In this document: one piece after another, positions 1 to 42,613 of the stretch
Layout: every line of letters starts with the position of its first letter
How positions within the stretch are numbered: the stretch's first letter is position 1
Position numbers and translations under genes: made by a program
The notes under the pieces: model-generated
What the model was told of the DNA's origin: nothing
Database searches by the model: none
What the model saw: only the letters and a program-made list of their open reading frames with translations
IMG/VR virus record: IMGVR_UViG_2703718839_000008
Strand: one strand, 5' to 3'
Origin: a virus
Lineage: Duplodnaviria; Heunggongvirae; Uroviricota; Caudoviricetes
Length of the DNA: 42,613 nt

Positions 1-708
1 ATGTGGGTCAATAAGTATATTGACGATTGCACTGATGAGGATTTAAACGATCGTGACTTTATTGCATCAGTTGTTGACCGGGCTATTTTTCATTTCGCGA
101 TTAATAGTATATGTAATCCTGGGGATAATAAAGATGCAATGCCCATTGAACAATGTACTTTTGATGTAGAAACTAAGAATGACCTTCCCTCCACGGTTCA
201 GCTATTTTATGAGGAATCTAAGGATAATGAACCTTTAGCGAATATACATTTTCAAGCAATAGGTTCTGGTTTTTTAACGTTTGTTAATGCCTGCCAGGAA
301 CATGATGACAACAGCTTAAAATTATTTGCTTCGCTGTTAATTTCACTTTCATATTCTAGTGCCTACGCAGATTTATCAGAAACAGTGTATATTAATGAAA
401 ATAATGAGAGCTACCTGAAAGCTCAGTTTGAAAAATTATCTCAACGTGATATGAAGAAGTACCTGGGAGAGATGAAGCGTCTGGCTGATGGGGGAGAAAT
501 GAATTTTGATGGCTATCTGGATAAGATGTCACATCTGGTGAATGAAGGAACGCTCGATCCTGATATTTTAAGCAAAATGCGAGATGCTGCACCACAATTA
601 ATTAGCTTCGCGAAGTCGTTTGACCCAACCTCAAAGGAAGAGATTAAAATACTTACAGACACTTCTAAATTAATTTATGATTTGTTCGGGGTTAAATCGG
701 AGAAATAA
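1..708 (+). CDS. Host-flank hypothetical protein, 235 aa; by size and position upstream of dusA possibly YjbM
   Basis: Full ORF starting at base 1, followed by a hairpin and T-tract; AT-rich. Identification is by context and length only, not sequence recall. Confidence 0.45.
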   Translation: MWVNKYIDDCTDEDLNDRDFIASVVDRAIFHFAINSICNPGDNKDAMPIEQCTFDVETKNDLPSTVQLFYEESKDNEPLANIHFQAIGSGFLTFVNACQEHDDNSLKLFASLLISLSYSSAYADLSETVYINENNESYLKAQFEKLSQRDMKKYLGEMKRLADGGEMNFDGYLDKMSHLVNEGTLDPDILSKMRDAAPQLISFAKSFDPTSKEEIKILTDTSKLIYDLFGVKSEK

Positions 709-749
709 TATGTGAAGTTCTTCGATAGTATGGAAGGCATTATATAAAA

Positions 750-778
750 GGACCCAATATTTATTGGGTTCTTTTTTC
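750..778 (+). terminator. Rho-independent terminator after the 1-708 gene
   Basis: gacccaata / tattgggtt stem followed by TTTTTT. Confidence 0.6.
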
Positions 779-1070
779 TCTATCAATGCTATTAGCAGGG
801 AGATATATCACCAGAGTTTAATGTGTGATTTTTTATTTATCGTCGAACCTGGATTGTTTATCATTGGCCTTAACAAAGTTAACGGCTAATAAGATTATTT
901 CCATCACTTCGTGAGAGCTTCATGCCTTGAGAGGATCTCAATTTTCTTTTGCAATGAGACAGGCGCTTCCTGTTGTTATGGTATAGTACCCCGCTATTGA
1001 GCCTCCTGAATAGTGATGCTGAATAACATAACCCCATGATATATCGATAAAATAATCTCTACATTTGAAA

Positions 1071-1193
1071 ATGCACGGTAATTCTGAAATGCAAAAAATC
1101 AACCAAACCAGCGCAATGCCTGAAAAAACTGACGTTCACTGGAGTGGTCGGTTTAGCGTTGCACCAATGCTCGATAGGATGTACCGTTTTTGA
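1071..1193 (+). pseudogene. dusA: Displaced original 5' end of dusA (first about 35 codons) left at the prophage junction
   Basis: Translates MHGNSEMQKINQTSAMPEKTDVHWSGRFSVAPMLD then diverges (RMYRF, stop); near-identical to the N-terminus of the intact dusA at 41200. Confidence 0.85.
1161..1176. other. attL core region (crossover within dusA codons ...APMLD)
   Basis: Host-like sequence ends at gcaccaatgctcgat; the same atgctcga core is found at 41296-41304. Confidence 0.6.
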
Positions 1194-1318
1194 AAAACAA
1201 GTAGTTATACACTTTGTGGGAGCCTATTGGGAACCCGGTGTTTTCATTTCAAGGTGTAATCCATGCCGGGCATCAGAATGAGATATAATGAGATTTTTAG
1301 TGTTCCGCTTGAGAGTCT

Positions 1319-1855
1319 ATGATGCTTACCCTAGACGAGATAGGTCAATCTGTACGTAACAATATCCAGTTGATTATTGATCATGTCGGCTTACCTCTTG
1401 CTGTTGGTCCGCTCAGTGATGATGATTACAAGATTCTGTGTGGTGGCTATGGTGAGCTTGAATGGGACTATGCGTTAAGCACCTATGGCAACTCCAGAGA
1501 AAAGTATGAGTTCTGCATAAAACTTGTTCAGCAAGGTCGGGTTCAGGGAATACCATCAGGAGCAGCAATTTGTGTTTATGGGGTTGAAGAAAACATCTTT
1601 CGTATCCATATGATCGAAAGGTTTTCTAGAGAAGATGAATCTCACCCATTGAAAGGGCGCATGGTTTTACTCACTCTTATGAGTGCTTTTATATTTTGTA
1701 AAGCTGTTGAATGTAAAGTTGTCCACATTGTAGAGCCAGTACCAGAACTGGTGCAGTATTACGAGTCTTTTGGTTTCCGCATGGAACAGTGCGGTTATGT
1801 GATGTCTGCAGTCATTGATGAGCTGCAGGATATCTTTCTTAAATTTGCTCAGTAG
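1319..1855 (+). CDS. Cargo protein, 178 aa, possible GNAT-like acyltransferase fold
   Basis: ORF just inside attL; C-terminal ...VVHIVEPVPELVQYYESFGF resembles the GNAT C-terminal motif; no confident family match from memory. Confidence 0.4.
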   Translation: MMLTLDEIGQSVRNNIQLIIDHVGLPLAVGPLSDDDYKILCGGYGELEWDYALSTYGNSREKYEFCIKLVQQGRVQGIPSGAAICVYGVEENIFRIHMIERFSREDESHPLKGRMVLLTLMSAFIFCKAVECKVVHIVEPVPELVQYYESFGFRMEQCGYVMSAVIDELQDIFLKFAQ

Positions 1856-2051
1856 GTATAGACGAGAAGGGTCTACAAATTGTAGGATACCCGTCCAGAT
1901 TACCTTAAAGGTACATCTATGGCAGTCGTTTTGTGCTTAAACTACTAAGAAACGATGTCACCAATCGACATGATCGATTGGCATAAGTTAGCGAAACAAG
2001 CTAGCTTTAAAGAGAGGGTTAGAGACGCCTTTACTGTCTCGGGAGTTTTCT

Positions 2052-2225
2052 ATGAAAGATCAAAAAGCAACCAAGCCACAGGTTAAGTTCGACACAATGA
2101 AAGCATTCGCAGGTATGGGTGCTGCTGTTGAAGTTCTGATGAAGGCTGCTCCTAATGCGTTCACTCACGCTACTGTCTCTGGTAAAGAGCAGCAGGGTAA
2201 GCTTCGTCGTCGCAAAGCAGCATGA
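2052..2225 (+). CDS. Small basic protein, 57 aa, hypothetical
   Basis: ATG with GGGAG RBS; MKDQKATKPQVKFDTMKAFAGMGAAVEVLMKAAPNAFTHATVSGKEQQGKLRRRKAA; followed directly by a strong terminator. Below the ORF-track size cutoff. Confidence 0.35.
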   Translation: MKDQKATKPQVKFDTMKAFAGMGAAVEVLMKAAPNAFTHATVSGKEQQGKLRRRKAA

Positions 2226-2244
2226 TCATAGCTGGTGCTTTTTG

Positions 2245-2272
2245 AAAACCCGCCTTTAGGCGGGTTTTTTCT
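2245..2272. terminator. Bidirectional rho-independent terminator
   Basis: aaaacccgcc-ttta-ggcgggtttttt; A-tract and T-tract flank a GC stem; sits between convergent transcription units. Confidence 0.7.
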
Positions 2273-2554
2273 TTAGTGATGTTCTTTGCCCTTCTGTTTG
2301 CTTGTTCTGACCTGTTCCCACTCGATACGCCCTTCTTCCCGTCTTTTGTCAATATATTCCGCAAGATCCTGAATGTTGATGCAGCGTTTTGCTTTTTGTG
2401 ATGTACCGATGCGATATGTAGGTACAGGCAACTTACAAGCGTTTGCTTTTGCTTCTGCTGTGGCTGGACTCATACCAAAGTATTTTTGACTAACTGCTGA
2501 GAGTTCAATGTTAGGGGTATTGAATTCAGCCATCAGTAAAAACAAGGTGTTCAT
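2273..2554 (-). CDS. PrtN/AlpA-like small DNA-binding protein, candidate excisionase or regulator
   Basis: MNTLFLLMAEF...MSPATAEAKANACKLPVPTYRIG...LAEYIDKRR recalls PrtN-family/excisionase-like phage proteins; start chosen at the ATG with a GGAG RBS. Confidence 0.5.
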   Translation of the reverse strand: MNTLFLLMAEFNTPNIELSAVSQKYFGMSPATAEAKANACKLPVPTYRIGTSQKAKRCINIQDLAEYIDKRREEGRIEWEQVRTSKQKGKEHH

Positions 2555-2590
2555 AATTTTCTCCATCAAAACCGGCTGCACCCGGGAAAA

Positions 2591-3163
2591 TCATAATTCT
2601 GTGCTGGTGGCAGGAATTAATTTCTGCCAGATAGCGGAAACATATTTTGCCTGATGACGGGCATCGGCCAGGGCGTTGTGCCGTTCGCCATCGAAAGGCA
2701 TGTCCATTTTGGGGTCGAATCCGATGGAACGCCCAAGCGTAACGATCGTGCGTACATCGTGGTCATTCCAGTATGCCCACGGGCAGATTTGTCCTGCTCG
2801 CTCGTAAGCTCCACGTAAAATTACGTTGTCGAAGGTGGCCCCGTTACCCCAGACTTTTAAATATTTTGTATTGTCTGCATGCTGATTAATGAAATGGCTC
2901 AGTTCAGAGAGTGCATCGCTGATCGACAAAGTATCATCAATACAGATTGCAGCTCGTGCTTCAGAGCTCTGTTTCAACCACCACAGGATGGTATCGCCGT
3001 CAGGTGTAGCTCCTTGCTTCATAGCACTGTCCAGGCTAACAACCGTATAGAATTCTTGTCCGATGTCTCCGGTTTCTGGAGTGAAGAACACCGCGCCAAT
3101 GGAAACGATCGGTGCATCCTTATTTTTCCCCATCGTCTCAAGGTCGATCATTAAGTTGTTCAT
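2591..3163 (-). CDS. DEDD-type 3'-5' exonuclease (DnaQ-like fold)
   Basis: MIDLETMG...WGNGATFD...H..ALADA pattern of DnaQ-like exonuclease motifs; stop/start overlap with upstream gene. Confidence 0.6.
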   Translation of the reverse strand: MNNLMIDLETMGKNKDAPIVSIGAVFFTPETGDIGQEFYTVVSLDSAMKQGATPDGDTILWWLKQSSEARAAICIDDTLSISDALSELSHFINQHADNTKYLKVWGNGATFDNVILRGAYERAGQICPWAYWNDHDVRTIVTLGRSIGFDPKMDMPFDGERHNALADARHQAKYVSAIWQKLIPATSTEL

Positions 3164-3972
3164 CACTTCACCTCTTGTGATGGTTTTGCTGCAAAATACT
3201 CGATACCTTTATCCCAGATAGATTTTATGGTCGACCACGTGACTGGCACTTTAATTTCAATACGTCCGCTCCCGTCACAGGTATCGCAATCATCATCGCC
3301 AAAGCATTCCAGGCAGCTTATAAACGTAGTTTCTGAAAATTCACCGGATAGCGCCCCCTTAGCGCCGTTCTCGGCTGTTAGTCTCTTCGGCACCATAACC
3401 CAACCATCCGGAGTTACCGGAGAGTTGCCAGACAGTGCGTTCTGCAATCGTTCCAGCTTAACGTATTCCTGAACCCTGTTTCCGTCGCACGCCTGAAGCC
3501 ATTGCACAGCCTTTTGCGCATCAGTGTGAAAGGCACAAGTGCGACCGTCATCAAATTGCATTTCGTAGAGGTCAGCAACCTGTTTAAACTGCGTTTGTGG
3601 CAACTTGTAAGCCTGGCTTGCAGGTACGGCACCATAGAGCATGGCAGCGCGGCAGGCGTTCCAGCCTTCATCAAAACCGACTATGCCATTATTTAAAGAC
3701 GGACGAGCATCTGGCACCACCGGCACTGGCTTGGCTATATATAGCGGCTGAACATACCAGCCCTTTGATAACCAACTGTCAGCAATGTTTTTACTCCTGG
3801 TTATTGCCGGAATACCTAAGCCATTGTCTGAATGCAGCCATGCCACCGGATCCTCTTCCAGCGATGCCAGAGCAATTTCATAAGCACGGCGCTCAACATT
3901 GTCTCGCACGTCCATGCTGCTGATTCGTTCTTTGATTTCTTTAATCAGTTCTTTATCGGTAAATGTGGTCAT
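3163..3972 (-). CDS. Hypothetical early protein, 269 aa, with C-terminal Cys cluster (zinc-ribbon-like)
   Basis: ORF translationally coupled on both sides; C-terminal CLECFGDDDCDTCDGSG. Confidence 0.5.
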   Translation of the reverse strand: MTTFTDKELIKEIKERISSMDVRDNVERRAYEIALASLEEDPVAWLHSDNGLGIPAITRSKNIADSWLSKGWYVQPLYIAKPVPVVPDARPSLNNGIVGFDEGWNACRAAMLYGAVPASQAYKLPQTQFKQVADLYEMQFDDGRTCAFHTDAQKAVQWLQACDGNRVQEYVKLERLQNALSGNSPVTPDGWVMVPKRLTAENGAKGALSGEFSETTFISCLECFGDDDCDTCDGSGRIEIKVPVTWSTIKSIWDKGIEYFAAKPSQEVK

Positions 3973-4334
3973 TATGCTCCAGCCTCCGGTGCTTTTGGCA
4001 TTACTGCCCAGTGAGTGATGTTGACGTTTTCAAGGTCCCCGACCTGAAATATCCACTGCCATTCTCCGGTTTCTTTTTGCCCCCATGTATACCAGAGAGA
4101 ACGCCAGCCAATCAGCCAGCCTTCTCCATTAGCATCAAATAACAGAACACTTTCATTTGCTGGTGGCAGTTCAGCTGACACTGGTATTATTTTGTTTTCC
4201 AGTGCCGTACATTTAGCTTCAAGCGCATCGAATTTACGTACCAGGTACTCAGCATTTGTTTCGTTCACTTTCAGATCTCGCGGTACACATTTCCCGCGAA
4301 GAAACCCTTCCATTTCGAAAACATTCATGCGCAT
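3972..4334 (-). CDS. DUF551-like phage protein (YfdS-like, 120 aa)
   Basis: Trp-rich C-terminus EGWLIGWRSLWYTWGQKETGEWQWIF; size and position match the CPS-53 yfdS slot. Confidence 0.55.
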   Translation of the reverse strand: MRMNVFEMEGFLRGKCVPRDLKVNETNAEYLVRKFDALEAKCTALENKIIPVSAELPPANESVLLFDANGEGWLIGWRSLWYTWGQKETGEWQWIFQVGDLENVNITHWAVMPKAPEAGA

Positions 4335-4861
4335 TTGCGTAACTCCGATAACTCGTTAAAACGTTCCATAAACATCCCGTAGGCATGGCCTGGTGACAGT
4401 GGAATAACTTTGAACATCTCTGTCGCCGGGATACCTTCCAGTACAGGCCAGAAAGAGCCATCATCAAGCCCGAGATCGCGGCGTTCGGTTGCCAGCATAA
4501 TGAGATCGGCATATTTCACTGGCGTGCTCATAACAGGAGGTAACCCGTATTTCTCACGGATTACGGCGTCTATTTTTTCTTCCATCCGTTTATAGTCAGG
4601 AAGAAGGCGTTTCAGTGGTGCGGGGATGTCCTGGCAATATGCTTCTGTTGCATCATGCATTAACGCTTCAAAAGCAAATTCCTGCGGTACCAGCTGGCTG
4701 CAAAGCACCGCATGTTGGGCGACGCTGTAGAAGTGTGAAAGATGTCCTGCAAAGCGACAGATATTTGAAAGGGAAACCGCGACATCGTTAATAACGATGT
4801 CGTCTTTATTTATCCTGTCATAATAAAAATGCTTCCCGGAAAAAGTTTTAATAAATGACAT
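4325..4861 (-). CDS. HD-domain phosphohydrolase (YfdR-like 5'-nucleotidase family), 178 aa
   Basis: H..H and HD motifs (FAGHLSHF..., MHDATEAY); GGAG RBS before MSFIKTF; size matches YfdR. Confidence 0.6.
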   Translation of the reverse strand: MSFIKTFSGKHFYYDRINKDDIVINDVAVSLSNICRFAGHLSHFYSVAQHAVLCSQLVPQEFAFEALMHDATEAYCQDIPAPLKRLLPDYKRMEEKIDAVIREKYGLPPVMSTPVKYADLIMLATERRDLGLDDGSFWPVLEGIPATEMFKVIPLSPGHAYGMFMERFNELSELRKCA

Positions 4862-4988
4862 TTTATTCTCCACGTATATGCGCTGCACCGCGCTGAATTC
4901 TGGTAAAAGGAAGCCCTCACTATCCGGCGATTATTGAGTAAATTATGTTTCCATAAATGCCCCCGCAGGGGCATTTGCAGTAATGAAA

Positions 4989-5813
4989 TCAGGCGGTGAA
5001 AGTACCAATAAAGGTTTCTACTTTGCTGTCTTTAAATTTCTCAACAAGCAGATCACGAAATTCGTTAGCCATTTCTTCCTGCACCGCTTCCAGCTGAATA
5101 ATGCGCAGAACCAGTACAGGACGATCGCCAGTGATAATGCTGAGGCGTAATTTAAACGGACGTTCTTTAAGGCCTTCAAACGGAACGCATTTAAATTCAA
5201 ATGCCACTGGCATAATGTCTTTGGTCTTCGCTTCGACAGACTCCATCAGGGAGCGTTTGCCGCTGAAGTCATTATCTTCAAAATCAGCGGTCTGGTTTGC
5301 TTCAATCGTGATTTTACGGACTGCCGCAGCCGCTTTTGTTGCCTGAATGGCGTCACCATTCGCATCAAAGCCCACAAGGTAGTCGGCCCAGTCTTCAATC
5401 CATTCTGCCAGTGACTTCTGGGAGTTACGCTCGCCGTTAACAGACAACAGAGCAGAGAACGGTGCTGTCTTTTTCAGTTTGAGAGTGGCGGTGTTATCTG
5501 CGTGACCTGGTTCATCAATAGTACCCAGGTTAAGCACACTAACGGCACGCATATTATCAGCATCGATAAAGCAGCGGGTGCCTTCATCTGCAAGATCTTT
5601 AGAATAACGGGTAAAATCATCGATGCTGGCAGTGGAAAGCGCGCCACGGAAACGGAAGCGATTTAAATTAAATTTTTCCAGATCATGAATGCGGAAATTC
5701 TCAGGCAATGCCACAGCATCGGCACCAATCTTACTGATAATTTCATTAACACCCTGAGCAGAAATAAGGGCATGGATTTGATTAATTGCGGTTGAGTCTA
5801 AGTTCTGAGACAT
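4989..5813 (-). CDS. DUF2303/YfdQ-like phage protein, 274 aa
   Basis: Length and operon position match CPS-53 YfdQ; GAGGA RBS. Confidence 0.5.
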
Positions 5814-5878
5814 AATAAGTCCTCACTATATTAAGATATTCAGTGATGAGATAAATAATCAGTTAATTAAGAACGATA

Positions 5879-6241
5879 TTAATGACCTGCTGCGCGGAGT
5901 TTTCCGTCAGGTTCACCGGCAAGAGTCAGTAATTGTCCCTGGTCTTCCTGCAGAATAGTCAGGCGACCACCGCGATTGACATACATCGGCGTTTCGGTGG
6001 TGTCTTCTTCGGAAATTTTCCCGCGGTTAGTCGGGCGAACATATGAGAGTTTGTGTTTGATTTTCACACGGTTCTCATCAAATGGTTCGATTTCCAGGTT
6101 GAGTGAGACCTTCCCTTTGGTTTTCGTGTTCATCACACCGGAAGCGACTTCACTGAGAACTGCGCCGATTTTGGTTTCAAATACGCCGCCGTCCAGCTCC
6201 CCGATAAATGCCTGCACATCAGTACTGCGTTCGCTAGCCAT
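5879..6241 (-). CDS. YfdP-like hypothetical protein, 120 aa
   Basis: Internal ATG (MASERS...) with GAGGAG RBS; the longer ORF-track N-terminal extension runs through the GC-rich leader and is not protein-like. Confidence 0.55.
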   Translation of the reverse strand: MASERSTDVQAFIGELDGGVFETKIGAVLSEVASGVMNTKTKGKVSLNLEIEPFDENRVKIKHKLSYVRPTNRGKISEEDTTETPMYVNRGGRLTILQEDQGQLLTLAGEPDGKLRAAGH

Positions 6242-6289
6242 TTTGCTGCTCCTCATCATATCGACCCTGCAAGGTCGGTTGGTTTCTCC

Positions 6290-6560
6290 ACAAAACAGAG
6301 AAGAACACCTGCGGTGGCAGCCGCCCGGATGGATTGGGTTATGAGCCCGTCGTCCGGTGATGCTCTTCTCTGTTTTGTAAAAAGAGCGGTACCAGCCGGA
6401 AGCAAGTGTACAAACTGGTACCGCGAGGACTACACACAGCATAAAGTTGTGGTGCCGGGTGCCTCCCGGTGCCTGGCGAAGGTTGCACACCAGGCGGGTG
6501 GGTATCCACAGAAGGTCGACTGTCAGCCTCAACCTTAACCCGCGTGCGCTGAGCCGCATT
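6290..6560 (-). promoter_or_regulatory. GC-rich structured leader in the leftward early transcript; candidate cis-acting RNA (antitermination or processing element)
   Basis: Long-range inverted repeat caaaacagagaaga (6297-6310) / tcttctctgttttg (6373-6386); perfect hairpin ggtaccag...ctggtacc (about 6399-6433); boxA-like CGCTCTTTTTACAA on the minus strand; no credible ORF. Confidence 0.35.
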
Positions 6561-6678
6561 CACCACAACGCTAAGGATTCTCTCTGGTTGAAAATACTTA
6601 GCTGTTATGTGCCTGTCTTTTCACCACTTCAGGCTCGGTGGTATCCTTTTAAGCCCGTATACATAAAAGGAAAATCAA

Positions 6679-6924
6679 ATGACTTTTGATGAAAAAGAAC
6701 TTGATAATGCAATTAATAAAATCATCGTAACGTCGCTCTTTTCCTGTCTCAGCGACACTCAGCAGAAACAGTTCTACGAATCGGCTTTCAACATGATCGA
6801 GCGTTGTTGTTTCTGCGATGCCGACGAGTTACCTGAAAAAATCAGGAAACAGTTGGCTGATGCTCTTCGAGTGCGACTTTCTGACCAATTTTCTGAAATG
6901 TGCTCTCCGAATTTGGACAAATAG
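6679..6924 (+). CDS. Small hypothetical protein, 81 aa
   Basis: ATG with AAGGA RBS; plausible helical protein; convergent with and overlapping the 6842-7117 minus ORF, so one of the two may be spurious. Confidence 0.35.
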   Translation: MTFDEKELDNAINKIIVTSLFSCLSDTQQKQFYESAFNMIERCCFCDADELPEKIRKQLADALRVRLSDQFSEMCSPNLDK

Positions 6925-7117
6925 AAAAAGGCCATTTCCATTCAGGGTCTGATGGAAATACTTCAGCCTGTTCCAAAGCACGGCGTAAAGAGAATACAAC
7001 TCCAGCCATAATCTGATGTTTCCCATTGGTCCAGCTATCGCCGCTCTGATCTACAGGAGCGGCTATGTCGTATGACCAAACGACTTCACCACTATTGTTT
7101 AAAATCTGGACTTTCAT
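6842..7117 (-). CDS. Small hypothetical protein, 91 aa, first ORF downstream of pL (N / nun / rex-equivalent position)
   Basis: Starts about 115 nt downstream of the predicted pL start site; GGAGG upstream; overlaps the plus-strand ORF by 83 nt. Confidence 0.35.
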   Translation of the reverse strand: MKVQILNNSGEVVWSYDIAAPVDQSGDSWTNGKHQIMAGVVFSLRRALEQAEVFPSDPEWKWPFSICPNSESTFQKIGQKVALEEHQPTVS

Positions 7118-7234
7118 TTTGTTCTTTAACCTCCAGATACGGGCGTTTAATGGCCCCGCCGAACAGCTCTTTTCCGCAATAGCTGCAATGTCTTTCGCGC
7201 ATCAGCCTGCGCATTCACCACAACTCTAAAAACA

Positions 7235-7264
7235 AATGTAGGATATCCAACATGTGAGTGTCAA
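7235..7264 (-). promoter_or_regulatory. pL-like early leftward promoter
   Basis: Minus strand TTGACA (7264-7259), 18-bp spacer, TACATT (7240-7235), overlapped by an operator; mirror image of pR. Confidence 0.5.
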
Positions 7265-7288
7265 GAGTTTATGTTGGTTATCCTACAT
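7236..7288. promoter_or_regulatory. OL operator sites (two 18-bp near-palindromes)
   Basis: atgtaggatatccaacat (7236-7253) and atgttggttatcctacat (7271-7288), the same motif as at OR. Confidence 0.6.
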
Positions 7289-7301
7289 AAAAAGATAGGC
7301 T

Positions 7302-7330
7302 CATAAAAAAACCGGGGATACCCCGGTTTT
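7302..7330 (-). terminator. Rho-independent terminator downstream of the repressor gene
   Basis: accgggg-ata-ccccggt stem followed by TTTTTTT on the minus strand. Confidence 0.6.
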
Positions 7331-7350
7331 GCGATAGTGAGGAAGATGTG

Positions 7351-8004
7351 TCAAAAATCCATTATTACTTGTTTGACAAGACCAACTATTCTGCAGTTCT
7401 CACCGCATTCAATAGTTTTATAGTTAGGATTTAGTGGGACGAGATACCTGTTCGGCCAGTCCTCAACAAATTTTTTGAGTGTCGCTTCTTGCCCACCATT
7501 GATATGGGCAACAACGATTTTTCCGTTAATACACTCTGTATCAATAATATCTGGCTCTACGATAACGATAGAACCTTCTGGTATCGATGGTGAGCCGAGG
7601 GGATTGGTCATTGAATCACCACGGACCCGTAGTGCAAATGCCATTTCTGATACAAGGGCGGTAGTATAAACCCACTCTTCAGCATCTTCTTTCCTGACAC
7701 CAGGCTCCGTCATTGTCCATGAACCCGCCTGAACCCACGAGATGAGGGGGACTTTTTTAACTGCGAATATTTCAGGTTTTAGATTTATCTTTGGTTCAGG
7801 CGAGCCTTTTCCGCTAACAAGCCACAGAGGATCGCATTTAAGTGCGTTGGCTAGGGCTTGAAGGTTGGCTCCATTTGGTTGGTAGTCGTCCTTTTCCCAT
7901 CCAGTAACCGTGACACGGTTCACACCAGTCAAATCAGCCAGTGCTTGTTGTGTCAGGTTCAGTTCTTTTCGCCTTTGGCGAATACGATCACTCATGTTCA
8001 TCAT
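7351..8004 (-). CDS. CI-type prophage repressor (N-terminal HTH, C-terminal S24 LexA-like autopeptidase)
   Basis: N-terminal ...LNLTQQALADLTGVNRVTVTGWE HTH; C-terminal GDSM Ser and downstream Lys; divergent from the Cro-like gene with operators between. Confidence 0.85.
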   Translation of the reverse strand: MMNMSDRIRQRRKELNLTQQALADLTGVNRVTVTGWEKDDYQPNGANLQALANALKCDPLWLVSGKGSPEPKINLKPEIFAVKKVPLISWVQAGSWTMTEPGVRKEDAEEWVYTTALVSEMAFALRVRGDSMTNPLGSPSIPEGSIVIVEPDIIDTECINGKIVVAHINGGQEATLKKFVEDWPNRYLVPLNPNYKTIECGENCRIVGLVKQVIMDF

Positions 8005-8067
8005 GTAGGCAATCCTACCACATGCCCATGTAGGATTCTTGACATTGGTATGTTGGATATCCTACAT
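8003..8067. promoter_or_regulatory. OR operator cluster (three sites)
   Basis: atgtaggcaatcctacca (8003-8020), atgtaggat half-site (about 8029-8037), atgttggatatcctacat (8050-8067). Confidence 0.6.
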
Positions 8068-8068
8068 T
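8039..8068 (+). promoter_or_regulatory. pR-like early rightward promoter
   Basis: TTGACA (8039-8044), 18-bp spacer, TACATT (8063-8068), overlapping an operator. Confidence 0.55.
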
Positions 8069-8099
8069 TCTGCTTAACGTAATTTAACGGGAGACAGAA

Positions 8100-8297
8100 A
8101 TGCGGAAATCCGACGTGATTAATTATTTCGGCGGAGTTTGTAAAACCGCCGAAGCCCTAGGTATTAAGCATCCGTCTGTTTCAGAGTGGCCTGAGATTAT
8201 TCCTGAAGGCCGAGCGTACCAGTTAGAAAAAATTACTAACGGGAAACTGAAAGTTGACGTGTCTTTATATCAAAAGACTAACAGTGCTGCGGCATAA
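8100..8297 (+). CDS. Cro-like / YdaS-like small HTH regulator
   Basis: 65 aa; first gene after pR; GGGAGA RBS. Confidence 0.6.
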   Translation: MRKSDVINYFGGVCKTAEALGIKHPSVSEWPEIIPEGRAYQLEKITNGKLKVDVSLYQKTNSAAA

Positions 8298-8324
8298 AAA
8301 CACCACAGAAATGAGGAATTAACC

Positions 8325-8909
8325 GTGGGTAAAGAACCTGAATGGAAAGTTGATAAACAACCAGCATGGCTGGTGGCAGCAATACGAAGAACGATTGCTG
8401 ATTTACCTCATGGCTATGAGGAAGCAGCAGAAATTCTTGGTTTGTATAAATCTGATGATATCACCCCAGCAAAAGATCAATTGCATAACAGACTGCGTAG
8501 CGGTGGGGATCAAATTTTTCCACTTGAGTGGGCCATGGTTTTACAGGATGCCAGTGGTACCAGGCATGTAACAGATGCAATAGCCCGTCGTAGTAATGGG
8601 GTGTTTGTGCCGCTGGTGGTCATTGATGACATTGACAATGGTGACATTAATCAGCGGCTGATGGAGTCAATAGAATGGATTGGCAAGCATTCCCAGTACT
8701 TACGCAAGGCAACTGCTGATGGAGTTATTGACCAAGCTGAGCGTGAGCAAATCGAAGAGAACAGCTACCAAGTAATGGCGAAGTGGCAGGAGCATTTAAC
8801 ACTGTTATTTCGTGTTTTTTGTGCGCCGGAAAAGAGTAACGCCCGCGAGTGTGCAGCTCCGGGCGTCGTGGCGTCGATTGCTTCTGGTTGTGGAGAAACT
8901 AACGCATGA
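8325..8909 (+). CDS. CII-like / YdaT-like early regulator, 194 aa
   Basis: GTG start with GAGGAA RBS; position after Cro-like gene; family assignment from recall only. Confidence 0.4.
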
Positions 8910-9244
8910 ACAGTTTAACAACACACTACCGTCGCTCGCAACTGATTGCGCTTCCTGTACCGGGTGGAAAAGCGAAGGTGGAGTATTGCTATGCAGTGAA
9001 TGTACCAGGTGACAGGGAAATTGTAACCCACAGCTTTGCAGAGTGGGCTGTGGGGGATTTCAACCGGCAGAAGGAGACAGTCCTTTGCGACAAGTTAACC
9101 GCTGGTTCAAAGATCACTACGGAGTGCCCGTCAGAGTCATTCGTTGGGAACCGGAAACACAACGGGTTATCTACCTCCGCGAAGGCTATGAGCATGAGTG
9201 CTTCAGTCCGCTCGAACAGTTTCGTCGTAAATTCAGGGAAATAG
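8906..9244 (+). CDS. Hypothetical protein (frame uncertain; alternative overlapping frame 9043-9264)
   Basis: ATGA overlap with upstream stop; ends 10 nt before the O-like start; the 3' half looks more protein-like in the other frame. Confidence 0.35.
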
Positions 9245-9253
9245 AGGTCGGTC

Positions 9254-10195
9254 ATGAGCACTAAATTAACCGGCTATGTATGGGATGGTTGCGCAGCGTC
9301 AGGCATGAAATTATCCAGCGTGGCAATTATGGCCCGCCTGGCTGATTTCAGTAATGACGAAGGTGTGTGCTGGCCATCAATTGAAACCATTGCCCGCCAG
9401 ATTGGCGCGGGGATGAGTACCGTCAGAACGGCTATCGCACGGCTGGAAGCAGAAGGCTGGTTAACGCGTAAGGCGCGTCGCCAGGGTAACCGCAATGCGT
9501 CGAATGTTTATCAGCTTAACGTTGCGAAGCTTCAGGCAGCGGCATTTTCTCAACTGTCAGATTCTGACCCGTCAAAATCTGACGCATCAAAATCTGACCC
9601 GTCAAAATTTGATGCGTCGAAATCTGGCAAAAAAGCGGGTTTTCACCCGTCAGAATCTGGCGGGGATCCGTCAGTAAAATCAAAACATGATCCGTCAGAT
9701 AAAAAACCTTCTCGTCCGGACGCTTCGCAACCGGACACGCAGACGGCTGAACAGGATTTTTTAACTCGCCATCCTGATGCGGTTGTATTCAGCCCTAAAA
9801 AACGCCAGTGGGGGACGCAGGATGATTTGACCTGCGCACAGTGGCTCTGGAAAAAAATCATCGCCCTGTACGAGCAGGCTGCCGAATGTGACGGCGAGGT
9901 GGTTCGTCCCAAAGAACCGAACTGGACAGCCTGGGCAAACGAAATTCGCCTGATGTGTGTGCAGGATGGTCGTACTCACAAACAAATCTGCGAGATGTAC
10001 AGCCGCGTCAGCCGCGATCCGTTCTGGTGCCGTAACGTGCTCAGCCCGTCGAAGCTGCGGGAAAAATGGGATGAGCTTTCCCTGCGCTTATCGCCGTCCG
10101 TCAGCACATACACAGAAAAACGTGAAGATCCGTACTTCAAATCCAGTTACGACAACGTGGACTACAGCCAGATCCCGGCAGGATTCAGGGGGTGA
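9254..10195 (+). CDS. Replication initiator (lambda O-like role) with origin iterons inside the gene
   Basis: N-terminal winged-helix-like region; internal DNA direct repeats encode repeated SDPSKSDASKSDPSKFDASKS linker. Confidence 0.6.
   Translation: MSTKLTGYVWDGCAASGMKLSSVAIMARLADFSNDEGVCWPSIETIARQIGAGMSTVRTAIARLEAEGWLTRKARRQGNRNASNVYQLNVAKLQAAAFSQLSDSDPSKSDASKSDPSKFDASKSGKKAGFHPSESGGDPSVKSKHDPSDKKPSRPDASQPDTQTAEQDFLTRHPDAVVFSPKKRQWGTQDDLTCAQWLWKKIIALYEQAAECDGEVVRPKEPNWTAWANEIRLMCVQDGRTHKQICEMYSRVSRDPFWCRNVLSPSKLREKWDELSLRLSPSVSTYTEKREDPYFKSSYDNVDYSQIPAGFRG
9556..9662. repeat. Origin iterons: 15-bp-spaced direct repeats of GTCAAAATCTGAC-like units
   Basis: Copies starting near 9556, 9571, 9586, 9601, 9616 and 9648. 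Confidence 0.65.
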
Positions 10196-10197
10196 TC

Positions 10198-10686
10198 ATG
10201 AGTCTTTTGAATGAAGTTCAGAAATTCATTGAAGCCCATCCGGGGTGTACTTCCGGAGACATTGCGGATGCTTTTGCAGGTTACTCACGGCAGCGCGTTC
10301 TGCAGTCAGCAAGCAAGTTACGTCAGAGTGGGCGTGTGGCTCACCGTTGTGAAGGAGATACACGCAGACATTTCTCGCGCCTGACTGAGAGAGCGCAGGA
10401 GCCGGAACCACAACCAGTTCGTGAAACCAGACCTGTGCGCAAGTTCTATGTCGGCACTAACGACCCCCGGGTGATTTTGTGCCTGACCCGCCAGGCTGAA
10501 GAACTGGAGTCGAGGGGCTTATACCGTCGTGCTGCAACGGTGTGGATGGCGGCATTCCGTGAAAGCCACTCCCAGCCAGAACGAAACAATTTTCTGGCGC
10601 GTCGTGAACGGTGTTTACGGAAAAGCAGTAAGCGGGCTGCATCAGGTGAAGAGTGGTATCTCTCAGGGAATTACGTGGGGGCTTAA
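10198..10686 (+). CDS. Putative regulator with PerC-like C-terminal motif
   Basis: AEELESRGLYRRAATVWMAAF resembles the PerC/Pch signature; ATG just after O-like stop. Confidence 0.35.
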   Translation: MSLLNEVQKFIEAHPGCTSGDIADAFAGYSRQRVLQSASKLRQSGRVAHRCEGDTRRHFSRLTERAQEPEPQPVRETRPVRKFYVGTNDPRVILCLTRQAEELESRGLYRRAATVWMAAFRESHSQPERNNFLARRERCLRKSSKRAASGEEWYLSGNYVGA

Positions 10687-11339
10687 TGAGTAATAAATAT
10701 TGCCAGGCGCTGGCGGAACTGCGGAACAAACCAGCCCATGAACTGAAGGAAGTGGGCGATCAGTGGCGCACGCCGGACAACATTTTCTGGGGAATTAACA
10801 CCCTGTTTGGCCCGTTTGTTCTGGATCTGTTCACTGACGGTGATAACGCCAAATGTGCTGCGTATTACACGGCGGAAGACAACGCGCTGGCGCATGACTG
10901 GTCAGAACGCCTTGCGGAGCTTAAAGGTGCTGCCTTTGGTAATCCCCCATACAGCCGCGCCAGTCAGCATGAGGGGCAATACATCACCGGCATGCGTTAC
11001 ATCATGAAGCATGCCAGTGCCATGCGTGATAAAGGCGGGCGCTATGTTTTCCTGATCAAAGCTGCCACCAGCGAAGTGTGGTGGCCGGAAGATGCAGATC
11101 ATATTGCTTTTATTCGCGGGCGTATTGGTTTTGAACTGCCTGCCTGGTTTATCCCGAAGGATGAGAAGCAGGTGCCGACAGGCGCTTTCTTCGCTGGTGC
11201 TATTGCTGTTTTCGACAAGACCTGGAAGGGACCGGCAATCAGCTACATCGGGCGCGATGAACTTGAGGCATGTGGTGAGGCCTTTCTGGCGCAGGTTCGC
11301 CAGCAGGCAGAAAAACTGGTCAGGGAGATGGCGGCATGA
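10686..11339 (+). CDS. Phage N6-adenine DNA methyltransferase (Dam-like), orphan
   Basis: GNPPYS catalytic motif; no adjacent endonuclease. Confidence 0.7.
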   Translation: MSNKYCQALAELRNKPAHELKEVGDQWRTPDNIFWGINTLFGPFVLDLFTDGDNAKCAAYYTAEDNALAHDWSERLAELKGAAFGNPPYSRASQHEGQYITGMRYIMKHASAMRDKGGRYVFLIKAATSEVWWPEDADHIAFIRGRIGFELPAWFIPKDEKQVPTGAFFAGAIAVFDKTWKGPAISYIGRDELEACGEAFLAQVRQQAEKLVREMAA

Positions 11340-11662
11340 CGACGTTAACTCAATGCCAGCAGCAGGTGCTGGATATGCTGATTTCTTATCAGAAAGAACG
11401 TGGCTTCCCGCCAACCAATCAGGAGGTGGCAACCATGCTGGGATACCGTTCAGTGAATGCAGCGGTGGAGCATCTTCGCGCACTGGAGAAAAAAGGCGTC
11501 ATCACGATAAAGCGTGGCGTGGCCCGGGGCATCACGCTTCATACCGCGGTGAAGGACGACGACAGCGAGGCGGTCGGGATTATCCGCGCACTGCTTGCCG
11601 GTGAGGCAAACGCCAGGCTGCGTGCAGCCCACTGGTTACATGAGAGGGGCCTGAAAGTATGA
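11336..11662 (+). CDS. LexA N-terminal DNA-binding-domain homolog lacking the S24 cleavage domain, 108 aa
   Basis: Aligns by eye to the LexA N-terminus (LT.RQQEV.D.I.....G.PPT..E.A..LG.RS.NAA.EHL.AL..KGVI.I..G..RGI.L); ends after the DNA-binding domain. Confidence 0.7.
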   Translation: MTTLTQCQQQVLDMLISYQKERGFPPTNQEVATMLGYRSVNAAVEHLRALEKKGVITIKRGVARGITLHTAVKDDDSEAVGIIRALLAGEANARLRAAHWLHERGLKV

Positions 11663-12048
11663 AGCTAATACTGCCTTTTCCGCCCAGCGTGAACACGTAC
11701 TGGCGACACCCCAACAAAGGGGCGCTTGCAGGTAAGAGCCTGATAAGCGCGGCGGGGCGAAAATTCCAGAGCGCAGCGTGTGCAGCCATCATTGAGCAGT
11801 TACGTCGTCTGCCGAAACCAACGTCGGCACCAGCTTCAGTGGAGATCGTGTTGTTTCCTCCGGATAACCGGCTTCGCGATCTGGACAACTATAACAAGGC
11901 GCTGTTTGACGCCCTGACCCACGCGGGTGTGTGGGTGGACGACAGCCAGGTGAAAAGAATGCTGGTGGAGTGGGGGCCGGTTATCCCGGAAGGGAAGGTC
12001 GAAATCACTATCAGTAAGTACGAGAAAACGGCGGGTGCAGCCGCCTGA
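11659..12048 (+). CDS. rusA: RusA-family Holliday junction resolvase
   Basis: MKLILPFPPSVNTYW...RDLDNYNKALFDAL...VWVDDSQV matches the RusA signature. Confidence 0.8.
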   Translation: MKLILPFPPSVNTYWRHPNKGALAGKSLISAAGRKFQSAACAAIIEQLRRLPKPTSAPASVEIVLFPPDNRLRDLDNYNKALFDALTHAGVWVDDSQVKRMLVEWGPVIPEGKVEITISKYEKTAGAAA

Positions 12049-12067
12049 TTAAGAGGAGAAACGAAGT

Positions 12068-12877
12068 ATGAATAATCTGATGGTTATTGATGGTATTGAA
12101 GTTCGTCGTGATGCTTATGGGCGTTACAGCCTGAACGATCTGCATCGCGCAGCAGTAGCATCTGGTGCAAATGCCAGAACCAAGGAGCCAGGAAAGTTTC
12201 TTTCCAGCCAACAAACTGTTGAGCTTGTTCATGAATTAACCAACACCCAGAATTTGGGTGTTGACCCGGTGAGTGTGATTCATGGGGGAAATGAACGGGG
12301 AACGTATGTCTGTAAGGAACTGGTGTATGCCTATGCAATGTGGATCAGCCCGTCATTCCATCTGAAGGTGATCCGTACTTTCGATATGGTAACCAGCGCA
12401 CCGGAAAAATTATCCGGACAGGCTGCTGACAAGATGCAGGCTGGCGTGATTCTGCTGGACTTTATGCGCCGGGAGTTAAATCTGTCTAACTCATCTGTGC
12501 TTGGGGCCTGTCAGAAACTCCAGGAGGCTGTTGGCTTACCGAATCTGGCACCGCGCTATGCCATTGATGCACCTGCTGACGCGCCTGATGGCTCAAGCCG
12601 CCCGACGCTGTCGCTGAGTGCACTGCTGAAGCAGTATGGTATCCGCCTGACGGCTAATCAGGCATATCACCAGATGGTGAAGCTGGGGATCGTCGAGCAG
12701 CGCGAACGATACAGCCGTACCGGGATTAACAACATCAAAAAATTCTGGTCGCTGACGGCGAAAGGCTGCATGTTCGGCAAGAACATCACCAGTCCCGCAA
12801 ATCCGCGTGAGACGCAGCCGCATTTCTTCGAATCCCGATTCCCTGAGCTGTTAAAGCTGCTCGATACCGTTCATTGA
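12068..12877 (+). CDS. KilA-N domain protein (antirepressor-like)
   Basis: N-terminal YSLNDLHRAA...GTYVCKELVYAYAMWISPSFHLKVI KilA-N signature. Confidence 0.65.
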   Translation: MNNLMVIDGIEVRRDAYGRYSLNDLHRAAVASGANARTKEPGKFLSSQQTVELVHELTNTQNLGVDPVSVIHGGNERGTYVCKELVYAYAMWISPSFHLKVIRTFDMVTSAPEKLSGQAADKMQAGVILLDFMRRELNLSNSSVLGACQKLQEAVGLPNLAPRYAIDAPADAPDGSSRPTLSLSALLKQYGIRLTANQAYHQMVKLGIVEQRERYSRTGINNIKKFWSLTAKGCMFGKNITSPANPRETQPHFFESRFPELLKLLDTVH

Positions 12878-12878
12878 G

Positions 12879-13874
12879 GTGACCGTGAGAGCACTACTGA
12901 CCCCTGAAATAGCCCCGCGTATGGGGATTGTATTGTTCAGACCAGGTTCAGAGCTGATGCCCCTGTTTATGCAGGGGCGTGTCCTGCTGGAGCCTGAGCC
13001 GGAACGTTATTCATCTTTCGCCAGTGGTGCCGTTCCGGCGGCATCACAACCGCTGGCGGATGATCCTGCCGTTAGGGCCGTGTTCCGCAATGAGGCAGTG
13101 ATCCGTCGTGCTGGTGGCGTGGAATGTCTTGAAAGCTGGTTACTTCGTGAAAAAGGCTGCCAGTGGCCTCATTCCGACTGGCACAGCGAGAACATGACCA
13201 CAATGCGACACGCGCCGGGCGCGATCCGTCTGTGCTGGCACTGCGATAACCAGCTGCGCGATCAGTTCACGGAACGGCTGGAATCAATGGCAACGGATAA
13301 CTGTGCCCGCTGGGTGTTGTCTGTAGTCCGTCTGGATCTCGGTTTTGATGATAACCATGCCGTGACAATGCCGGAACTGTGCTGGTGGCTGATTCGTAAT
13401 GACCTGGCGGATGCCTTACCGGAAAGTGCAGCCCGTAAGGCACTGAGATTACCGAAGCCTGTTGTGCCGTCTGTCACCCGGGAAAGTGACCTTGTGCCTT
13501 CGGTTCCTGCCACCAGCATCATCCAGGATAAGGCGAAAAAGGTGCTGGCGCTGAAAGTGGATCCGGAGTCGCCGGAGTCTTTTATGTTACGCCCAAAACG
13601 CCGCCGCTGGGTTAATGAAAAGTACACGCGCTGGGTTAAGACACAGCCGTGTGCATGTTGTGGAAAGCCTGCTGATGATCCCCACCACCTGATAGGCCAC
13701 GGTCAGGGTGGAATGGGTACAAAAGCGCATGACCTCTTTGTGTTGCCTTTGTGCAGAAAGCATCACGACGAGCTGCATGCGGATACCGTGGCATTTGAAG
13801 AGAAGTATGGCTCTCAGCTGGAGCTGATATTTCGTTTTATCGATCGTGCGCTGGCAATTGGCGTATTGGCGTAA
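12879..13874 (+). CDS. DUF968-family nin-region protein (putative HNH-like C-terminus)
   Basis: C-terminal CACCGKPADDPHHLIGHG...LCRKHHDELH; GTG start. Confidence 0.6.
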   Translation: MTVRALLTPEIAPRMGIVLFRPGSELMPLFMQGRVLLEPEPERYSSFASGAVPAASQPLADDPAVRAVFRNEAVIRRAGGVECLESWLLREKGCQWPHSDWHSENMTTMRHAPGAIRLCWHCDNQLRDQFTERLESMATDNCARWVLSVVRLDLGFDDNHAVTMPELCWWLIRNDLADALPESAARKALRLPKPVVPSVTRESDLVPSVPATSIIQDKAKKVLALKVDPESPESFMLRPKRRRWVNEKYTRWVKTQPCACCGKPADDPHHLIGHGQGGMGTKAHDLFVLPLCRKHHDELHADTVAFEEKYGSQLELIFRFIDRALAIGVLA

Positions 13875-13887
13875 GTGGAGAACGAGC

Positions 13888-14640
13888 ATGAACCTTGAAG
13901 CCTTACCAAAATATTACTCCCCAAAATCTCCAAAATTGAGCGATGACGCACCGGCGACAGGCTCAGGTGGTTTAACGATTACGGATGTGATGGCTGCGCA
14001 GGGGATGGTGCAGTCGAAAGCACCGCTTGGGTTTGCCTTATTCCTGGCAAAAGTTGGTGTTCAGGATCCTCAATTTGCGATTGAAGGTCTGCTCAATTAC
14101 GCGATGGCACTGGATAACCCGACATTGAACAAATTGAGTGAAGAAACCCGGTTACAGATCATCCCTTACCTTGTGAATTTTGCCTTTGCTGATTATTCCA
14201 GGTCTGCGGCAAGTAAGGCTCGCTGTGAGCATTGTGCTGGTACTGGATTTCATAATGTATTGCGCGAAGTGGTGAAACACTCCAGAAGCGGGGAATCTGT
14301 TATCAAGGAAGAGTGGGTGAAGGAACTATGTCAGCATTGTCATGGTAAGGGAGAAGTCAGCACAGCGTGCAGAGGGTGTAAGGGTAAAGGTATTGTCCTG
14401 GATGAAAAAAGGACCCGGCTTCATGGCACGCCTGTTTATAAGATTTGTGGGCGTTGCAATGGAAACCGGTTTAGCCGTTTACCAACCACACTGGCGCGGC
14501 ATCATGTCCAGAAGCTGGTACCAGACCTGACGGATTATCAGTGGTACAAAGGATATGCAGATGTCATTGATAAACTGGTTACAAAGTGCTGGCAGGAAGA
14601 AGCATATGCAGAGATACAATTGAGAAAGGTGACAAGATAA
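13888..14640 (+). CDS. Late-gene antiterminator Q-like protein
   Basis: Multiple CxxC zinc-binding pairs; immediately upstream of the PR'-like promoter and terminator; GGAG RBS at MNLEAL. The ORF could instead start at 13846. Confidence 0.65.
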   Translation: MNLEALPKYYSPKSPKLSDDAPATGSGGLTITDVMAAQGMVQSKAPLGFALFLAKVGVQDPQFAIEGLLNYAMALDNPTLNKLSEETRLQIIPYLVNFAFADYSRSAASKARCEHCAGTGFHNVLREVVKHSRSGESVIKEEWVKELCQHCHGKGEVSTACRGCKGKGIVLDEKRTRLHGTPVYKICGRCNGNRFSRLPTTLARHHVQKLVPDLTDYQWYKGYADVIDKLVTKCWQEEAYAEIQLRKVTR

Positions 14641-14671
14641 ATGGTTTTCGCCGAAGATGACGACATGATGC

Positions 14672-14700
14672 TTGCATTTTTCAAAAAATATGGATAAGAT
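14672..14700 (+). promoter_or_regulatory. PR'-like late promoter (with presumed qut region)
   Basis: TTGCAT, 17-bp spacer, TAAGAT, directly after the Q-like gene. Confidence 0.55.
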
Positions 14701-14744
14701 TTTCCCAACGATGGGCTTTGTATGTCTACCGTTGATAAGATTTA

Positions 14745-14772
14745 GGAACCCGCCACTGAGCGGGTTTTTTGT
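14745..14772 (+). terminator. tR'-like terminator about 40-65 nt downstream of PR'
   Basis: cccgc-cactga-gcggg followed by TTTTTT. Confidence 0.7.
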
Positions 14773-14892
14773 ACCTGTAAACTTGGTGCAGTACAGTAAA
14801 CACGCTGGTGGTCGTGAATACTGACTTTTTATCTTGCTGGATTTTTAGACAAGAGTTATTGGTATGTCATGTTAACCAGAAGGGAAAAAGAC

Positions 14893-15096
14893 ATGCTAAA
14901 ACAGCAAGATATGACAGAAACCGCCGCCGCAGTCCTTCATTTCTTACCTGCTGACAAGTGGGTAACGCCACGCATGATGACGAGAACTACCGGAGTAAGC
15001 GAAGCCCGGTGCCAGTTAATACTGACTCAGTTAGTTCTGGCGGGTCTGGCGAAGGATAACGGCGGGTACGGGAATAAATTCAGACGCTGCCAGTAA
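14893..15096 (+). CDS. Small putative winged-helix protein (FaeA/PapI-like architecture), about 67 aa
   Basis: ...TRTTGVSEARCQLILTQLVLAGLAKDNGG... reads as an HTH recognition helix plus wing; ORF-track start at 14869 is also possible. Confidence 0.35.
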   Translation: MLKQQDMTETAAAVLHFLPADKWVTPRMMTRTTGVSEARCQLILTQLVLAGLAKDNGGYGNKFRRCQ

Positions 15097-15246
15097 TGGC
15101 GGTTTCCTGCTGTGAAAATGGGCGGCTGGTGGGTGTTGGTAGCACCTGCCAGCCATTCGCTCATGCTTACTGGTCACAAGCGAACCACGGCCCACTGCTT
15201 TAGCGCAAAAGCAGAGTGAGCCTACCAGAGTTACGCTTACTGATCC

Positions 15247-16299
15247 ATGAAAAATACTGTAAAAATAAACAGTGTTGATTTAATCAACGCTGATTGCCTG
15301 CATTTTATTCAGTCCTTGCCTGATGATTCCATTGATCTGATTGTTACCGATCCGCCGTACTTCAAAGTGAAGCCCAACGGCTGGGACAATCAGTGGAAAG
15401 GGGACGAAGATTACCTGAAGTGGCTGGACTACTGTCTGGCCCAGTTCTGGCGGGTACTGAAACCAGCCGGAAGCCTTTACCTGTTCTGTGGACATCGCCT
15501 CGCATCTGATATCGAGATCATGATGCGTGAACGTTTCAACGTGCTTAACCATATCATCTGGGCGAAGCCGTCCGGACGATGGAACGGGTGTAATAAAGAA
15601 AGCCTGCGGGCATATTTCCCCGCTACAGAGCGCGTTCTGTTTGCTGAACATTACCAGGGGCCATATCGCGGCAAAAGTGACGGCTATGCGGCAAAAGAAA
15701 GGGAACTCAAACAGCACATAATGGCACCGCTGATATCGTATTTCAGGGATGCTCGTGCCGAACTGGGTATAACGGCAAAACAAATTGCCGAAGCCACAGG
15801 TAAGAAAAATATGGTTTCCCACTGGTTTGGTGCCAGTCAGTGGCAGTTGCCGAATGAGGCTGACTATCGGAAGTTACAGGCACTGTTTTCCCGTATAGCG
15901 GCAGAGAAGTTTCAGGAACAACAACTGGAACAACCACACCACCAGCTGGTGGCATCTTATGATTCACTGAATCGCAAATATTCTGAATTGCTGGATGAGT
16001 TTAAATCTCTCCGGCGCTATTTCTCCGTATCAGTCTCCGTGCCTTATACCGATGTCTGGACGCATAAGCCCGTTCAGTTCTACCCGGGTAAACATCCGTG
16101 CGAGAAACCGGCGGATATGCTCCGGCAAATAATCAATGCCAGTAGTCGACCTGGTGATCTGGTTGCTGATTTCTTTATGGGATCCGGTTCCACAATAAAA
16201 GCAGCAATGGCGCTGGGGCGTCGGGCGTTAGGTGTTGAACTTGAGTCAGAGCGGTTTAATCAGACGGTGAAAGAGGTAAGTGAACTGGTGGGGAAATAA
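15247..16299 (+). CDS. DNA methyltransferase (beta-class N6A/N4C type), orphan, in the late region
   Basis: N-terminal DPPY motif (LIVTDPPYF) and C-terminal FMGSGST AdoMet motif; no adjacent nuclease. Confidence 0.75.
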   Translation: MKNTVKINSVDLINADCLHFIQSLPDDSIDLIVTDPPYFKVKPNGWDNQWKGDEDYLKWLDYCLAQFWRVLKPAGSLYLFCGHRLASDIEIMMRERFNVLNHIIWAKPSGRWNGCNKESLRAYFPATERVLFAEHYQGPYRGKSDGYAAKERELKQHIMAPLISYFRDARAELGITAKQIAEATGKKNMVSHWFGASQWQLPNEADYRKLQALFSRIAAEKFQEQQLEQPHHQLVASYDSLNRKYSELLDEFKSLRRYFSVSVSVPYTDVWTHKPVQFYPGKHPCEKPADMLRQIINASSRPGDLVADFFMGSGSTIKAAMALGRRALGVELESERFNQTVKEVSELVGK

Positions 16300-16375
16300 T
16301 TCTGGTGGCCACGTTGCGTGGCCTTTTTATTTCCAACACAGCACCCGCAAATATCGCGAGGTGAGAGATGACGAA

Positions 16376-16711
16376 ATGCCTCATAACCCAAATACCTGGC
16401 CGGACTGGCTGGAGTTGTTTCAGAGCTGGTGGCGTGGAGACACACCGCTGGGTGCAGTGATTATGTCGATCGTTATGGCTGGTTTGCGCATCGCCTATTT
16501 TGGCGGTGGTGGTGGCTGGAAGCGAAAAACGCTCGAGATTTTGCTATGTGGCGCTCTGACGCTGACCTTTGCATCCGCTCTTGAATATGTCGGATGGCCT
16601 AAATCGCTTTCTGTTGCCATTGGTGGTGGCGTGGGGCTGATCGGTGTCGATGCTATTCGTGGGGCTGCAATGCGAGTAATCGGTAACAAATTTGGTAGCT
16701 CGAAGGAGTAA
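16376..16711 (+). CDS. Holin (lambda S-like family)
   Basis: Transmembrane helices with charged C-terminus; GAVIMSIVMAGLRIAYFGG resembles lambda S GIGAILAFAMAYLRG; directly upstream of endolysin. Start uncertain. Confidence 0.65.
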   Translation: MPHNPNTWPDWLELFQSWWRGDTPLGAVIMSIVMAGLRIAYFGGGGGWKRKTLEILLCGALTLTFASALEYVGWPKSLSVAIGGGVGLIGVDAIRGAAMRVIGNKFGSSKE

Positions 16712-16714
16712 TTT

Positions 16715-17191
16715 ATGCAGGCACTAAATTCCCAGCGTAAAGCTTTCCTGGATATGGTGGCATGGTCAGAAGGAACGGATAACGGGCGACAACCGACACG
16801 TAACCACGGTTATGATGTTATTGTTGGTGGCGAACTGTTCACTGATTACTCCGATCACCCTCGCAAACTTGTCACGCTAAACCCCAAACTCAAATCAACA
16901 GCTGCCGGACGTTACCAGCTTCTTTCACGCTGGTGGGATGCTTACCGTAAGCAGCTTGGCCTGAAAGACTTCTCTCCCAAAAGCCAGGACGCTGTTGCGC
17001 TGCAGCAGATTAAGGAACGTGGCGCTTTGCCGATGATTGATCGCGGTGATATCCGTCAGGCAATCGACCGTTGCAGCAATATCTGGGCTTCACTGCCGGG
17101 TGCTGGTTATGGCCAGTTCGAGCATAAGGCTGACAGCCTGATTGCAAAATTCAAAGAGGCTGGCGGAACGGTCAGAGAGATTGATGTATGA
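16715..17191 (+). CDS. R: Endolysin, lambda R-like lytic transglycosylase
   Basis: [51 protein letters not shown]... is near-identical to lambda R as recalled. Confidence 0.9.
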
Positions 17192-17625
17192 GCAGAGTAA
17201 CCGCGATTATCTCCGCTCTGGTTATCTGCATCATCGTCTGCCTGTCATGGGCGGTTAATCATTACCGTGATAACGCCATGACCTACAAAGAGCAGCGCGA
17301 TAAAGCCACATCCATCATCGCTGATATGCAGAAGCGTCAACGTGATGTAGCAGAACTCGACGCAAGATACACAAAGGAGCTTGCTGATGCTAACGCGACT
17401 ATCGAAAGTCTCCGTGCTGATGTTTCTGCTGGTCGTAAGCGCCTGCAAGTCGCCGCCACCTGTGCAAAGTCAACGACCGGAGCCAGCAGCATGGGCGATG
17501 GAGAAAGCCCAAGACTTACAGCAGATGCTGAACTCAATTATTACCGTCTCCGAAGTGGAATCGACAAGATAACCGCGCAGGTTAACTACCTGCAGGAATA
17601 CATCAGGACGCAATGCCTTCGATGA
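17188..17625 (+). CDS. Rz: Rz-like i-spanin
   Basis: N-terminus [30 protein letters not shown] matches lambda Rz; overlaps endolysin stop. Confidence 0.85.
17387..17572 (+). CDS. Rz1: Rz1-like o-spanin lipoprotein embedded in the +1 frame of Rz
   Basis: Signal peptide with lipobox LVVSAC, Pro-rich mature region; GGAG RBS. Confidence 0.75.
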
Positions 17626-17843
17626 TAGCGATAATTTTACTTATCATCCTTCACATCTGGCTCTGTAGACAGGGTGGTGATCACTTCTGGAGTGAATCCA
17701 GATTAAACATCTCATTGCTGATGCTTGAAGTTGAGCATCTGGCGCGCGGTAAGGGGCTGCGTTGAGATAAGAGCCAGTCATCACAAACACCAGGATTTAG
17801 CCTCGCATTCGCGGGGCTTTTTATTGCAACAAAGGTAAAGACG

Positions 17844-18131
17844 ATGGATGAAGAATATCGTAAAGACCTGCAATTGTGGTTTGGCCTGACGCATGCGTCG
17901 TTCTGCGTGATGCCGAGAGTATTCATGGAGGCTATGCCACAAGAATGGCAAGAGAAGATGGCGCAGTTGCTTTTTGAGTATGGCGACACGATCAAAACGG
18001 ATGTCTGCGGAGTTCACAGCTGTTTCGTTACTGCCAAAGACGGCAACAACCGCTTTATGAGGATGCCAGAAGATATTCTGAACTATCGTCATCCCCGGCG
18101 TGAGTTCATCGAATCATTTCTGAAGAAGTAG
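17844..18131 (+). CDS. Hypothetical protein, 95 aa, between lysis and packaging modules
   Basis: ORF with plausible composition; competing minus-strand ORFs look low-complexity. Confidence 0.4.
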   Translation: MDEEYRKDLQLWFGLTHASFCVMPRVFMEAMPQEWQEKMAQLLFEYGDTIKTDVCGVHSCFVTAKDGNNRFMRMPEDILNYRHPRREFIESFLKK

Positions 18132-18356
18132 CCATTACAAAGCCTATCTGCGGGTGGGCTTGATAATGAAACCGGAGCTTATTCTTGGCAACCAGTTATG
18201 GCAGTACCACGAAGCAACCCAAGCCAGTAAGTGGGGAAATAACACTGGCAGCCACTGAAAGATGAACCTCCTGCCTGATGGCAAAAAAGATTCTTTGTGG
18301 TGGCGGACTGATGGAAAGACATCCTAATCAAGCAACCACTCCACAGGGTCATAATT

Positions 18357-18713
18357 ATGAACGACCAGCAAATCGAAAAAGAAATCGTTGAGAAAGGCCA
18401 AACGGCATCGCGCGTTACGCCTCAATATATCGAAAGCATCATTCTTGAAGAGCATTTCTTTACTGCTTATGACGGCATTCGTGCTGCCAATATGGGCGTT
18501 GGCGATTCATGGACAGCGCATAAATCTACAGACCTCCTGACTTTCTGCGTACTGGTGCTGAAGAATGGCTTCACCGTCACCGGAGAGAGTGCCTGTGCAA
18601 GCCCGGAAAACTTTGATGCAGAAATTGGTCGGAAGATTGCCCGGCAAAATGCTGTAAACAAAATCTGGATGCTCGAAGGTTACTTGCTGAAGCAGAAGCT
18701 AAGCGAACAGTAG
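18357..18713 (+). CDS. Gp49-like phage protein
   Basis: ...TAHKSTDLLTFCVLVLKNGFTVTGESACASPENFDAEIGRKIARQNA... resembles the Gp49/Sf6 gp66 family commonly found upstream of terminase genes. Confidence 0.5.
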   Translation: MNDQQIEKEIVEKGQTASRVTPQYIESIILEEHFFTAYDGIRAANMGVGDSWTAHKSTDLLTFCVLVLKNGFTVTGESACASPENFDAEIGRKIARQNAVNKIWMLEGYLLKQKLSEQ

Positions 18714-18875
18714 TTATTACAAAAGCCATTCCCTACAGAGTGGCTTTGATAATGGCTTATACCCTACACGGGATAACTTAACTGATATCCCTTTTAACGG
18801 ATAAACGGAGCCAACAATGGCAGAGAATGTCGGCATTATGGCAGTGAAATTTGGATAAATCGGAGATTAGTACAT

Positions 18876-19226
18876 ATGCCGCCACGAATCCCAAAAGCCT
18901 GCCGTGTTCGCGGTTGCCGCCATACCACCACAGATCCGTCAGGCTATTGTGAAAGCCACAAAAGCGAAGGCTGGAGGCAATACAAGCCAGGTCAGTCCCG
19001 TCACCAGCGCGGTTATGGTTCGAAGTGGGACGTTATCCGCGCGCGTGTGCTGAAGCGTGACAAAGGCCTGTGTCAGTTATGTCTGCGTGCCGGTGTGGTG
19101 CGTGAGGCGAAAACCGTTGACCACATCATCCCTAAAGCGCATGGCGGCACTGATGCAGACAGTAATCTGCAGAGTCTGTGCTGGCCGTGTCATAAGGCGA
19201 AGACGGCCCGTGAACGGTTGAAGTGA
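18876..19226 (+). CDS. HNH endonuclease (terminase-associated)
   Basis: CxxC...H..H...N...CxxCH motifs (CQLCLRAG...VDHIIPKAHGG...CWPCHKAK); directly upstream of TerS. Confidence 0.8.
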   Translation: MPPRIPKACRVRGCRHTTTDPSGYCESHKSEGWRQYKPGQSRHQRGYGSKWDVIRARVLKRDKGLCQLCLRAGVVREAKTVDHIIPKAHGGTDADSNLQSLCWPCHKAKTARERLK

Positions 19227-19351
19227 TAATGATTCTCAACTGCCTGAGGGGAGGGGCGGGTCAAATCTCTGTGACCTGACGTCTTCCGGACTGCCCGCCC
19301 CATCGTTTTTTTATACCCGCGAAAAATGAAATTTAACCAGGAGTGCCGCAT

Positions 19352-19837
19352 ATGGCTGGAACGGCGGGGCGTTCCGGGCGTCGCCCCAAGCCAACGGCGC
19401 GCAAGGCGCTGGCCGGAAACCCCGGCAAGCGAGCCCTGAATAAAGATGAACCTGTTTTTACGCCCATCAAAGGTGTTGAGCCACCGGAGTGGTTCGCTGA
19501 AGAAGATCTCCCTCTCGCCACGATCATGTGGCAACTGACAACCAAAGAACTCTGCGGTCAGGGCCTGCTGTGCGTGACTGACCTGGCGGTACTTGAGCGG
19601 TGGTGTGTGGCCTATGAATTCTGGCGACGTGCCGTGAAAAATATTGCCAGACAGGGCAACACCATCACCGGTGCAATGGGCGGCATGGTCAAAAATCCGG
19701 AGCTGACCGCCAAAAAAGAACAGGAGTCCGAGATGAGCAGCACGGGGGCAATGCTCGGACTCGACCCCAGCAGCCGCCAGCGTCTGATTGGCCTGGCGGG
19801 GAAGAAGAAAGCCACTAACCCGTTTCTGACAATCTGA
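19352..19837 (+). CDS. Terminase small subunit (P27-like family)
   Basis: [28 protein letters not shown]-terminus typical of P27-family TerS. Confidence 0.75.
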
Positions 19838-19850
19838 AAATCATCGAATC

Positions 19851-21584
19851 ATGAGCCGGAAATCTTACCCCAACGTAAATGCAGCCAATCAGTATGCCCG
19901 GGATGTCGTGCGCGGAAAGATTGTTGCCTGCCAGTTTGTGATTCAGGCCTGCCAGCGCCATCTTGATGACCTGATGGCGGAAAAAAGTAAGTCGTTTCGT
20001 TACCGCTTCGACAAGGACCTGGCTGAACGGGCCGCGAAATTTATTCAGCTGTTGCCGCACACCAAGGGGGAGTGGGCATTCAAACGGATGCCCATCACGC
20101 TGGAGCCGTGGCAGCTATTTGTGATCTGCTGTGCGTTTGGCTGGGTCAATAAAGGCACCCGGTTGCGCCGCTTCCGGGAGGTGTACACCGAAATCCCCCG
20201 TAAGAACGGCAAATCAGCAATCTCTGCCGGTGTTGCCCTGTATTGTTTTGCCTGTGATAACGAGTTTGGCGCGGAAGTGTATTCCGGTGCCACGACAGAG
20301 AAACAGGCGTGGGAAGTCTTTCGCCCGGCGCGACTGATGTGTAAACGCACACCCATGCTGACAGAAGCGTTCGGGATTGAGGTTAACGCCTCAAACATGA
20401 ACCGTCCGGAGGATGGCGCGCGGTTTGAACCGCTGATCGGCAACCCAGGTGATGGTTCATCACCCCACTGTGCCGTGGTTGATGAATATCACGAGCATGC
20501 CACCGATGCGCTTTATACCACAATGCTTACCGGGATGGGGGCGCGACGTCAGCCACTGATGTGGGCCATCACCACCGCCGGGTACAACATTGAGGGGCCG
20601 TGCTACGACAAACGGCGGGAAGTCATCGAGATGCTCAACGGCTCGGTGCCTAACGATGAACTGTTCGGGATCATCTATACCGTTGATGAAGGTGACGACT
20701 GGACCGACCCGCAGGTGCTGGAAAAAGCCAATCCAAATATTGGCGTGTCGGTTTATCGCGAATTTTTGTTAAGTCAGCAGCAGCGTGCGAAAAATAATGC
20801 CCGTCTGGCAAACGTCTTTAAAACAAAACACCTCAATATCTGGGTGTCGGCGCGTTCGGCGTATTTCAACCTGGTGAGCTGGCAGAGCTGCGAGGATAAA
20901 TCACTGACTCTTGAGCAGTTCGAGGGGCAGCCGTGCATTCTGGCCTTTGACCTGGCGCGTAAGCTGGATATGAACAGCATGGCGCGACTTTATACCCGCG
21001 AGATTGACGGTAAAACGCATTACTACAGTGTGGCCCCGCGTTTCTGGGTACCGTATGACACGGTGTACAGCGTCGAGAAAAATGAAGATCGCCGGACAGC
21101 CGAACGCTTTCAGAAATGGGTGGAAATGGGCGTTCTGACCGTTACCGATGGTGCAGAGGTGGATTATCGCTACATCCTCGAAGAGGCCAAAGCGGCGAAC
21201 AAAATCAGCCCGGTCAGTGAGTCACCCATCGACCCTTTTGGAGCGACCGGGCTGTCACATGACCTTGCTGATGAAGACCTGAATCCCGTTACTATCGTCC
21301 AGAACTTCGCCAATATGTCCGACCCGATGAAAGAGCTGGAGGCAGCGATTGAATCGGGACGCTTTCATCATGACGGCAATCCCATCATGACCTGGTGTAT
21401 CGGCAATGTGGTCGGCAAAAACATGCCAGGTAACGATGATTTAGTGAAGCCCGTCAAAGAGCAGGCGGAAAACAAAATCGATGGTGCAGTTGCGCTGATT
21501 ATGGCGGTTGGCAGAGCCATGCTGTACGAGAAAGAAGACACGCTGTCTGACCACATTGAGTCCTATGGGATCCGCTCGCTTTAA
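19851..21584 (+). CDS. Terminase large subunit
   Basis: 577 aa; ATPase and nuclease regions (DEYHEH, Asp-rich segments); position between TerS and portal. Confidence 0.85.
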
Positions 21585-21595
21585 CTGAGGTAATT

Positions 21596-21778
21596 ATGAT
21601 CATGCTGATTCTCGCGCCTCTGGTGGGCGTGCTGGGGGCGCTTTTGCTGGCGTATGGTGCCTGGCTGATTTATCCCCCGGCGGGGTTTGTTGTTGCCGGG
21701 GCGTTGTGCCTGTTCTGGTCGTGGCTGGTGGCGCGATATCTCGACCGTACACAGTCGTCTGTCGGCGGAGGTAAATAG
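21596..21778 (+). CDS. Small hydrophobic membrane protein, 60 aa
   Basis: GAGG RBS; two predicted transmembrane stretches. Confidence 0.4.
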
Positions 21779-23019
21779 TGTTCTTTTCGGGATTATTTCA
21801 ACGAAAAAGTGACGCACCGGTGACCACGCCAGCAGAGCTGGCGGATGCTATCGGGTTGTCCTACGACACCTATACCGGAAAGCAGATCAGCAGCCAGCGG
21901 GCCATGCGACTGACGGCGGTTTTTTCCTGTGTCAGGGTGCTGGCGGAGTCGGTCGGGATGTTGCCCTGCAATCTGTATCACCTGAACGGCAGCCTTAAAC
22001 AGAGAGCCACCGGCGAACGTCTGCATAAGCTGATCTCCACGCATCCCAATGGCTATATGACGCCGCAGGAGTTCTGGGAGCTGGTGGTCACCTGTCTGTG
22101 CCTGAGGGGAAACTTTTACGCCTACAAAGTGAAAGCATTTGGCGAAGTGGCTGAACTGCTGCCCGTCGATCCCGGCTGTGTGGTACCGAAGCTTAACAGT
22201 AGCTGGGAACCGGTCTATCAGGTCACATTCCCGGATGGCTCCGCGGATGTACTGAGCCAGGAGGATATCTGGCATGTGCGCACGCTGACGCTGGACGGAC
22301 TGGTGGGGCTGAATCCCATCGCCTATGCCCGCGAGGCAATATCGCTGGCGGCAGCGACCGAAGAGCACGGGGCCAGACTGTTCAGCAATGGCGCGGTGAC
22401 GTCGGGTGTGTTGCGTACAGAGCAGACGCTGTCGGATCAGGCTTATGAGCGCCTGAAGAAAGATTTTGAGGAGCGTCACACCGGGCTTGGCAATGCTCAC
22501 CGCCCGATGATCCTTGAGATGGGGCTGGACTGGAAGTCGATGGCGCTGAACGCCGAGGACAGCCAGTTCCTGGAAACCCGCAAGTTTCAGCTTGAAGAAA
22601 TCTGTCGTCTGTTCCGTGTGCCATTGCACATGGTGCAGAACACCGATCGCGCCACCTTCAACAATATCGAAGAGCTGGGGCTGGGATTTATCAACTATTC
22701 ACTGGTGCCGTATCTGACCCGCATTGAGCAGCGGATCAACACCGGACTGGTACGAAAAAGTAAGCAGGGCGTTTATTACGCCAAATTTAACGCCGGGGCG
22801 TTACTGCGCGGGGATATGAAGTCCCGTTTTGAAGCCTACGCCACCGGGATCAACTGGGGAATTTACTCTCCCAATGACTGCCGCGACCTGGAAGATATGA
22901 ATCCGCGTCCCGGTGGTGATGTCTATCTCACACCGATGAACATGACCACGAAGCCCTCCGATGGCAGTAAAGCCGGTAAGCAGAAGGATAACGCCAATGC
23001 AGACGAAACAACGTCTTGA
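21778..23019 (+). CDS. Portal protein (HK97-like)
   Basis: 413 aa after TerL; GTG start overlapping upstream stop. Confidence 0.8.
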   Translation: MFFSGLFQRKSDAPVTTPAELADAIGLSYDTYTGKQISSQRAMRLTAVFSCVRVLAESVGMLPCNLYHLNGSLKQRATGERLHKLISTHPNGYMTPQEFWELVVTCLCLRGNFYAYKVKAFGEVAELLPVDPGCVVPKLNSSWEPVYQVTFPDGSADVLSQEDIWHVRTLTLDGLVGLNPIAYAREAISLAAATEEHGARLFSNGAVTSGVLRTEQTLSDQAYERLKKDFEERHTGLGNAHRPMILEMGLDWKSMALNAEDSQFLETRKFQLEEICRLFRVPLHMVQNTDRATFNNIEELGLGFINYSLVPYLTRIEQRINTGLVRKSKQGVYYAKFNAGALLRGDMKSRFEAYATGINWGIYSPNDCRDLEDMNPRPGGDVYLTPMNMTTKPSDGSKAGKQKDNANADETTS

Positions 23020-23647
23020 TGTACCGCTGAGTCTGAAATCTGTCAGTGACTCCGGTGAGTTTGAAGGGTATGGCTCCGTCTTTGGTGTAAAGGACAGCCA
23101 CGATGATGTGGTGATGTCCGGGGCATTTGCTGCTTCCCTGCGGGCGTGGAGTGACAGAAAAGCGTTACCTGCGCTGCTCTGGCAGCACCGCATGGATGAA
23201 CCCATCGGTGTTTACACCGAAATGAAGGAAGACGATGTCGGGCTTTACGTCAGGGGACGGTTGCTTATTGATGATGATCCCCTCGCAAAACGCGCACATG
23301 CACACATGAAGGCCGGTTCGTTAACCGGCCTTTCTATTGGGTACGTCCTGAAAGACTGGGAATACGACCGGAGCAAAGAAGCCTTTCTGCTGAAAGAAAT
23401 CGACCTCTGGGAAGTCAGCCTGGTGACGTTCCCGTCTAACGACGAGGCGCGGATCAGCGACGTCAAGAACGCACTGGCCCGCGGGGAAATCCCCGAACAG
23501 AAAAAAATCGAAAGAGTCCTGCGTGATGTCGGACTCTCCCGTACCCAGGCCAAAGCATTCATGACCGGGGGCTATGGCGCACTGTCCCTGCGCGACGCTG
23601 AGGATGTGGGCTCTGCACTGAATGCACTGAAAAATCTGAACTTCTAA
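22997..23647 (+). CDS. Prohead protease (HK97 family)
   Basis: Between portal and capsid genes; AGGA RBS before MQTKQ. Confidence 0.75.
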   Translation: MQTKQRLDVPLSLKSVSDSGEFEGYGSVFGVKDSHDDVVMSGAFAASLRAWSDRKALPALLWQHRMDEPIGVYTEMKEDDVGLYVRGRLLIDDDPLAKRAHAHMKAGSLTGLSIGYVLKDWEYDRSKEAFLLKEIDLWEVSLVTFPSNDEARISDVKNALARGEIPEQKKIERVLRDVGLSRTQAKAFMTGGYGALSLRDAEDVGSALNALKNLNF

Positions 23648-23661
23648 TCAGGAGAAATACG

Positions 23662-24867
23662 ATGGCGGTTGATATTAAAGATGTCGAACAGGTCGCGCAG
23701 GAGCTGCAGCAGAAGTTTGACGACTTCAAAGCAAAGAACGACAAGCGCGTGGATGCGATTGAGCAGGAAAAAGGCAAGCTTGCCGGGCAGGTGGAAACCC
23801 TGAACGGAAAACTCAGCGAGCTGGAAAACCTCAAAAGCGATCTTGAAAAAGAGCTGCTTGAGCTGAAACGTCCGGCAGGTGGTGCGCAAAATAAACTGAC
23901 CACCGAGCATAAAGAAGCGTTTGTGGGCTTCCTGCGTAAAGGCCGTGAAGATGGTCTGCGCGATCTGGAGCGCAAGGCATTACAGGTGGGCACCGATGAA
24001 GACGGCGGCTATGCCGTGCCGGAAGAACTGGATCGCAACATTCTTAACCTGCTGAAAGATGAAGTGGTGATGCGTCAGGAAGCCACGGTGATCACCATTG
24101 GTGGTTCCGACTACAAAAAACTGGTGAATCTGGGCGGCACGGCTTCCGGATGGGTTGGCGAGACTGACGCGCGCTCCCAGACTGCCACCTCAAAACTGGG
24201 CCTGATTGAACCTTTCATGGGGGAAATCTACGGTAACCCGCAGGCCACCCAGAAAATGCTGGATGATGCCTTTTTCAACGTGGAAGCATGGATCAACAGC
24301 GAGCTGGCAACCGAATTTGCCGAACAGGAAGAAATTGCCTTTACCTCAGGCGATGGCACCAAGAAGCCGAAAGGGTTCCTGGCGTATGAATCCACTGATG
24401 AAACCGATAAGGTCCGGGCGTTCGGCAAACTTCAGCATATTGTATCCGGCGAAGCGACGGCGGTGACCGCAGACGCCATTATCAAACTGATTTACACGCT
24501 GCGTAAGGCACACCGCACTGGCGCGAAGTTCATGATGAACAACAACAGCCTGTTTGCCATCCGTCTGCTGAAAGACAGCGAGGGTAACTATCTGTGGCGT
24601 CCGGGGCTGGAGCTGGGGCAGCCGTCCTCTCTGGCGGGTTACGGTATCGCTGAAAACGAACAGATGCCGGATATCGCCGCTGATGCGAAAGCCATTGCAT
24701 TTGGTAACTTCAAACGGGGTTACACCATCGTTGACCGTATCGGCACCCGCATTCTGCGTGACCCGTACACCAATAAACCGTTTGTCGGTTTTTATACCAC
24801 CAAGCGCACCGGCGGGATGCTGGTCGATTCGCAGGCCATCAAACTGCTGAAGATTGCAGCGGCGTAA
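23662..24867 (+). CDS. Major capsid protein (HK97 fold) with N-terminal coiled-coil delta domain
   Basis: 401 aa; N-terminal charged heptad-like region then capsid body; strong RBS. Confidence 0.85.
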   Translation: MAVDIKDVEQVAQELQQKFDDFKAKNDKRVDAIEQEKGKLAGQVETLNGKLSELENLKSDLEKELLELKRPAGGAQNKLTTEHKEAFVGFLRKGREDGLRDLERKALQVGTDEDGGYAVPEELDRNILNLLKDEVVMRQEATVITIGGSDYKKLVNLGGTASGWVGETDARSQTATSKLGLIEPFMGEIYGNPQATQKMLDDAFFNVEAWINSELATEFAEQEEIAFTSGDGTKKPKGFLAYESTDETDKVRAFGKLQHIVSGEATAVTADAIIKLIYTLRKAHRTGAKFMMNNNSLFAIRLLKDSEGNYLWRPGLELGQPSSLAGYGIAENEQMPDIAADAKAIAFGNFKRGYTIVDRIGTRILRDPYTNKPFVGFYTTKRTGGMLVDSQAIKLLKIAAA

Positions 24868-24873
24868 TCACTC

Positions 24874-24901
24874 AGGGGCGCGGAACCGCGCCCCCTGTTC
24901 T
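24874..24901 (+). terminator. GC hairpin (attenuator/terminator) after the capsid gene
   Basis: ggggcgcgg-aa-ccgcgcccc stem followed by a T-rich tail. Confidence 0.45.
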
Positions 24902-24916
24902 GACGGGTGAAGAATC

Positions 24917-25117
24917 ATGATCCTGAAACAAGATCTGAAATGGTCACCGGACGGTATGCGTGTTGAGGTCATTCGGGCCGGTGAGTATGACGACGGGGCA
25001 CTTCCTGCCCGGGTGCAGGAGATTGCACTTCAGGCCGGGTTAGCAGAGCGCGGAATCAGTGCAAAAAGCAGTAAAGCGGCAAAAGAGAAAAAAGCCACGA
25101 CCAGTAAAGAGGGCTGA
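24917..25117 (+). CDS. Small hypothetical head-module protein, 66 aa
   Basis: ORF between capsid and connector genes. Confidence 0.4.
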   Translation: MILKQDLKWSPDGMRVEVIRAGEYDDGALPARVQEIALQAGLAERGISAKSSKAAKEKKATTSKEG

Positions 25118-25119
25118 GT

Positions 25120-25443
25120 ATGCTTCTGACAATGGAAGAGATTAAAGCCCAACTCCGGCTGGATGAGGATTTCGATGCTGATGACCGCCATCTGCAACTG
25201 CTGGCCTGTGCGGCACAAAAGCGGACGGAAACGTATCTGAACCGGAAGCTCTATGCACCGGATGAAACCATTCCGGACAGCGACCCGGACGGGCTACACC
25301 TGCCGGATGATATTCGTCTGGGGATGCTGATGCTTATCAGCCATTTTTACGAAAACCGCTCGTCGGTTACAGACGTTGAGAAAATGGAGTTGCCAATGAG
25401 TTTTAACTGGTTGGTTGTTCCTTATCGCCTTATACCACTATGA
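25120..25443 (+). CDS. Head-tail connector protein (gp6-like)
   Basis: MLLTMEEIKAQLRLDEDFDADD... typical gp6-like N-terminus. Confidence 0.65.
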   Translation: MLLTMEEIKAQLRLDEDFDADDRHLQLLACAAQKRTETYLNRKLYAPDETIPDSDPDGLHLPDDIRLGMLMLISHFYENRSSVTDVEKMELPMSFNWLVVPYRLIPL

Positions 25444-25850
25444 AAATTCGTCAGGCGCAGACCAGCGCAACCTACATTCTGCCGGACCCCGGCGAACTGA
25501 ATAAACGCGTCCTGATCCGCCAGCGGGTGGATATGCCCGCGGATAACTTTGGCGTGGAGCCTCAATACCCGGTTGCGTTCCGGGCATGGGCGAAGGTTAT
25601 CCAGACCAGTGCCACCACCTGGCAGGAAACCGCGCAGACCGGAGACGCCATCACCCATTACATCACCATTCGCTACCGCCGGGGGATCACTGCTGATTAT
25701 GAGGTGGTCTGTGATGACAGTGTGTACCGGGTGAAACGTCAGCGCGATCTGAACGGGGCGCGGCGCTTTCTGCTGCTGGAGTGTACGGAACTGGGCGAAT
25801 TTACGCAGAGTCACGGAGGCAGCAATGGCGACTCCCTTTTTTCACGTTGA
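25440..25850 (+). CDS. Head closure / head-tail adaptor protein
   Basis: Size and position after the gp6-like gene. Confidence 0.55.
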   Translation: MKIRQAQTSATYILPDPGELNKRVLIRQRVDMPADNFGVEPQYPVAFRAWAKVIQTSATTWQETAQTGDAITHYITIRYRRGITADYEVVCDDSVYRVKRQRDLNGARRFLLLECTELGEFTQSHGGSNGDSLFSR

Positions 25851-26331
25851 TGTTCAGCAGCCCGCGGAGATGCGCTTTAACCGCGCCCGTGTCCGGCGGG
25901 CGTTTGTCACGATTGGGCAGCGTCATATGCGTGATGCCCGTCGGCTGGTGATGCGCCGTGCGCGGTCGGCACCGGGTGAAAACCCCGGTTATCAGACCGG
26001 ACGCCTGGCTCGTTCGATTGGTTACATGGTGCCGAGAGCCAGTAAAAAGCGAGCCGGTTTTATGACACGCATTGCCCCTAACCAGCGCAACGGGAAGGGG
26101 AACCGGATGATCTCTGGTGACTTCTATCCGGCGTTTCTGTTTTTTGGTGTCCGGGGAGGAGCAAAACGTCGTCGTAGTCATCATCGTGGTGCATCCGGTG
26201 GCAGCGGCTGGCGACTGGCTCCACGTAATAACTTCATGGTGGAAACTCTTGAAAAGAACCGCAGCTGGACACGCTATTTTCTGGCGCGGGAATTGCGTAA
26301 ATCACTGAAGCCGGAGCGACGACACAGATGA
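25825..26331 (+). CDS. HK97 gp10-like tail-component protein
   Basis: Basic protein in the conserved head-to-tail joining position. Confidence 0.5.
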   Translation: MATPFFHVDVQQPAEMRFNRARVRRAFVTIGQRHMRDARRLVMRRARSAPGENPGYQTGRLARSIGYMVPRASKKRAGFMTRIAPNQRNGKGNRMISGDFYPAFLFFGVRGGAKRRRSHHRGASGGSGWRLAPRNNFMVETLEKNRSWTRYFLARELRKSLKPERRHR

Positions 26332-26888
26332 AACTGACGCCTGTTATTGCTGCGCTGCGTGCCCGCTGCCCGTATTTTGAAAACCGGGTGGCAGGCGCGG
26401 CCCAGTTCAAAAATCTGCCGGAGGTCGGAAAGCTGAAACTCCCGGCGGCATATGTTGTACCGGGTGATGATTCTCCGGGAGAAAACAAAAGCCAGACCGA
26501 CTACTGGCAGGAGCTGAAAGAGGGCTTCTCCGTGGTTGTCATACTGAGTAACGGGCGTGATGAGCGCGGTCAGTTTGCCTCGTATGATGTGGTGGACGAT
26601 GTCCGGCAGATGCTCTTTAAGGCTCTGCTGGGCTGGAACCCGGAGGCGTGCGGTAACCCGATTACCTATGACGGCGGCACGCTGCTGGATCTGAATCGTC
26701 ATGAGCTGATTTATCAGTTCGATTTTTCGGTCATCAGCGAGCTGACCGAAGACGATACCCGCCAGCAGGATGACCTGAACAGTCTGGATGAACTGCGAAC
26801 GCTGGCGATTGATGTTGATTATCTCGATCCCGGTAACGGGCCTGACGGCGATATCGAACATCACACCGAAATAACCCTTCCTACCTGA
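26328..26888 (+). CDS. Tail terminator / completion-like protein (Mu-like)
   Basis: 186 aa acidic protein immediately before sheath-proximal genes. Confidence 0.4.
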   Translation: MKLTPVIAALRARCPYFENRVAGAAQFKNLPEVGKLKLPAAYVVPGDDSPGENKSQTDYWQELKEGFSVVVILSNGRDERGQFASYDVVDDVRQMLFKALLGWNPEACGNPITYDGGTLLDLNRHELIYQFDFSVISELTEDDTRQQDDLNSLDELRTLAIDVDYLDPGNGPDGDIEHHTEITLPT

Positions 26889-26896
26889 GAATCTTC

Positions 26897-27064
26897 ATGT
26901 TTGTGAAACCTGTTAAAGGGCGGTCAGTTCCTGACCCTGCCCGCGGCGACCTTTTGCCCGCCGAGGGGCGAAATGTTGATGAGAACAACTACTGGCTGCG
27001 CCGTGAAGCAGCGGGTGATATCCGGCGCGTGAATGAAAAGGTGAATACCGATGACGAGCTTTAA
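26897..27064 (+). CDS. Small DUF2635-like protein preceding the tail sheath, 55 aa
   Basis: MFVKPVKGRSVPDPARGDLLPAEGRNVDENNYWLRR; overlaps sheath start; below ORF-track cutoff. Confidence 0.45.
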   Translation: MFVKPVKGRSVPDPARGDLLPAEGRNVDENNYWLRREAAGDIRRVNEKVNTDDEL

Positions 27065-28544
27065 CACCATTCCGTCGAATACGCTGGTTCCGATTTTTTA
27101 TGCGGAAATGGATAACTCGGCGGCGAATACTGCACAGGACAGCGGAGCATCGCTGCTGATTGGTCATGCCAATAACGGTGCAGAGATTGTTGCCAACAGT
27201 CTGGTGCTGATGCCATCGGCAGACTATGCACGCCAGATTTGTGGTGCGGGAAGTCAGCTGGCGCGTATGGTCGAGGCTTATCGCCAGACTGACCCGTTTG
27301 GCGAGCTGTATGTGATTGCCGTTCCTGAATCCACAGGCGCGGCGGCAACAGTTACGCTGACGGTGACCGGGGCAGCAACCGAAACCGGCACGGTGAATGT
27401 TTATGTGGGACGTACCCGCGTGCAGGCACCGGTGACCAACGGCGATAACGTCGCGACGATTGCCAGCAGTATCAAAGATGCCATCAATGCCGTTCCGACC
27501 CTGCCGTTTACTGCCTCATCTTCGGCAGGCGTGGTCACACTGACCGCGCGTCATAAGGGGCTTTGCGGGAATGAAATTCCTGTCAGCCTCAATTACTACG
27601 GCTTTGGTGGGGGCGAAGTGCTGCCAGCGGGCGTACAGATTGCCGTGGCGACGGGTACCGCCGGAACGGGTGCTCCGGTTCTCACCGGCGCGGTGGCTGC
27701 AATGGCGGATGAGCCGTTTGATTATATCGGTCTGCCGTTCAACGACACGGCCTCCGTTAACACGCTGGTGACCGAGATGAACGATACCAGCGGTCGCTGG
27801 AGCTATGCGCGTCAGCTGTATGGTCATGTGTATACGGCAAAGATCGGCACGCTGTCAGAACTGGTGACCGCAGGTGACCAGTTTAACCAGCAGCACATTA
27901 CCCTGGCGGGGTACGAAAAAGAGACCCAGACGCCTGCCGACGAGCTGGCGGCAAGCCGTACCGCCCGCGCAGCGGTGTTTATTCGCAACGATCCGGCACG
28001 TCCCACGCAGACCGGTGAGCTGGTGGGTATGCTGCCTGCGCCGAAGGGGAAACGGTTCACGATGACCGAACAACAGACCCTGCTGTCTCATGGCGTGGCA
28101 ACGGCGTATGTCGAAAGCGGGGTGCTGCGCATTCAGCGTGATGTCACCACGTACAGGAAAAATGCTTACGGGGTTGCGGATAACAGCTACCTCGACAGCG
28201 AGACGCTGCATACCAGTGCGTATGTACTGCGCAAACTGAAATCCGTCATTACCAGTAAGTACGGGCGTCACAAGCTTGCCAGTGACGGTACCCGCTTTGG
28301 TCCCGGTCAGGCGATTGTCACCCCGGCGGTGATCAAAGGGGAACTGCTGGCAACCTACCGTCAGCTTGAGCGTGCGGGGATCGTGGAAAACTACGAACTG
28401 TTTAAGCAGTACCTGGTTGTGGAGCGTGATGCCAGCGATCCGAACCGCCTGAACACGCTGTTCCCGCCTGACTATGTTAACCAGTTGCGTGTTTTTGCCG
28501 TGGTTAACCAGTTCCGTCTTCAGTATTCAGAGGAGTCTGCATAA
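27051..28544 (+). CDS. Tail sheath protein (Mu L-like)
   Basis: 497 aa immediately upstream of tube and chaperone genes. Confidence 0.75.
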   Translation: MTSFNTIPSNTLVPIFYAEMDNSAANTAQDSGASLLIGHANNGAEIVANSLVLMPSADYARQICGAGSQLARMVEAYRQTDPFGELYVIAVPESTGAAATVTLTVTGAATETGTVNVYVGRTRVQAPVTNGDNVATIASSIKDAINAVPTLPFTASSSAGVVTLTARHKGLCGNEIPVSLNYYGFGGGEVLPAGVQIAVATGTAGTGAPVLTGAVAAMADEPFDYIGLPFNDTASVNTLVTEMNDTSGRWSYARQLYGHVYTAKIGTLSELVTAGDQFNQQHITLAGYEKETQTPADELAASRTARAAVFIRNDPARPTQTGELVGMLPAPKGKRFTMTEQQTLLSHGVATAYVESGVLRIQRDVTTYRKNAYGVADNSYLDSETLHTSAYVLRKLKSVITSKYGRHKLASDGTRFGPGQAIVTPAVIKGELLATYRQLERAGIVENYELFKQYLVVERDASDPNRLNTLFPPDYVNQLRVFAVVNQFRLQYSEESA

Positions 28545-28900
28545 TGGCCCGTATCGGGGGAACCTGTTATTTCAAAATTGACGGTCAGCAGCTATCGCTG
28601 ACCGGCGGCATTGAGGTGCCCATGAACAGGACGGTCAATGATGACATCATCGGCCTGGACGGTTCAGTGGACCGCAAGGAAACTCACCGTGCGCCTTATG
28701 TCAAAGGGACTTTCAAGGTGCCGAAGAATTTTCCGGTGAACAAAATCACCTCGTCTGATGAGATGACTATCACTGCCGAGCTGGCGAACGGTCAGGTCTA
28801 TGTACTGTCGTCTGCCTGGCTGCACGGCGAAGCGAACCATAATGCCGAAGAAGGCACGGTCGATCTTGAGTTCCACGGTGAAGAAGGGGATTACCAGTAA
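28544..28900 (+). CDS. Tail tube protein (Mu M-like)
   Basis: 118 aa following sheath. Confidence 0.7.
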   Translation: MARIGGTCYFKIDGQQLSLTGGIEVPMNRTVNDDIIGLDGSVDRKETHRAPYVKGTFKVPKNFPVNKITSSDEMTITAELANGQVYVLSSAWLHGEANHNAEEGTVDLEFHGEEGDYQ

Positions 28901-29169
28901 TGAAAGAGCTTGAGTTAAAGAAACCGATTACTGCTCATGGCGAGACACTCTCCGTACTGGAGTTTGATGAGCCCACCGGGAAGGATGTCCGCGAGCTGGG
29001 GTATCCCTACCAGATGAATCAGGATGAGTCCGTCAGACTTCTGGCGCATGTGGTGTCGAAATACATTGTGCGGCTGGCGAAAGTGCCGCAAAGCTCTGTC
29101 GACCAGATGTCTCCGGCAGACCTGAATGCAGCGGCGTGGCTTGTGGCTGGTTTTTTCCTCCAGGCCTGA
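28900..29169 (+). CDS. Tail assembly chaperone (short form); -1 frameshift product extends to 29318
   Basis: Conserved position before tape measure; slippery T_TTT_TTC near 3' end; -1 frame ORF 29136-29318 overlaps. Confidence 0.7.
   Translation: MKELELKKPITAHGETLSVLEFDEPTGKDVRELGYPYQMNQDESVRLLAHVVSKYIVRLAKVPQSSVDQMSPADLNAAAWLVAGFFLQA
29151..29157 (+). promoter_or_regulatory. Programmed -1 ribosomal frameshift slippery heptamer
   Basis: T TTT TTC in zero frame, 4 codons before the stop; -1 frame continues as FFPPGLTAEY... to 29318. Confidence 0.6.
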
Positions 29170-29310
29170 CGGCTGAATACCTCACTGATCGCTTCTTTGA
29201 CTGCGCCAGCTACTGGCGCATTAATCCCTTCGAATTGCTGAGTATGCCGATCAGTGAAATTCCCTTGCTGGTCAGTCAGGCAAACAGGATAGAGCAGGAG
29301 AAACGCACAC

Positions 29311-31143
29311 ATGGCTGAATTTGAGCTTAAGGCGTTGATCACCGGTGTCGACAGGCTTTCTCCCGCGCTGTCGAAAATGCAAAAGAAAATCCGGGGATTT
29401 AAACGCCAGGCGGAAGAAGCGTCACAGGGTGGGCTGGCGCTTGGGGGCGGATTGGCAGCGGGTCTGACGCTTTCCCTGAAATCTTATGCCGATCAGGAAA
29501 ACGCCGCCACCGGGCTGAAAGTCGCCATGATGGATGCGAACGGCGAGGTTGGAAAGAGCTTTCAGGACATCAATAAACTGGCTATTGGCCTGGGTAACCA
29601 GCTACCTGGTACAACGGCTGATTTCCAGAACATGATGCAGATGCTGGTGCGTCAGGGGATCCCGGCAGAAAACATTCTTGGCGGTGTGGGTAAAGCGACA
29701 GCTTATCTTGCGGTACAACTGAAAAAAACACCGGAAGCGGCTGCCGAGTTTGCCGCAAAGATGCAGGATGCTACCGGAACGGCGTCAGAAGACATGATGG
29801 GGCTGTTCGACACTATCCAGAAGGCGTTTTATCTGGGCGTTGACGATACCAACATGTTGTCCTTCTTCACTAAAACCAGCTCTGTTCTGAAGATGGTGAA
29901 CAAGGACGGTCTTCAGGCTGCACAGAGCCTTGCCCCCATCAGCGTCATGATGGATCAGATGGGGATGAACGGGGAGGCGGCAGGTAATGCCCTGCGAAAA
30001 GTTATCCAGTCCGGATTAAGTGTTAAGAAAATCAGGGACGTCAATAAAGTCATGGCCCGCCAGAAACTCGGGGTACAGCTCGATTTTACTGACGGCAAAG
30101 GAAGTTTTGGCGGTCTTGATAACATGTTTAAGCAACTGGCAAAGTTGCGAAAACTGACTGACGTTAAGCGAACTAATGTACTTAAGGCAATATTTGGTGA
30201 TGATGCCGAAACCATTCAGGTGGTCAATGCGCTGATCGATAAAGGAAAGGATGGTTACGATCAGATCCAGCAGAAGATGAATAAACAGGCCAGCCTGAAT
30301 AAACGTGTTCAGGCACAGCTTGGTACGTTGTCCAACCTGTGGGAGGCAATGACGGGGACCGCAACTAACGGCCTTGCAGCTATTGGCGGCGCATTTTCTG
30401 GTGACGCTAAAAATATCACGCAATGGCTGGGGGAGTTGGGGGAGAAATTCACGAAGTTTGCGGATCAAAATCCCCGGGTTATTCGCGGCGTCGTCGGGCT
30501 TGCTGCCGGTCTTGCGATTCTGAAACTGGGATTGATGGGCGTGGGCAGTGCCATCAGTATCGTCAGCAGGATCATGTCGATGACGCCGATTGGCATGATT
30601 GCGACGGCGATTGCCCTGGCTGCGGGATTAATTATCACTAACTGGGATGTTGTTGGACCTTATTTCAAGAAGCTCTGGGAAACCATTGGTCCTTATTTTG
30701 AGGTTGGCTGGGAACTCCTCAAGAAAGTTTTTGCCTGGTCGCCGCTGGGGATGGTGATCAATAACTGGGGACCGGTTGTTAAGTGGTTTCAGGATATGTG
30801 GGACAAGCTGAAGCCAATTATTGAGTGGTTTACTGACAGTTCCGGTGACACGGTCGATGCCATTAACTCTGCGCAGTGGGGCGCAGGTGCCTATGATGCT
30901 TATGGGACGGGAATACCGGCGCGGGGATACACACCTTACCCGGCGGTGGATCCGGCGCAGTCAAACAACGCCTCCGGTGCCACAGGCCCGAATCCCTTCA
31001 TGATAAACAAAGCTTCTGCGCCAAAAGTTGATGGTGAGATCAAGGTATCTTTTGTGAATATGCCACCAGGTATGCGGGTTATGGAAACGCGATCCAGCGG
31101 TATTGATGTCAGCCATGATGTTGGCTATACGCGGTTCAGGTAG
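29311..31143 (+). CDS. Tail tape measure protein
   Basis: 610 aa, helical, with Gly/Ala-rich and hydrophobic segments. Confidence 0.85.
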   Translation: MAEFELKALITGVDRLSPALSKMQKKIRGFKRQAEEASQGGLALGGGLAAGLTLSLKSYADQENAATGLKVAMMDANGEVGKSFQDINKLAIGLGNQLPGTTADFQNMMQMLVRQGIPAENILGGVGKATAYLAVQLKKTPEAAAEFAAKMQDATGTASEDMMGLFDTIQKAFYLGVDDTNMLSFFTKTSSVLKMVNKDGLQAAQSLAPISVMMDQMGMNGEAAGNALRKVIQSGLSVKKIRDVNKVMARQKLGVQLDFTDGKGSFGGLDNMFKQLAKLRKLTDVKRTNVLKAIFGDDAETIQVVNALIDKGKDGYDQIQQKMNKQASLNKRVQAQLGTLSNLWEAMTGTATNGLAAIGGAFSGDAKNITQWLGELGEKFTKFADQNPRVIRGVVGLAAGLAILKLGLMGVGSAISIVSRIMSMTPIGMIATAIALAAGLIITNWDVVGPYFKKLWETIGPYFEVGWELLKKVFAWSPLGMVINNWGPVVKWFQDMWDKLKPIIEWFTDSSGDTVDAINSAQWGAGAYDAYGTGIPARGYTPYPAVDPAQSNNASGATGPNPFMINKASAPKVDGEIKVSFVNMPPGMRVMETRSSGIDVSHDVGYTRFR

Positions 31144-31242
31144 TGTACAAAATGATTAATGTGTTTTTGTCTGGCATAATTTGGGTTTTCAACTTTAAGC
31201 AGTTAATATAATCACTCCTTACAAATGATTGAAGGGATGATT

Positions 31243-31737
31243 ATGCGTATCTTTGTGTTTTTTATATCTGCACTTTTATCTTTTAACTTGGCAGCGGAAG
31301 AGTGTAAGTTCAGCTTTAATGAGTCAGAATTAATCTCTTCTATAGGTATTGCACCAGTTAAGCAAGAGATAGTAAAGGATGAAGGAATAACTAAGCGTCA
31401 ATATGAATTCAGGAGAGAATTGTCTTTTGAAGAAATGCTTGGCGATGATGCTGATGAAAAATATGAGCCGCAGTTTTATATATCTGTTTATAATCCATCA
31501 TGTCCACAAAAGGTTATTATTTGGTTTTTCAAAGACAATAAAAACACACAAACTTTAAGTAATGAGGTCCTTGCTGGTAGAGCATTCAAGTATTTAACTG
31601 GTGTTAATGAAAGTATTTTTGAAAATAAAATGAAAAAGTTTTCAAAGGTACAGTCATTTGAATCCTTTGATGAAAGGACGGACTCTAAATTTATAAAGAG
31701 TGGTAATGTTTATTCCATTGATGTTCAACTCAGATAG
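31243..31737 (+). CDS. AT-rich moron encoding a secreted protein with N-terminal signal peptide, 164 aa
   Basis: MRIFVFFISALLSFNLAAEE signal peptide; much lower GC than flanking tail genes; own RBS, possible TATAAT upstream and own terminator. Confidence 0.6.
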   Translation: MRIFVFFISALLSFNLAAEECKFSFNESELISSIGIAPVKQEIVKDEGITKRQYEFRRELSFEEMLGDDADEKYEPQFYISVYNPSCPQKVIIWFFKDNKNTQTLSNEVLAGRAFKYLTGVNESIFENKMKKFSKVQSFESFDERTDSKFIKSGNVYSIDVQLR

Positions 31738-31754
31738 TAATTAAAAATATTAGG

Positions 31755-31813
31755 TTCCCGCCACATCTTCTGCGATGTAAATAACTGACAAAGCAGATTT
31801 GGCGGGTTTTTTG
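31755..31813 (+). terminator. Terminator after the moron
   Basis: cccgccacatc...gatttggcggg interrupted stem followed by TTTTTT. Confidence 0.55.
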
Positions 31814-31827
31814 TATCCGGAGTTTAT

Positions 31828-33156
31828 ATGACGTGGAAAGACAGGCTTCAGGATGCGTCATTTCGCGGCGTACCGTTTAAGGTTGAAGAAGAAAGTGCGG
31901 GAACCGGTCGCCGTGTGGAAACACACGAATATCCGAACCGCGACAAGCCCTATACCGAAGATCTGGGAAAAGTCACTTTCCGCCCGTCCATCACAGCTTA
32001 TGTGGTGGGAGATGACTGCTTTGACCAGCGCGATCGCCTGATTGACGCGCTGAATAAACCCGGTCCCGGCACGCTTGTCCACCCGACATATGGTGAGCTG
32101 AAAGTCTGTGTTGACGGGGAAGTTCGGGTCAGCACATCGAAAAGTGAAGGGCGTATTGTCCGCTTTGACCTGAAGTTTGTCGAAGCAGGAGAACTCTCTT
32201 ACCCCACATCAGGTGCGGCGACGGCGCAGACGCTGATGTCATCCTGTTCTGCACTGGATGACTGCATCAGTGACAGCTTCAGCGGTTTCAGTATCGATGG
32301 TGTGGCGGATTTTGTGCAGAACGACGTTATCGGTAATGCCAGCATAATGCTGGGGTATGTTTCTGATGCGATGAAAGTGGTGGATTCTGCCGTATCGGAT
32401 GCCGCCAGGCTGTTGCAGGGGGATATCTCGGTACTTCTGCCGCCGCCATCGTCAGGCAAAAATTTCGTTGAGCAGGTGCAGAAAATGTGGCGTACCGGGA
32501 AACGCCTTTATGGTAACGCCAGCGACCTGGTCACCATGATCAAAACGCTTTCCGGTGTCAGCCTCGGCAGCGATCTGCAACCGCGCGGCGTCTGGAAAAC
32601 GGACAGTAAAACCACCGCCACGGCGACGCAGCAGCGTAACGTGGTTGCCAGCACCCTTCGTACGACCGCAATCAGCGAAGCGGCGTATGCCGTCACCCGA
32701 TTGCCTGCGCCAACAACTTCCGCGGTGATGCAGAATTCCGCAGTGGGGCAGGCAACAACACCTGCGCAGAGCACTGGCTGGCCTTCCGTCACGCATCCGG
32801 CACTGAACAATGCACCGGCGGTGAAAAACACAGTTGACCTGCCGACGTGGGAAGAACTGACTGACATTCGCGACACACTGAATACGGCAATTGATAAGGA
32901 GTTGTCCCGTACAACCAGTGATGCGCTGTTTCTGGCGCTGCGCCGGGTGAAAGCAGATCTGAATGCGGATATCAACACGCGCCTTGAACAGTCTGCACGG
33001 ATCATTCAGCGCACACCGGATGAGGTTTTACCCGCGCTGGTGCTGGCGGCGACCTGGTTTGATAACGCGGCGCGTGACGCGGACATTATCCGGCGTAATG
33101 CCATTACGCATCCCGGCTTTGTGCCGGTGATCCCTCTGAAGGTGCCAGTGCAATGA
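31828..33156 (+). CDS. Mu N-like DNA circularization protein (tail/baseplate)
   Basis: N-terminal MTWKDRLQDASFRGVPFKVEEESAGTGRRVETHEYPNRD is typical of the family. Confidence 0.7.
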   Translation: MTWKDRLQDASFRGVPFKVEEESAGTGRRVETHEYPNRDKPYTEDLGKVTFRPSITAYVVGDDCFDQRDRLIDALNKPGPGTLVHPTYGELKVCVDGEVRVSTSKSEGRIVRFDLKFVEAGELSYPTSGAATAQTLMSSCSALDDCISDSFSGFSIDGVADFVQNDVIGNASIMLGYVSDAMKVVDSAVSDAARLLQGDISVLLPPPSSGKNFVEQVQKMWRTGKRLYGNASDLVTMIKTLSGVSLGSDLQPRGVWKTDSKTTATATQQRNVVASTLRTTAISEAAYAVTRLPAPTTSAVMQNSAVGQATTPAQSTGWPSVTHPALNNAPAVKNTVDLPTWEELTDIRDTLNTAIDKELSRTTSDALFLALRRVKADLNADINTRLEQSARIIQRTPDEVLPALVLAATWFDNAARDADIIRRNAITHPGFVPVIPLKVPVQ

Positions 33157-34232
33157 ACGATAACGTCACGCTACGGGTAAATGGCCGGGAGTGGAATGGC
33201 TGGACATCGGTGCGCATCGGTGCCGGTGTTGAACGACTGGCGCGGGATTTCAGTGTGGAGATCACCCGCCAGTGGCCGGGAGATGAGGGTATCACCACGC
33301 TTCAGCCGCGCATTAAAAACGGTTCAAAAGTGGAAGTGCTGATTGGTGATGAGCTGGTGATCACCGGCTGGGTGGAGGCGACGCCCGTTCGTTACGATGC
33401 CCGTTCGGTCAGCACCGGTATTGCCGGACGCAGTCTAACCGCTGATCTGATTGACTGTGCAGCCGAACCGACACAGTTTAACGGACGATCGCTGGTACAG
33501 ATTGCGCAGGCGCTTGCTGCGCCCTTCGGCATTGAGGTGGTGAACAACGGTGCGCCGTCGGGTGTTATTCCTGACGTCCAGCCTGATCACGGTGAAACGG
33601 TGATTGAGGTAATCAACAAAATACTCGGTCAGCAGCAGGCACTGGCTTACGACGACCCGCACGGCAGGCTGGTGATTGGCGGTATTGGCTCAACGCGGGC
33701 ACATACCGCGCTGGTACTTGGGGAAAACATCCTTTCCTGTGATACGGAGAAGAGTATCCGGGAGCGGTTTTCAGTTTACCAGGTGGCGGGGCAGCGTGCC
33801 GGAAACGACGATGATTTCGGTGAGGCCACCACCACCGCGCTGCGGGCCCGCACAGAGGACGCATTTATTGCCCGTTACCGTCCGATGTATATCAGGCAGA
33901 CAGGGCAGGCCACGGGGGCAGGCTGTATTGCGCGTGCTGACTTTGAAGCCCGACAACGGGCGGCGCGGACGGATGAAACCACCTATGTGGTGCAGGGCTG
34001 GCGACAGGGTAACGGTACGCTGTGGCAGCCCAACCAGCGGGTGATTGTCTTTGATCCGGTCTGTGGTTTCGACAATACCGAACTGCTTGTTTCGGAAGTC
34101 ACGTTTACTCAGGACCAGAACGGCACCCTGACGGAAATCCGTGTCGGCCCGCCTGATGCTTATCTGCCTGAACCCGAAGATCCCGGCGCGCGGAAAAAGA
34201 AAAAAGCCAGAGTACAGGAGGACCCGTTCTGA
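33153..34232 (+). CDS. Mu P-like baseplate hub (late control D family)
   Basis: 359 aa in the conserved Mu-like order after the N-like gene. Confidence 0.65.
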   Translation: MNDNVTLRVNGREWNGWTSVRIGAGVERLARDFSVEITRQWPGDEGITTLQPRIKNGSKVEVLIGDELVITGWVEATPVRYDARSVSTGIAGRSLTADLIDCAAEPTQFNGRSLVQIAQALAAPFGIEVVNNGAPSGVIPDVQPDHGETVIEVINKILGQQQALAYDDPHGRLVIGGIGSTRAHTALVLGENILSCDTEKSIRERFSVYQVAGQRAGNDDDFGEATTTALRARTEDAFIARYRPMYIRQTGQATGAGCIARADFEARQRAARTDETTYVVQGWRQGNGTLWQPNQRVIVFDPVCGFDNTELLVSEVTFTQDQNGTLTEIRVGPPDAYLPEPEDPGARKKKKARVQEDPF

Positions 34233-34780
34233 TGAGGGCGATTGAAACCATACAGCGACAACTCCTCGGGCTGATTGGGCGGGCCGTGGTGAAAAGCATC
34301 AGTGCCGCAACGAAATGTCAGACCGTGGATGTGTCCCTGATTGCCGGTGAACCCAAAGCCGGGGTTGAACATCTTGAACCTTACGGTTTTACCGCAAGGG
34401 CAAACAGCGGTGCGGAAGCGGTGGTGTTGTTTCCGGATGGCGACCGTTCTCATGCGGTGGTTGTTACGGTGTCGGATCGGCGTTACCGCCTGAAAGGGCT
34501 GCAGACGGGTGAGGTGGCTGTCTATGACGATCAGGGGCAGTCCGTGACGCTGACCCGGGAGGGGATCGTGGTGGACGGTGCAGGTAAAACGATCACGTTT
34601 CGCAATTCACCTAAAGCACGTTTTGAAATGGACCTGGAAGTGACAGGACAGGTGAAAGACCTGTGCGACTCCAGCGGCACCACCATGTCAGCGATGCGGC
34701 TTGCCTATAACGGGCATCGTCACAGAGAGAACGGTCAGGGCAGTAACACCGACAAACCTGATAAAGCGATGGAGGCATGA
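34232..34780 (+). CDS. Baseplate spike / assembly protein V-like (Mu gp45-like)
   Basis: Position and size; translationally coupled. Confidence 0.6.
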   Translation: MRAIETIQRQLLGLIGRAVVKSISAATKCQTVDVSLIAGEPKAGVEHLEPYGFTARANSGAEAVVLFPDGDRSHAVVVTVSDRRYRLKGLQTGEVAVYDDQGQSVTLTREGIVVDGAGKTITFRNSPKARFEMDLEVTGQVKDLCDSSGTTMSAMRLAYNGHRHRENGQGSNTDKPDKAMEA

Positions 34781-35205
34781 TGGAACTGTGGCTGACGGTG
34801 AACGGTAAACGCACCTGCGCCAGCGCACCGCTGGATCCGCTGACCCGCGCCGTGGTGATTTCCCTGTTTACCTGGCGGCGGGCGGAGCCTGATGACAACG
34901 CCGACGTCCCGATGGGATGGTGGGGGGATACCTGGCCTGCGGTACAGAATGACCGTTACGGCTCCCGACTGTGGCTGCTTCAGCGCAGCAAACTGACCAA
35001 TCAGCTGGTGCAGACGGTAAGGGGGTATATCCGCGAATGCCTGCAATGGATGATTGATGATGGCGTGGTGTCCCGTATTGATCTGGATATCCGCCGCACC
35101 GGGATTAATGAACTGGGTAACAGTATCACTCTCTGGCGTCGTGACGGACCGGTAATGATTTCTTTTGATGATCTGTGGAGTGCGATAACGCATGGCGGAC
35201 AGTGA
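34777..35205 (+). CDS. Mu gp46-like baseplate protein
   Basis: 142 aa in conserved order. Confidence 0.55.
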   Translation: MMELWLTVNGKRTCASAPLDPLTRAVVISLFTWRRAEPDDNADVPMGWWGDTWPAVQNDRYGSRLWLLQRSKLTNQLVQTVRGYIRECLQWMIDDGVVSRIDLDIRRTGINELGNSITLWRRDGPVMISFDDLWSAITHGGQ

Positions 35206-36250
35206 ATTTCAGCGCCCGACGCTGGCAGAAAATATCAGTATGCTCCGTAACGATTTATTCGCCAGGCTGGACGTCAGCGACACGCTCCGGCGCATGGATG
35301 AAGACGTGCGGGCAAAGGTGTATGCGGCGGCGCTGCATACGGTTTACGGTTACATCGATTATCTGGCAATGAACATGCTGCCTGATCTGTGCGATGAGTC
35401 CTGGCTGGCGCGACATGCTGCGATGAAACGGTGTCCGCGCAAGGGGGCCACGGCTGCCAGCGGGTATATGCGCTGGGAAGGTGTCAGCGATGGCCTGAAG
35501 GTGACCGCCGGGAGTGTTATTCAGCGCGATGACCTGGTTCAGTACACGGCAACTGCCGATGCAATCAGCACTGGTGGTGTCCTGCGTGTGCCGATCACTT
35601 GCTCAACTACAGGCGCGGTCGGTAACGCTGACGACGGTACGGCATTAATCCTGGTCACGCCGGTGAATGGTCTGCCGTCTTCCGGTGTGGCTGACACCCT
35701 GACAGGCGGATTTGATACTGAAGAGCTGGAAACGTGGCGCGCCCGCGTCATTGAGCGGTATTACTGGACGCCTCAGGGCGGGGCTGACGGGGACTATGTC
35801 GTCTGGGCTAAAGAAGTGCCCGGCATTACCCGCGCATGGACATACCGACACTGGATGGGAACGGGGACTGTCGGTGTGATGATTGCCAGCAGTGACCTGA
35901 TTAATCCCATTCCGGAAGAGTCAACGGAAACGGCGGCAAGACAACATATCGAGCCACTGGCCCCGGTGGCAGGCTCTGATTTGTATGTATTCAGGCCGGT
36001 GGCGCATAAAGTGGATTTTCATATCCGCGTGACGCCGGACACACCGGAAATACGGGCTGCCATCACCGCCGAGTTGCGTTCGTTCCTGCTGCGTGATGGT
36101 TATCCGCAGGGAGAACTGAAGGTGTCACGTATCAGTGAAGCGATTTCCGGTGCGAACGGGGAATACAGCCATCAGTTGCTTGCCCCGGCGGACAATATCT
36201 CCATTGCAAAAAATGAGCTGGCGGTTCTGGGGACGATTTCATGGACGTGA
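35192..36250 (+). CDS. Baseplate J-like protein (Mu gp47-like)
   Basis: 352 aa in conserved order. Confidence 0.65.
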
Positions 36251-36825
36251 CAAACGATGATTATATCCGTCTGTTGTCGGCACTGTTGCCGCCCGGTCCG
36301 GCGTGGTCAGTCAGCGATCCGGCGATTGCCGGTGCGGCACCGTCATTAACCCGCGTTCATCAGCGTGCGGATGCCCTGATGCGGGAGCTGGATCCGCGCA
36401 CCACCACTGAACTGATAAACCGCTGGGAGCGTCTGTGCGGTCTGCCGGATGAATGTATTCCCGCAGGGACACAGACCCTTCGCCAGCGTCAGCAACGGCT
36501 GGATGCGAAGGTTAATCTGGCGGGCGGCATCAATGAGGATTTTTATCTTGCACAGCTTGCTGCCCTGGGCAGACCAGACGCCACTATCACGCGATACGAT
36601 AAAAGCACGTTCACCTGCTCATCGGCCTGTACTGACGCAGTGAATGCGCCGGAATGGCGGTATTACTGGCAGGTCAACATGCCAGCCGCCACCAACACCA
36701 CCTGGATGACATGTGGCGCTCCCTGTGATTCCGCACTGCGTATCTGGGGCGACACCGTTGTCGAGTGCGTGCTTAACAAACTCTGCCCTTCGCATACCTA
36801 CGTAATTTTTAAATATCCGGAGTAA
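36241..36825 (+). CDS. YmfQ/DUF2313-like tail protein (Mu gp48-like)
   Basis: 194 aa immediately upstream of the tail fibre gene, as in e14 ymfQ. Confidence 0.6.
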
Positions 36826-36828
36826 TCC

Positions 36829-37467
36829 ATGCATCGTATAGACACGAAAACCGCGCAGAAGGATAAGTTCGGCGCGGGTAAGAACGGTTTTACCCGTGGT
36901 AACCCCCAGACCGGCACACCTGCCACCGATCTGGATGATGACTACTTTGACATGTTGCAGGAGGAGCTTTGCAGCGTTGTGGAGGCATCCGGTGCCAGCC
37001 TGGAGAAGGGGCGGCACGACCAGCTGCTTACCGCGCTTCGTGCGCTGCTGTTAAGCCGCAAGAATCCGTTTGGTGATATCAAATCGGATGGCACGGTGAA
37101 AACGGCTCTCGAAAACCTTGGTTTGGGGGAATTGGCTCTGGCTGGCGCAACAACCGGCGCTATGTTGGTGAATGGGTATGTAGCAATTCCATTAATTATT
37201 TCTGGCGTTCGGAGACCACTTATTATCCAGTGGGGAGTGGGGCAGTTTGGGGGAAGTCTGGGGGATGATGCGGGATATTTAAACAATTTCCCTTTCGCTT
37301 TTCCGTCGGCGTGCTACGTGATGGTTGCCAGCCACGTGGGGCATACACCTTCGGGTGCCGGAATACTATCTGCTTCCGCAATCACAAAAAGCGGCTTTCG
37401 TGGTTTTTCCAGCGTAGCGACTGCCGCAAATCCTGTATCGGGCTGTTATGTTGCTATAGGAGGGTGA
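36829..37467 (+). CDS. Tail fibre protein: constant N-terminal part fused to variable C-terminal part in current orientation
   Basis: N-terminus [55 protein letters not shown] matches e14/Mu-type fibre N-termini; recombination site falls within codons ENLGLGE. Confidence 0.8.
37108..37130. repeat. Left inverted-repeat recombination site (gix/pix-like) of the invertible fibre segment
   Basis: ctcgaaaaccttggtttgggggaa is the near-inverse of 38912-38934; resembles Gin/Hin site core. Confidence 0.6.
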
Positions 37468-37468
37468 T

Positions 37469-37903
37469 GTGTTTTTTAGTCCATCTTTAAATATTTTTGT
37501 GAATCCTGCGCTTAAGGATGACTACATCAATGAAAATTCATGGCCAGATGATGCTGTTGAAGTTGATGAGCAGGTGTATATTGAGTTTTCCGGATTACCG
37601 CCGAAAGGAAAAATCCGTATCGCTGGGGAAAATGGTTTTCCTGCATGGTCTGAAATTCCACCACCAACGCATGAGGAACAGATTGCCGCAGCCGAATTGA
37701 AAAAACAGCAATTGATTAATCAGTCCAACGAATATATGAATACCAAGCAATGGCCTGGTAAAGCGGCTATTGGTCGTCTGAAAGGTGAGGAACTGGCGCA
37801 ATATAATTTGTGGCTGGATTATCTGGACGCACTGGAACTGGTTGATACCTCCAGTGCTCCAGATATTGAATGGCCTACGCCTCCGGCAGTTCAGGCCAGA
37901 TGA
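37469..37903 (+). CDS. Tail fibre assembly protein
   Basis: GTG start after GGAGGG; C-terminal ...LDYLDALELVDTSSAPDIEWP typical of Tfa chaperones. Confidence 0.7.
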   Translation: MFFSPSLNIFVNPALKDDYINENSWPDDAVEVDEQVYIEFSGLPPKGKIRIAGENGFPAWSEIPPPTHEEQIAAAELKKQQLINQSNEYMNTKQWPGKAAIGRLKGEELAQYNLWLDYLDALELVDTSSAPDIEWPTPPAVQAR

Positions 37904-38468
37904 CATCCGGCGCGGTGCTCGTATCTGTTGCCGTCGCCGCGTCAATGTAATCAAGCACGGCGTTAAGCCGGGTGGTTTCTGCCTGCGTCAGCTTCCGCCC
38001 GGCCTGTAATTTCAGCTGAATCAGACTGATGGAAGCCATTGCAGCATCAATCAGTGACTGGCGCTGTGCTTCTGCCGCTTCTACTGCGGCACCGTGTTGT
38101 GCCTCAGTATCTGTCACCCATTTCTCACCATCCCATTTATCATATGGCGTTAACGGTGAAAGCGTGACATAACCGTTTTTGATGGCACCGATATAATCCA
38201 CTGTAACAGCAGCACCATTTTCGATTGAGTAAACAGTCTCATTGCGATGGTCTTCTTCATGGCTCCATCCCTTACCTGTAAATACTGCCACTCTTCCCGG
38301 AATGTTTTCGCCAGGGTCAATACCAGTGGAACAGGCGGGCATACTTACGCCAGTATTAATATATTCATCAGACCAGCCCGTATACTCAGATGTTTCAGCA
38401 TCATAATAAAAACAACGCATATCGCCCGGCACTGTAGCCAGCCCATTTTCATCAAAAACAGGTTTCAT
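37875..38468 (-). CDS. Alternative tail fibre assembly protein, opposite orientation
   Basis: Convergent with and overlapping the plus-strand Tfa gene; C-terminal ...LDYIDAATATDTSTAPDVIWP motif. Confidence 0.7.
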   Translation of the reverse strand: MKPVFDENGLATVPGDMRCFYYDAETSEYTGWSDEYINTGVSMPACSTGIDPGENIPGRVAVFTGKGWSHEEDHRNETVYSIENGAAVTVDYIGAIKNGYVTLSPLTPYDKWDGEKWVTDTEAQHGAAVEAAEAQRQSLIDAAMASISLIQLKLQAGRKLTQAETTRLNAVLDYIDAATATDTSTAPDVIWPELPEA

Positions 38469-38925
38469 TATTTAGCCCTCACCAGAAAGTTAAATGCAAT
38501 ATTTCGCGGTCTGACAGCAACAAAATTCACACCATCACCCACAGAGTTACTGGTGAAATTAAATCGTGAAAATCCTGGCTGATTTCCGGCGATGCCATCA
38601 TGAAAGTTAATTGCGTGTCCCGCACCTCCGCCTATATTCCCGGCAAACTGAGAAAAGTTTGTAGCTTCCTGCCAGCTTAATAATTCGCGACCACCATCGG
38701 CACCTCGCCCGTCATCCCAGATACGAATGAAATCACCGCGGGCTTCAGGTAATACCAGTGAAGGAAACACTTTCGCCAGCACAGGGTAATCAGAGGCAGA
38801 AAATTTCGCCCCGTTGAACTTCAAAAACACCATACTGGACCAGCTGTCGATTACAGTATTTGGCATTGCAGCGGACGGCCAGAAGAACGGAACGCCAATA
38901 GCTGGAGCACCTTCTCCCAAACCAA
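38468..38925 (-). CDS. Alternative variable tail-fibre C-terminal segment, start-less, expressed only after inversion
   Basis: Reads from the right recombination site as LGLGEGAPAIG..., joining in frame to ...ENLGLGE; no own start codon. Confidence 0.65.
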
Positions 38926-38934
38926 CCTTTCAAA
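38912..38934. repeat. Right inverted-repeat recombination site of the invertible segment
   Basis: ttctcccaaaccaacctttcaaa; reverse complement matches the left site with few mismatches. Confidence 0.6.
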
Positions 38935-38996
38935 TATTTTTCTGAATCAGGTGATATTTCGCCTCTTCTCCTGTTTTTACAACAGGAGAAGCACTC

Positions 38997-39560
38997 ATGA
39001 TTTACGGGTATGTTCGTGTATCAACAAATCATCAGGATACAGAGTTGCAACGTCTTGCACTTGAGTCAGCTGGCTGTGAGCGAATTTATGAAGAATATGC
39101 CAGTGGCAGAACAGCTAATCGCCCTGTGTTAAAGGAATTAATTACGGTGATGAAAAGTGGAGATGAGTTGATTGTCTGGAAGTTAGATCGGATAGGGAGA
39201 AATGTGCTGCATGCGCTATTGATGTTTCAAAATCTGCACGAAAAAGGTGTTAATTTTCGGAGTATTACAGATGGCGTAGACCTGAAAACAGCAAGTGGTC
39301 GCTATAATTTCCGTAATATTCTTTCTGCTGCGCAGTATGAATCTGATTTGAATAGCGAGCGAACTTTAGCTGGTTTGGCTATTGCCAGATCCAAAGGCCG
39401 GATTGGTGGGCGTAGACCGAAGTTTAGCGACGAGCAGTGGCAACAGATGGGAGCGATCATAGCGGCAGGGAAATCACGGCGTTATGTTGCACGTATCTAT
39501 AACGTTGGGCTATCAACCCTATATAAACGATTTCCTGTTACTGGCATTCAAACGAAATAA
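38997..39560 (+). CDS. pin: Serine DNA invertase (Pin/Gin/Hin family)
   Basis: MIYGYVRVSTNHQDTELQ... catalytic Ser, resolvase domain and C-terminal HTH; adjacent to the invertible segment; AGGAGA RBS. Confidence 0.85.
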   Translation: MIYGYVRVSTNHQDTELQRLALESAGCERIYEEYASGRTANRPVLKELITVMKSGDELIVWKLDRIGRNVLHALLMFQNLHEKGVNFRSITDGVDLKTASGRYNFRNILSAAQYESDLNSERTLAGLAIARSKGRIGGRRPKFSDEQWQQMGAIIAAGKSRRYVARIYNVGLSTLYKRFPVTGIQTK

Positions 39561-39703
39561 TTTAAAAGCAATTTAAAGAGTTATTTGTCTAATGTTGGAA
39601 GCCGCAGCCACGTCGTATGCAAGAACGTGCTGCGGCTGGCTGGCGAACTTTCGATAGTGCGAGTATTGAATGATTTCCAGCCGTTACCGATTTTACGTGT
39701 TAA

Positions 39704-39952
39704 TTAGTGAACAAACCACTCGTCAGCAGATTCCCAGGTATCTTTCAGAGTCTCCTGAACAAAAGTTTTTGCAGAATCCTTATCTGCGGTGCGTGTAACA
39801 GAAAGGCCATCGTTGCTGGTGGCTTTTACGATCACCTCTACATCGTCATAACGTTTACTGATGCGTCGGGTTAATTCTTCCTTTAACGCATCCACAGCAC
39901 CGGTTGGCATTTTAGTCATTTTTTCTTTGGCTATGCAGATTTCAATACGCAT
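39704..39952 (-). CDS. DinI-like protein
   Basis: [11 protein letters not shown]...LKEELTRRI...[16 protein letters not shown] matches the DinI-family pattern; two LexA boxes upstream. Confidence 0.7.
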
Positions 39953-39965
39953 AAAAGTCCCTCTA

Positions 39966-39985
39966 TACTGTGTTTGTATACAGTA
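39966..39985. promoter_or_regulatory. LexA (SOS) box 1
   Basis: TACTGTGTTTGTATACAGTA, a perfect CTGT-N8-ACAG palindrome. Confidence 0.75.
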
Positions 39986-39993
39986 TTATTTTT

Positions 39994-40013
39994 AACTGTA
40001 TAGATAAACAGTG
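39994..40013. promoter_or_regulatory. LexA (SOS) box 2
   Basis: AACTGTATAGATAAACAGTG, CTGT-N8-ACAG. Confidence 0.7.
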
Positions 40014-41111
40014 TCAAGAGGCCTTATTTCTGCTCCTTTGGAGCTCTTCAAAACGATTATGTAAAGATTTCGGATACAGTTCGGTATATACCTGCCATAG
40101 CACGTTTAATGAACGATGCCCTGTAACCTGGGCGACTTCCTCAATACTAAAACCAGCCTCAAATAAGCGACTTGCCCCTTCTCTACGCAAATCATGGTAT
40201 CGCAGATCTTTAATACCTAATTTGCTTCTTACCCTCTGGAATCCCGCAGTAACAGAAGTGCTGTTATATGGAAAAATGAATTCTGATTTTTTGGGTTGTC
40301 GTTGGACGATATCCCAGGCTTCCCCAAGCAAGGCTACTTTCATATGGTTGCCTTCCTTTTTACGTGGATCTTTCCTGTCTCTTACGAGTATGGATTTTTG
40401 TTCCTGATCGAGATCCTCCCATCGTAATCGGCATACTTCACCGATTCGCATACATGACCACACAGAAAATTTGAGGATATCAACGAACGGAATTTTTGAG
40501 CATTTATGTGTAGATCGTTGTTGAAGACCTTCAATGAGCATGTCCAGTTCATCAGATGCCGGTCTACGATTACGACGATTTGATTTACCAATTAAACCAA
40601 GTTTAAGTAGATATGGACGAGCGGCTTTTGCTGGGTTTGATGTGTAATTAATTCCATATACAGGTTTGGCAGCATCCAGAACACTGCCAAGATAACTAAC
40701 ATCGTGGCTAACTGTAGCTGGACCTGCACCAGCGTTGTTTCTTAGCCTGCAATGTTCAATTACGTCATTTTCTGTCAGTTCAGATAGTTTGAGCGCGGAG
40801 ACGTCACTATCCATAAGCAGTTCCAGCACATATCTTTTAGTACGGCCTGCTTTACCTCCGGCATTTGGGTCATTTAAATATTTGTGTAGTAAGTCACGGA
40901 CTGTAAGTCCGTCAACTGCATTTGATGATGGAATGCCATATAGATCTAATTCCATCACTTTCTGTGTGCCCCATGTTTTGGCATGAGCATGTTTAGGGAA
41001 TGTTTTACTTTCCCTGTAAGTGATAACACCTTTTTCTTTGATAATCACATTACAGCGATAGCGTGGTGTGCCATCGGATTTTAGTCGTTTCTCTATGTTA
41101 TAGTATGCCAT
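40014..41111 (-). CDS. int: Tyrosine integrase (dusA-targeting type)
   Basis: 365 aa with C-terminal tyrosine recombinase catalytic region (R..H..R..Y); adjacent to attR within dusA. Confidence 0.85.
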   Translation of the reverse strand: MAYYNIEKRLKSDGTPRYRCNVIIKEKGVITYRESKTFPKHAHAKTWGTQKVMELDLYGIPSSNAVDGLTVRDLLHKYLNDPNAGGKAGRTKRYVLELLMDSDVSALKLSELTENDVIEHCRLRNNAGAGPATVSHDVSYLGSVLDAAKPVYGINYTSNPAKAARPYLLKLGLIGKSNRRNRRPASDELDMLIEGLQQRSTHKCSKIPFVDILKFSVWSCMRIGEVCRLRWEDLDQEQKSILVRDRKDPRKKEGNHMKVALLGEAWDIVQRQPKKSEFIFPYNSTSVTAGFQRVRSKLGIKDLRYHDLRREGASRLFEAGFSIEEVAQVTGHRSLNVLWQVYTELYPKSLHNRFEELQRSRNKAS

Positions 41112-41199
41112 TACACGACCTCGTTATTTCGGGTTCCCATAAAACGTGGGAACCTGTGCGGGAACCTAACGCGAGAAAAATAGCCTGAAATGTTCAAAA

Positions 41200-42237
41200 A
41201 TGCACGATAATCATGAAACACAAAAAATTAATCAAACCAGCGTGATGCCTGAAAAAACTGGTGTTTACTGGAATTCTCGGTTTAGCATTGCTCCTATGCT
41301 CGACTGGACGGACAGACATTGCCGCTATTTCTTGCGTCTGCTTTCCCGCAATACGTTGCTGTATACCGAAATGGTGACCACAGGGGCGATTATTCACGGT
41401 AAAGGTGATTATCTGGCGTACAGTGAAGAAGAACATCCGGTAGCGTTGCAACTGGGCGGTAGCGATCCGGCGGCGCTGGCGCAGTGTGCAAAGCTGGCAG
41501 AAGCGCGCGGATATGATGAGATCAACCTGAATGTCGGCTGCCCGTCTGACCGGGTGCAGAACGGCATGTTTGGTGCGTGTCTGATGGGTAATGCGCAGCT
41601 GGTTGCCGACTGCGTGAAAGCGATGCGCGATGTGGTGTCGATTCCGGTGACGGTGAAAACGCGTATTGGCATCGACGACCAGGACAGCTATGAATTTCTC
41701 TGCGATTTCATCAATACCGTTTCCGGCAAAGGCGAGTGTGAGATGTTCATCATCCACGCACGTAAAGCCTGGCTTTCGGGGTTAAGCCCGAAAGAAAACC
41801 GTGAAATCCCGCCGCTCGATTATCCGCGTGTGTATCAACTGAAGCGTGACTTTCCGCATCTGACAATGTCGATTAACGGTGGTATCAAGTCGCTGGAAGA
41901 GGCCAAAGCACACCTGCAACATATGGATGGCGTGATGGTCGGGCGCGAGGCGTATCAGAATCCGGGTATTCTGGCGGCGGTAGACCGGGAGATCTTTGGT
42001 TCCTCGGATACCGATGCCGATCCGGTGGCGGTAGTGCGCGCCATGTATCCGTACATTGAGCGTGAACTCAGCCAGGGGACGTATCTCGGCCATATTACCC
42101 GGCATATGTTGGGCTTGTTCCAGGGTATTCCTGGCGCGCGGCAGTGGCGGCGTTATTTAAGTGAAAATGCCCATAAAGCGGGTGCAGACATTAATGTGCT
42201 GGAACACGCGCTCAAACTGGTGGCGGATAAGCGTTAA
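41200..42237 (+). CDS. dusA: tRNA-dihydrouridine synthase A, intact, with phage-supplied 5' end
   Basis: 345 aa; [63 protein letters not shown]... Dus-family TIM barrel. Confidence 0.9.
41296..41304. other. attR core within the reconstituted dusA 5' end
   Basis: atgctcgac shared with the left junction; upstream differs at several codons from the displaced host 5' end. Confidence 0.55.
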
Positions 42238-42370
42238 CTTTTCACCAAAAAGTAGTCAAATTCACCACGCCCTGCGCACCGTCGCGGGGCGTTTTGCTGT
42301 TAAATCAATAGATTATTTTTGGCATGATTCTTGTAATGCCAGCAAGAGATTTCATATTTGGGAGAGCATC

Positions 42371-42613
42371 ATGCTGGAACTACTTTTTGTGATTGGCTTT
42401 TTTGTCATGCTGATGGTCACCGGCGTTTCGTTGCTGGGCATTATCGCCGCGCTGGTTGTGGCGACGGCCATTATGTTCCTCGGCGGTATGCTGGCATTGA
42501 TGATTAAGTTGCTGCCGTGGTTACTACTGGCGATTGCGGTGGTGTGGGTTATTAAGGCGATTAAAGCACCAAAAGTGCCGAAATATCAGCGTTATGACCG
42601 CTGGCGTTACTAA
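42371..42613 (+). CDS. pspG: Phage shock protein G
   Basis: MLELLFVIGFFVMLMVTGVSLLGIIAALVVATAIMFLGG... 80 aa membrane protein downstream of dusA; GGAGAG RBS. The longer ORF-track extension upstream is not used. Confidence 0.8.
   Translation: MLELLFVIGFFVMLMVTGVSLLGIIAALVVATAIMFLGGMLALMIKLLPWLLLAIAVVWVIKAIKAPKVPKYQRYDRWRY

Follow-up and report, generated by a model that had tools for sequence, protein, structure and literature searches.

The segments 1071-1193 and 41200-41303 of the stretch of DNA analysed here (42,613 nucleotides, hereafter the window) are very probably the left and right attachment sites, attL and attR, of a 40.1-kb temperate phage integrated by a tyrosine recombinase at codons 33-35 of the E. 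coli tRNA-modification gene dusA; we assign this reading a probability of roughly 0.93. The phage brings its own copy of the dusA start, and hence the gene stays intact. At the highest level of organization, the window follows the E. coli chromosome from yjbM (a DUF2713 gene) over about 40 kb to dusA and then pspG. The features that define the two junctions are the following:

1..708, plus strand: yjbM, C-terminal fragment of a frameshifted DUF2713 gene (Pfam PF10897, E 1.5e-167)
1071..1193, plus strand: remnant open reading frame, ATG to TGA, 40 codons (MHGNSEMQ...APMLD, then RMYRF and stop)
1071..1174, plus strand: chromosomal dusA 5' end, displaced (codons 1-34 and 2 bases of codon 35); the part of attL that derives from attB
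1167-1174, plus strand: core ATGCTCGA at attL, 8 bp, dusA codons Met33-Leu34-Asp35
1175..41303, no strand: 40,129-bp prophage with early genes of the lambdoid type and a morphogenesis module for a contractile tail
41200..41303, plus strand: phage-supplied dusA 5' end, codons 1-35; the attP-derived half of attR
41296-41303, plus strand: core ATGCTCGA at attR, 8 bp; the match to free phages ends at 41303
41200..42237, plus strand: chimeric intact dusA, 345 aa, residues 1-35 phage-coded and the remainder chromosomal (Pfam Dus, E 8e-105)

Attachment sites, integrase and prophage

The gene yjbM, which PGAP annotates in K-12 as well as in strain 873.10, is the chromosomal left flank of dusA in K-12-type E. 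coli. To its right, positions 1071-1174 align with the first 104 nt of K-12 dusA at 100% identity. A megablast search with window positions 600-1400 against 5,426 complete E. coli genomes gave matches in 4,380 of them, and in the uninterrupted genomes – K-12 and thousands of other E. coli – the match stops exactly at 1174. Hence, only 1071-1174 is dusA. The sequence-only reading had described the entire segment 1071-1193 as a 40-codon dusA remnant; comparison with the uninterrupted gene bears out the dusA origin of its first 104 nt, while the last 19 nt (1175-1193, RMYRF and stop) are phage DNA. The 40-codon frame itself is a junction remnant, as had been observed. The exact left junction of the window recurs in 351 of the 5,426 genomes, and strain 873.10 carries an identical remnant, which PGAP annotates as a partial tRNA-dihydrouridine synthase pseudogene.

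At the other end of the prophage, the restored gene scores 560 bits against the NCBIfam DusA equivalog, whose model matches from residue 19, and past the core it is identical to K-12 dusA as far as the alignment reaches (to 41388). Its N-terminus was rightly described as related to, but not identical with, the displaced one (MHDNHETQ... versus MHGNSEMQ...): the two 5' ends agree at 86 of 104 nucleotides (83%) and 26 of 35 amino acids, a resemblance far above chance (blastn E 3e-51 over 152 nt comprising the replaced end, core and flank). Nine substitutions separate restored from K-12 DusA (G3D, S5H, M7T, A15V, D21G, H23Y, S25N, G26S and V30I), all of them in the variable N-terminus save the conservative V30I. 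The beta-1 strand RFS(V/I)APMLD is left intact, and its conserved Met-Leu-Asp is encoded by the core.

That the junctions share a core is confirmed by a four-way alignment, in which ATGCTCGA is identical in attB, attP, attL and attR. According to this alignment, attL consists of the left part of attB and the right part of attP, and attR of the left part of attP and the right part of attB; arms exchanged reciprocally in this way around a core of 8 bp are the hallmark of conservative site-specific recombination. The perfect core sits inside the imperfect repeat GCWCCWATGCTCGAYWGGAYGKAC. It contains the 7-base core reported for phage 1720a-02 (PMC6328086), and the attB site agrees with the attB string of C. 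rodentium taken from the same source at 17 of 19 bases, the whole core included. A third occurrence of ATGCTCGA at 18669 was rejected as a chance match.

Virion genomes provide the unintegrated form of the site. In the phages mEp460 and SKA5, attP reads in the order int, dusA 5' mimic, core and then the left arm of the window, and beyond the core follow the 178-aa reading frame described below, a 57-aa reading frame and the PrtN-like gene. Like the virion genomes Lys8385Vzw and mEp460_4F5, these two carry int together with the dusA mimic, and the match ends at 41303; SKA5 even annotates its replacement dusA 5' end as 'tRNA-dihydrouridine'. More broadly, window positions 39600-41320 (dinI, int, spacer and dusA 5' end) are 96-98% identical to ten phage records, among them mEp460, SKA5, Lys8385Vzw, mEp460_4F5, three PhiR phages, an Stx2k phage and 1720a-02, and in each of the ten the match stops at window positions 41301-41305, i.e. 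at the core. The proposal that the integrase inserts within dusA and restores the reading frame with phage codons is thereby upheld: attP with the replacement 5' end is found in free phages.

The integrase, its candidate binding sites and two genes next to attL complete the recombination region:

40014..41111, minus strand: dusA-specific tyrosine integrase (Int), 365 aa (Pfam Phage_integrase PF00589, E 1e-20)
41132..41166, plus strand: candidate P arm repeats in the 88-bp spacer, GGTTCCC (inverted) at 41132-41138, GGGAACC at 41148-41154 and GGGAACC at 41160-41166
1218..1235, plus strand: candidate P' arm repeats, GGGAGCC at 1218-1224 and GGGAACC at 1229-1235
1319..1855, plus strand: 178-aa reading frame of unknown function beside attL, in a cargo or 'moron' position (PHROG 4350, E 2e-103)
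2273..2554, minus strand: PrtN-like protein, probable recombination directionality factor (RdfN-type excisionase; Pfam PF11112, E 4e-23)

Int is a member of the family of dusA-associated integrases (DAI). Its motifs RIGE (at 222), HDLRR (306), GHRS (331) and VYTELY (341) contain the expected catalytic Arg, His-x-x-Arg, His and Tyr, and the protein is 98% identical to Int of mEp460, a phage listed as a dusA-associated hit (PMC4482086). The int gene is transcribed away from dusA: it begins at 41111 (minus strand) and dusA at 41200 (plus strand), with a spacer of 88 bp between the two. The PrtN-like gene, whose longest reading frame reaches 2581 and whose mEp460 homolog is annotated as excisionase, lies on the opposite side of attP from int, as is frequent in DAI elements. 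A scan of viral contigs with Int returned almost solely copies 98-100% identical to it, and hence added no diversity.

The GGGAACC-type repeats are probable arm-type binding sites of Int, judging from their position and covariation. Three of the ten exact GGGAACC matches in the 42.6 kb crowd into 35 bp of the int-dusA spacer; over the whole window the motif is not enriched (10 occurrences versus 5.1 expected), and only its clustering at the att arms stands out. In a Pluralibacter element whose Int is 70% identical, the layout of the repeats is unchanged, and the motif is changed to GGTACACC, GGTGTCC and GGTGTAC. The repeat motif changes along with the integrase, as would be expected of arm-type sites.

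On this reading, a crossover at the core carries the chromosomal promoter and the first 35 codons of dusA 40 kb away. The displaced codons now run into phage DNA and end after five more codons, whereas the 35 codons of the phage are fused in frame to the remainder of dusA and give a full-length DusA. Excision would use Int and the PrtN-like factor (2273-2554) and restore the previous dusA.

As to the prophage as a whole, nine key proteins have matches in PHROGs (CI-like repressor, O-like replication protein, endolysin, terminase, portal, capsid, sheath, tape measure and baseplate), and the isolated phage vB_EcoM-720R4 is 98.6% identical to the first 24 kb over 85% of that length. On the basis of this gene set and the identity to 720R4, it looks like an intact temperate phage of a complete, functional type, and not like a cryptic remnant. 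The prophage also matches SKA5, mEp460 and SfV. The 178-aa reading frame is without a match in a Pfam search; its location is conserved in mEp460, SKA5 and the prophage of strain PMV-1.

The module of int 5' part, spacer and dusA mimic (40950-41303) is present in 741 of the 5,426 complete E. coli genomes when at least 80% coverage is demanded, and in all module matches listed PGAP annotates the fused gene as dusA. For annotation this means that about 14% of complete E. coli genomes have a phage-coded dusA start.

Ancestry of the K-12-type dusA start

A further point concerns the origin of the start that was displaced. We lean towards the view that the K-12-type dusA 5' end, which is carried by about 80% of E. 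coli, is itself the fossil of an earlier dusA-specific element, and that two start replacements succeeded each other at this locus. According to this scenario, the integrase and attL of the earlier element would have been lost by deletion, fixing its gene start and promoter in the chromosome.

Our analysis is based on dusA loci collected from 80 Enterobacteriaceae species, almost all of which have a short N-terminus and no integrase nearby. Within the genus Escherichia, the short type is found in E. albertii, E. whittamii, Escherichia sp. E1V33, a divergent "E. coli" and the cryptic Escherichia clades, and there zur is situated directly upstream. The same arrangement occurs in 1,123 of the 5,426 complete E. 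coli genomes (at least 80% of the query covered); one example is RM14723, whose DusA of 331 aa starts with MPAESHTVYPAYRFS. The short-type layout, ancestral in this scenario, consists of zur, a 155-bp spacer with the putative promoter TGCTATAGTAGCGCCCC, and the 331-aa DusA. K-12-type strains, the window included, carry a segment of 1,686 bp with 27-42% GC between flanks of 50-60% GC. This segment comprises yjbL/yjbM, 362 bp and the long 35-codon 5' end; it stands in place of 133 bp that held the ancestral promoter and first codons.

The right edge of the 1,686-bp segment is the integrase core. When the short type is aligned with the K-12 type, 15 of the 26 positions upstream of the core are mismatches, against one in the core and 32 of 900 downstream of it (the first at +108); the binomial probability of such a break at the core is about 1e-15. 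Nearly every codon of these 26 upstream positions is changed, including a Ser codon that turned from TCG to AGC. The long 5' end of the K-12 type is 78-88% identical to integrase-adjacent dusA copies, namely those of the phage in the window and of elements from Kosakonia and Phytobacter (Int 82.5% identical). Furthermore, in Silvania hatchlandensis only the first 20 int codons, the arm repeats and a long-type 5' end are left; a small two-gene cassette upstream resembles a toxin-antitoxin (HigB/HigA-like) module.

Integration of the present phage family does not depend on the displaced sequence, since its left arm is also joined to short-type remnants: this junction is found in 20 E. coli genomes, and in PMV-1, the one of the 20 that was checked, the opposite end holds int and a dusA of 345 aa. 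Each step of the proposed succession has a counterpart elsewhere, the first in the PMV-1 lysogen and the second in the 20-codon int stub of Silvania.

Against this succession of starts stands the condition of the K-12 locus, which is without a remnant of int or attL, and the upstream homology to elements, which fades just before the ATG. A tblastn search for an int remnant in the 362 bp that precede K-12-type dusA gave a best E value of 0.06, and a leftover short-type dusA 5' end (the old attL) is absent between zur and yjbL in K-12, as it is in the other long-type loci without int that were examined. In addition, homologous exchange between the two direct repeats could obscure which way the sequence was transferred.

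The genes yjbL and yjbM also speak against a former element, being E. coli-only ORFans not seen in phages. For DUF2713 (YjbM) no match was obtained in phages, and the "plasmid" matches are mostly records of 0.66-4.8 Mb that resemble mis-filed chromosomes, plus one 17-kb plasmid of Klebsiella oxytoca. All 151 database homologs are at least 77% identical and come from E. coli wherever the source is named. With phage matches nil and plasmid matches mostly to chromosome-sized records, DUF2713 was rejected as mobile cargo.

An alternative explanation reverses the direction: the phage dusA 5' end would have been copied from, or exchanged with, K-12-type dusA, and the displaced 5' end would simply be native host sequence. 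We consider this rather unlikely. The two copies are both 104 nt long, in frame and 83% identical, and they form direct repeats that flank the prophage, such that a RecA-mediated exchange is mechanistically conceivable; the K-12-type upstream DNA, which has no significant similarity to the element spacers and holds no int remnant, and the missing phage matches of DUF2713 likewise suit this explanation. Yet the polarity is fixed by outgroups: the short and unrelated 5' end next to zur is the one carried by E. albertii, the cryptic clades, about 70 other Enterobacteriaceae species and 1,123 genomes of E. coli. A transfer from host to phage does not predict a replacement of 1,686 bp that ends at the crossover core. 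Long-type 5' ends accompany diverged integrases (63-82% identity) in other genera, and the Silvania locus with its int stub is an undoubted fossil.

If the K-12-type start is indeed of mobile-element origin, then so are the "wild-type" DusA N-terminus and promoter of E. coli studies, and the "native" control in published fusion assays would be mobile-element-derived as well; E. coli would be naturally dimorphic at dusA, with 331 or 345 codons. No statement of such an origin was found in the literature searched, and Durand et al. treat the K-12 dusA end as native (PMC8409611).

Expression of the restored gene

With 40 kb of phage DNA upstream, the promoter of the restored dusA must be phage-supplied. 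The sequence-only reading had placed a phage-derived promoter in the int-dusA intergenic region; its origin stands, but its location probably does not. A scan of positions 40900-41500 for consensus sigma-70 promoters and terminators gave nothing at the threshold of the scanner, and a relaxed hexamer scan gave weak candidates only, the best with its -10 inside the reading frame and none convincing in the spacer. Because both scans were negative, a classical promoter within the 88-bp spacer was dropped. Two extended -10-like motifs are considered in its place:

41096..41104, plus strand: TGTTATAGT, candidate phage-supplied dusA promoter, overlapping int codons 3-5 on the opposite strand
979..987, plus strand: TGGTATAGT, 84 nt upstream of the displaced dusA start and resembling TGCTATAGTAGCGCCCC

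The motif TGTTATAGT is the likeliest candidate for the phage-supplied promoter. Among the element-type loci examined, all have its consensus, TGNTATA(G/A)T, 198-203 nt ahead of the core. On the other strand TGTTATAGT also encodes Tyr-Tyr-Asn of Int, and constraint on the Int coding sequence is therefore an alternative cause of its conservation; in one element-type locus (L053), the motif is present though it does not encode the Int start. If dusA is transcribed from here, the 88-bp spacer with its GGGAACC repeats would be the dusA 5' UTR. With the candidate promoter reaching into the int start and probable arm sites filling what would be the 5' UTR, occupancy by Int could couple dusA expression to the state of the prophage.

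By the same reasoning, TGGTATAGT is a candidate promoter of K-12-type ('type B') dusA, which would now drive only the remnant. Its counterpart at unoccupied dusA loci of about 70 Enterobacteriaceae species is the invariant extended -10 TGCTATAGTAGCGCCCC, which has a GC-rich discriminator and precedes the core by 97-105 nt. The 5' UTR of the K-12 type has no significant similarity to element spacers (p 0.04-0.98), an uninformative comparison, as diverged elements likewise fail it against each other; in a local alignment the two have only the TATGNTATAGTA motif in common. Transcripts of dusA are predicted to start about 7 nt downstream of 41104 in the lysogen, of 987 in a cured strain, and of the TGCTATAGT motif in a short-type strain.

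A different outcome would be that the insertion inactivates dusA, with the frame at 41200 being an accidental, unexpressed in-frame fusion. An obvious Shine-Dalgarno sequence is absent at both candidate dusA starts (Met1 and Met16), which, like the lack of a detected consensus promoter upstream of 41200, would fit such an outcome. So would the fact that dusA is non-essential in E. coli. We nevertheless regard inactivation as highly improbable, for the 35-codon mimic is open and in frame in diverged elements of five genera, and RFS(I/V)APMLD is preserved even where the identity of the mimic DNA is down to 59-86%. The conserved extended -10 at a fixed distance and the 741 genomes with the module point in the same direction. 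Moreover, expression of dusA after integration has been shown for another element, IMEVchUSA3 in E. coli (PMC8409611), and in Shewanella dusA transcription is higher with the prophage (PMC10845958). A local duplication or an assembly artefact, for which nothing speaks beyond the existence of two similar segments, can be dismissed: the copies are separated by 40 kb and have a complete phage between them, one of them is found next to int in free phage genomes, and the same junctions recur in hundreds of independent complete genomes.

Relation to known dusA elements

The family of dusA-associated integrases goes back to Farrugia et al. 2015 (PMC4482086), who defined it in over 200 genomes and described islands with a replacement 5' end, the old 5' end as boundary, putative promoters, a preserved beta-1 strand and semi-conserved att repeats of 21 bp; mEp460 is listed there, and a PrtN-like gene is frequent but not universal (64% of dusA islands). 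For phage 1720a-02, Balasubramanian et al. 2019 reported integration 100 bp into dusA, an in-frame 'Phi-dusA'' and regeneration of attP in vivo, in mice (PMC6328086). Durand et al. 2021 found that the PrtN-like RdfN is needed for excision of the dusA-specific IMEVchUSA3 (PMC8409611), and altered dusA expression has been shown for other dusA-specific elements (PMC8409611, PMC10845958). The replacement of the gene start, including the hypothesis that expression differs between lysogen and non-lysogen, is hence already in print (PMC4482086, PMC6328086, PMC8409611), and the prophage of the window is one more catalogued example of this published behaviour.

The closest known systems are mEp460 (NC_019716) and Phi1720a-02, which is Phi-stx2dact (KF030445), along with the dusA prophages of E. 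coli in the catalogue of Farrugia et al. 2015. As in the window, the two phages combine the int-dinI-attP module (97% identical DNA, Int 98% identical as protein) with the same dusA mimic, core, PrtN-like gene and 178-aa reading frame. However, both have lambda-like tails, whereas the window prophage has a contractile tail, an invertible tail-fibre segment and no stx; otherwise the genomes are mosaic.

IMEVchUSA3 shares with the window its target, E. coli K-12 dusA, as well as the core, a replacement N-terminus of 35 residues, a new promoter and the PrtN-like RdfN (PMC8409611). It differs in being a mobilizable SGI1-like island under AcaCD of an IncC plasmid, and its dusA expression was measured to be lower (PMC8409611). 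The islands of A. baumannii D1279779 and P. protegens Pf-5 have an integrase of the same family, the dusA 5' target, a new 5' end, the old 5' end marking the far boundary, semi-conserved att repeats and, frequently, a prtN homolog; their integrases are distant, and they belong to other genera with non-phage or other-phage cargo (PMC4482086). Excision of these two islands was shown by PCR, whereas that of the window prophage is only inferred from attP in virion genomes.

Outside the dusA system, the SXT ICE at prfC and phage 21 or e14 at icd likewise insert in a coding gene and supply a substitute end, such that the host gene stays functional. Their integrases and targets are unrelated to those described here. 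In icd it is the 3' end that is repaired; prfC resembles dusA in having its 5' end repaired, together with a new promoter.

Short and long alleles of zur-dusA in E. coli

When window 1-1174 is compared with K-12 (L001, 374-2059) and with strain RM14723 (L085), two zur-dusA alleles can be distinguished in E. coli. In 1,123 of the 5,426 complete genomes of this species, a 331-codon dusA directly adjoins zur; the remaining genomes possess an AT-rich 1.7-kb yjbL/yjbM segment together with a 345-codon dusA, whose long 5' end is similar to that of the element-borne copies. The boundary that separates the short and long alleles is the integrase core. As for the segment itself, yjbL/yjbM represents a single DUF2713 gene of approximately 328-338 aa (window 1-708; L001 624-1609), which is frameshifted in both K-12 and the window strain. 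Source-named DUF2713 homologues in the database are all from E. coli except for a single partial entry, which bears the label Klebsiella pneumoniae; identity is at least 83% among the matches listed.

The short-type loci share a motif upstream of dusA:

Position 97-105 nt ahead of the dusA core in the short-type loci among L005-L085: TGCTATAGTAGCGCCCC

It consists of an extended -10 element and a GC-rich discriminator, the latter similar to those at stringently controlled promoters. Most short-type loci carry the motif unchanged, and the rest deviate from it at one to four bases, across many genera. It is probably a dusA promoter.

A relic locus and a possible second one, both lacking an integrase

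A fossil of a dusA-specific element and a possible further relic are found in other genera:

L065 (Silvania hatchlandensis), 1850-2105: int-less fossil of a dusA-specific element
L037 (Superficieibacter sp.), 1286-1850: small two-gene cassette, a putative DinJ/YafQ-type toxin-antitoxin pair (called by eye)

In the Silvania locus, int is reduced to its first 20 codons, MAYYNIVNSPHTAGTLIYRC, with a stop at codon 32; the locus still has the arm repeats GGTGTCC and GGTGTAC as well as the long dusA 5' end. Upstream in this fossil lie two small genes that were called by eye as a putative HigB/HigA-type toxin-antitoxin pair. The Superficieibacter cassette has zur on one side and a dusA 5' end of the long type on the other; this locus, too, is devoid of an integrase and may be another relic island.

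Gene content of the prophage arms

The stretch from attL to the PrtN-like gene holds two ORFs, and further features are located towards int:

Window 1319-1855: 178-aa ORF, PHROG 4350 (unknown function)
Window 2052-2225: 57-aa ORF, function unknown
Window 37113-37143 and 38900-38930: 31-nt inverted repeats, 74% complementary, including CCAAACC
Window 38997-39560: Hin/Gin-type serine invertase (Pfam Resolvase and HTH_7)
Window 39704-39952, minus strand: DinI-like gene (Pfam E 1e-19), immediately downstream of int

Both left-arm ORFs are kept at the same cargo position in phage mEp460 and in the PMV-1 prophage; phage SKA5 has the 57-aa ORF in common with the window, and ORFs of other sizes stand where the 178-aa ORF would be. 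A stem-loop followed by a T-run was noted by eye after the 57-aa ORF, at about 2238-2270.

The inverted repeats bound a 1.8-kb segment with tail-fibre and assembly ORFs in opposing orientations. Together with the adjoining invertase, this arrangement looks like an invertible host-range switch. Because the dinI segment is common to many Stx phages having other integrases, it moves independently of the int-att module.

Comparison with the PMV-1 prophage

The dusA prophage of E. coli PMV-1 (L166) carries toxin genes downstream of Q:

L166 15738-16912: AB5 toxin B-subunit gene and scabin-related ADP-ribosyltransferase gene

Its two junction cores (L166 1707-1714 and 42541-48) both read ATGCTTGA, the short-type variant of the host, whereas both cores of the window prophage read ATGCTCGA. 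Hence, either the variant position is part of the exchanged overlap or borders it, or the PMV-1 phage has a different attP. The PMV-1 prophage shares its int/att module with the window prophage, but its backbone is that of a lambda-like siphovirus.

Follow-up and report, generated by a model that had tools for sequence, protein, structure and literature searches.

The window, by which we mean the whole 42,613-nucleotide stretch of DNA that was analysed (IMG/VR virus record IMGVR_UViG_2703718839_000008), carries near its left end two genes on the + strand, here named ORF178 and ORF57, which are separated by a spacer and followed by a terminator. They belong to an approximately 40-kb lambdoid, mEp460-like prophage that occupies the 5' end of dusA on an Escherichia coli chromosome. 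The features of the locus and of the far end of the prophage are as follows:

1065..1193, + strand: dusA', the host promoter-proximal 5' fragment, a truncated 42-codon ORF (RefSeq: partial tRNA-dihydrouridine synthase)
1144..1281, + strand: 45-aa ORF that starts inside dusA'
1284..1289, + strand: -10-like hexamer TATAAT, ~30 nt 5' of the ORF178 start
1319..1855, + strand: ORF178, 178 aa as a mechanically called ORF (PHROG 4350)
1856..2051, + strand: spacer of 196 nt, the 5' leader of ORF57
from 1859, + strand: TAGACG box, with the dyad TAGAC (1859-1863) / GTCTA (1871-1875)
1883-1888, + strand: second -10-like hexamer, TAGGAT, after the TAGACG box
1897-1918, 1961-1981, 1986-2006 and 2022-2040, + strand: spacer hairpins A, B, C and D
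2041-2045, + strand: GGGAG, Shine-Dalgarno sequence of ORF57
2052..2225, + strand: ORF57, 57 aa with the C-terminus ...GKLRRRKAA (PHROG 2741)
2244-2269 (element 2244..2275), + strand: intrinsic terminator, an 11-bp stem GAAAACCCGCC/GGCGGGTTTTT with 6 G-C pairs, then a T-run
2273..2581, - strand: excisionase gene xis (PrtN family), convergent on the ORF178/ORF57 pair
2591..3166, - strand: exonuclease gene exo, likewise convergent on the pair
40017-41111, - strand: integrase gene, at the right end of the window
41197-41304: phage-borne surrogate dusA 5' end at attR, 83% identical to the host copy (1068-1174)

The original prediction of a left-end cargo, comprising a 178-aa protein, a small basic protein and a strong terminator, placed these three elements correctly. 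Their location immediately inside attL is also borne out: in the majority of 5,426 complete E. coli genomes, the match is limited to 1100-1174, annotated as dusA; the attL junction lies at ~1174/1175; and the integrase and the surrogate dusA are at the other end. The whole of 1100-2400 is matched in 356 of these genomes (~6.5%), O157 and O145 strains among them. The pair is on the strand opposite to the early operon, as had been claimed, with xis and exo converging on it. Because a surrogate dusA 5' end and an integrase are present at attR, the dusA reading frame appears to be restored by the prophage's own 5' end, which presumably provides its own promoter too; the arrangement fits the dusA-integrase elements described previously (PMC4482086). 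Phage mEp460 is 96.7% identical to the locus, and from its vegetative gene order, dinI(-), int(-), attP, gp23(+), gp24(+), xis(-), exo(-), it follows that gp23 and gp24 come to lie just inside attL after integration. The host dusA' fragment points into ORF178, and a terminator scan of the + strand detected no terminator-like site between the two; the sole such site on this strand from 775 to 2244 is a weak one at 1672, within ORF178.

ORF178 and ORF57 are real genes rather than chance ORFs, because they match PHROG families (PHROG 4350, E 2e-103; PHROG 2741, E 8e-36), have 51 and 48 database homologues, respectively, and both show a low dN/dS of ~0.05-0.1. Neither family has a function in PHROG. 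Alignments of homologues and RefSeq indicate that the likely start of ORF178 is one codon later, at 1322, giving a protein of 177 aa. The GNAT likeness originally claimed for this protein stands for its fold but not for its profile: ORF178 has no match among Pfam, NCBIfam, PADLOC or PDB sequence profiles, whereas an AlphaFold2 model based on 32 homologues (pLDDT 90.9, pTM 0.88) presents the GNAT order of elements in a mixed alpha/beta fold (b1-a1-a2-b2-b3-b4-a3-b5-a4-b6). Foldseek matched this model to 367 PDB chains at E<=0.001, with GNAT-type acyltransferases making up 50 of the 50 matches listed, and the BFVD viral fold library returned generic GNATs only. When 1.84 billion representatives were searched exhaustively by profile, 94 relatives emerged at E<=0.001, and these likewise escape Pfam, one of 53 distant members reaching Acetyltransf_1 (E 0.0058).

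Among these 53 distant members, W49 is invariant, Y148 (within YYESFGF) is kept in 52, E100 (on strand beta-4) is E or Q in 52, and P110-L111-x-G113, P140 and G152-F153 are strongly conserved. Y148 and E100 would correspond in position to the catalytic Tyr and Glu of RimI-type enzymes, and because these catalytic-type residues are conserved, ORF178 is predicted to be an active enzyme. At the place of the acetyl-CoA pyrophosphate-binding loop Q/R-x-x-G-x-G/A, between b4 and a3, ORF178 has a conserved H-P-L-K-G-R-M (109-115), in which Met replaces the last G/A and which is preceded by a 7-residue insertion. The protein is acidic (pI 4.81, net charge -10), as is its family (median pI 4.47, net charge about -14). 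By its modelled structure, ORF178 is an acidic GNAT-fold protein of an undescribed family, a predicted acyl-CoA N-acyltransferase. A distant 246-aa relative, P0140 (L176 5001-5741), is chromosomal and non-prophage, located between nagE and glnS in a core-genome context, with no separate small ORF called downstream of it. Its C-terminal ...AQAIKQMPNAP... recalls ORF57, but a natural fusion of a GNAT with the small protein was rejected upon comparison by hhalign (probability 0.2%, E 0.32, not significant).

ORF57 has no Pfam, NCBIfam, PADLOC or PDB-profile match. AlphaFold2 predicts a mostly disordered protein (pLDDT 60.7) with helices at residues 15-19 and 22-32, including a central helix FDTMKAFAGMGAAVEVLMKAAPNAF, and with a basic tail that ends in Ala-Ala. 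Its pI is 10.5 (family median 10.28), and its amino-acid identity across Enterobacteriaceae is 88-100%. The Ala-Ala C-terminus is conserved among homologues, and together with the conserved basic tail it is reminiscent of ClpX recognition signals. The internal lysines are not kept across genera: K31 is replaced by Q in Edwardsiella, and K50 by R in Brenneria and Shewanella.

The small ORF is the basic next gene that the original prediction described, but it is more than a follower, being a conserved partner in every locus examined. An ORF57 homologue comes after every ORF178 homologue in ~100 loci, down to ~40% identity; in IMG/VR, all 80 loci that have an ORF178 homologue have one of ORF57 as well, 190-200 nt further downstream. 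The pair is also present in loci of Shewanella, Photorhabdus, Brenneria, Edwardsiella, Serratia and coliphage Eeyore, and no partner-less ORF178 homologue was found in the phage-borne family down to the same ~40% identity. In Shewanella, where ORF178 is 39-43% identical by alignment, there is a 57-aa ORF with the same ...LLKAAP... core and a basic ...AA tail. Phage Eeyore (PP925821.1) possesses an unannotated 53-aa ORF57 homologue (L184 4798-4959, + strand; MEMKKERLFDTIQ...QGRRRVREAA), in place of which its record annotates several 30-38-aa ORFs in other frames. An ORF57-anchored scan of genome contigs contributed 6 loci, and the diversity sampled comes mostly from IMG/VR and individual contig look-ups. 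The pair occupies at least six distinct genomic positions, including the following:

next to attP, in mEp460
directly 3' of Q antiterminators of three Pfam families, before the lysis genes
immediately before a holin gene
40 nt after a cI-like repressor gene, on the same strand
between gpA and the portal gene, in a P2-like prophage
amid the genes of a myovirus tail and baseplate cluster
beside a host EamA transporter gene

The gap between Q and ORF178 contains a terminator-like hairpin upstream of the cassette, which we read as tR'. The gpA-portal interval of P2-like phages is the old/tin hotspot, which holds anti-phage systems (PMC9122126, PMC13586616). A Serratia liquefaciens prophage that has the pair after Q also encodes, past the lysis cassette, a 93-aa protein (L182 7488-7769) matching the Pfam Acb2/Tad1-hairpin family, an anti-defence family. 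Plasmids carry the cassette in 12 of 72,556 records, three of the four identical matches being circles of phage size. Taken as a unit, ORF178 and ORF57 are a 'moron' of temperate phages, a two-gene accessory cassette that is self-contained and moves horizontally: among close phages this cargo is present or replaced, it is found at varied positions, and between phage genes it has a terminator and a conserved -10 of putative promoter activity.

The comparison across related dusA prophages that had been proposed for this locus was informative. ORF178 and the spacer are replaced in sister dusA phages by two overlapping ORFs, one for a 190-aa SocA/Panacea-domain protein and the other of 128-139 aa; the latter is toxin-like and has no Pfam match. 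Because of this replacement, ORF178 is not a core phage function. The Panacea pair is carried by Lys8385Vzw, SKA5, a prophage of E. coli YF-1 and 16 IMG/VR contigs, at these coordinates in the three named records:

L004 2486-3687: Panacea pair of Lys8385Vzw
L005 2483-3684: Panacea pair of SKA5
L006 2483-3684: Panacea pair of the YF-1 prophage

The Panacea-carrying phages have near-identical int, xis, exo and ORF57, with ORF57 beginning ~40 nt after the Panacea pair; overall, 19 of 86 loci have a cargo other than ORF178 upstream of ORF57. The swap indicates that toxin-antitoxin-type cargo uses the same site and that ORF57 can persist without the GNAT. The interval from attL to ORF57 is an exchangeable cargo slot.

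Divergence across the cassette is unequal. Between the window and other Enterobacteriaceae loci, nucleotide identity is 67-82% for ORF178 and 54-82% for the spacer, versus 85-98% for ORF57 and 77-88% for its 3' UTR and terminator; dS is saturated for ORF178 where it is 0.05-0.7 for ORF57, with dN/dS alike. The less diverged block corresponds to 2041-2275 of the window, and the more diverged block to 1322-2040. This pattern suggests that the 3' half has undergone recombination or homogenisation, or else is constrained at the nucleotide level, for example by a 3'-UTR RNA. In distant genera, ORF178 and ORF57 diverge in step (58-65% versus 51-68% amino-acid identity).

These comparisons bear on the reading that the two genes are functionally independent, ORF57 and the terminator being a backbone or junction gene and ORF178 a stand-alone small-molecule acetyltransferase of detoxification or metabolism. 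The association of ORF57 with other upstream cargo, the far lower divergence of its segment and a possible separate promoter in the spacer would all be accommodated, but independence does not account for the lack of any ORF178 homologue without an ORF57 homologue in at least six unrelated contexts, nor for the parallel divergence of both proteins in distant genera, and we consider it unlikely. Neither does the persistence of ORF57 in Panacea-bearing phages favour a non-toxic enzyme-substrate or adaptor pair, in which the GNAT would acetylate ORF57 (at its N-terminus or lysines) or use it as an adaptor for a host protein, so changing some process of the host or the phage, by lysogenic conversion or as a regulatory switch; ORF57 has no internal lysine that is shared among the genera compared, and we regard such a pair as conceivable rather than likely. 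The same persistence weighs on a reversed polarity, in which the small basic ORF57 would be the toxin, or would inhibit a conserved target in the host, and the acidic GNAT would neutralize it by binding or acetylation: ORF57 would be lethal after loss of the GNAT unless another gene neutralized it, and dN/dS is similar for both genes. The strong conservation of ORF57 within Enterobacteriaceae is what contact with a conserved host component would predict, and the charges are complementary; even so, this polarity seems to us quite improbable.

The spacer between the two genes is structured (MFE -60.3 kcal/mol, z -3.28). In the four hairpins, 91.4% of cells pair (16 distinct sequences), versus at most 44% when the partners are slid; double-sided changes number 22 versus 8.9 in shuffles, with 0 of 500 shuffles reaching the observed value, and helix C has a compensatory change in four of its seven pairs. 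The G-U pairs place the structure in the RNA of the + strand. Rfam contains no family match for the spacer, only sub-threshold matches of terminator type. Distant loci have spacers of anywhere from 77 to about 250 nt, so the spacer is general only in part. The TAGAC(G) box (1859-1864) is complementary to GUCUC (2036-2040), just 5' of the ORF57 Shine-Dalgarno sequence, and RNAalifold prefers this long-range pairing to the local GAGAC/GUCUC hairpin; the TAGAC/GUCUC pairing is a possible alternative structure, which may act as a translational switch. A 43-aa ORF within the spacer region (1955..2086) has no family match and lies where loci differ by length-variable indels, and it was treated as non-coding. 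The ArcA-regulated sRNA-17 of E. coli K1 RS218, which is reported in an mEp460-like prophage (PMC7719688), was considered as the spacer RNA and rejected, its sequence mapping ~4 kb away; positions 6386-6406 (+ strand), in the early-left region, are identical to part of the published sRNA-17 alignment (PMC7719688).

Candidate promoters flank ORF178. A TAnAAT hexamer is found at equal distance from the ORF178 ATG in all contexts aligned (the window, Q-downstream, EamA-downstream and Shewanella loci). The hexamer at 1284..1289 is not accompanied by a good -35 and was therefore missed by a consensus promoter scan; because the -35 is weak, we treat it as a putative promoter. Past the ORF178 stop codon, the TAGACG box is invariant, and TAGGAT, TACGAT or TAGAAT occurs at ~30 nt in the Escherichia, Enterobacter, Serratia, Brenneria and Edwardsiella loci, so that the box and hexamer at 1859..1888 may provide ORF57 with an internal promoter or an operator. 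The terminator after ORF57 is kept, with a varying loop, in all aligned loci. The convergent xis gene, the stop codon of which is at 2273-2275 (- strand), has this terminator in common with the cassette. The description of this terminator as bidirectional is well founded for the + strand, the only strand on which the scan calls it and where the T-run follows, and less so for the - strand, on which the hairpin is followed by UUUUC: with only four U, termination of the xis transcript is plausible but weaker.

ORF178 and ORF57 probably form a host-protecting or toxin-like accessory module. In the model that we tentatively favour, while giving it somewhat less than an even chance, a lysogen would transcribe the cassette through the cassette's own -10, and in the present prophage the host dusA promoter that remains at attL would probably contribute as well. 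The two products would interact directly, as their opposite charges suggest; the GNAT would be the enzymatic effector, which ORF57 would bind and regulate as a labile, antitoxin-like inhibitor; and the pair would work as a toxin-antidote-like or phage-exclusion module to the benefit of the lysogen. Obligate pairing, conserved catalytic-type residues, hotspot positions, the Panacea swap, the conserved -10, the terminator, charge complementarity and a disordered partner with a conserved Ala-Ala C-terminus all point in this direction. Its serious competitors are the three alternatives weighed above. Against the model, the partner is encoded downstream and has no DNA-binding domain, which sets it apart from known GNAT antitoxins; two further features are unusual for an antitoxin, namely that ORF57 persists where the GNAT has been exchanged and that it has diverged less than the GNAT; and the near absence from plasmids, the poor -35 and the poor fit of an acidic GNAT to tRNA binding are further points to its disadvantage. 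Neither protein has a match in PADLOC-DB v2 at E<=1, and no description of the pair was found in Pfam, NCBIfam, PADLOC v2, Rfam or the searchable literature.

A more specific form of the toxin-antidote model, speculative and on balance doubtful, is that the cassette represents an unrecognised two-component kind of prophage immunity or toxin-antidote system. An acidic GNAT would be checked or aimed by a highly conserved, labile basic mini-protein; a promoter of its own and a structured leader RNA capable of alternative pairings would control how much of this mini-protein is made; and ORF57 with the terminator, the 3' half, would serve as a constant docking module for interchangeable effectors (the GNAT or the Panacea pair). 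The anatomical description of the cassette is much firmer than any functional model.

Cassette carriers comprise ~6.5% of complete E. coli genomes and many Enterobacterales prophages. PHROG 4350 and PHROG 2741, both of unknown function, gain a joint testable hypothesis from their strict pairing, and a survey of the attL-to-ORF57 slot in dusA phages could uncover further systems. If the pair is a toxin-antidote or exclusion module, it would be a GNAT-based system with a new architecture, having a downstream partner that lacks a DNA-binding domain, an acidic enzyme and a structured RNA spacer; should it instead prove to be an enzyme-substrate switch, an acetyltransferase and the protein dedicated to it as target would both be phage-encoded, which is rare.

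The comparison with GNAT toxins of the TacT/AtaT type, which the original prediction had raised, was unfavourable. TacT, AtaT, KacT and ItaT have no sequence-profile relationship to ORF178. Their RHH partner is encoded upstream, whereas here the partner is downstream, basic and without an RHH domain, and the enzyme is acidic; canonical GNAT toxin-antitoxin cistrons overlap, whereas here a structured spacer of ~196 nt separates the genes. The only same-strand ORFs of at least 30 aa between attL and ORF178 are dusA' and the 45-aa ORF that starts inside it, in agreement with the original remark that the usual upstream antitoxin is not evident. The strongly acidic character of ORF178 and its family argues against binding of aminoacyl-tRNA. 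A canonical type II GNAT/RHH toxin-antitoxin (TacAT/AtaRT/KacAT) that acetylates aminoacyl-tRNA is contradicted by the lack of an upstream antitoxin ORF, by the lack of an RHH/DUF1778 or GNAT match of ORF178 or ORF57 in Pfam, by the unrelated downstream partner and by a similarity to the toxins that is no higher than to many other GNATs; we consider it highly improbable, and membership of the canonical TacT/AtaT family is excluded on organisation, partner domain content and charge.

Protein N-terminal acetyltransferases such as NatD/Naa40, RimI and Ard1 have no detectable sequence homology to ORF178 and are not known to have a dedicated co-encoded small partner, whereas the ORF178 family is phage-borne and accessory. 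PanAT (Panacea antitoxin and toxin) occupies exactly the same slot, from attL to ORF57, in sister dusA phages; its proteins are unrelated to ORF178 and ORF57, and, being absent from the window, it is relevant only as evidence of an exchangeable slot. In organisation, the cassette resembles classical prophage morons and exclusion genes. Their proteins (those of rexAB, old/tin and stx) are unrelated to ORF178 and ORF57, but lambda rexAB after cI, P2 old/tin and stx after Q are likewise promoter-to-terminator cassettes at the same positions, and like them the ORF178-ORF57 cassette is variably present among sister phages.

Follow-up and report, generated by a model that had tools for sequence, protein, structure and literature searches.

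Among the closest known relatives of the genes considered here is the yfd cluster of the cryptic prophage CPS-53 (KpLE1) in E. coli K-12. Oversupply of K-12 YfdR and YfdQ with either YfdS or YfdT blocked initiation at oriC, and YfdP was dispensable for this effect (PMC4776307). YfdR binds domain I of DnaA (Phe46) and competes with DiaA and DnaB. This inhibition was observed under multicopy overexpression in K-12; deletion of yfdQRST gave no initiation phenotype, and the authors concede that the effect could be an artefact (PMC4776307). The same yfdR/yfdQ/yfdP cluster, together with an O-only replication module, is found in LLS, the type phage of a class described by Zheng et al. (2025, PMC12315714) as having ‘no Rec module, high Chi’.

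The window (the whole stretch of DNA analysed here, 42,613 nucleotides) is a complete dusA-integrated lambdoid prophage of about 40 kb and of the ST64B/SfV/mEp460 type. It aligns collinearly with the prophage annotated at dusA in ETEC H10407 and is bounded by a 107-bp imperfect direct repeat. Its ends and the seven-gene block under study are as follows.

1068..1174, plus strand: left copy of the repeat (attL side), 83 per cent identity over 107 nt
2273-2554, minus strand: xis (93 aa), PrtN-family excisionase / recombination directionality factor
2591-3163, minus strand: exo (190 aa), DEDDh DnaQ-like 3'-5' exonuclease of the Rv2179c-like / T4 DexA-like family
3163-3972, minus strand: g5, 269-aa mosaic protein
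3972-4334, minus strand: yfdS (120 aa), coiled-coil N-terminus and DUF551-like C-terminal domain
4325-4861, minus strand: yfdR (178 aa), HD-domain, 5'-deoxynucleotidase-like
4989-5813, minus strand: yfdQ (274 aa), DUF2303 family
5879-6241, minus strand: yfdP (120 aa)
40014-41111: int, at the prophage end opposite xis
41197-41303: right copy of the repeat, the start of dusA

The seven minus-strand ORFs have the sizes given in an earlier sequence-only reading, and each has an ATG start with a Shine-Dalgarno-like motif 5-8 nt upstream. That reading described all seven as translationally coupled, but overlaps occur only in the run from yfdR to exo (10 nt for yfdR/yfdS and 1 nt each for yfdS/g5 and g5/exo); elsewhere the genes are separated by 65, 127, and 36 nt. 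Its proposed match of the first four genes to CPS-53 yfdP/Q/R/S in size and order was an understatement. Full-length protein identities are 99.2 per cent for YfdP, 98.9 for YfdQ, 97.2 for YfdR, and 98.3 for YfdS, and gene order, intergenic layout, and the 10-nt overlap are all shared. The two differ beyond yfdS. CPS-53 continues with a 101-aa yfdT and then torI as the excisionase, and its site is argW. In the window, the fifth gene encodes a 269-aa mosaic carrying only the first 42 residues of YfdT, followed by the DexA-like exonuclease and the PrtN-type excisionase; the prophage, complete in this case, occupies dusA. CPS-53 is related to the ST64B/SfV/mEp460 prophage type but has decayed.

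Of 5426 complete E. coli genomes, 3501 carry at least one part of the yfdPQRS block, and eighty-nine have the full seven-gene version. Stx phages also have it, as do the isolated phages mEp460, PhiR47_1, and SfIV. The block is a common accessory gene set, known and annotated before, in an E. coli prophage type that is widespread. ST64B, SfV/SfIV, mEp460, and LLS share its early-left order (YfdP-YfdQ-HD hydrolase, then mosaic genes, a 3'-5' exonuclease, and xis) and the O-only replication module; the window likewise has an O-like initiator without a helicase loader. In ST64B, however, the corresponding protein is only about 58 per cent identical to the window’s YfdQ, and xis belongs to another family.

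Though the block was first read as a single functional operon, it is a string of independently exchangeable cassettes and not one machine. Among thirty E. coli viral contigs with enough flanking sequence, YfdP, YfdQ, and YfdR were together in all thirty, YfdS in fifteen, and Exo with Xis in nine. Ten diverse phages, whose hosts are Salmonella, E. coli, Pseudomonas, Vibrio, Halomonas, Xanthomonas, Psychrobacter, and Acinetobacter, all have a YfdP homologue immediately preceding YfdQ, and YfdR and the exonuclease accompany the pair in just two of them. YfdP-YfdQ is a strictly linked two-gene cassette, always co-inherited. Many proteobacterial phages have the pair within their DNA-metabolism regions.

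A cI-like repressor gene lies to the right of the block and a candidate pL upstream of it, which bears out the early-left placement of the block. The control region contains these features.

6377..6599, minus strand: STnc100-like structured RNA (Rfam RF02076), within the pL-to-yfdP leader
7235..7264, minus strand: candidate pL, TTGACA-18-TACATT, 10/12 matches in a consensus scan
7351-8004: cI-like (LexA-like) repressor gene with HTH_3 and Peptidase_S24 domains, flanked by the candidate pL and pR
8039-8068, plus strand: candidate pR from the consensus scan, with a hexamer pair identical to that of pL

Promoter, leader RNA, and terminator are candidates, resting on consensus or marginal matches. 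The RNA matches the full-length model at a marginal score (49.1 bits, with the gathering score at 47; E = 1e-7) and ends, some 140 nt before yfdP, in a terminator-like hairpin and U-run. No second STnc100-like copy was found downstream of pR, and no N homologue was recognized in the prophage. A P22-type Cro also lies within the arrangement of twin candidate pL/pR promoters.

Profile searches agreed with the earlier identification of an HD-domain phosphohydrolase and a DnaQ-like exonuclease. The exonuclease matches PF16473 over its full length (254 bits, cut-off 27), phrog_255 ‘exonuclease’, and the DexA structure PDB 8kel (E = 3.5e-9; cited in PMC12153337). It is 30 per cent identical to T4 DexA and keeps all of catalytic D7, E9, D112, H162, and D167. 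Residues S87 and D90 of the DexA dimer/tetramer are kept as S80 and D83, and W152 as W132. The window enzyme is thirty-seven residues shorter and lacks DexA’s extra loops, and D169, the residue with which DexA recognizes the 5-hydroxymethyl group, is replaced by Ser146. Though it shares PF16473 with M. tuberculosis RNase AS (Rv2179c), it is not an RNase AS orthologue (NCBIfam RNase_AS equivalog, 16 bits against a cut-off of 200). YfdR matches phrog_318 ‘deoxyribonucleoside 5' monophosphate phosphatase’ (E = 2e-109) and the HD protein Atu1052 (PDB 2gz4, E = 3e-13), falls just below the cut-off for PF12917 YfbR-like (24.3 bits against 25.9), and has the HD residues H50, H69-D70, and later Asp residues.

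No recombinase match to Pfam, PHROG, or NCBIfam was found among the block genes, nor was a recombinase found in the PGAP annotation of the collinear H10407 prophage or among window ORFs outside that annotation. The sequence-only reading had likewise recognized no Exo/Bet, RecT, or Erf, and profile and fold searches placed none of the products in a well-characterized recombination family; the block hides no recombinase. Chi sites better explain the missing recombinase. The window contains nineteen where 1.73 are expected, sixteen of them on the plus strand. None of 100 shuffles reached nineteen (the largest count was six), and Chi is the window’s commonest octamer. Ten of the sixteen plus-strand sites fall within 8.3-17 kb, adjoining the right genome end. 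Two are in the block, and codon usage cannot explain them because both are antisense to their genes.

2603..2610, plus strand: Chi site (GCTGGTGG) within the exonuclease gene, antisense to it
4159-4166: Chi site within yfdS, antisense to it

By the thresholds that define the LLS class, at least eight Chi sites in active and at most six in inactive orientation (PMC12315714), the window belongs to that class, and both have many co-oriented Chi clustered toward the right genome end. RecBCD-enhanced growth has been measured in LLS alone (PMC12315714). The window phage most likely relies on host RecBCD in place of a recombinase of its own, and we read the lack of a phage recombinase as following from its richness in Chi.

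We think it probable that the block is an ordinary accessory part of the pL transcription unit, composed of exchangeable cassettes in a phage that uses RecBCD and Chi, with YfdR acting on DnaA. Loss of the repressor would allow transcription from pL through the leader into the block. YfdR, aided by YfdQ and by YfdS or a YfdT-like protein, would then restrain host chromosome initiation during phage replication, an effect carried over from the literature on orthologues that are 97-99 per cent identical. The exonuclease would trim 3' ends, Xis and Int would excise the prophage from dusA, and co-oriented Chi would recruit host RecBCD-RecA recombination to give concatemers. One point against this explanation is that a mere helper of YfdR leaves unexplained the nearly invariant polar residues of the YfdQ family (E46, R56, T61, Y70, H104, Q132, E140, D141, R166, and R223), which hint that the protein has an activity of its own, as an enzyme or in binding nucleic acid. 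A rival reading, in line with the earlier suggestion of an uncharacterized recombination function, is a cryptic recombination system, with YfdP-YfdQ a new single-strand annealing or mediator complex that, with the exonuclease, replaces the missing Exo/Bet-type module. The block occupies the usual lambdoid Rec-module position, and in other phages the cassette adjoins genes for SSB, Erf, and YqaJ-type or DEDDh exonucleases. A structure entry for a YfdQ homologue has thirty-six copies, and annealing proteins typically form large oligomers; the DUF2303 protein of phage JC1 was detected in purified virions, and its authors proposed DNA binding. We nevertheless consider this distinctly improbable, because elsewhere the cassette co-occurs with Rec modules, some complete and some partial: Gam/RecT/Exo/SSB in Stx phage PA2, Erf/YqaJ in CP2, RecT/YqaJ in JC1, and a Rad52-like protein in Vibrio phage 1.232.O. 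Zheng et al. reached the same conclusion from phage ArgO145 (PMC12315714). The YfdQ family aligned to RecT, Erf, and a Rad52-like protein with probabilities below 1 per cent (hhalign), and there is no sequence, profile, or fold likeness to RecT, Erf, Rad52, RecA-like, or gp2.5 proteins. Moreover, a 3'-5' exonuclease would remove the 3' tails required for annealing, and the strong, oriented Chi excess points to RecBCD use.

A role in nucleotide scavenging or pool manipulation, in which the exonuclease frees dNMPs from DNA ends and YfdR dephosphorylates them, is compatible with the pL-unit explanation but seems unlikely. The roles of DexA include host DNA scavenging, and the window enzyme has an intact DexA-like active site; YfdR matches its phosphatase PHROG and the YfbR-like HD family, albeit with a Pfam score slightly below cut-off. 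The two genes are adjacent and overlapping in Pseudomonas phage pAN, both present in ST64B, and within a single run of overlapping genes in the window, yet they occur together in only the two of ten YfdP-YfdQ phages mentioned above. They would parallel what we take to be their lytic-phage counterparts, T5 5'-deoxyribonucleotidase (a link also made through the PHROG name) and T4 DexA, but we know of no temperate lambdoid phage that degrades host DNA. The nucleotide-pool role proposed earlier could still apply to the exonuclease and HD hydrolase, but the sole experiments on YfdR indicate that it binds DnaA (PMC4776307). Least probable of all, and by a long way from being expected, is that the exonuclease is an ‘HREX’-type nuclease shielding the lysogen by degrading modified (5hmC) T-even DNA. 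The E. coli DexA homologue EcD reportedly protects against T4 in this way (PMC12153337). EcD’s termini, the part of the protein compared, as deduced from published cloning primers (MIDTET..., ...TIPETYD), resemble those of the window protein (MIDLET..., ...LIPATSTEL), and the Trp equivalent to W152 is kept. However, the hallmark of EcD is loss of the D90 tetramer residue, and the window enzyme retains S80 and D83 and has Ser146 at the 5-hydroxymethyl-reading position. The gene should also be silent in a lysogen, as it sits beside xis in a repressed early-left unit. The only PADLOC match was to a generic Cas-associated DEDDh (E = 2e-5), which gives no direct support to the anti-defence role once suggested.

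YfdS and the 269-aa protein are both mosaics whose C-terminal domain, either DUF551 or a putative zinc ribbon, can be exchanged. YfdS matches phrog_583 (E = 1e-81) and approaches the cut-off for PF04448 DUF551 (21.6 bits against 22). The 269-aa protein begins with 42 aa that are 81 per cent identical to K-12 YfdT. Beyond them lie a segment that varies, the motif GWNACRAAMLYG, and, at residues 116-178, a conserved module. Its C-terminal Cys cluster, noted earlier, comprises C220, C223, C229, and C232 (CxxC-x5-CxxCxGxG), a putative zinc ribbon that is swapped for DUF551 in close relatives (alignment of twenty). The protein remains unassigned, as before, with no Pfam family or PDB relative and a match to phrog_60 (function unknown). 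Lambda Ea22 / Ead-type early-left proteins have a similar build, with a common N-terminal segment, a middle that varies, and movable C-terminal domains, DUF551 among them, but the Ead_Ea22 Pfam family was unmatched at E ≤ 0.1 and a zinc-ribbon C-terminus is not described for Ea22. A homologue of the 269-aa protein is labelled ‘Ea22’ in one phage record.

The seventh gene, initially grouped with the uncharacterized accessory genes, encodes an excisionase (PF11112 at 82 bits, cut-off 24; phrog_1300 ‘excisionase’, E = 1e-39). It is 93 aa long from its ATG; a start at the GTG at 2581 would make it 102 aa. The mEp460 homologue is annotated as excisionase and lies two cargo genes from int. In the window, xis is the final gene before the prophage end, and its stop codon is directly followed by a hairpin.

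2244..2269, no strand assigned: GC-rich hairpin with an 11-bp stem, 3' of the xis stop (terminator scan and sequence)

Its U-run is good on the plus strand and just UUUUC on the minus strand, and the hairpin is likely a two-way terminator closing both the block and the convergent cargo genes.

The seven minus-strand genes at 2273–6241 were recovered as open reading frames of exactly the sizes given by the sequence-only reading (120, 274, 178, 120, 269, 190, and 93 aa). Each begins with ATG and has a Shine-Dalgarno-like motif ahead of it. That reading had described the whole set as translationally coupled. The description holds for the middle run, where yfdR and yfdS overlap by 10 nt and the next two junctions (yfdS with the 269-aa gene, and the 269-aa gene with the exonuclease gene) by 1 nt each; the remaining junctions are gaps of 65 nt (yfdP–yfdQ), 127 nt (yfdQ–yfdR), and 36 nt (exonuclease–excisionase).

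Genes of the block and neighboring control elements
8100–8297: P22-type Cro
8039–8068, plus strand: candidate pR, promoter-like, TTGACA-18-TACATT, identical to candidate pL
7351–8004: LexA-like repressor
7264–7235, minus strand: candidate pL, promoter-like, TTGACA-18-TACATT
6377–6599, minus strand: STnc100-like element (Rfam RF02076)
5879–6241, minus strand: yfdP
4989–5813, minus strand: yfdQ
4325–4861, minus strand: yfdR
3972–4334, minus strand: yfdS
3163–3972, minus strand: gene for the 269-aa protein
2591–3163, minus strand: exonuclease gene
2273–2554, minus strand: excisionase gene
2244–2269: GC-rich hairpin closing the block, immediately after the last stop codon

The same reading had noted a likeness of the first four genes to the yfdPQRS genes of the K-12 cryptic prophage CPS-53. 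Their products are 99.2, 98.9, 97.2, and 98.3 per cent identical to K-12 YfdP, YfdQ, YfdR, and YfdS over the full 120, 274, 178, and 120 aa, in the order P-Q-R-S. Judged on these alignments, the four genes are best described as the CPS-53 block itself, which goes beyond mere resemblance. The two prophages differ at the fifth gene, which is yfdT in CPS-53; the window's fifth product matches YfdT in residues 1–42 only (81 per cent) and is unrelated over the rest of its length. Some part of the block was matched in 3501 of 5426 complete E. coli genomes, including eighty-nine with the full seven-gene version. A near-complete block is present in the isolated phages PhiR47_1, PhiR40_1, and PhiR55_1, and a partial one in mEp460, SfIV, cdtI, and many Stx phages. 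The initial description was largely right, but the block is not novel: it is already known, annotated in thousands of genomes, and its K-12 copy consists of named genes with published phenotypes.

The window contains an entire prophage, about 40 kb long, integrated in dusA. Its ends are marked by a 107-bp direct repeat (83 per cent identical) at 1068–1174 and 41197–41303. The right-hand copy supplies the 5′ end of an intact dusA, which starts at 41200 beside the integrase gene (40014–41111), and the left-hand one is the gene's original 5′ end, now displaced; dusA-specific integrases typically provide such a replacement gene start. An annotated prophage in dusA of ETEC H10407 is collinear with the window; it joins lambdoid early regions to a head of the HK97 type and a tail that is contractile, as in the ST64B/SfV type. 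The candidate pL and pR promoters flank the LexA-like repressor and the P22-type Cro.

Between the candidate pL and yfdP, the leader contains an STnc100-like element that scores marginally above the Rfam gathering threshold (49.1 bits against 47) and ends in a terminator-like hairpin and U-run about 140 nt before yfdP. This element may be an sRNA of the prophage, may terminate transcription in the leader, or may belong to an antitermination signal based on RNA. No N gene is recognizable in this phage, and a search downstream of pR for a second STnc100-like or put-like element found none. A 226-aa reading frame at 5879–6559, an upstream extension of yfdP that overlaps the element, is probably not real. 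Within the block, a GC-rich hairpin of 9 bp, AAAUGCCCC-UGCG-GGGGCAUUU, lies in the yfdQ–yfdR spacer (4862–4988, minus strand) ahead of a weak U-tract and could act as a partial internal terminator. A structured RNA in this spacer was considered and rejected, with a fold z-score of −1 that is not significant.

The sequence-only reading had found no recognizable recombinase in the block, and this was borne out: none of the seven products has such a match in Pfam, PHROGs, or NCBIfam, where the families sought were Red-beta/RecT, Erf, Rad52-like, Sak4, gp2.5, lambda Exo/RecE, and Gam/Abc2. A cryptic recombinase was pursued further in the YfdP–YfdQ pair. A 113-sequence YfdQ profile compared with RecT, Erf, and a Rad52-like protein gave hhalign probabilities below 1 per cent, and fold searches with AF2 models of YfdQ and YfdP for annealing or SSB-protein folds returned weak sub-domain matches only. 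With profile scans, hhalign, and fold searches all negative, we rejected this explanation. Rec module genes were also absent from the window as a whole, as assessed from the PGAP annotation of the collinear ETEC prophage and Pfam scans of uncovered reading frames; the recombination-related genes found are RusA, a Hin-type invertase, and Int only.

Chi (GCTGGTGG) outnumbers every other octamer in the window: nineteen copies were counted where shuffles predict 1.73, and in 100 shuffles the count never exceeded six. Sixteen copies are on the plus strand and three on the minus strand.

Chi sites on the plus strand
First six: 2603, 4159, 8369, 8612, 11961, 13110
Next six: 13381, 14804, 15125, 15945, 16425, 16929
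Last four: 21724, 22080, 28019, 39815

Ten of the sixteen co-oriented sites fall at 8369–16929 (the early-right/nin/lysis region), adjoining the terminase end of the virion map (near 19.3 kb). Both sites within the block are antisense to its genes, so leucine-codon usage does not explain them. [quoted passage not shown] The window, with sixteen and three Chi and no Rec module, falls within it, and its Chi pattern is the signature of this RecBCD-dependent class, for which RecBCD-enhanced growth has been shown in the type phage LLS only (PMC12315714). LLS itself has a yfdR/yfdQ/yfdP cluster, an O-only replication module, and no N homologue, and the authors judged a hidden recombination role for these genes unlikely since they are also present alongside full Rec modules (PMC12315714). 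The block as found matters little; the absence of a recombinase from phages of this type was explained in 2025 through Chi enrichment and RecBCD.

The activity with experimental grounding concerns initiation of host replication. In K-12, multicopy yfdQ and yfdR together with yfdS or yfdT suppressed over-initiation mutants and inhibited initiation at oriC; yfdP was dispensable for the effect, and YfdR bound DnaA domain I via Phe46 (Noguchi and Katayama, PMC4776307). Deletion in K-12 gave no initiation phenotype, and the authors cautioned that overexpression may have produced the effect artefactually while proposing an ancestral-phage role comparable to that of lambda P (PMC4776307). The same paper cites a weak sensitivity to MMS and H2O2 in mutants deleted for yfdQ and for yfdS. 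Given the 97–99 per cent identity of YfdR, YfdQ, and YfdS and the YfdT-like N-terminus encoded by the fifth gene, we infer that the window's YfdR would be a DnaA-binding initiation inhibitor acting with YfdQ plus YfdS or the YfdT-like protein. YfdS itself begins with a coiled coil, and its DUF551-like C-terminus falls just short of the profile cut-off (21.6 bits, cut-off 22).

The best-supported reading is of an ordinary accessory early-left block whose only experimentally grounded activity is this interference of YfdR with host DnaA, in which YfdQ, along with YfdS or a YfdT-like protein, would assist. The block would further supply a DexA-like 3′-5′ exonuclease and an excisionase, and the phage would leave homologous recombination to host RecBCD via Chi.

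Beside the rejected recombinase, two other explanations involve the 190-aa exonuclease. This protein matches PF16473 (Rv2179c-like) at 254 bits against a cut-off of 27 and is 30 per cent identical to T4 DexA; its D7, E9, D112, H162, and D167 align with all five DEDDh residues of the DexA active site, and it is accordingly assigned by homology as a DnaQ-like, DexA-type DEDDh 3′-5′ exonuclease. Zheng et al. (PMC12315714) do not count stray genes for DnaQ-type nucleases as part of the Rec module and note that such genes are common near int. One explanation is HREX-type defense. An E. coli DexA homologue, EcD, is reported to be without the D90 tetramer residue and to protect against T4 by cutting 5hmC DNA (PMC12153337, 2025), and the pattern expected of such proteins is loss of D90 with the 5hmC-reading Trp and Asp/Glu kept. 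The window exonuclease keeps S80 (DexA S87), D83 (D90), and W132 (W152), and the equivalent of D169 is Ser146. Because D83 is retained and Ser146 replaces the acidic residue, it departs from the EcD pattern; PADLOC gave a generic DEDDh match only, and the defense reading was set aside. The EcD gene, sought by primer sequence for comparison, gave no match.

The other explanation, nucleotide scavenging by the exonuclease and the HD hydrolase YfdR, is the sole rival with some support, as against a cryptic recombinase and HREX-type defense, and it is compatible with the main reading. YfdR is an HD-domain protein that matches phrog_318, ‘deoxyribonucleoside 5′ monophosphate phosphatase’ (E = 2e-109), and the HD protein of PDB 2gz4 (E = 3e-13), and its putative metal ligands H50 and H69-D70 are present. 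Against YfbR-like profiles it scored below the cut-offs (PF12917, 24.3 bits against 25.9; NCBIfam PRK03826, 19.9 against 122), and the nucleotide affinity of K-12 YfdR is much lower than that of YfbR (PMC4776307).

The last product, of 93 aa, matches PF11112 (82 bits against a cut-off of 24) and phrog_1300. Its gene is the last before attL, and the mEp460 homologue, two cargo genes from int, is annotated as an excisionase; on this homology the protein is assigned as a PrtN-family excisionase (RDF).

The 269-aa protein has no Pfam, NCBIfam, or PDB relative (at E ≤ 0.1, Pfam gave a spurious Anticodon_3 match only). From an alignment of twenty relatives it can be read as a mosaic: a YfdT-like segment (1–45) and a variable stretch are followed by a PVPVVP linker, a GWNACRAAMLYG motif, a conserved module (116–178), and an SGNSPVTPDGW linker. 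The C-terminal cysteine cluster seen earlier is indeed there, as CxxC-x5-CxxCxGxG (C220, C223, C229, and C232), and forms a putative zinc ribbon; close relatives carry DUF551 in its place. Such mosaic behavior has been described for Ea22 variants (PMC10834534). The 269-aa protein shares this behavior with Ea22/Ead and lacks the Ead_Ea22 signature, so we kept it out of that family.

To test independently the judgement of Zheng et al. that these genes are also present alongside full Rec modules, we compared the gene neighborhoods of ten diverse phages encoding a YfdQ homologue. YfdQ belongs to DUF2303 (E = 2e-92). YfdP had no family in the Pfam copy used and is a member of phrog_204 and the newer PF27127. 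A YfdP homologue lies directly upstream of YfdQ on the same strand in all ten phages (hmmsearch E from 8e-67 to 3e-14), which makes the pair a strict two-gene cassette. Its neighbors include Gam/RecT/Exo/SSB in Stx phage PA2, Erf/YqaJ/HNH/SSB in Xanthomonas phage CP2, a nearby Rad52-like gene in Vibrio phage 1.232.O, and, in Vibrio phage 24E35.2, an adjoining SSB and DEDDh exonuclease. Phage JC1 also has RecT and YqaJ. In only two of the ten, ST64B and Pseudomonas phage pAN, is the cassette joined by YfdR and the exonuclease, and in pAN these two genes overlap. Among thirty E. coli viral contigs with enough flank, YfdP, YfdQ, and YfdR occur together in every one, YfdS in half, and the exonuclease and excisionase within reach in nine. 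From this varying co-occurrence, the ‘operon’ is a mosaic of cassettes.

The YfdQ family comprises 1777 clusters at 50 per cent identity. Fusions were sought as a clue to function in the best 150 of these; most members were 265–288 aa, a few were shorter and apparently incomplete, and there were no fusions. Polar residues E46, R56, T61, Y70, H104, Q132, E140, D141, R166, and R223 are near-invariant. The PDB entry 9o7m, ‘YfdQ Protein’, contains thirty-six copies of a homologue about 40 per cent identical, with the sequence of a CP2-like Xanthomonas phage (the CP2 locus is 2639–3892). Its first YfdQ chain is C, so at least two chains have another identity; these are not homologous to YfdP or to the other six block products. 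A search of the literature found no paper describing the entry. The JC1 DUF2303 protein has been detected in purified virions. The YfdP model is weak (pLDDT 65), with a helix and a three-strand sheet, and its most conserved stretch, TPMYVNRGGKLTILQEDQGQL, is predicted to be disordered, which would fit folding on a partner.

The strict cassette, the 1777 clusters, the near-invariant polar residues, and the thirty-six-copy assembly raise the idea that YfdP–YfdQ forms a widespread phage DNA-transaction complex not yet characterized, perhaps with YfdR taking DnaA/DnaB from oriC in O-only phages, that is, lambdoid phages with an O-like initiator only and neither helicase loader nor recombinase. We regard this as a long shot. 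If true, it would help explain how P-less phages replicate. The cassette is very common in phages of Gammaproteobacteria. The replication region of the window holds one O-like gene, and no helicase or helicase loader was found in it. The K-12 genes yfdO and yfdN are remnants of the same arrangement. The window offers a clean, complete example for testing both YfdP–YfdQ function and helicase loading by O-only lambdoid phages. How such phages replicate is not understood (Zheng et al., PMC12315714), a remark that applies here to 9254–10195 (plus strand) with 10192–10686.

Two further regions of the prophage were noted. Between attL and the excisionase gene (1175–2272) is a cargo spot with plus-strand reading frames at 1319–1855 and 2052–2225, whose products (178 and 57 aa) equal mEp460 gp23 and gp24 in size; the 178-aa protein had no Pfam or PADLOC match. 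The same spot carries Panacea-domain and CoiA-like genes in ETEC H10407 and a PanA/PanT toxin–antitoxin pair in PhiR47_1, and it looks like a moron or defense hotspot. At the other end, a Hin/Gin-type serine invertase (38997–39560, plus strand) adjoins oppositely oriented fragments of tail-fiber and tail-fiber-assembly genes (37469–38920). Positions 37715–38925 align in reverse to the ETEC H10407 prophage, and the invertase together with this inverted segment points to an invertible host-range switch.

Follow-up and report, generated by a model that had tools for sequence, protein, structure and literature searches.

The GC-rich segment around positions 6290-6560 of the window (by which we mean the whole 42.6-kb stretch of DNA that was analysed) is, in our reading, an untranslated and highly structured leader of the early-left (PL) operon that is made up of two independent RNA modules on the minus strand. 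We put the probability of this reading at about 0.55. A known RNA family accounts for two thirds of the leader, and the last third consists of a conserved tRNA-like motif. Module 1, a divergent STnc100-family RNA, consists of a core of ~125 nt, which is closed by helix P1 and contains five hairpins and a pseudoknot, followed by a linker and a terminator. Module 2 is a tRNA-like three-way junction of which no description was found in Rfam or in literature searches. The initial annotation of this DNA had described a structured non-coding leader in the early-left transcript. Overall this holds, but the region is not the single element that was envisaged: the limits given cut through two separate modules, the conserved tRNA-like junction and the terminator were overlooked, and the right limit of 6560 falls short because the element begins ~40-80 nt further to the right (6599-6641).

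Genetic setting, composition and coding capacity

The leader is carried by a lambdoid prophage of the SfV/e14 type. Over the region, the sequence is 100% identical to that of phage vB_EcoM-720R4 and 98% identical to that of Shigella phage SfV. The order of elements in the minus-strand transcript is PL, (ORFs), core, terminator, junction, small hairpin, ribosome binding site, and then yfdP or xis (coordinates in Table 1). The location between the PL-proximal ORF and yfdP proposed in the initial annotation was borne out by ORF, promoter and PHROG scans. Past yfdP, the PHROG scan assigned yfdQ, the yfdR phosphatase, an exonuclease and an excisionase. PHROG scans of the window found a Q-like antiterminator and no N-like protein. 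The leader is also widespread: of 5426 complete E. coli genomes, 2781 have a megablast match to it, and in 1824 of these the match covers most of the leader.

A consensus scan of the minus strand between PL and the element did not detect a sigma-70-like promoter matching at least 9/12 positions, and the sequence points to PL as the promoter that is probably used. A weak promoter-like site (AAGACA, 17 nt spacer, TATTTT; 8/12, read by eye) is present at 6619-6591. Because there is a mosaic boundary at ~6641, there is room for a weak promoter of its own, which this site may represent.

The GC content is high in the local context (57.6% at 6290-6560, compared with 46.8% and 42.3% in the 1-kb flanks). 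It does not stand out across the whole stretch, as 12% of the segments of the same size in the 42.6-kb window are equally or more GC-rich. The claim of strong structure was confirmed: the 400-nt minus-strand fold (6640-6241) has a z of -6.65 relative to dinucleotide shuffles. The long-range inverted repeat reported before is real, but its two arms (25 nt, 84% complementary) are located at 6290-6314 and 6354-6378, and not at 6297-6310 and 6373-6386. The "perfect 8-bp hairpin" is also present; it actually has 10 bp (6386-6395 with 6415-6424) and is the stem of the terminator.

Besides a 5' extension of the yfdP ORF, the stretch contains ORFs of 75, 74 and 49 aa, and some of the leader ORFs are annotated in databases, as ymfH in K-12 and as hypothetical proteins elsewhere. 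It could be argued from the ORFs annotated in K-12 and in several phage records (75-103 aa) that the region encodes a YmfH-like protein, but we regard this as very improbable. The ymfH frame comprises 103 codons in the K-12 prophage e14, 75 in the window and SfV, and only 19 in ST64B, where it meets a stop. Compared with e14, the frame is shifted after ~34 residues in the window and SfV, resulting in a different C-terminus. Because the ymfH reading frame is not conserved, we consider the region non-coding, in line with the earlier view that it holds no credible ORF. Moreover, indels between homologs are not multiples of three (the terminator loop is 19 nt in the window and ~47 nt in ST64B), substitutions compensate RNA pairing, and the start codon is located within helix P1.

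Table 1. Positions of the leader elements and of neighbouring features in the window.
Feature	Position	Strand	Basis or remark
STnc100-family RNA (Rfam RF02076), terminator included	6377-6599	minus	49.1 bits, E 1e-7, model 1-206
P1 5' strand GUUGUGGUG, then conserved AAU	6561-6569	minus	fold, covariation
P2 hairpin UGCG-GCUCAG-CGCA, subfamily-specific	6545-6558	minus	fold
Pseudoknot 5' strand AAGGUUG	6530-6536	minus	pairs with P5 loop
P5 hairpin GCCUGGUG-UGCAACCUU-CGCCAGGC	6471-6495	minus	covariation
Pseudoknot 3' strand CAACCUU, in P5 loop	6479-6485	minus	
P6 hairpin CCGGG-AGGCA-CCCGG	6455-6469	minus	part of invariant 22-mer
P1 3' strand CACCACAAC	6446-6454	minus	fold, covariation
U/G-rich single-stranded linker, 21 nt, core to terminator	6425-6445	minus	fold; ST64B similar
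Intrinsic terminator: 10-bp stem GCGGUACCAG/CUGGUACCGC, 19-nt loop, tail UCUUUUUAC	6377-6424	minus	
tRNA-like three-way junction	6290-6378	minus	z = -7.27 (89 nt), compensatory changes
Stem S1, 20 bp	6359-6378 with 6290-6309	minus	
Arm A: CCGGA/UCCGG, internal loop, GGG-CUCAUAA-CCC	6325-6357	minus	
GGGCUCAUAACCC: three G-C pairs and loop CUCAUAA	6336-6348	minus	identical to E. coli initiator tRNA-fMet nt 29-41
Arm B: GCGG-CUGCCA-CCGC	6311-6324	minus	
Small GC hairpin CGACCUUGCAGGGUCG, directly 5' of yfdP ribosome binding site	6262-6277	minus	
Shine-Dalgarno GAGGAG of yfdP-like gene	6249-6254	minus	
yfdP-like gene, 120 aa, first gene 3' of leader	5879-6241	minus	
Small ORF, leftward of PL	7117-6842	minus	PHROG family, function not assigned
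Small ORF, overlaps and converges with the 7117-6842 ORF	6679-6924	plus	PHROG family, function not assigned
Truncated 5' part (P1 5' strand, AAU, first hairpins) of mEp460-type STnc100-like element	7139-7224	minus	
PL-like promoter, TTGACA / 18 nt spacer / TACATT, adjoins cI	7235-7264	minus	10/12 consensus match
cI-type repressor gene	7351-8004	minus	PHROG scan
PR	8039-8068		consensus scan; hexamers and spacing same as PL-like promoter
cro-like gene, between PR and cII-like gene	8100-8297		
cII-like gene	8325-8909		PHROG scan
Q-like antiterminator gene, far right of leader	13846-14640		PHROG scan

Module 1: a divergent member of the STnc100 family

The covariance-model search and the comparison of homologs that had been proposed in the initial annotation were both carried out. 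STnc100 (RF02076) is the sole Rfam match in the whole window; it covers the full-length model and its score is above the gathering score (47 bits). When a permissive threshold was applied to 6000-6900, Rfam yielded only noise, STnc100 excepted. Compensatory changes among homologs were found in P1, P5, the pseudoknot and the junction. The Rfam score of the window copy is marginal, and the scores of its near-identical relatives in SfV (39.5 bits) and PhiR49_1 (40.3 bits), and that of ST64B (35.1 bits), are all below the gathering score. Therefore, standard annotation misses this subfamily. Among the three functions suggested initially (an HK022 put-like antitermination RNA, a nut-like site with terminator, or a processed sRNA), the processed sRNA comes nearest for the right-hand two thirds of the stretch, which is the STnc100 member.

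The family-invariant 22-mer CACCGGGAGGCACCCGGCACCA is present in the window without a mismatch (6450-6471, minus). Screening viral contigs with it yielded 120 loci, corresponding to 107 distinct elements, which have one architecture in common: P1 (nnUGGUG...CACCAnn) followed by AAU, P2, a short strand, a variable hairpin, P5, P6 and the return strand of P1. P1 has 9 bp, the outer pairs of which covary (GC in 14 and AU in 13 of 29 representatives). In the same representatives, 7 of the 8 pairs of P5 are altered on both sides, with 87% paired. The P2 hairpin of canonical members is CCCCC-UGUGCGG-AGGGG. In some canonical copies, though not generally, P2 and the terminator share their stem sequence.

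The pseudoknot is formed by a 5' strand after P2, whose start is fixed at 18-23 nt past GGUGAAU, that is complementary to the loop of P5. Elsewhere in the family this pairing takes other forms, such as AUCAGCG/UGCUGGU, CCAGUC/GACUGG, CUGGUG/CACCGG and AGACUGACAAA/UUUGUCAGUCU. Among 43 representatives there are 23 distinct strand pairs of at least 6 bp, and at least 12 compensatory versions exist across the family. A column-wise count on a MAFFT alignment gave only 42% paired, due to register shifts between subfamilies, and a register-free test was therefore used; in this test the mean complementarity was 6.4 bp vs 5.1-5.2 +/- 0.15 in two controls. The pairing is absent from the cmscan structure line and is unmentioned in the recent Pas/STnc100 preprint. 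As judged from these sequence comparisons, the predicted pseudoknot is an addition to the description of the STnc100 family. The linker that follows the core may, in our model, serve as a seed or Hfq site.

At the loci sampled, canonical copies contain a conserved upstream block, CTCACAATTCAG..TTGAC..TGTTAAAAG, and have their own tight terminator, which in many of them is followed by a terminator on the opposite strand. The upstream block was looked for 5' of the window copy and is absent there. Most canonical copies have a Q or methylase gene on one side and a nanS-p esterase, holin or lysozyme gene on the other. Since canonical STnc100 genes are thus stand-alone units in the vicinity of Q and lysis genes, the window copy may function differently. 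In strain EDL933, 11 STnc100 copies had reads in uninduced cells, one of which was confirmed by Northern blotting (PMC5331693), and a copy 3' of stx2B overlaps the Hfq-bound RNA EcOnc27/sRNA103 (PMC12711010). STnc100 is structurally related to PasD (bioRxiv 10.64898/2026.05.13.724894), which is Hfq-dependent (PMC8550237), and no RNA is more abundant in CsrA ternary complexes than its relative PasD2 (bioRxiv 10.64898/2026.08.12.744399). An Hfq-associated RNA of ~160-210 nt has been shown for other copies of the family (PMC5331693, PMC12711010, PMC8550237).

The terminator has an atypical loop of 19 nt and was not among the hits of a simple scan that accepted loops of up to 8 nt. In ST64B, the sequence of the stem is wholly different and yet paired (GUCGGCGUC/GACGCCGAC), and the tail CUUUUUAC is kept. 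In other genera and at other loci the pairing is likewise kept with a replaced stem sequence. In many phages, the similarity to the window (99-100% identity) is confined to 6424-6240, which places a module boundary exactly at the foot of the terminator.

A second, truncated element is located at PL. There are exactly two occurrences of the 15-mer GTTGTGGTGAATGCG, one in P1 (6569-6555) and the other at 7224-7210, 5 nt past the -10 region of PL. The PL copy extends over 86 nt that are nearly identical to 1653-1738 of mEp460 L126, and in mEp460 the element is complete. Stx2c_EH0430, which has the same PL, contains a complete mEp460-type element at about +5 of the PL transcript that runs directly into the same terminator, junction and yfdP as in the window. 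Thus, in relatives such an element is the first thing that PL transcribes. SfV and e14 have a different PL leader that lacks the 15-mer element. Based on these alignments, the PL copy in the window is probably a recombination scar. The mEp460-type element is not recognised by Rfam, and its fold (z -0.97) is no better than those of shuffles. The 15-mer was also considered as a functional long-range partner of P1 and was rejected, because it is absent at PL in SfV and e14 despite the same STnc100 copy.

Module 2: a conserved tRNA-like three-way junction

The junction begins 2 nt past the U-tract of the terminator, and in 98 of the 106 viral-contig copies it is directly preceded by the terminator U-tract plus AC. 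RNAalifold analysis of 19 diverse copies resulted in the same junction with 30 pairs, 8 of which show compensatory changes. These changes affect S1, arm A and arm B, and one pair of S1 is CG in 10 of the sequences and GC in 9. A genome scan detected the module in at least 18 enterobacterial (Enterobacterales) species, and the genera include Escherichia, Citrobacter, Enterobacter, Kosakonia, Mixta, Atlantibacter, Buttiauxella and Mangrovibacter. The scan was based on an 18-mer flank pattern for which most matches were chance matches in GC-rich genomes, and only the 18 enterobacterial matches were used. A hairpin at the position of the small hairpin is retained in other genera with a different sequence.

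The anticodon-arm copy in arm A contains the CAU anticodon loop and 3 of the 5 stem pairs of the tRNA. The reference tRNA-fMet sequence used was checked: all 5426 genomes have annotated tRNA-Met genes to which it is 100% identical. GGGCUCAU is invariant across the 18 species, and the search pattern (flank only) did not include GGGCUCAU. The whole 13-mer GGGCUCAUAACCC is kept in 13 of the 18 species, and GGGCUCAUUCCCC (loop CUCAUUC, U37) is found in 5.

The window junction has no D arm, T loop, 7-bp acceptor stem or CCA. ARAGORN found 0 tRNA genes in the window, and the Rfam tRNA model gave no match at E-values up to 10. A shorter version of the junction is present in Klebsiella phages, directly after real tRNA genes and between Q and lysis genes. 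This version has an acceptor-like stem of 6-7 bp and RCCA, and no D arm; it is likewise called by neither ARAGORN nor the tRNA model. Rfam contains no family for the junction, be it that of the window or the Klebsiella-phage copies, and full-text literature searches did not retrieve a description of tRNA-like leaders in lambdoid phages.

The exact copy of the initiator arm suggests something more specific than an RNase III site. The junction could be a functional mimic of the initiator-tRNA anticodon arm at the head of the early operon, although we consider this unlikely. In one version of this idea, it would act as a decoy for, or a sensor of, host factors that recognise the initiator arm, for example VapC toxins; those of Shigella and Salmonella cut tRNA-fMet in the anticodon stem-loop (PMC4705866). 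In another version, the junction may dock on IF3, on MetRS or in the P site of the 30S subunit and thereby control translation of the operon. If the mimic reading is true, the junction and the STnc100 core would constitute an RNA-only control unit for N-less lambdoid phages.

Possible mode of action and comparison with known systems

We propose the following model for the leader. Upon prophage induction, RNA polymerase starting at PL would transcribe module 1. A fraction of the PL transcripts would stop at the terminator, generating a stable sRNA that ends in the terminator hairpin and a U tail, which is the usual form of the Hfq-bound STnc100, EcOnc27 and PasD RNAs. The remainder would continue into yfdPQR-exo-xis-int, as the 19-nt loop should make the terminator leaky. 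In the read-through RNA, the junction may act as a recognition or processing site: cleavage of the long stem by RNase III, or of the junction by an enzyme that acts on tRNAs, would produce an mRNA starting near the small hairpin 5' of the yfdP ribosome binding site. The 20-bp stem would be a plausible substrate for RNase III, and the Klebsiella-phage form resembles an RNase P substrate. The dense structure might also keep the long untranslated leader without Rho loading sites. Partial termination, processing and any trans-acting role of the RNA are what the model predicts. As a counter-point, the invariance of the anticodon arm exceeds what an RNase III site would need.

Prophage e14 of E. coli K-12 contains the same leader (91% identity), annotated as ymfH, directly 5' of xisE-intE. 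Its core has changes in the otherwise invariant P6, and its decayed junction copy has lost the loop sequence (GGGUUAAUAACCC). The upstream gene ymfJ is induced together with ymfH, xisE and intE by DNA damage/SOS (PMC2634741, PMC11228462), and a reporter of the predicted intE-xisE-ymfH promoter was active in one replicate of one of 39 conditions (PMC12132413). Both findings fit an origin of the transcripts at PL, with some of them continuing past the terminator. Full-text literature searches did not retrieve any account of an sRNA locus at ymfH or xisE. The analysis of the leader suggests that K-12 ymfH is the RNA leader of xisE-intE and not a gene.

The absence of an N-like gene raises the question of whether the core is a put-like cis antiterminator, which would bind its own polymerase and allow it to pass the adjacent and later terminators in place of the missing N. 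Indeed, the terminator directly after the element must be passed for xis/int expression, the e14 downstream genes are co-induced with the upstream ones (PMC2634741), the sister element of Stx2c_EH0430 is located directly after PL, as is putL (PMC9378689), and the conservation of the core goes far beyond what a base-pairing sRNA would require. We nevertheless give this explanation little chance. Similarity to HK022 putL/putR is not significant, as blastn-short against the window leader returned only 8-nt chance matches, and the architecture differs. The PR operon contains no second copy. Canonical members are abundant in uninduced lysogens (PMC5331693); many members are located just 5' of holin/lysozyme genes, where self-promoted read-through would be lethal, and many canonical copies precede an opposite-strand terminator and hence are not leaders. 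In addition, e14 reads through despite its altered P6, which argues against a read-through that depends on the core. As a separate observation, an 11-mer is common to put RNA and some canonical STnc100 P5 stems (E 0.16). Less probable again is a riboswitch or protein-controlled attenuator, in which the pseudoknotted core would sense a metabolite or CsrA/Hfq and set the firing of the terminator. Its resemblance to an aptamer (closed by a helix, with a junction of several helices, a pseudoknot and invariant bases in the junction and loops), the GGA motifs in P6, the abundance of the relative PasD2 in CsrA ternary complexes (bioRxiv 10.64898/2026.08.12.744399) and the terminator followed by co-oriented genes (74 of 86 downstream ORFs are on the same strand) would all suit such a device. 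However, an alternative core-terminator pairing, as riboswitch logic would have it, was looked for in the window and is absent; the 21-nt linker separates the two parts and terminator stems vary freely. The downstream genes share no metabolic theme, and the RNAs of the family accumulate as free sRNAs.

The nut-like reading, according to which a boxA-like string (CGCUCUUUUUACAA) recruits NusB/NusE and some phage factor for processive antitermination, has hardly any prospect of being correct. The string is part of the PL transcript and resembles rrn boxA (UGCUCUUUAACAA). As reported initially (CGCTCTTTTTACAA), it is present at 6375-6388 (minus), but there it coincides with the 3' end of the terminator stem and the adjoining U-tract. 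Its GCTC is GTCC in SfV, GCCC in e14 and GACC in ST64B, so that among homologs of 91-98% identity only CUUUUUAC is kept, and the reading fails because GCUC is not conserved in close homologs. Moreover, no boxB-type hairpin follows the string, since the 5' arm of S1 is directly there, and there is no N homolog. As for module 2, the junction might be a decayed tRNA pseudogene that is carried along with the terminator and has no function of its own, a possibility that we consider doubtful but less remote than any of the preceding three. It would explain the Klebsiella-phage copies in tRNA arrays with their acceptor-like stem and RCCA, the rejection of all copies by ARAGORN and the tRNA model, and the U at position 37 in some species. 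Against it are the pairs of S1 and of both arms that changed in a compensatory manner, the invariance of GGGCUCAU in 18 species found by a pattern without it, and the fixed position of the junction at the terminator U-tract (98/106 copies); the cryptic e14 copy, by contrast, lost the loop sequence.

The two-module leader is of interest because, in pathogenic E. coli, the STnc100 and Pas RNAs count among the prophage RNAs with the highest abundance. The covarying pseudoknot and the invariant core point to a specific partner rather than to simple base-pairing. In the subfamily of the window, the STnc100 fold is deployed inside an early operon, ahead of excision and integration genes. The junction is widespread, being present in more than 100 viral contigs and at least 18 enterobacterial species, and gives concrete testable hypotheses.

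Several known systems resemble parts of this leader. HK022 putL/putR are also structured RNAs that an N-less lambdoid phage encodes near the start of its PL operon, 5' of terminators. Characteristic of put RNAs of the HK022 type is binding to the zinc-binding domain of RNA polymerase beta' and the suppression of termination in cis. They are, however, ~70 nt in length with two stem-loops (PMC9378689), in contrast to the ~125-nt six-way junction with a pseudoknot in the window. The put copies are located just 3' of PL and PR, whereas the window has its intact copy at a distance of ~660 nt from PL, carries no more than a truncated sister copy at PL itself, and has no element in the cro-cII gap of 27 nt. 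In addition, STnc100 members apparently do not suppress their own terminators in lysogens. The lambda pR'-tR' region with 6S RNA, and the StxS sRNA, have a similar operon layout of promoter, short structured RNA and intrinsic terminator. Sy et al. 2020 reportedly found that such a terminated leader product (StxS) can be an Hfq-binding sRNA. Those RNAs belong to the Q-controlled late operon, and the window leader to an early-left operon with no known antiterminator.

As in the thrS operator, YrlA and phage tRNAs, a copy of an anticodon arm is embedded in a larger RNA, and related junction copies with an acceptor-like stem and CCA are found in phage tRNA arrays. The junction differs from these RNAs in several ways: it copies the arm of the initiator tRNA and not that of a synthetase's cognate tRNA, it has neither D arm nor T loop, a 20-bp stem replaces the acceptor, it matches neither the Rfam tRNA nor the YrlA model, and it is fused to a terminator and located 5' of phage genes unrelated to methionine.

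The closest known relative of module 1 is STnc100 (synonyms EcOnc27 and sRNA103; related to PasD1/PasD2), with which it shares the closing helix with GGUGAAU, CACCGGGAGGCACCCGGCACCA, P5 and P6, the terminal intrinsic terminator and the location in a lambdoid prophage. It deviates from STnc100 in P2, in the type of terminator (19-nt loop) and in the upstream region, where the canonical promoter-like block is missing. The window copy is located within the PL operon, 5' of yfdP, and not near Q, stx or lysis genes.

An incomplete mEp460-type element at PL

At its start, the transcript from the PL-like promoter (PL) carries the 5′ 86 nt of an STnc100-like element of the type found complete in phage mEp460, and the 3′ half of that element is missing. 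The 5′ strand of its closing stem P1 is identical to that of the intact STnc100-family copy located 660 nt downstream. In Stx2c_EH0430, the same PL is followed by a complete mEp460-type element. The 5′ 86 nt are also present, at ~98% identity, near the plp gene of P1-like phages and in Klebsiella and Salmonella phages; the matching phages are P1, RCS47, JL22 and IME207 (hits H69-H75). The positions of the features are listed in the table.

Coordinates of the features in the window and in the compared loci
Feature	Sequence	Position	Strand
Partial mEp460-type element	Window	7139-7224	-
ORF matching PHROG 3195	Window	6842-7117	-
ORF matching PHROG 3311	Window	6679-6924	+
Hairpin at left edge of conserved module	Window	6623-6642	
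Small GC hairpin	Window	6262-6277	-
ymfH	E. coli K-12 e14 (L128)	4075-4386	
cI-sb37 interval	ST64B (L127)	1348-2164	
tRNA-like element	GZ7 (L131)	1205-1280	
tRNA-like element	Chronis (L130)	1205-1275	

ORFs and hairpins flanking the leader

Two convergent ORFs, overlapping by 83 nt and belonging to separate PHROG families, are located between PL and the leader; their counterpart in e14 is the pair ymfI/ymfJ. The plus-strand ORF runs against the direction of PL, and perhaps only one of the two is a real gene. The hairpin ACCACCGAGCCUGAAGUGGU is situated at the left edge of the conserved module; read on the plus strand, it resembles a terminator, is followed by ATCCTTTTAA and precedes the plus-strand ORF. 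At the other end of the leader, a small GC hairpin is present between the tRNA-like three-way junction and the ribosome binding site. Because other genera have a different sequence at this position, for example GGCGGUGGCAGCCGCC, comparison of the sequences suggests that the hairpin is a conserved 5′ stabiliser or a translational element.

The annotated e14 gene ymfH overlaps the STnc100-like core, the terminator and the junction. Since its reading frame is not kept among the homologs, ymfH is probably not a protein gene.

Related elements in other phages

Between cI and sb37 (yfdP), Salmonella phage ST64B has an 800-nt interval that is GC-rich and free of annotated ORFs throughout. The first part of this interval, which is similar to the PL leader of SfV/e14 (AACAGGCAGGACGCCCACGAAGUAGCCGCC), may be a further structured element.

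The Klebsiella phages GZ7 and Chronis contain, immediately after their tRNA-Asn/tRNA-Arg genes, a tRNA-like element that lacks a D arm; neither ARAGORN nor the Rfam tRNA model called it. The GGGCUCAUAAUCC arm of this element is the same, and both an acceptor-like stem and RCCA are present.

STnc100 copies also occur in tandem arrays, spaced by 137-920 nt and each with its own terminator (loci include L011, L018, L019, L025, L027, L035, L058 and L074). In some arrays, the family-invariant 22-mer of the core is slightly altered in the second copy. The 11-mer GCGGGTTCAGG is absent from the STnc100 subfamily of the window. It occurs in putL, the antiterminator RNA of HK022, and, in several canonical STnc100 copies, within the P5 hairpin region; the match (E 0.16) is probably due to chance.

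Follow-up and report, generated by a model that had tools for sequence, protein, structure and literature searches.

Two small convergent open reading frames next to the repressor gene of a phage genome of the class Caudoviricetes (IMG/VR record IMGVR_UViG_2703718839_000008) are both real genes and are strictly linked to each other. We refer to them as A and B, and to the whole stretch of 42,613 nucleotides that was analysed as the window. Gene A, gene B and a control element at 6608-6678 would make up a cassette of three linked parts. In the reading that we prefer, and to which we assign a probability of roughly 55%, this linked cassette would be under control of the sieB type, A and B would be expressed reciprocally, and their role would resemble that of SieB and Esc. 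The features on which this reading is built are listed below.

6377-6599, minus strand: STnc100 sRNA or structured leader (Rfam RF02076, 49.1 bits against a gathering score of 47, E 6e-9)
6608-6678, minus strand: conserved control element of about 70 nt, with homology to the DNA in front of sieB of lambda and P22
6620-6647, plus strand: candidate promoter PB (-35 TTCACC at 6620-6625, 16-nt spacer, extended -10 TGgTATCCT at 6639-6647)
6679-6924, plus strand: gene B (ATG start, 81 aa, pI 4.6, phrog_3311 with E 1e-55)
6842-6924: antiparallel coding overlap of the 3' ends of A and B, 83 nt
6842-7117, minus strand: gene A (ATG start, 91 aa, pI 4.95, phrog_3195, equal to SfV orf33)
6934-6959: perfect 8-bp hairpin (arms ATTTCCAT at 6934-6941 and ATGGAAAT at 6952-6959, loop of 10 nt)
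7140-7229, minus strand: 5' half of a second pL leader allele that survives as a remnant; its junction with the SfV-type cassette is at about 7119-7140
7235-7264, minus strand: pL-like promoter from a promoter scan (TTGACA, 18-nt spacer, TACATT), overlapping OL1
7236-7253 and 7271-7288: OL operators, with operator repeats shared with OR
7308-7330: repressor terminator hairpin
7351-8004, minus strand: cI-like repressor gene

A linked pair of convergent genes

The original prediction described two overlapping ORFs with ribosome-binding sites in a slot close to the repressor gene, OL and pL. This description holds: both ORFs are present with their 83-nt overlap, and the repressor gene, its terminator hairpin, the operators, a pL-like promoter and the STnc100 leader were all located around them. 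The ribosome-binding site of B is AAGGA (6667-6671, 7 nt before the ATG) and that of A is GGAGG (7134-7130 on the minus strand, 12 nt before the ATG). B is transcribed against the pL operon, while pL, gene A and yfdPQR lie on the minus strand, with the STnc100 leader directly downstream of the A-B cassette on the pL transcript. The pL-like promoter is predicted to drive gene A and to supply antisense RNA across gene B.

In all of the related loci (113 out of 113), down to about 30% protein identity, A and B were found together, convergent and overlapping. The distance from start to start is exactly 439 nt in 108 out of 108 loci, and in the remote pairs (L111, L113, L114, L115 and L117) it is 430-442 nt, with differences that are multiples of 3 only. 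Over the same range of identity both ORFs keep their starts, ribosome-binding sites and length, and indels occur in multiples of three. Each ORF is also protein-like in its own frame, as had been proposed, with pN/pS values of about 0.3 outside the overlap: 0.32 for codons 1-64 of A, 0.27 for codons 1-40 of B and 0.25 for codons 24-54 of B. In the other frames the same stretches of B gave pN/pS values of 0.87-1.5 or were ridden with stop codons. Third codon positions are those that vary most in both genes outside the overlap. Since the pair is conserved in every related locus examined and each ORF is under purifying selection in its own frame, we conclude that both are real genes. The strict linkage could partly be a by-product of the physical overlap rather than of a shared function, because the overlap leaves no neutral joint for recombination.

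Within the overlap, which is 63-161 nt long in other lineages, position 1 of A faces position 1 of B, position 2 of A faces position 3 of B, and position 3 of A faces position 2 of B. Here pN/pS is 0.54 in the B frame versus 1.03 in the A frame, and the least variable class of sites is position 2 of B (position 3 of A), therefore B dominates the constraint in this stretch. The pair shows purifying selection in each of its two frames, and within the overlap a constraint of its own in the B frame only. Residues 1-64 form the conserved core of A, and behind them comes a tail under weaker constraint, which extends into gene B; depending on the lineage the whole protein counts 91, 93, 100, 108, 122 or 126 aa.

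It is highly improbable that only one ORF is a gene (A, as in RefSeq and SfV, or B, as in vB_EcoM-720R4) and the other a shadow ORF that its partner's codon usage would keep open. In favour of this, annotators never call both (A only in SfV and by PGAP, B only in 720R4), the A frame has no purifying selection of its own in the overlap, and the 92-122 extension of A in other lineages is clearly run-on (pN/pS 1.29). Against it, each ORF has two thirds of its length outside the overlap, with low pN/pS there in its own frame only, the opposite-strand frames of these parts are full of stop codons, and the conservation of starts, ribosome-binding sites, lengths and reading frame described above applies to both. 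With just one of the two genes called by current pipelines, every annotated genome systematically lacks one of the families.

Gene A lacks its own promoter and opens the early-left operon driven by pL. In at least six immunity types A always comes next after the repressor gene, in the same orientation, and its diverged homologues (51-68% identity) always occupy this same place. In lambda and P22 this slot is held by N (gene 24). A does not look like an N- or Nun-type protein, considering its pI of 4.95 and a sequence with no arginine-rich N-terminus and no Pfam match. An exhaustive HMM search for A retrieved only 19 representative proteins among 1.84 billion. Frameshifted alleles of A are common in genomes that keep B (one of them, P0051, is found on 126 contigs). 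A literature search on SfV orf33 returned nothing relevant, and neither did a phrase search on antiparallel overlapping genes in prophages.

The perfect hairpin that had been reported inside the overlap lies outside of it, in the part that codes for A only, and starts 10 nt beyond the B stop codon. It is specific to the lineage of the window, being absent from the other lineages, and 6.9% of the shuffles of the region yield a hairpin that is as good, which is not significant; no role in the module is evident. Its possible function as a terminator of B was rejected, as there is no U-tract on either strand and the structure is not conserved.

The window and SfV are 98.3% identical across 6240-7119 and diverge beyond; the mosaic breakpoints lie at the A start codon (about 7119) and near 6608. 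In Stx2c_EH0430 and mEp460 the alignment showed the leader allele of 7140-7229 intact and directly after pL; this Stx2c allele gave no STnc100 match in Rfam at E values up to 0.01. A 20-nt direct repeat (6555-6574 and 7210-7229) was considered as a target-site duplication flanking an insertion, and this was rejected on the alignment of Stx2c, mEp460 and SfV; the repeat arises because the shared 5' ends of two leader alleles were brought together by the mosaic joint. A 40-aa ORF at 7092-7214 was likewise rejected as a gene, since it lies in the leader remnant, has no second CxxC and counts only 25 codons in the intact allele. This ORF carries a CSYCGK motif, and PGAP applies the name 'ClpX zinc finger' to a neighbour; strain 1409 does encode a true ClpX-finger protein, but that one has 67 aa and is distinct from this ORF.

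The control element upstream of B

SieB is a membrane protein, and the sieB/esc/sas system of P22 and lambda was reportedly described by Ranade and Poteete in 1993. The first part of the element upstream of B (6608-6642) matches lambda 34394-34428, and likewise P22, with 94% identity over 35 nt. Read on the minus strand, the element corresponds to the structured domain at the 3' end of the P22 sas antisense RNA. The published P22 sas RNA, 127 nt in length, covers it on this strand and contains the sequence CGAGAACCACCGAGCCUGACGUGGUUAAAAGACAGGCAC (PMC13397905); sas has been described as an antisense regulator of sieB (PMC12197685). The element is kept in every lineage while the DNA further left is unrelated. 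Because the region upstream of B is homologous to that of sieB, B is therefore a sieB-slot gene by regulatory homology. Judged from its sequence, B is an unrelated cargo in this sieB-type slot.

Three helices can be drawn in the element:

Helix 1: ACCAC (6627-6623) with GTGGT (6642-6638)
Helix 2: GCCTG (6611-6615) with CAGGC (6630-6634), interleaved with helix 1 to give a pseudoknot
Helix 3: TCCTTTT (6644-6650) with AAAAGGA (6665-6671)

The cores of all three pair in 13 out of 13 lineages, with compensatory double changes, and one position of helix 3 shows four different Watson-Crick pairs across lineages. Helix pairs were counted from arms parsed by hand and not from the MAFFT alignment, which puts the Yersinia-type and L111-type rows in the wrong register. 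Folding energies of the single sequences are not exceptional (z between -1.2 and -1.6). In Rfam no family covers either the control element or the P22 sas RNA. Considering the loop lengths, a canonical H-type pseudoknot would fit on the minus strand only.

The same covariation might be read on the other strand, with the element as a structured 5' leader of the B message, in which a hairpin switch and a hairpin hiding the ribosome-binding site would exert translational control and no sas-like antisense RNA would be involved. Helix 3 does pair UCCUU with the AAGGA ribosome-binding site of B and covaries, and seven G-U pairs at helix ends, allowed on the plus strand only, fit this strand slightly better. 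However, we found no predicted or conserved promoter upstream of 6608, where the left flanks are unrelated between lineages; the mapped PsieB of P22 is downstream of the element, and the sas RNA that was sequenced includes the element on the opposite strand; e14, lambda and P22 all retain the hairpin, which leaves the ribosome-binding site uncovered; and, from the loop lengths, the pseudoknot would need a loop of 1-2 nt to cross a stem of 5-6 bp. We regard a plus-strand leader as decidedly unlikely and return to the element as the sas-type region of the preferred reading.

The likeness to the sieB region is also one of arrangement. In lambda, in P22 and in the window, the pL operon contains a rightward gene that is antisense to it and converges on its first gene; the element, part of sas RNA on its other strand, precedes the rightward gene and is followed by a hairpin, with a -10 sequence about 35-45 nt before the ATG. 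In the P22-pbi record (AF527608) PsieB is annotated right after the homology to the element, together with sieB, esc and the convergent gene 24. There are differences as well. P22 gene 24 ends 20 nt after sieB, whereas A overlaps B in coding sequence and the two partners are never found apart; SieB has 192 aa and the PF14163 domain (P22 SieB, 4e-29), whereas B is an acidic helical protein of 81 aa with no PF14163 match (hhalign probability 0.2% against P22 SieB); A is not an antiterminator of the N type; and the P22 promoter hexamers are not conserved upstream of B.

The same element is found in front of other genes. It lies upstream of ymfI in the E. coli K-12 prophage e14 (97.9% over 48 nt) and precedes a 63-aa ORF in SfII (SfII_36). 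In e14 the layout is identical to that of the window: a LexA-like repressor gene (ymfK), pL and a leader are followed by ymfJ on the minus strand, convergent with ymfI on the plus strand and overlapping it by 63 nt, and the element and then STnc100 are located on the upstream side of ymfI. Unlike in the window, the hairpin after the element does not cover the ymfI ribosome-binding site, and YmfI and YmfJ have no similarity to A or B detectable by hhalign. The K-12 Rac genes ydaG and ydaF were also considered as homologues of A and B and were rejected, as they are not homologous.

Predicted expression of the cassette

The candidate promoter PB would start transcription at about 6653-6656, and the resulting leader would measure about 25 nt. 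Of the sites in the 220 nt before B it has the best sigma-70 weight-matrix score in 11 out of 12 lineages and the second best in L111, and its -10 is always at -37 to -32 from the ATG (-39 to -33 in L010 and L097). The annotated PsieB of P22 has its -10 at -43 to -38 from the sieB ATG. The -10 of PB (TATCCT) is not conserved in lambda or P22, in which PsieB is further downstream, so that PB in the window has to be taken as a prediction of its own. Across lineages, no minus-strand promoter that could start a discrete sas-like RNA is consistently placed within B; the antisense strand over B would in any case come from read-through from pL.

Where the promoter lies, when each gene is expressed, how antisense RNA would shut B off and what the cassette does are all inferred. 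The element would carry the promoter region of the rightward gene, and its opposite strand would encode the structured 3' domain of a sas-type antisense RNA. In the lysogen, with pL repressed, B would be the sole product of the region, made from PB. Upon induction or infection, when the repressor is gone, pL would transcribe A first, and the leftward pL transcript, or a sas-like RNA derived from it, would be antisense to the B message, its ribosome-binding site and its promoter. B would be shut off by RNA pairing and by transcriptional collision, and A and B would thus be made in mutually exclusive states. sieB is expressed from the prophage (PMC10461980). Expression in the prophage is also probable for B, as is its silencing upon induction by antisense RNA, either the pL transcript or a sas-like RNA.

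Data from K-12 concern the analogous positions. RNA-seq analysis listed ymfI-ymfJ and sieB-ydaF among the convergent excludons (PMC12288877), and late in the SOS response ymfJ was up by about 4-4.8 log2 and ymfI by only 1-2 (PMC11002266). The e14 expression data refer to a cargo that is not homologous to A and B, and reciprocal expression is documented only for this positional analogue, ymfI-ymfJ. As in an excludon, the two genes of the window are convergent, with a strong inducible pL facing a weaker, constitutive candidate PB, and the A and B transcripts must overlap because the coding regions do. A typical excludon overlaps in untranslated regions, whereas in A and B it is the two coding sequences that overlap, by 83 nt, and the A-B cassette comes with a structured domain dedicated to antisense RNA.

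Possible functions and distribution

Profile searches with A and B gave no match in Pfam, NCBIfam, PADLOC or PDB sequences. The only PADLOC hit, SspC at E 0.035 and 10 bits, is noise. Both proteins belong to existing PHROG families that lack a functional assignment, and the statement that neither resembles a recognisable family was borne out by these searches. The AF2 model of B consists of three helices (pLDDT 76.6) and found nothing with E below 1 in fold searches against PDB and BFVD; the model of A (pLDDT 47) was discarded as unusable. A CCxC motif in B was considered as an obligate metal site and rejected, since the cysteines are absent in the remote homologues L114, L115 and L117. Met39 of B is kept in most lineages and absent in L113 and L115; there is no Shine-Dalgarno-like sequence before it, and an in-frame internal start of the Esc type with a ribosome-binding site is not visible in B.

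As for the proposal of an exclusion or defence module, neither PADLOC nor a comparison with SieB, Rex and Nun, to which A and B show no similarity, lends it support. Both proteins are acidic, soluble and without membrane segments (maximum 19-aa hydropathy 0.8-0.9). Being small, acidic and soluble, they more likely act on other proteins than on DNA. Given that PADLOC returned no match, an exclusion role is proposed from position only. The positional argument itself came out stronger than expected for B, which lies behind a sieB-type element. That A and B are equivalent lysogeny genes finds no support, as A is the promoterless first gene of the pL operon. Nor is the module new to the databases, in which both ORFs have been called many times as hypothetical proteins. 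Our preferred guess is that B would be an accessory or exclusion factor expressed from the prophage, and that A would be an early protein that relieves or replaces B for lytic growth. BstA/aba of BTP1, rexAB of lambda and nun of HK022 are prophage defence genes adjacent to the repressor gene with built-in self-immunity. They share with the cassette the neighbourhood and, as proposed for B, a prophage function that needs to be neutralised for the phage's own lytic growth; they differ in having no sequence or domain similarity to A or B and in pointing the same way as the repressor gene, whereas B runs antisense to the pL operon.

A broader version of this guess is tentative and rather improbable: the sieB/sas element would be a general plug-in platform, and A-B a new two-protein exclusion or abortive-infection system in which A is an Esc-like self-immunity factor. 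If so, lambdoid, Rac-like and e14-like prophages would swap SieB, YmfI, SfII_36 and B as cargo, the phage's own early antisense RNA would switch each cargo off, and the coding overlap would lock effector and antidote against separation by recombination.

A toxin-antitoxin-like or host-killing module, with A as an early host toxin or kil-type protein and B as the constitutive antidote of the lysogen to leaky pL, appears unlikely. Type I toxin-antitoxin pairs such as txpA/RatA and bsrG/SR4 are convergent with overlapping 3' ends and, like A and B, are located in prophages; in such a layout the overlap would add control at the RNA level. The strict co-inheritance of the pair, its predicted reciprocal expression and the kil-type genes in the same operons (neighbours matching KilR and Lambda_Kil) would fit as well. 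Against it, A and B are both conserved coding genes, and neither of them encodes a small hydrophobic peptide; type I toxins differ from A, which is acidic, soluble and devoid of membrane segments. In type II systems both genes point in one direction within an autoregulated operon, whereas A and B converge, and they match no toxin or antitoxin family. The frameshifted A alleles in genomes that keep B fit a dispensable or mildly harmful A and are uninformative on B as an antidote.

Quite unlikely, too, is a modulator of lysis-lysogeny or proteolysis, in which A, sometimes together with a ClpX-type zinc finger, would act on ClpXP or the repressor pathway early after induction and B would tune it in the lysogen. 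The L113 protein combines a ClpX C4 zinc finger (Pfam PF06689, E 3.8e-7, exceeding the gathering score) with the A domain behind it, E. coli 1409 encodes a ClpX zinc finger as a separate protein immediately upstream of A, and A has the position of the early regulator N/gene 24. The zinc-finger link is seen, however, in only two of about a dozen lineages, and A has neither an arginine-rich motif nor the character of a nucleic-acid-binding protein. Moreover, these fusions may be mere merging of neighbours, because elsewhere (P0064 and P0065) A is fused to an unrelated domain.

The cassette occurs in about 7% of complete E. coli genomes and in prophages of Salmonella, Klebsiella and Yersinia, and homologues of B were found in all four. 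It was not found in two scans of the GTDB representative genomes; it is accessory and absent from the species representatives.

To our knowledge, conserved antiparallel overlaps of two protein-coding genes are rare in bacteria and often disputed. The A-B pair provides a clean comparative case of dual coding, with at least 13 lineages, no separated partners and indels in multiples of three. The sas/PsieB region was, as far as we know, characterised 30 years ago in P22 only; it is now tied to wider prophage cassettes with unrelated cargo, including ymfI/ymfJ of K-12. These links suggest an expression platform that is controlled by RNA and reused for lysogen-specific genes at the hot spot close to pL. 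Behind a sieB-type control region, B is a testable candidate for a new accessory or exclusion function expressed from the prophage, and A, B and their K-12 analogues YmfI and YmfJ are concrete candidates for exclusion or self-immunity functions.

Two overlapping genes in the immunity region

The lambdoid immunity region of the window and the beginning of its pL operon contain the following features.

8325-8909 (+), cII-type gene
8100-8297 (+), cro-type gene
about 8005-8070, OR operators of the type ATGTAGGATATCCAACAT
7351-8004 (-), repressor gene with HTH and peptidase S24 domains
7308-7330, repressor terminator hairpin
7236-7253 and 7271-7288, OL operators of the type ATGTAGGATATCCAACAT
7264-7235 (-), pL-like promoter
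7214-7092 (-), 40-codon ORF, leftward from pL
7117-6842 (-), ORF A, 91 aa
6679-6924 (+), ORF B, 81 aa, on the strand opposite to A
6599-6377 (-), STnc100 sRNA match (Rfam RF02076, 49.1 bits vs. a gathering score of 47)
leftward beyond STnc100, yfdP-, yfdQ- and yfdR-like genes

The original prediction was right about the coordinates of ORFs A and B, their 83-nt overlap (6842-6924) and their ribosome-binding sites. The hairpin that it placed inside the overlap does exist (6934-6941 / 6952-6959), but it sits 10 nt outside. The other lineages lack this hairpin, and an equally good one arises in about 7% of shuffled versions of the region.

Existing annotation recognizes one ORF only, A in SfV (orf33) and RefSeq and B in phage 720R4. 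Both belong to PHROG families of unknown function (phrog_3195 for A, phrog_3311 for B), a membership that on its own proves nothing about either ORF being a gene. Protein searches gave A homologues with 51-68% identity from Salmonella and metagenome assemblies, and on every contig carrying one a B-homologous ORF lies antisense at the same place. When these contigs were combined with further IMG/VR, Klebsiella and Yersinia loci, both ORFs were found in 108/108 loci, with a start-to-start distance of exactly 439 nt. An exhaustive profile search returned only 19 A matches among 1.84 billion representative proteins. In the most remote of them (loci L111, L113, L114, L115 and L117), B has lost its cysteines, and A either is joined to other domains or ends in an unrelated tail; the convergent overlapping partner is kept, at a spacing of 430-442 nt whose differences are all multiples of three. 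Since such diverged copies retain both ORFs, A and B are both genes.

Selection was analyzed with Nei-Gojobori statistics (pN/pS) in nine lineages. In their own frames, B codons 1-40 and 24-54 gave 0.27 and 0.25, respectively, and A codons 1-64 gave 0.32, while in these stretches the five remaining frames gave 0.85-1.7 or were full of stop codons. The predicted pair of overlapping ORFs is thus borne out by its presence in all loci and by own-frame values of 0.25-0.32. Within the overlap, pN/pS is 0.54 in the B frame and 1.03 in the A frame, and the codon position that varies least is B position 2. The length of A differs between lineages (91, 93, 100, 108, 122 or 126 residues), and the extension of the 122-aa forms (codons 92-122, pN/pS 1.29) is unselected. 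Therefore, the conserved core of A stops at about residue 64 (WKWPF), exactly at the end of B. Most of the A tail overprints the C-terminal helix of B, which is constrained. Moderately distant homologues keep a tail motif of A, F.K.G..ALE; its persistence may simply follow from the constraint on B.

Genome assemblies often carry frameshifted alleles of A and in some cases of B (P0051, P0024, P0026, P0035, P0046 and P0050), and the truncated A allele P0051 (54 aa) occurs on 126 contigs, in genomes of about 5.5 Mb. This recurrence suggests that some resident prophages may be losing A but retaining B.

The control element upstream of B and its kinship with sieB/sas

The 70 nt upstream of B, which with A and B form the cassette, are kept throughout the lineages, including those whose proteins can hardly be aligned, while the sequence to their left is unrelated. 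They contain three helices.

6611-6615 / 6630-6634, helix 1, GCCTG / CAGGC
6623-6627 / 6638-6642, helix 2, ACCAC / GTGGT, interleaved with helix 1
6644-6650 / 6665-6671, helix 3, hairpin TCCTTTT / AAAAGGA

All three helix cores pair in 13/13 lineages, with compensatory double changes, and one position of the helix 3 hairpin shows four different Watson-Crick pairs. The element also contains a candidate sigma-70 promoter, TTCACC (6620-6625), a 16-nt spacer and TGgTATCCT (6639-6647), with the -10 at -37 to -32 from the B ATG. Its position is constant, and it ranks best in 11 of 12 lineages and second-best in L111.

In a short-query search, lambda (34394-34428), P22 and their relatives matched 35 nt of the element with 94% identity; there these nucleotides precede sieB, with ral on one side and N or gene 24 on the other. 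In the P22-pbi GenBank record, the homology is directly followed by the sieB promoter (PsieB), then by sieB, the internal esc start and the convergent gene 24, placed 20 nt after the sieB stop. The sequence of sas, the antisense RNA of P22, is printed in a 2026 small-RNA-seq paper: it starts 5 nt inside sieB, runs across the ribosome-binding site and PsieB, and ends in ...UUCUCG-loop-CGAGAA-CCACCGAGCCUGACGUGGU-UAAAAGA-CAGGCAC... (PMC13397905). When the control element was aligned with the P22 sas region (alignment A8), this end proved to be the minus-strand counterpart of the window hairpin and interleaved helices. We attribute the covariation to the element encoding the structured 3' domain of a sas-type RNA, an explanation with which the loop lengths agree: a loop of 1-3 nt followed by an A-rich one of 6-8 nt would suit a canonical H-type pseudoknot on the minus strand only. 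Reviews state that sas, which P22 makes during lytic growth, shifts sieB translation from SieB to Esc, the SieB inhibitor (PMC12197685, PMC7067206). SieB itself is unrelated to B, and the likeness lies in the control region.

The same element precedes other genes. In Rac-type phages it precedes sieB, and in the E. coli K-12 prophage e14 it is found at 97.9% identity upstream of ymfI. There ymfI (+) and ymfJ (-) are convergent with a 63-nt overlap (L118 2454-3041), the architecture of the A-B cassette; past the ymfK repressor and pL, the first gene is ymfJ. YmfI is unrelated to B and SieB, and YmfJ to A. In SfII (L121 1377-1568) the element precedes, by 35 nt, the 63-aa rightward ORF SfII_36, a fourth kind of cargo. 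The cassette is a sieB-slot unit carrying new cargo. K-12 RNA-seq lists ymfI-ymfJ and Rac sieB-ydaF as convergent excludons (PMC12288877). Late in the SOS response ymfJ rises by about 4-4.8 log2 and ymfI is little changed (PMC11002266), as expected for a pL gene facing an independently transcribed gene.

Cassette boundaries and neighboring leaders

SfV and the window have 6240-7119 in common at 98.3% identity and then differ in their immunity regions, whereas Stx2c phages and mEp460 agree with the window on the immunity side and have no cassette. This comparison gives the cassette sharp edges, the A start codon at its right end and about position 6608 at its left. Directly after pL, 7140-7229 (-) is the pL-proximal half of a second leader allele, intact in Stx2c phages and mEp460. 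This partial leader accounts for a 20-nt direct repeat (6555-6574 / 7210-7229) and for the 40-codon ORF (7214-7092), which we take for a leader remnant rather than a gene; in the intact allele this ORF spans just 25 codons.

The STnc100 sRNA or leader is complete and lies directly downstream of the cassette (6377-6599, -). STnc100 has been tied to the PasD sRNA family in a recent preprint (10.64898/2026.05.13.724894). Its 20-nt 5' end, CGCATTCACCACAAC[G/T]CTAA (+ strand), is common to the second allele, which in Stx2c and mEp460 gave no STnc100 match at E up to 0.01. Between STnc100 and yfdP there are an imperfect 25-nt inverted repeat (84%, 6290-6314 / 6354-6378) and a perfect 10-bp GC-rich hairpin, GCGGTACCAG / CTGGTACCGC (6386-6395 / 6415-6424), followed on the minus strand by the T-rich stretch CTCTTTTTAC; the sRNA or leader probably terminates at this hairpin. 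A RefSeq 'frameshifted hypothetical protein' pseudogene spans this RNA region (L016 2157-2467).

Another conserved non-coding leader of about 65 nt, AACAGGCAGGACGCCCACGAAGTAGCCGCC.GGGGCATACGAAG.CCGGGATGATTCG, is absent from the window, unannotated everywhere, and found right after pL in 43 phage records, including SfV (L001 about 3900-4000), SfII, SfIV, ST64B, mEp237, YeP1-3, ZF40 and Pantoea AH07. It is also present in e14 (L118 3060-3135), upstream of A in L006, L009, L013 and L105, and on the far side of the cassette in L097/L098. These phages lack N, and the leader could provide them with RNA-based antitermination or regulation. In Stx2c_EH0430 (L003 4875-5063), the Stx2c phage taken for comparison, adjoining IsrK (RF01394) and C4 antisense RNA (RF01695) matches occur some 2 kb away from the immunity region.

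Protein properties and the role of the cassette

Neither A nor B gave a Pfam, NCBIfam, PADLOC or PDB-sequence match. B is predicted to fold into three helices (pLDDT 76.6 in the top model and 52-59 in the four others) and has no structural neighbor in PDB or BFVD; the A model is unusable (pLDDT 47). Both proteins are acidic (pI 4.95 for A, 4.56 for B) and have no membrane segments. In the metagenomic lineage L113 (101-664) a ClpX-type C4 zinc finger (PF06689) precedes the A domain in a fusion protein, and E. coli 1409 (L015 3027-3230) encodes a free-standing 67-aa ClpX-finger protein directly upstream of A. Other lineages have A fused with another small domain, which is encoded elsewhere by an independent neighboring gene. 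Such associations occur too sporadically for a function to be assigned. A BRCT-domain gene lies between the ClpX-finger/A pair and the repressor gene of E. coli 1409. In Salmonella (L005 2552-3706, L006 375-1529) a 384-aa HSDR_N (restriction-endonuclease-like N-terminal) protein is inserted between the repressor gene and A, apparently an independent moron of defence type at this hot spot.

The original prediction read the region as a candidate exclusion or regulatory module, which is supported in part: the slot is correct and B is a good candidate for expression in the lysogen, whereas exclusion is a hypothetical function. On the model of sieB and ymfI, B would be transcribed rightward in the lysogen, from a promoter in or beside the conserved element. 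A would be produced only once pL fires, and leftward transcription would then span the B message, ribosome-binding site and promoter, and carry the sas-type structured domain. This scheme draws on the control-region homology and on the analogous systems. With low confidence, we favor a SieB/Esc logic, in which B would be a prophage-expressed effector and A its early antagonist, because the linkage is strict, expression is presumably reciprocal, and both products are acidic and probably protein-targeting. The linkage may be partly a mechanical consequence of the overlap, and A and B could also be a toxin-antidote pair or early regulators.

The cassette is widespread, being present in 404/5426 complete E. 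coli genomes, and is already in databases as 'hypothetical'. A literature search found no paper on it; its dual-coding, always-paired nature and its tie to the sieB/sas control region are apparently unreported. The ymfI/ymfJ pair offers a model-strain system in which the whole idea can be tested.

Follow-up and report, generated by a model that had tools for sequence, protein, structure and literature searches.

The replication origin of phage lambda is located inside the gene of its own initiator O, where the DNA encodes the linker that joins an N-terminal DNA-binding domain to a C-terminal one, and combines several dyad-symmetric iterons with an A/T-rich region behind them (lambda annotation). 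The N-terminal domain together with its iterons and the C-terminal part of O are separately exchanged modules, and the P gene follows O. A lambda-O-type C-terminal domain is usually credited with the binding of P. Lambdoid modules without a loader were already known as a class that lacks an explanation, a point missed by the first-pass annotation of the DNA studied here. Such 'O-only' modules are present in phage LLS and in 34 of 314 Enterobacterales lambdoid phages, and their replication is described as not understood (Genome Res 2025, PMC12315714). O and P have moreover been domesticated as DopC/DopE (Brezellec et al., 2017, PMC5509034). Like the initiator described below, DopC is derived from O and joins an HTH_36 N-terminal domain to a DnaT C-terminal motif, yet it is encoded on the chromosome, lacks iterons and has a P-derived protein as its partner (PMC5509034), whereas our locus has iterons and lacks P.

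In this study, we propose, with a probability of about 0.6, that a caudoviricete phage DNA of 42,613 nucleotides (IMG/VR record IMGVR_UViG_2703718839_000008; this whole stretch is called the window) carries a lambda-style origin inside its own initiator gene and would have the host helicase loaded via a DnaT-like tail of the initiator. That the origin is active, where the duplex would open and what the tail would bind are inferred from sequence comparison; the features are listed in Table 1. The general layout is that of lambda: an iteron array with dyad symmetry (six units) sits between the two folded domains of the initiator, inside the coding sequence, and the C-terminal domain and its counterpart in lambda O are homologs. 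Like the 'O-only' modules, the window holds one O homolog and no helicase or loader, which places it in that class. It also shows the high density of Chi sites with strand bias that is reported for the class (PMC12315714), with 19 sites versus 1.7 expected, 16 of them on one strand. Phage mEp460_4F5, an LLS relative according to the same paper, has the C-terminal domain, the tail and the PerC-like neighbour in common with the window. The main text of that paper makes no mention of iterons; what we add is the anatomy of the putative origin and the DnaT-like tail.

Table 1. Features of the putative replicon and its surroundings (positions in the window).
Feature	Position	Strand	Description
pR-like promoter upstream of cro	8039-8068	+	consensus scan only: TTGACA-18-TACATT, 10/12 matches
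Replication initiator gene, 313 aa	9254-10195	+	ORF; built like lambda O: winged-helix N-domain, then a linker encoded by the iterons, a C-domain of the lambda O type and a tail resembling that of DnaT
N-terminal winged-helix DNA-binding domain, aa 1-99	9254-9550	+	presumed recognition helix ...GAGMSTVRTAIARLE
Iterons 1-5	9556-9628	none	13-bp near-palindromes (GTCAAAATCTGAC-like) starting at 9556, 9571, 9586, 9601, 9616; spacing exactly 15 bp
Disordered inter-domain linker, aa 103-166	9560-9751	+	encoded by putative origin DNA; AlphaFold2 pLDDT < 50
Iteron 6 (GTCAGAATCTGGC)	9649-9661	none	copy best conserved between species
Conserved block GATCCGTCAGTAAAATCAAAACATGATCCGTCAGATAAAAAACC	9665-9708	none	two half-iterons, two GATC sites, A-rich tract; candidate DNA-unwinding element
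C-terminal domain, aa ~175-278	9776-10087	+	lambda O C-domain homolog; helical, pLDDT 84-91 (AlphaFold2)
C-terminal tail REDPYFKSSYDNVDYSQIPAGFRG	10121-10192	+	DnaT-like short linear motif
PerC-like gene, 162 aa	10198-10686	+	winged helix and PerC domain; neighbour, probably outside the replicon
Phage Dam-type N6-adenine methyltransferase	10689-11339	+	Pfam Dam, E = 1e-45

The initiator belongs to phrog_391, 'replication initiation O-like' (PHROGs, E = 8e-136), and its residues 23-70 match Pfam HTH_36 (PF13730), while NCBIfam gave no informative match. Identity is 100% with the 'DNA replication protein O' of Escherichia phage vB_EcoM-720R4, and 98.8-98.9% with the SfII and SfIV genes. The similarity of the C-terminal domain to lambda O (BLASTP, E = 7e-26, 31% identity over 216 aa) includes the common motifs WGT..DLT.A.W, PN...WAN.IRLM, DGR.H and NVLSP.KLR.KW. 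By contrast, the N-terminal domain of lambda O is of the Phage_rep_O type (PF04492), with an identity of ~6% to the HTH_36 domain of the window, and the proteins end differently, in ..TDWIYGVDL in lambda and in ..IPAGFRG here.

The region 9545-9700 reads ...ctGTCAGATTCTGACccGTCAAAATCTGACgcATCAAAATCTGACccGTCAAAATTTGATgcGTCGAAATCTGGC..., the array in it encodes ...SDSDPSKSDASKSDPSKFDASKSGKK..., and the repeat unit is the near-palindrome GTCAGA-T-TCTGAC. A repeat search returned one family starting at 9557, 9572, 9587 and 9602 with 15-bp spacing and an extra copy 33 bp beyond, as well as degenerate copies at 9665-9679, 9679-9697 and 9689-9703. Tandem Repeats Finder reported a period of 15 at 9563-9626 (4.3 copies, 81% match, score 86) and a period of 30 (88% match, score 100). 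When the whole window was scanned for GTCAAAATCTGAC at up to two mismatches, seven matches were found at six positions, all within 9556-9661, the unit at 9556 matching on both strands, and no other array of this type of motif was present. In dinucleotide-preserving shuffles of the whole 42.6-kb window (n = 100), the same motif gave 1.03 +/- 0.95 matches and none of the 100 shuffles reached seven. The first-pass annotation had reported at least five direct repeats spaced by 15 bp plus degenerate copies, placed inside an O-like gene and encoding a Ser/Asp/Lys linker; each of these statements stands, with five units at exactly 15 bp, the sixth at 9649-9661 and half-sites behind it, and the encoded segment is predicted to be disordered. 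Compared to the four 18-bp iterons of lambda, which are ~20-24 bp apart, the six 13-bp units are shorter and, at 15 bp, more closely spaced. To judge from its sequence, the array is a textbook lambda-type origin of a new specificity group, and its repeats are very probably initiator-binding origin iterons.

Selection on these repeats acts at the level of the DNA and not of the peptide, as is shown by computation from the fixed synonymous codons, the change of the repeat along with the N-terminal domain and the steps of 15 bp in copy number. Among 184 non-identical S-x-S-[DE] units from ~90 loci, the first serine is encoded by TCA in 175 units (background 28%) and the second by TCT in 166 (background 16%). 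Lysine, where present, is AAA in 106 of 106 repeat units (background 72%) and aspartate is GAC in 139 of 171 (background 44%), so that the iteron codons are fixed as TCA-AAA-TCT-GAC. In near-identical viral contigs the gene measures 942, 957 or 972 nt, corresponding to six, seven or eight iterons, a comparison of 80 nearly identical loci that is uninformative for diversity; among homologs, the linker varies in steps of five amino acids. Some homologs (P0015, P0034 and P0069) have only one or two repeats left, which counts against the origin reading unless such a small number is enough or the prophages concerned are defective.

As computed over 92 loci and the phage hybrids, the iteron specificity is linked to the type of N-terminal domain. 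All 66 full-length initiators with an N-terminal domain at least 70% identical to that of the window carry one to six copies of GTCAAAATCTGAC, most of them with the helix motif STVRT. Initiators with an STVI helix have four to five copies of GTTCAGAATCTGAAC, and unrelated N-terminal domains (mEp460, Stx2a_1447, lambda) go with other repeats at periods of 18-24 bp. An exchange of modules like that in lambda is seen here too: in the case of Citrobacter phage phiNP, the N-terminal domain and iterons are common with the window and the C-terminal domain is different, whereas phage mEp460 shares the C-terminal domain and differs in N-terminal domain and iterons.

Directly downstream of the iterons an A/T-rich region is present, as a lambda-type replicon requires. 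The GC content reaches its minimum within the initiator gene, 0.325, at 9670-9709 with a strong skew of A over T; the block is shorter (40 nt) and less extreme than in lambda, and its shortness and only moderate richness in A/T count against the origin reading. Its synonymous sites are conserved across genera and iteron types: GATCCGTCAGTAA is near-invariant, including four-fold degenerate sites, even in relatives with different iterons, and the flank of iteron 6, TTTGACCCGTCAGAATCTGGCGGGGATCC, shows ~80-99% conservation per column in 65 non-identical homologous sequences. Conservation whatever the iteron type fits an unwinding element better than an operator. The GATCCGTCAG pair and the A-tract are candidate elements of the putative origin. 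The density of GATC in the whole window is ordinary (159 versus 164 expected), and the two sites in the putative origin are notable only for their conservation across species. They may be a target of the phage Dam-type methyltransferase; a Dam-type gene lies directly beside the initiator in 26 sampled loci (cluster 1).

The second distinctive element is the end of the initiator, ...DYSQIPAGFRG, eight of whose last nine residues recur at the very end of E. coli DnaT (SQIPAGFRG versus SQIPPGFRG). The tail peptide of the window initiator is YDNVDYSQIPAGFRG; E. coli DnaT ends in ..RDVNTVSEPDSQIPPGFRG, and the homologs P0094, L012 and L159 in ..CVNHISEPDTEIPPGFRG. When the profile of the C-terminal domain was aligned with that of DnaT (hhalign), only the tail aligned, over the last 16 columns (E = 1e-3). 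Within DnaT the tail is invariant, with I, P, G, F, R and G each kept in at least 107 of 108 orthologs. In contrast to DnaT, the window initiator lacks the DnaT N-terminal domain and the three-helix DNA-binding domain (no Pfam match to PF17948); DnaT is a restart factor, whereas the initiator would be a sequence-specific origin binder. A recent DNA transfer from host dnaT was rejected, since nucleotide identity over the tail is just 60-68%. In the literature searched, the strings PPGFRG and PAGFRG did not occur and nothing relevant was found on a link between YdaU and DnaT; the papers examined on DnaT structure do not state a contact partner or function of the extreme tail.

Initiators ending in a DnaT-type tail are also found in Rac (YdaU-YdaV), Gifsy-2 (O/DnaC-like), Shigella phage 75/02 Stx and Salmonella phage SPN1S. 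Three of these four (Rac, Gifsy-2 and 75/02 Stx) have their own DnaC-like loader, whereas SPN1S, as the window, has no loader gene. Unlike the window initiator, those of 75/02 Stx and SPN1S as well as YdaU also contain a C-terminal domain that can be recognised as that of DnaT (34-63% identity to DnaT). The dnaT-dnaC operon of E. coli is mirrored by several phage loci in which a tail-bearing initiator is followed by a DnaC paralog, the DnaT-type tail adjoining a DnaC-type loader in dnaT-dnaC, Rac ydaU-ydaV, L161, Gifsy-2 and 75/02 Stx. Seven further tail-bearing phages are without loader (phiNP, Stx2a_1447, Ayreon, SPN1S, mEp390, Tritos and ST64B).

The window itself encodes no recognisable loader. 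No helicase or loader homologs were found among the early-region ORFs scanned against PHROGs, and lambda P, two other P proteins, DnaC and DnaB searched against the whole 42.6-kb window gave a best tblastn E-value of 0.19. That no loader follows the initiator and that the next gene is PerC-like, as first annotated, is confirmed by these searches and by the PerC domain at residues 98-149 (PF06069, E = 7e-9, 36.2 bits versus a cut-off of 22.6; phrog_1324, 'transcriptional activator'). Lambda differs in that its P gene takes this place. The additional suggestion of a reliance on host DnaC/DnaB gains support from the DnaT-like tail and its distribution relative to loader genes, which fall short of proof. 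Of 92 initiator loci, 59 have the GFR tail, 58 of them without loader, one with a DnaC homolog and none with a lambda-P gene, as far as recognisable homologs are detected by tblastn with the five queries plus PHROGs. A P gene follows in all 11 loci with the lambda-type W..W tail; since the loci are phylogenetically non-independent, raw counts overstate this association of tail and loader. A natural tail swap exists in the Pantoea homolog L008, which is 76% identical up to residue ~282, differs only in its last ~30 amino acids and is followed by a P gene. The GFR tail is not the sole solution, given that ~20 related loader-less initiators carry another tail, ...IWQQAAEQAA..

The PerC-like gene is one among several alternative neighbours, which had been overlooked at first. 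Only 22 of the 59 loci with the tail have it next to the initiator; phiNP, Klebsiella, Pantoea and others lack it, and its place can be taken by genes for a Dam methyltransferase, DUF977, a D12 methyltransferase, a ParB-like HTH protein, DUF1627 or DUF1064; an obligate partnership with the PerC-like protein was rejected on the basis of this count. The Cro, CII-like and initiator genes lie downstream of the pR-like promoter on the same strand, and rightward transcription from this predicted promoter would cross the putative origin, by analogy with lambda.

Several other explanations have to be weighed. A mere low-complexity, tandemly duplicated coding linker without any role as DNA would account for the disordered Ser/Asp/Lys/Pro product and for the drift in copy number. 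This explanation is already disfavoured and highly improbable: the synonymous codons are fixed far above background between species whose N-terminal domains are only 70-90% identical, the unit is palindromic, and another type of DNA-binding domain comes with another repeat sequence. Iteron-binding initiators, such as those of iteron plasmids, commonly autoregulate, and the repeats could bind the initiator for autoregulation, copy control or exclusion, with the true origin elsewhere or mostly no fixed origin at all. The richness in Chi sites and the homologs with very few repeats speak for such a role. We nevertheless regard it as improbable, as the lambda ori layout is kept, with iterons in the O-gene linker followed by the A-rich block, the C-terminal domain is lambda-O-like, the window has no second array of the same motif, and the adjacent block is conserved regardless of the iteron type.

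With regard to the tail, the origin may be organized as we describe while the tail recruits PriA (or PriA-PriB), so that a primosome of the restart type forms at the origin once this has opened, or at D-loops produced by recombination, with host DnaT and DnaC acting downstream. Recombination-dependent growth needs PriA-dependent restart. The C-terminal domain of DnaT docks on PriA via a conserved hydrophobic interface (PMC13377028), hence the partner of the tail could be PriA rather than DnaC; the IPPGF portion is itself hydrophobic and invariant in DnaT orthologs, and Chi richness marks those lambdoid phages for which a dependence on RecBCD and on recombination-dependent growth has been proposed (PMC12315714). 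We consider this rather unlikely, given that tail-bearing phages often encode a DnaC-type loader just behind the initiator (five cases) and never PriA, and that the extreme tail is not stated to be part of the PriA interface in the DnaT literature examined. A contact between initiator and loader fits better, because the tail is the sole element common to otherwise unrelated initiators with DnaC-type loaders. It is very unlikely that the role of the absent loader or adaptor falls to the PerC-like protein of 162 aa or to some other phage protein that has gone unrecognised, or that P is borrowed from a co-resident prophage. The PerC-like gene does overlap the stop codon of the initiator gene and accompanies the tail in mEp460, Stx2a_1447, Ayreon, SfIV and ST64B, and the C-terminal domain is of the type credited with P binding. 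However, most tail-bearing loci have other genes in its place, its domains are those of transcription regulators, and borrowing of P is implausible for phages isolated and propagated alone.

In the mechanism that we prefer, a lambda-like origin at 9556-9708 within the initiator gene would be bound by dimers of the N-terminal winged-helix domain at the six palindromic 13-bp iterons, and the duplex would open at the adjacent conserved A-rich block with its two GATC sites. As the phage has no helicase loader, its initiator would bring in that of the host, by way of the flexible tail behind its lambda-O-type C-terminal domain, a mimic of the invariant end of the host restart protein DnaT. By contacting host DnaC or the DnaB-DnaC complex, the tail would allow DnaB to be loaded there with no need for P. 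A function of the tail as helicase-loading adaptor is an even bet, and DnaC or DnaB-DnaC, rather than PriA, as its partner is a doubtful assignment.

In summary, the array is useful for annotating SfII, SfIV, SfV, ST64B, mEp460 and Stx2c-type phages. An initiator without helicase or loader is found in around one tenth of the lambdoid phages of enterobacteria, and the pattern of tail versus loader offers a concrete, testable hypothesis for them. More tentatively, the last ~10-18 residues of lambdoid initiators might be an exchangeable plug that selects the route of helicase loading, with W..W leading to lambda-P and ..IPxGFRG to phage or host DnaC-type loaders, which would answer how 'O-only' modules replicate and imply that the DnaT tail likewise hands over DnaB-DnaC. 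If true, the DnaT tail would become a candidate element for an open step of restart, the recruitment of DnaB-DnaC by DnaT in E. coli. For annotation, we suggest the rule that the C-terminal tail of an initiator would predict the loading pathway of the phage. The DnaT-like tail may thereby explain how phages replicate without a helicase loader of their own.

The window represents a temperate phage or prophage of the lambdoid group, SfII/SfIV/SfV type, with an early region organized as tabulated below. Behind the Dam-type methyltransferase follow, in order, genes for a LexA-DNA-binding-domain protein, RusA, a KilA-N-type regulator, a DUF968/HNH protein and a Q-like antiterminator. The initiator gene shows 100% identity with 'DNA replication protein O' of Escherichia phage vB_EcoM-720R4 and 98.8-98.9% identity with its counterparts in Shigella phages SfIV and SfII, whose annotations read replication protein, primosomal protein or O-family protein. 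Transcription from the pR-like promoter predicted by a consensus scan would cross the origin, as in lambda. Each of two ORFs that overlap in different frames has a family match: for the 112-aa ORF, the one annotated as gp40 in SfIV, it is phrog_1170, and for the 73-aa ORF it is Pfam DUF4222 (E = 3e-19). A DUF4222 gene also lies directly 5' of the initiator in the Pantoea loci L008 and L013. Either the gp40 database annotation is wrong or a frameshift joins both ORFs.

Coordinates of early-region features in the window
Feature	Position	Strand	Remark
CI-like repressor	7351-8004	minus	
pR-like promoter	8039-8068		consensus scan only
P22-type Cro	8100-8297		
CII-like gene	8325-8909		
112-aa ORF	8906-9244	+	phrog_1170
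73-aa ORF	9043-9264	+	DUF4222
Initiator	9254-10195	+	313 aa
Iterons 1 to 5	9556, 9571, 9586, 9601, 9616		13 bp each
Iteron 6	9649-9661		13 bp
Degenerate repeat copies	within 9665-9703		
Conserved block	9665-9708		GATCCGTCAGTAAAATCAAAACATGATCCGTCAGATAAAAAACC; directly 3' of iteron 6
GATC sites	9665-9668, 9689-9692		in conserved block
Tail-coding end of initiator gene	10120-10195		last 76 nt
PerC-like gene	10198-10686		
Dam-type methyltransferase	10689-11339		

The first-pass annotation had claimed a repeat array at 9545-9700, and repeat searches with shuffled controls confirm it there. The first five iterons are spaced at exactly 15 bp, and Tandem Repeats Finder scores the array at 86 for period 15 and 100 for period 30. 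Allowing up to two mismatches, GTCAAAATCTGAC has seven matches at six positions in the 42.6 kb, all inside 9556-9661, against 1.03 +/- 0.95 in the shuffles, none of which (0/100) reached seven. The unit is a near-perfect palindrome (GTCAGA-T-TCTGAC) and thus has the form expected of a dimer-bound site. It translates as x-Ser-Lys-Ser-Asp (ccG TCA AAA TCT GAC), in agreement with the Ser/Asp/Lys linker described earlier. AlphaFold2 predicts residues 103-166 to be disordered (pLDDT < 50), between two confidently predicted domains, the N-terminal winged helix (aa 1-99) and the helical C-domain (aa 189-278).

Three independent sequence-based tests, on codon choice, co-variation with the N-domain and whole-unit copy-number change, favour a DNA element over a repetitive linker. 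Among 184 non-identical S-x-S-[D/E] protein-level units in initiator genes from ~90 loci of many enterobacterial genera, the first Ser is encoded by TCA in 175 (background in the same genes 28%), the second by TCT in 166 (16%), Lys by AAA in 106 of 106 (72%) and Asp by GAC in 139 of 171 (44%). Since these synonymous positions are fixed though the N-domains are only 70-90% identical, a constraint on the peptide alone would not explain them. The iterons also follow the N-domain. All 66 full-length initiators with an N-domain at least 70% identical to that of the window carry one to six copies of its 13-mer, and most of them have the helix motif ..STVRT..; three initiators with a ..STVI.. helix have 4-5 copies of another palindrome, GTTCAGAATCTGAAC. 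Unrelated N-domains are found with unrelated repeats of 23-bp period (mEp460), with GTGCAGGAGATTCACC at a 21-24 bp period (Stx2a_1447 and Ayreon) and with four 18-bp iterons (lambda). Natural hybrids show the classic module-exchange pattern of lambda: Citrobacter phage phiNP combines the N-domain and iterons of the window with a different C-domain, and phage mEp460 combines its C-domain with a different N-domain and iterons. Finally, the gene measures 942 nt in 76 of 80 near-identical viral contigs, 957 nt in three and 972 nt in one, corresponding to six, seven and eight iterons, and distant homologs, with ~1 to ~9 units, differ in length by multiples of 5 aa. Judged by these sequence patterns, the array is a probable origin of a familiar kind that forms a new specificity group.

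In three homologous proteins (P0015, P0069 and P0034, the latter recorded from 128 contigs and named from Salmonella enterica) the array has contracted to ~1 unit. Two loci on E. coli chromosomes (L096, L097) match only initiator residues 79-313, the N-domain being missing and all six iterons kept. All five are possibly origin- or initiator-defective prophages.

The block behind iteron 6 contains the GC minimum of the initiator gene (0.325) and a strong A-over-T skew. The sequence GATCCGTCAGTAA is almost invariant among 65 non-identical sequences, even where third codon positions are four-fold degenerate (Pro CCG, Ser TCA, Val GTA), and is still invariant in lineages with quite different iterons (L101-L106, L012). 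Such conservation, independent of initiator specificity, would fit a DNA-unwinding element or a host-factor site. The two GATC sites of the block are kept across genera, with an ordinary GATC count over the window (159 vs 164 expected), and the Dam-type gene lies ~1 kb or less away; in many relatives it is directly 3' of the initiator. Methylation control of the origin is a speculation from these sites and the nearby gene, by analogy with the P1 plasmid origin, which depends on Dam methylation. The iteron 6 region (9646-9662, CCGTCAGAATCTGGCGG, coding for PSESGG) resembles lambda TTCGTCAGAGAATTCTGGCGAA (L007:~662-683, coding for SSENSGES), the ori palindrome, which sits just right of the lambda AT-rich region. 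Some relatives (L100, L105-L114, L111) have a lambda-like TCGTC.CAGAATTCTG[GA]CGAA after the A-rich block. The lambda ori palindrome may be what remains of an iteron like that of the window.

By sequence comparison, the initiator is a true O relative: its C-terminal domain aligns with that of lambda O (E = 7e-26) and both contain the motifs WGT..DLT.A.W, PN...WAN.IRLM, DGR.H and NVLSP.KLR.KW, whereas the N-domain is Pfam HTH_36 instead of Phage_rep_O. The first-pass annotation had also described a loader-less locus with a PerC-like next gene. That gene is present, and homologs of lambda P, DnaC or DnaB were absent from PHROGs scans of the early-region ORFs, with a best value of only E = 0.19 by tblastn of the whole window; both screens recognise similarity to known loaders, and a dissimilar one would escape. 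The arrangement is a known but unexplained variant, as 34 of 314 Enterobacterales lambdoid phages encode an O homolog only, a replication type that 'is not yet understood' (2025 Genome Research, PMC12315714). The window shares with the LLS-type O-only lambdoid phages, which grow better with RecBCD, a high Chi content (PMC12315714): 19 Chi sites (GCTGGTGG) against 1.7 expected by shuffling, 16 on the + and 3 on the - strand (2603, 4159, 8369, 8612, 11961, 13110 ... 39815).

The initiator ends in ...REDPYFKSSYDNVDYSQIPAGFRG, similar to E. coli DnaT (...RDVNTVSEPDSQIPPGFRG); the tails of P0094, L012 and L159 (..CVNHISEPDTEIPPGFRG) are nearer still to DnaT. Each of the tail residues I, P, G, F, R and G is conserved in at least 107 of 108 DnaT orthologs. 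Nucleotide identity between phage tails and dnaT is only 60-68%, which rules out recent DNA transfer from dnaT and indicates conservation as a peptide. In a profile-profile comparison the tail alone aligns with DnaT (E = 1e-3) and the domain does not, so that the initiator stands outside the DnaT family and joins the terminal short linear motif of DnaT to a domain of lambda-O type. Within the phage database, every occurrence of the tail (113 records, two queries) is at the end of a gene with a replication-protein annotation.

From 80 loci of GTDB genomes, sampled at species level, and 12 further loci of phages or genomes we extracted the initiator C-terminus, and we sought P, DnaC and DnaB homologs up to 3 kb downstream. 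The GFR tail (59 loci) is found without a loader in 58 and with a DnaC homolog (51% identity) in L161, never with lambda P; the lambda-type W..W tail (TDWIYGVDL, HWNSPEAWENTL, EWNTAQGWEDVL, WIDGIENDL) is followed by a Phage_lambda_P gene in 11 of 11 loci. In this survey, the sequence of the tail predicts the loader. The loci are related and the raw counts overstate independence, yet some independence is provided by the occurrence of the GFR tail in four or more C-terminal contexts that are unrelated to one another (lambda-O type, Phg_2220_C, Stx2a_1447 type and the genuine DnaT C-terminal domain). No case is cleaner than the Pantoea homolog in L008, which shares 76% identity with the window protein up to residue ~282 (N-domain, iterons and C-domain), differs solely in its last ~30 residues and is followed by a P gene. 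Loaders beside tail-bearing initiators are all of the DnaC type (host dnaT-dnaC, Rac ydaU-ydaV, L161, Gifsy-2 and Shigella phage 75/02 Stx); Rac YdaU ends in ..LRQVNTVSLPDSAIPPGFRG. Seven further tail-bearing phages inspected (phiNP, Stx2a_1447, Ayreon, SPN1S, mEp390, Tritos and ST64B) lack a loader. In the searchable literature we found no report of the DnaT-type tail or of its strict exclusivity with lambda-P genes, the nearest precedent being DopC, which derives from O and has a DnaT motif at its C-terminus (PMC5509034).

The gene 3' of the 59 tail-bearing initiators varies (PerC-like 22, Dam-type 18, DUF977 4, D12 methylase 3, others the rest), and the PerC-like protein is therefore rejected as an obligate partner. 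A third, unexplained solution is shown by ~20 relatives from Providencia, Proteus, Yersinia, Rahnella and others (L105, L107, L108, L110, L112-L114, L130, L145, L149, L151, L155, L156, L163, L167, L168, L170, L173, L174), with neither GFR nor lambda-type tails: they end in ..IWQQAAEQAA.. or ..IWKECAQRQQG..AA, and the searches of these loci detected neither P nor DnaC nor DnaB homologs. The initiator at L166:3777-4679 has the N-domain and iterons of the window, ends in ...GGTDDDFI and precedes a DnaC-like gene. This ending resembles the C-terminal motif of SSB (DDDIPF) and may represent a further type of tail that mimics a host protein.

The tail-coding end of the initiator gene is 96-97% identical in Stx2a_1447, Stx2c phages, cdtI and Ayreon, whose initiators are otherwise unrelated, pointing to a mosaic recombination junction just 5' of the tail. 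The PerC-like gene is next in both Stx2a_1447 (98% aa identity) and Ayreon, the two inspected. The whole DnaT C-terminal domain plus tail occurs in the initiators of Salmonella phage SPN1S (L179:1745-2560; over 94 aa, 63% identity with the E. coli protein, tblastn 3e-37), Rac (YdaU, L176:620-1477; 40%) and Shigella phage 75/02 Stx (L178:1475-2563; 34%). These similarities suggest that DnaT and phage initiators have swapped the DnaT C-terminal module, and that dnaT-dnaC looks like an initiator-loader pair domesticated from a phage.

Taken as sequence evidence, these data support the earlier interpretation of the array and the loader-less initiator. We propose that initiator dimers would bind the six iterons via the winged-helix domain and the conserved A-rich/GATC block beside them would open; the flexible DnaT-mimic tail would then engage host DnaC or DnaB-DnaC, by which DnaB would be loaded without a phage P. 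As the DnaT literature surveyed names no contact of the extreme tail and treats DnaB-DnaC recruitment by DnaT as unexplained, we infer this partner from gene neighbourhood only. The main rival is recruitment of PriA by the tail instead: the DnaT C-terminal domain docks on PriA via a conserved hydrophobic interface (PMC13377028), and the Chi richness of the window speaks for recombination-dependent growth, a mode that requires restart through PriA. With DnaC or DnaB-DnaC as the putative partner, the DnaT-type tail offers a directly testable mechanism for loader-less replication.
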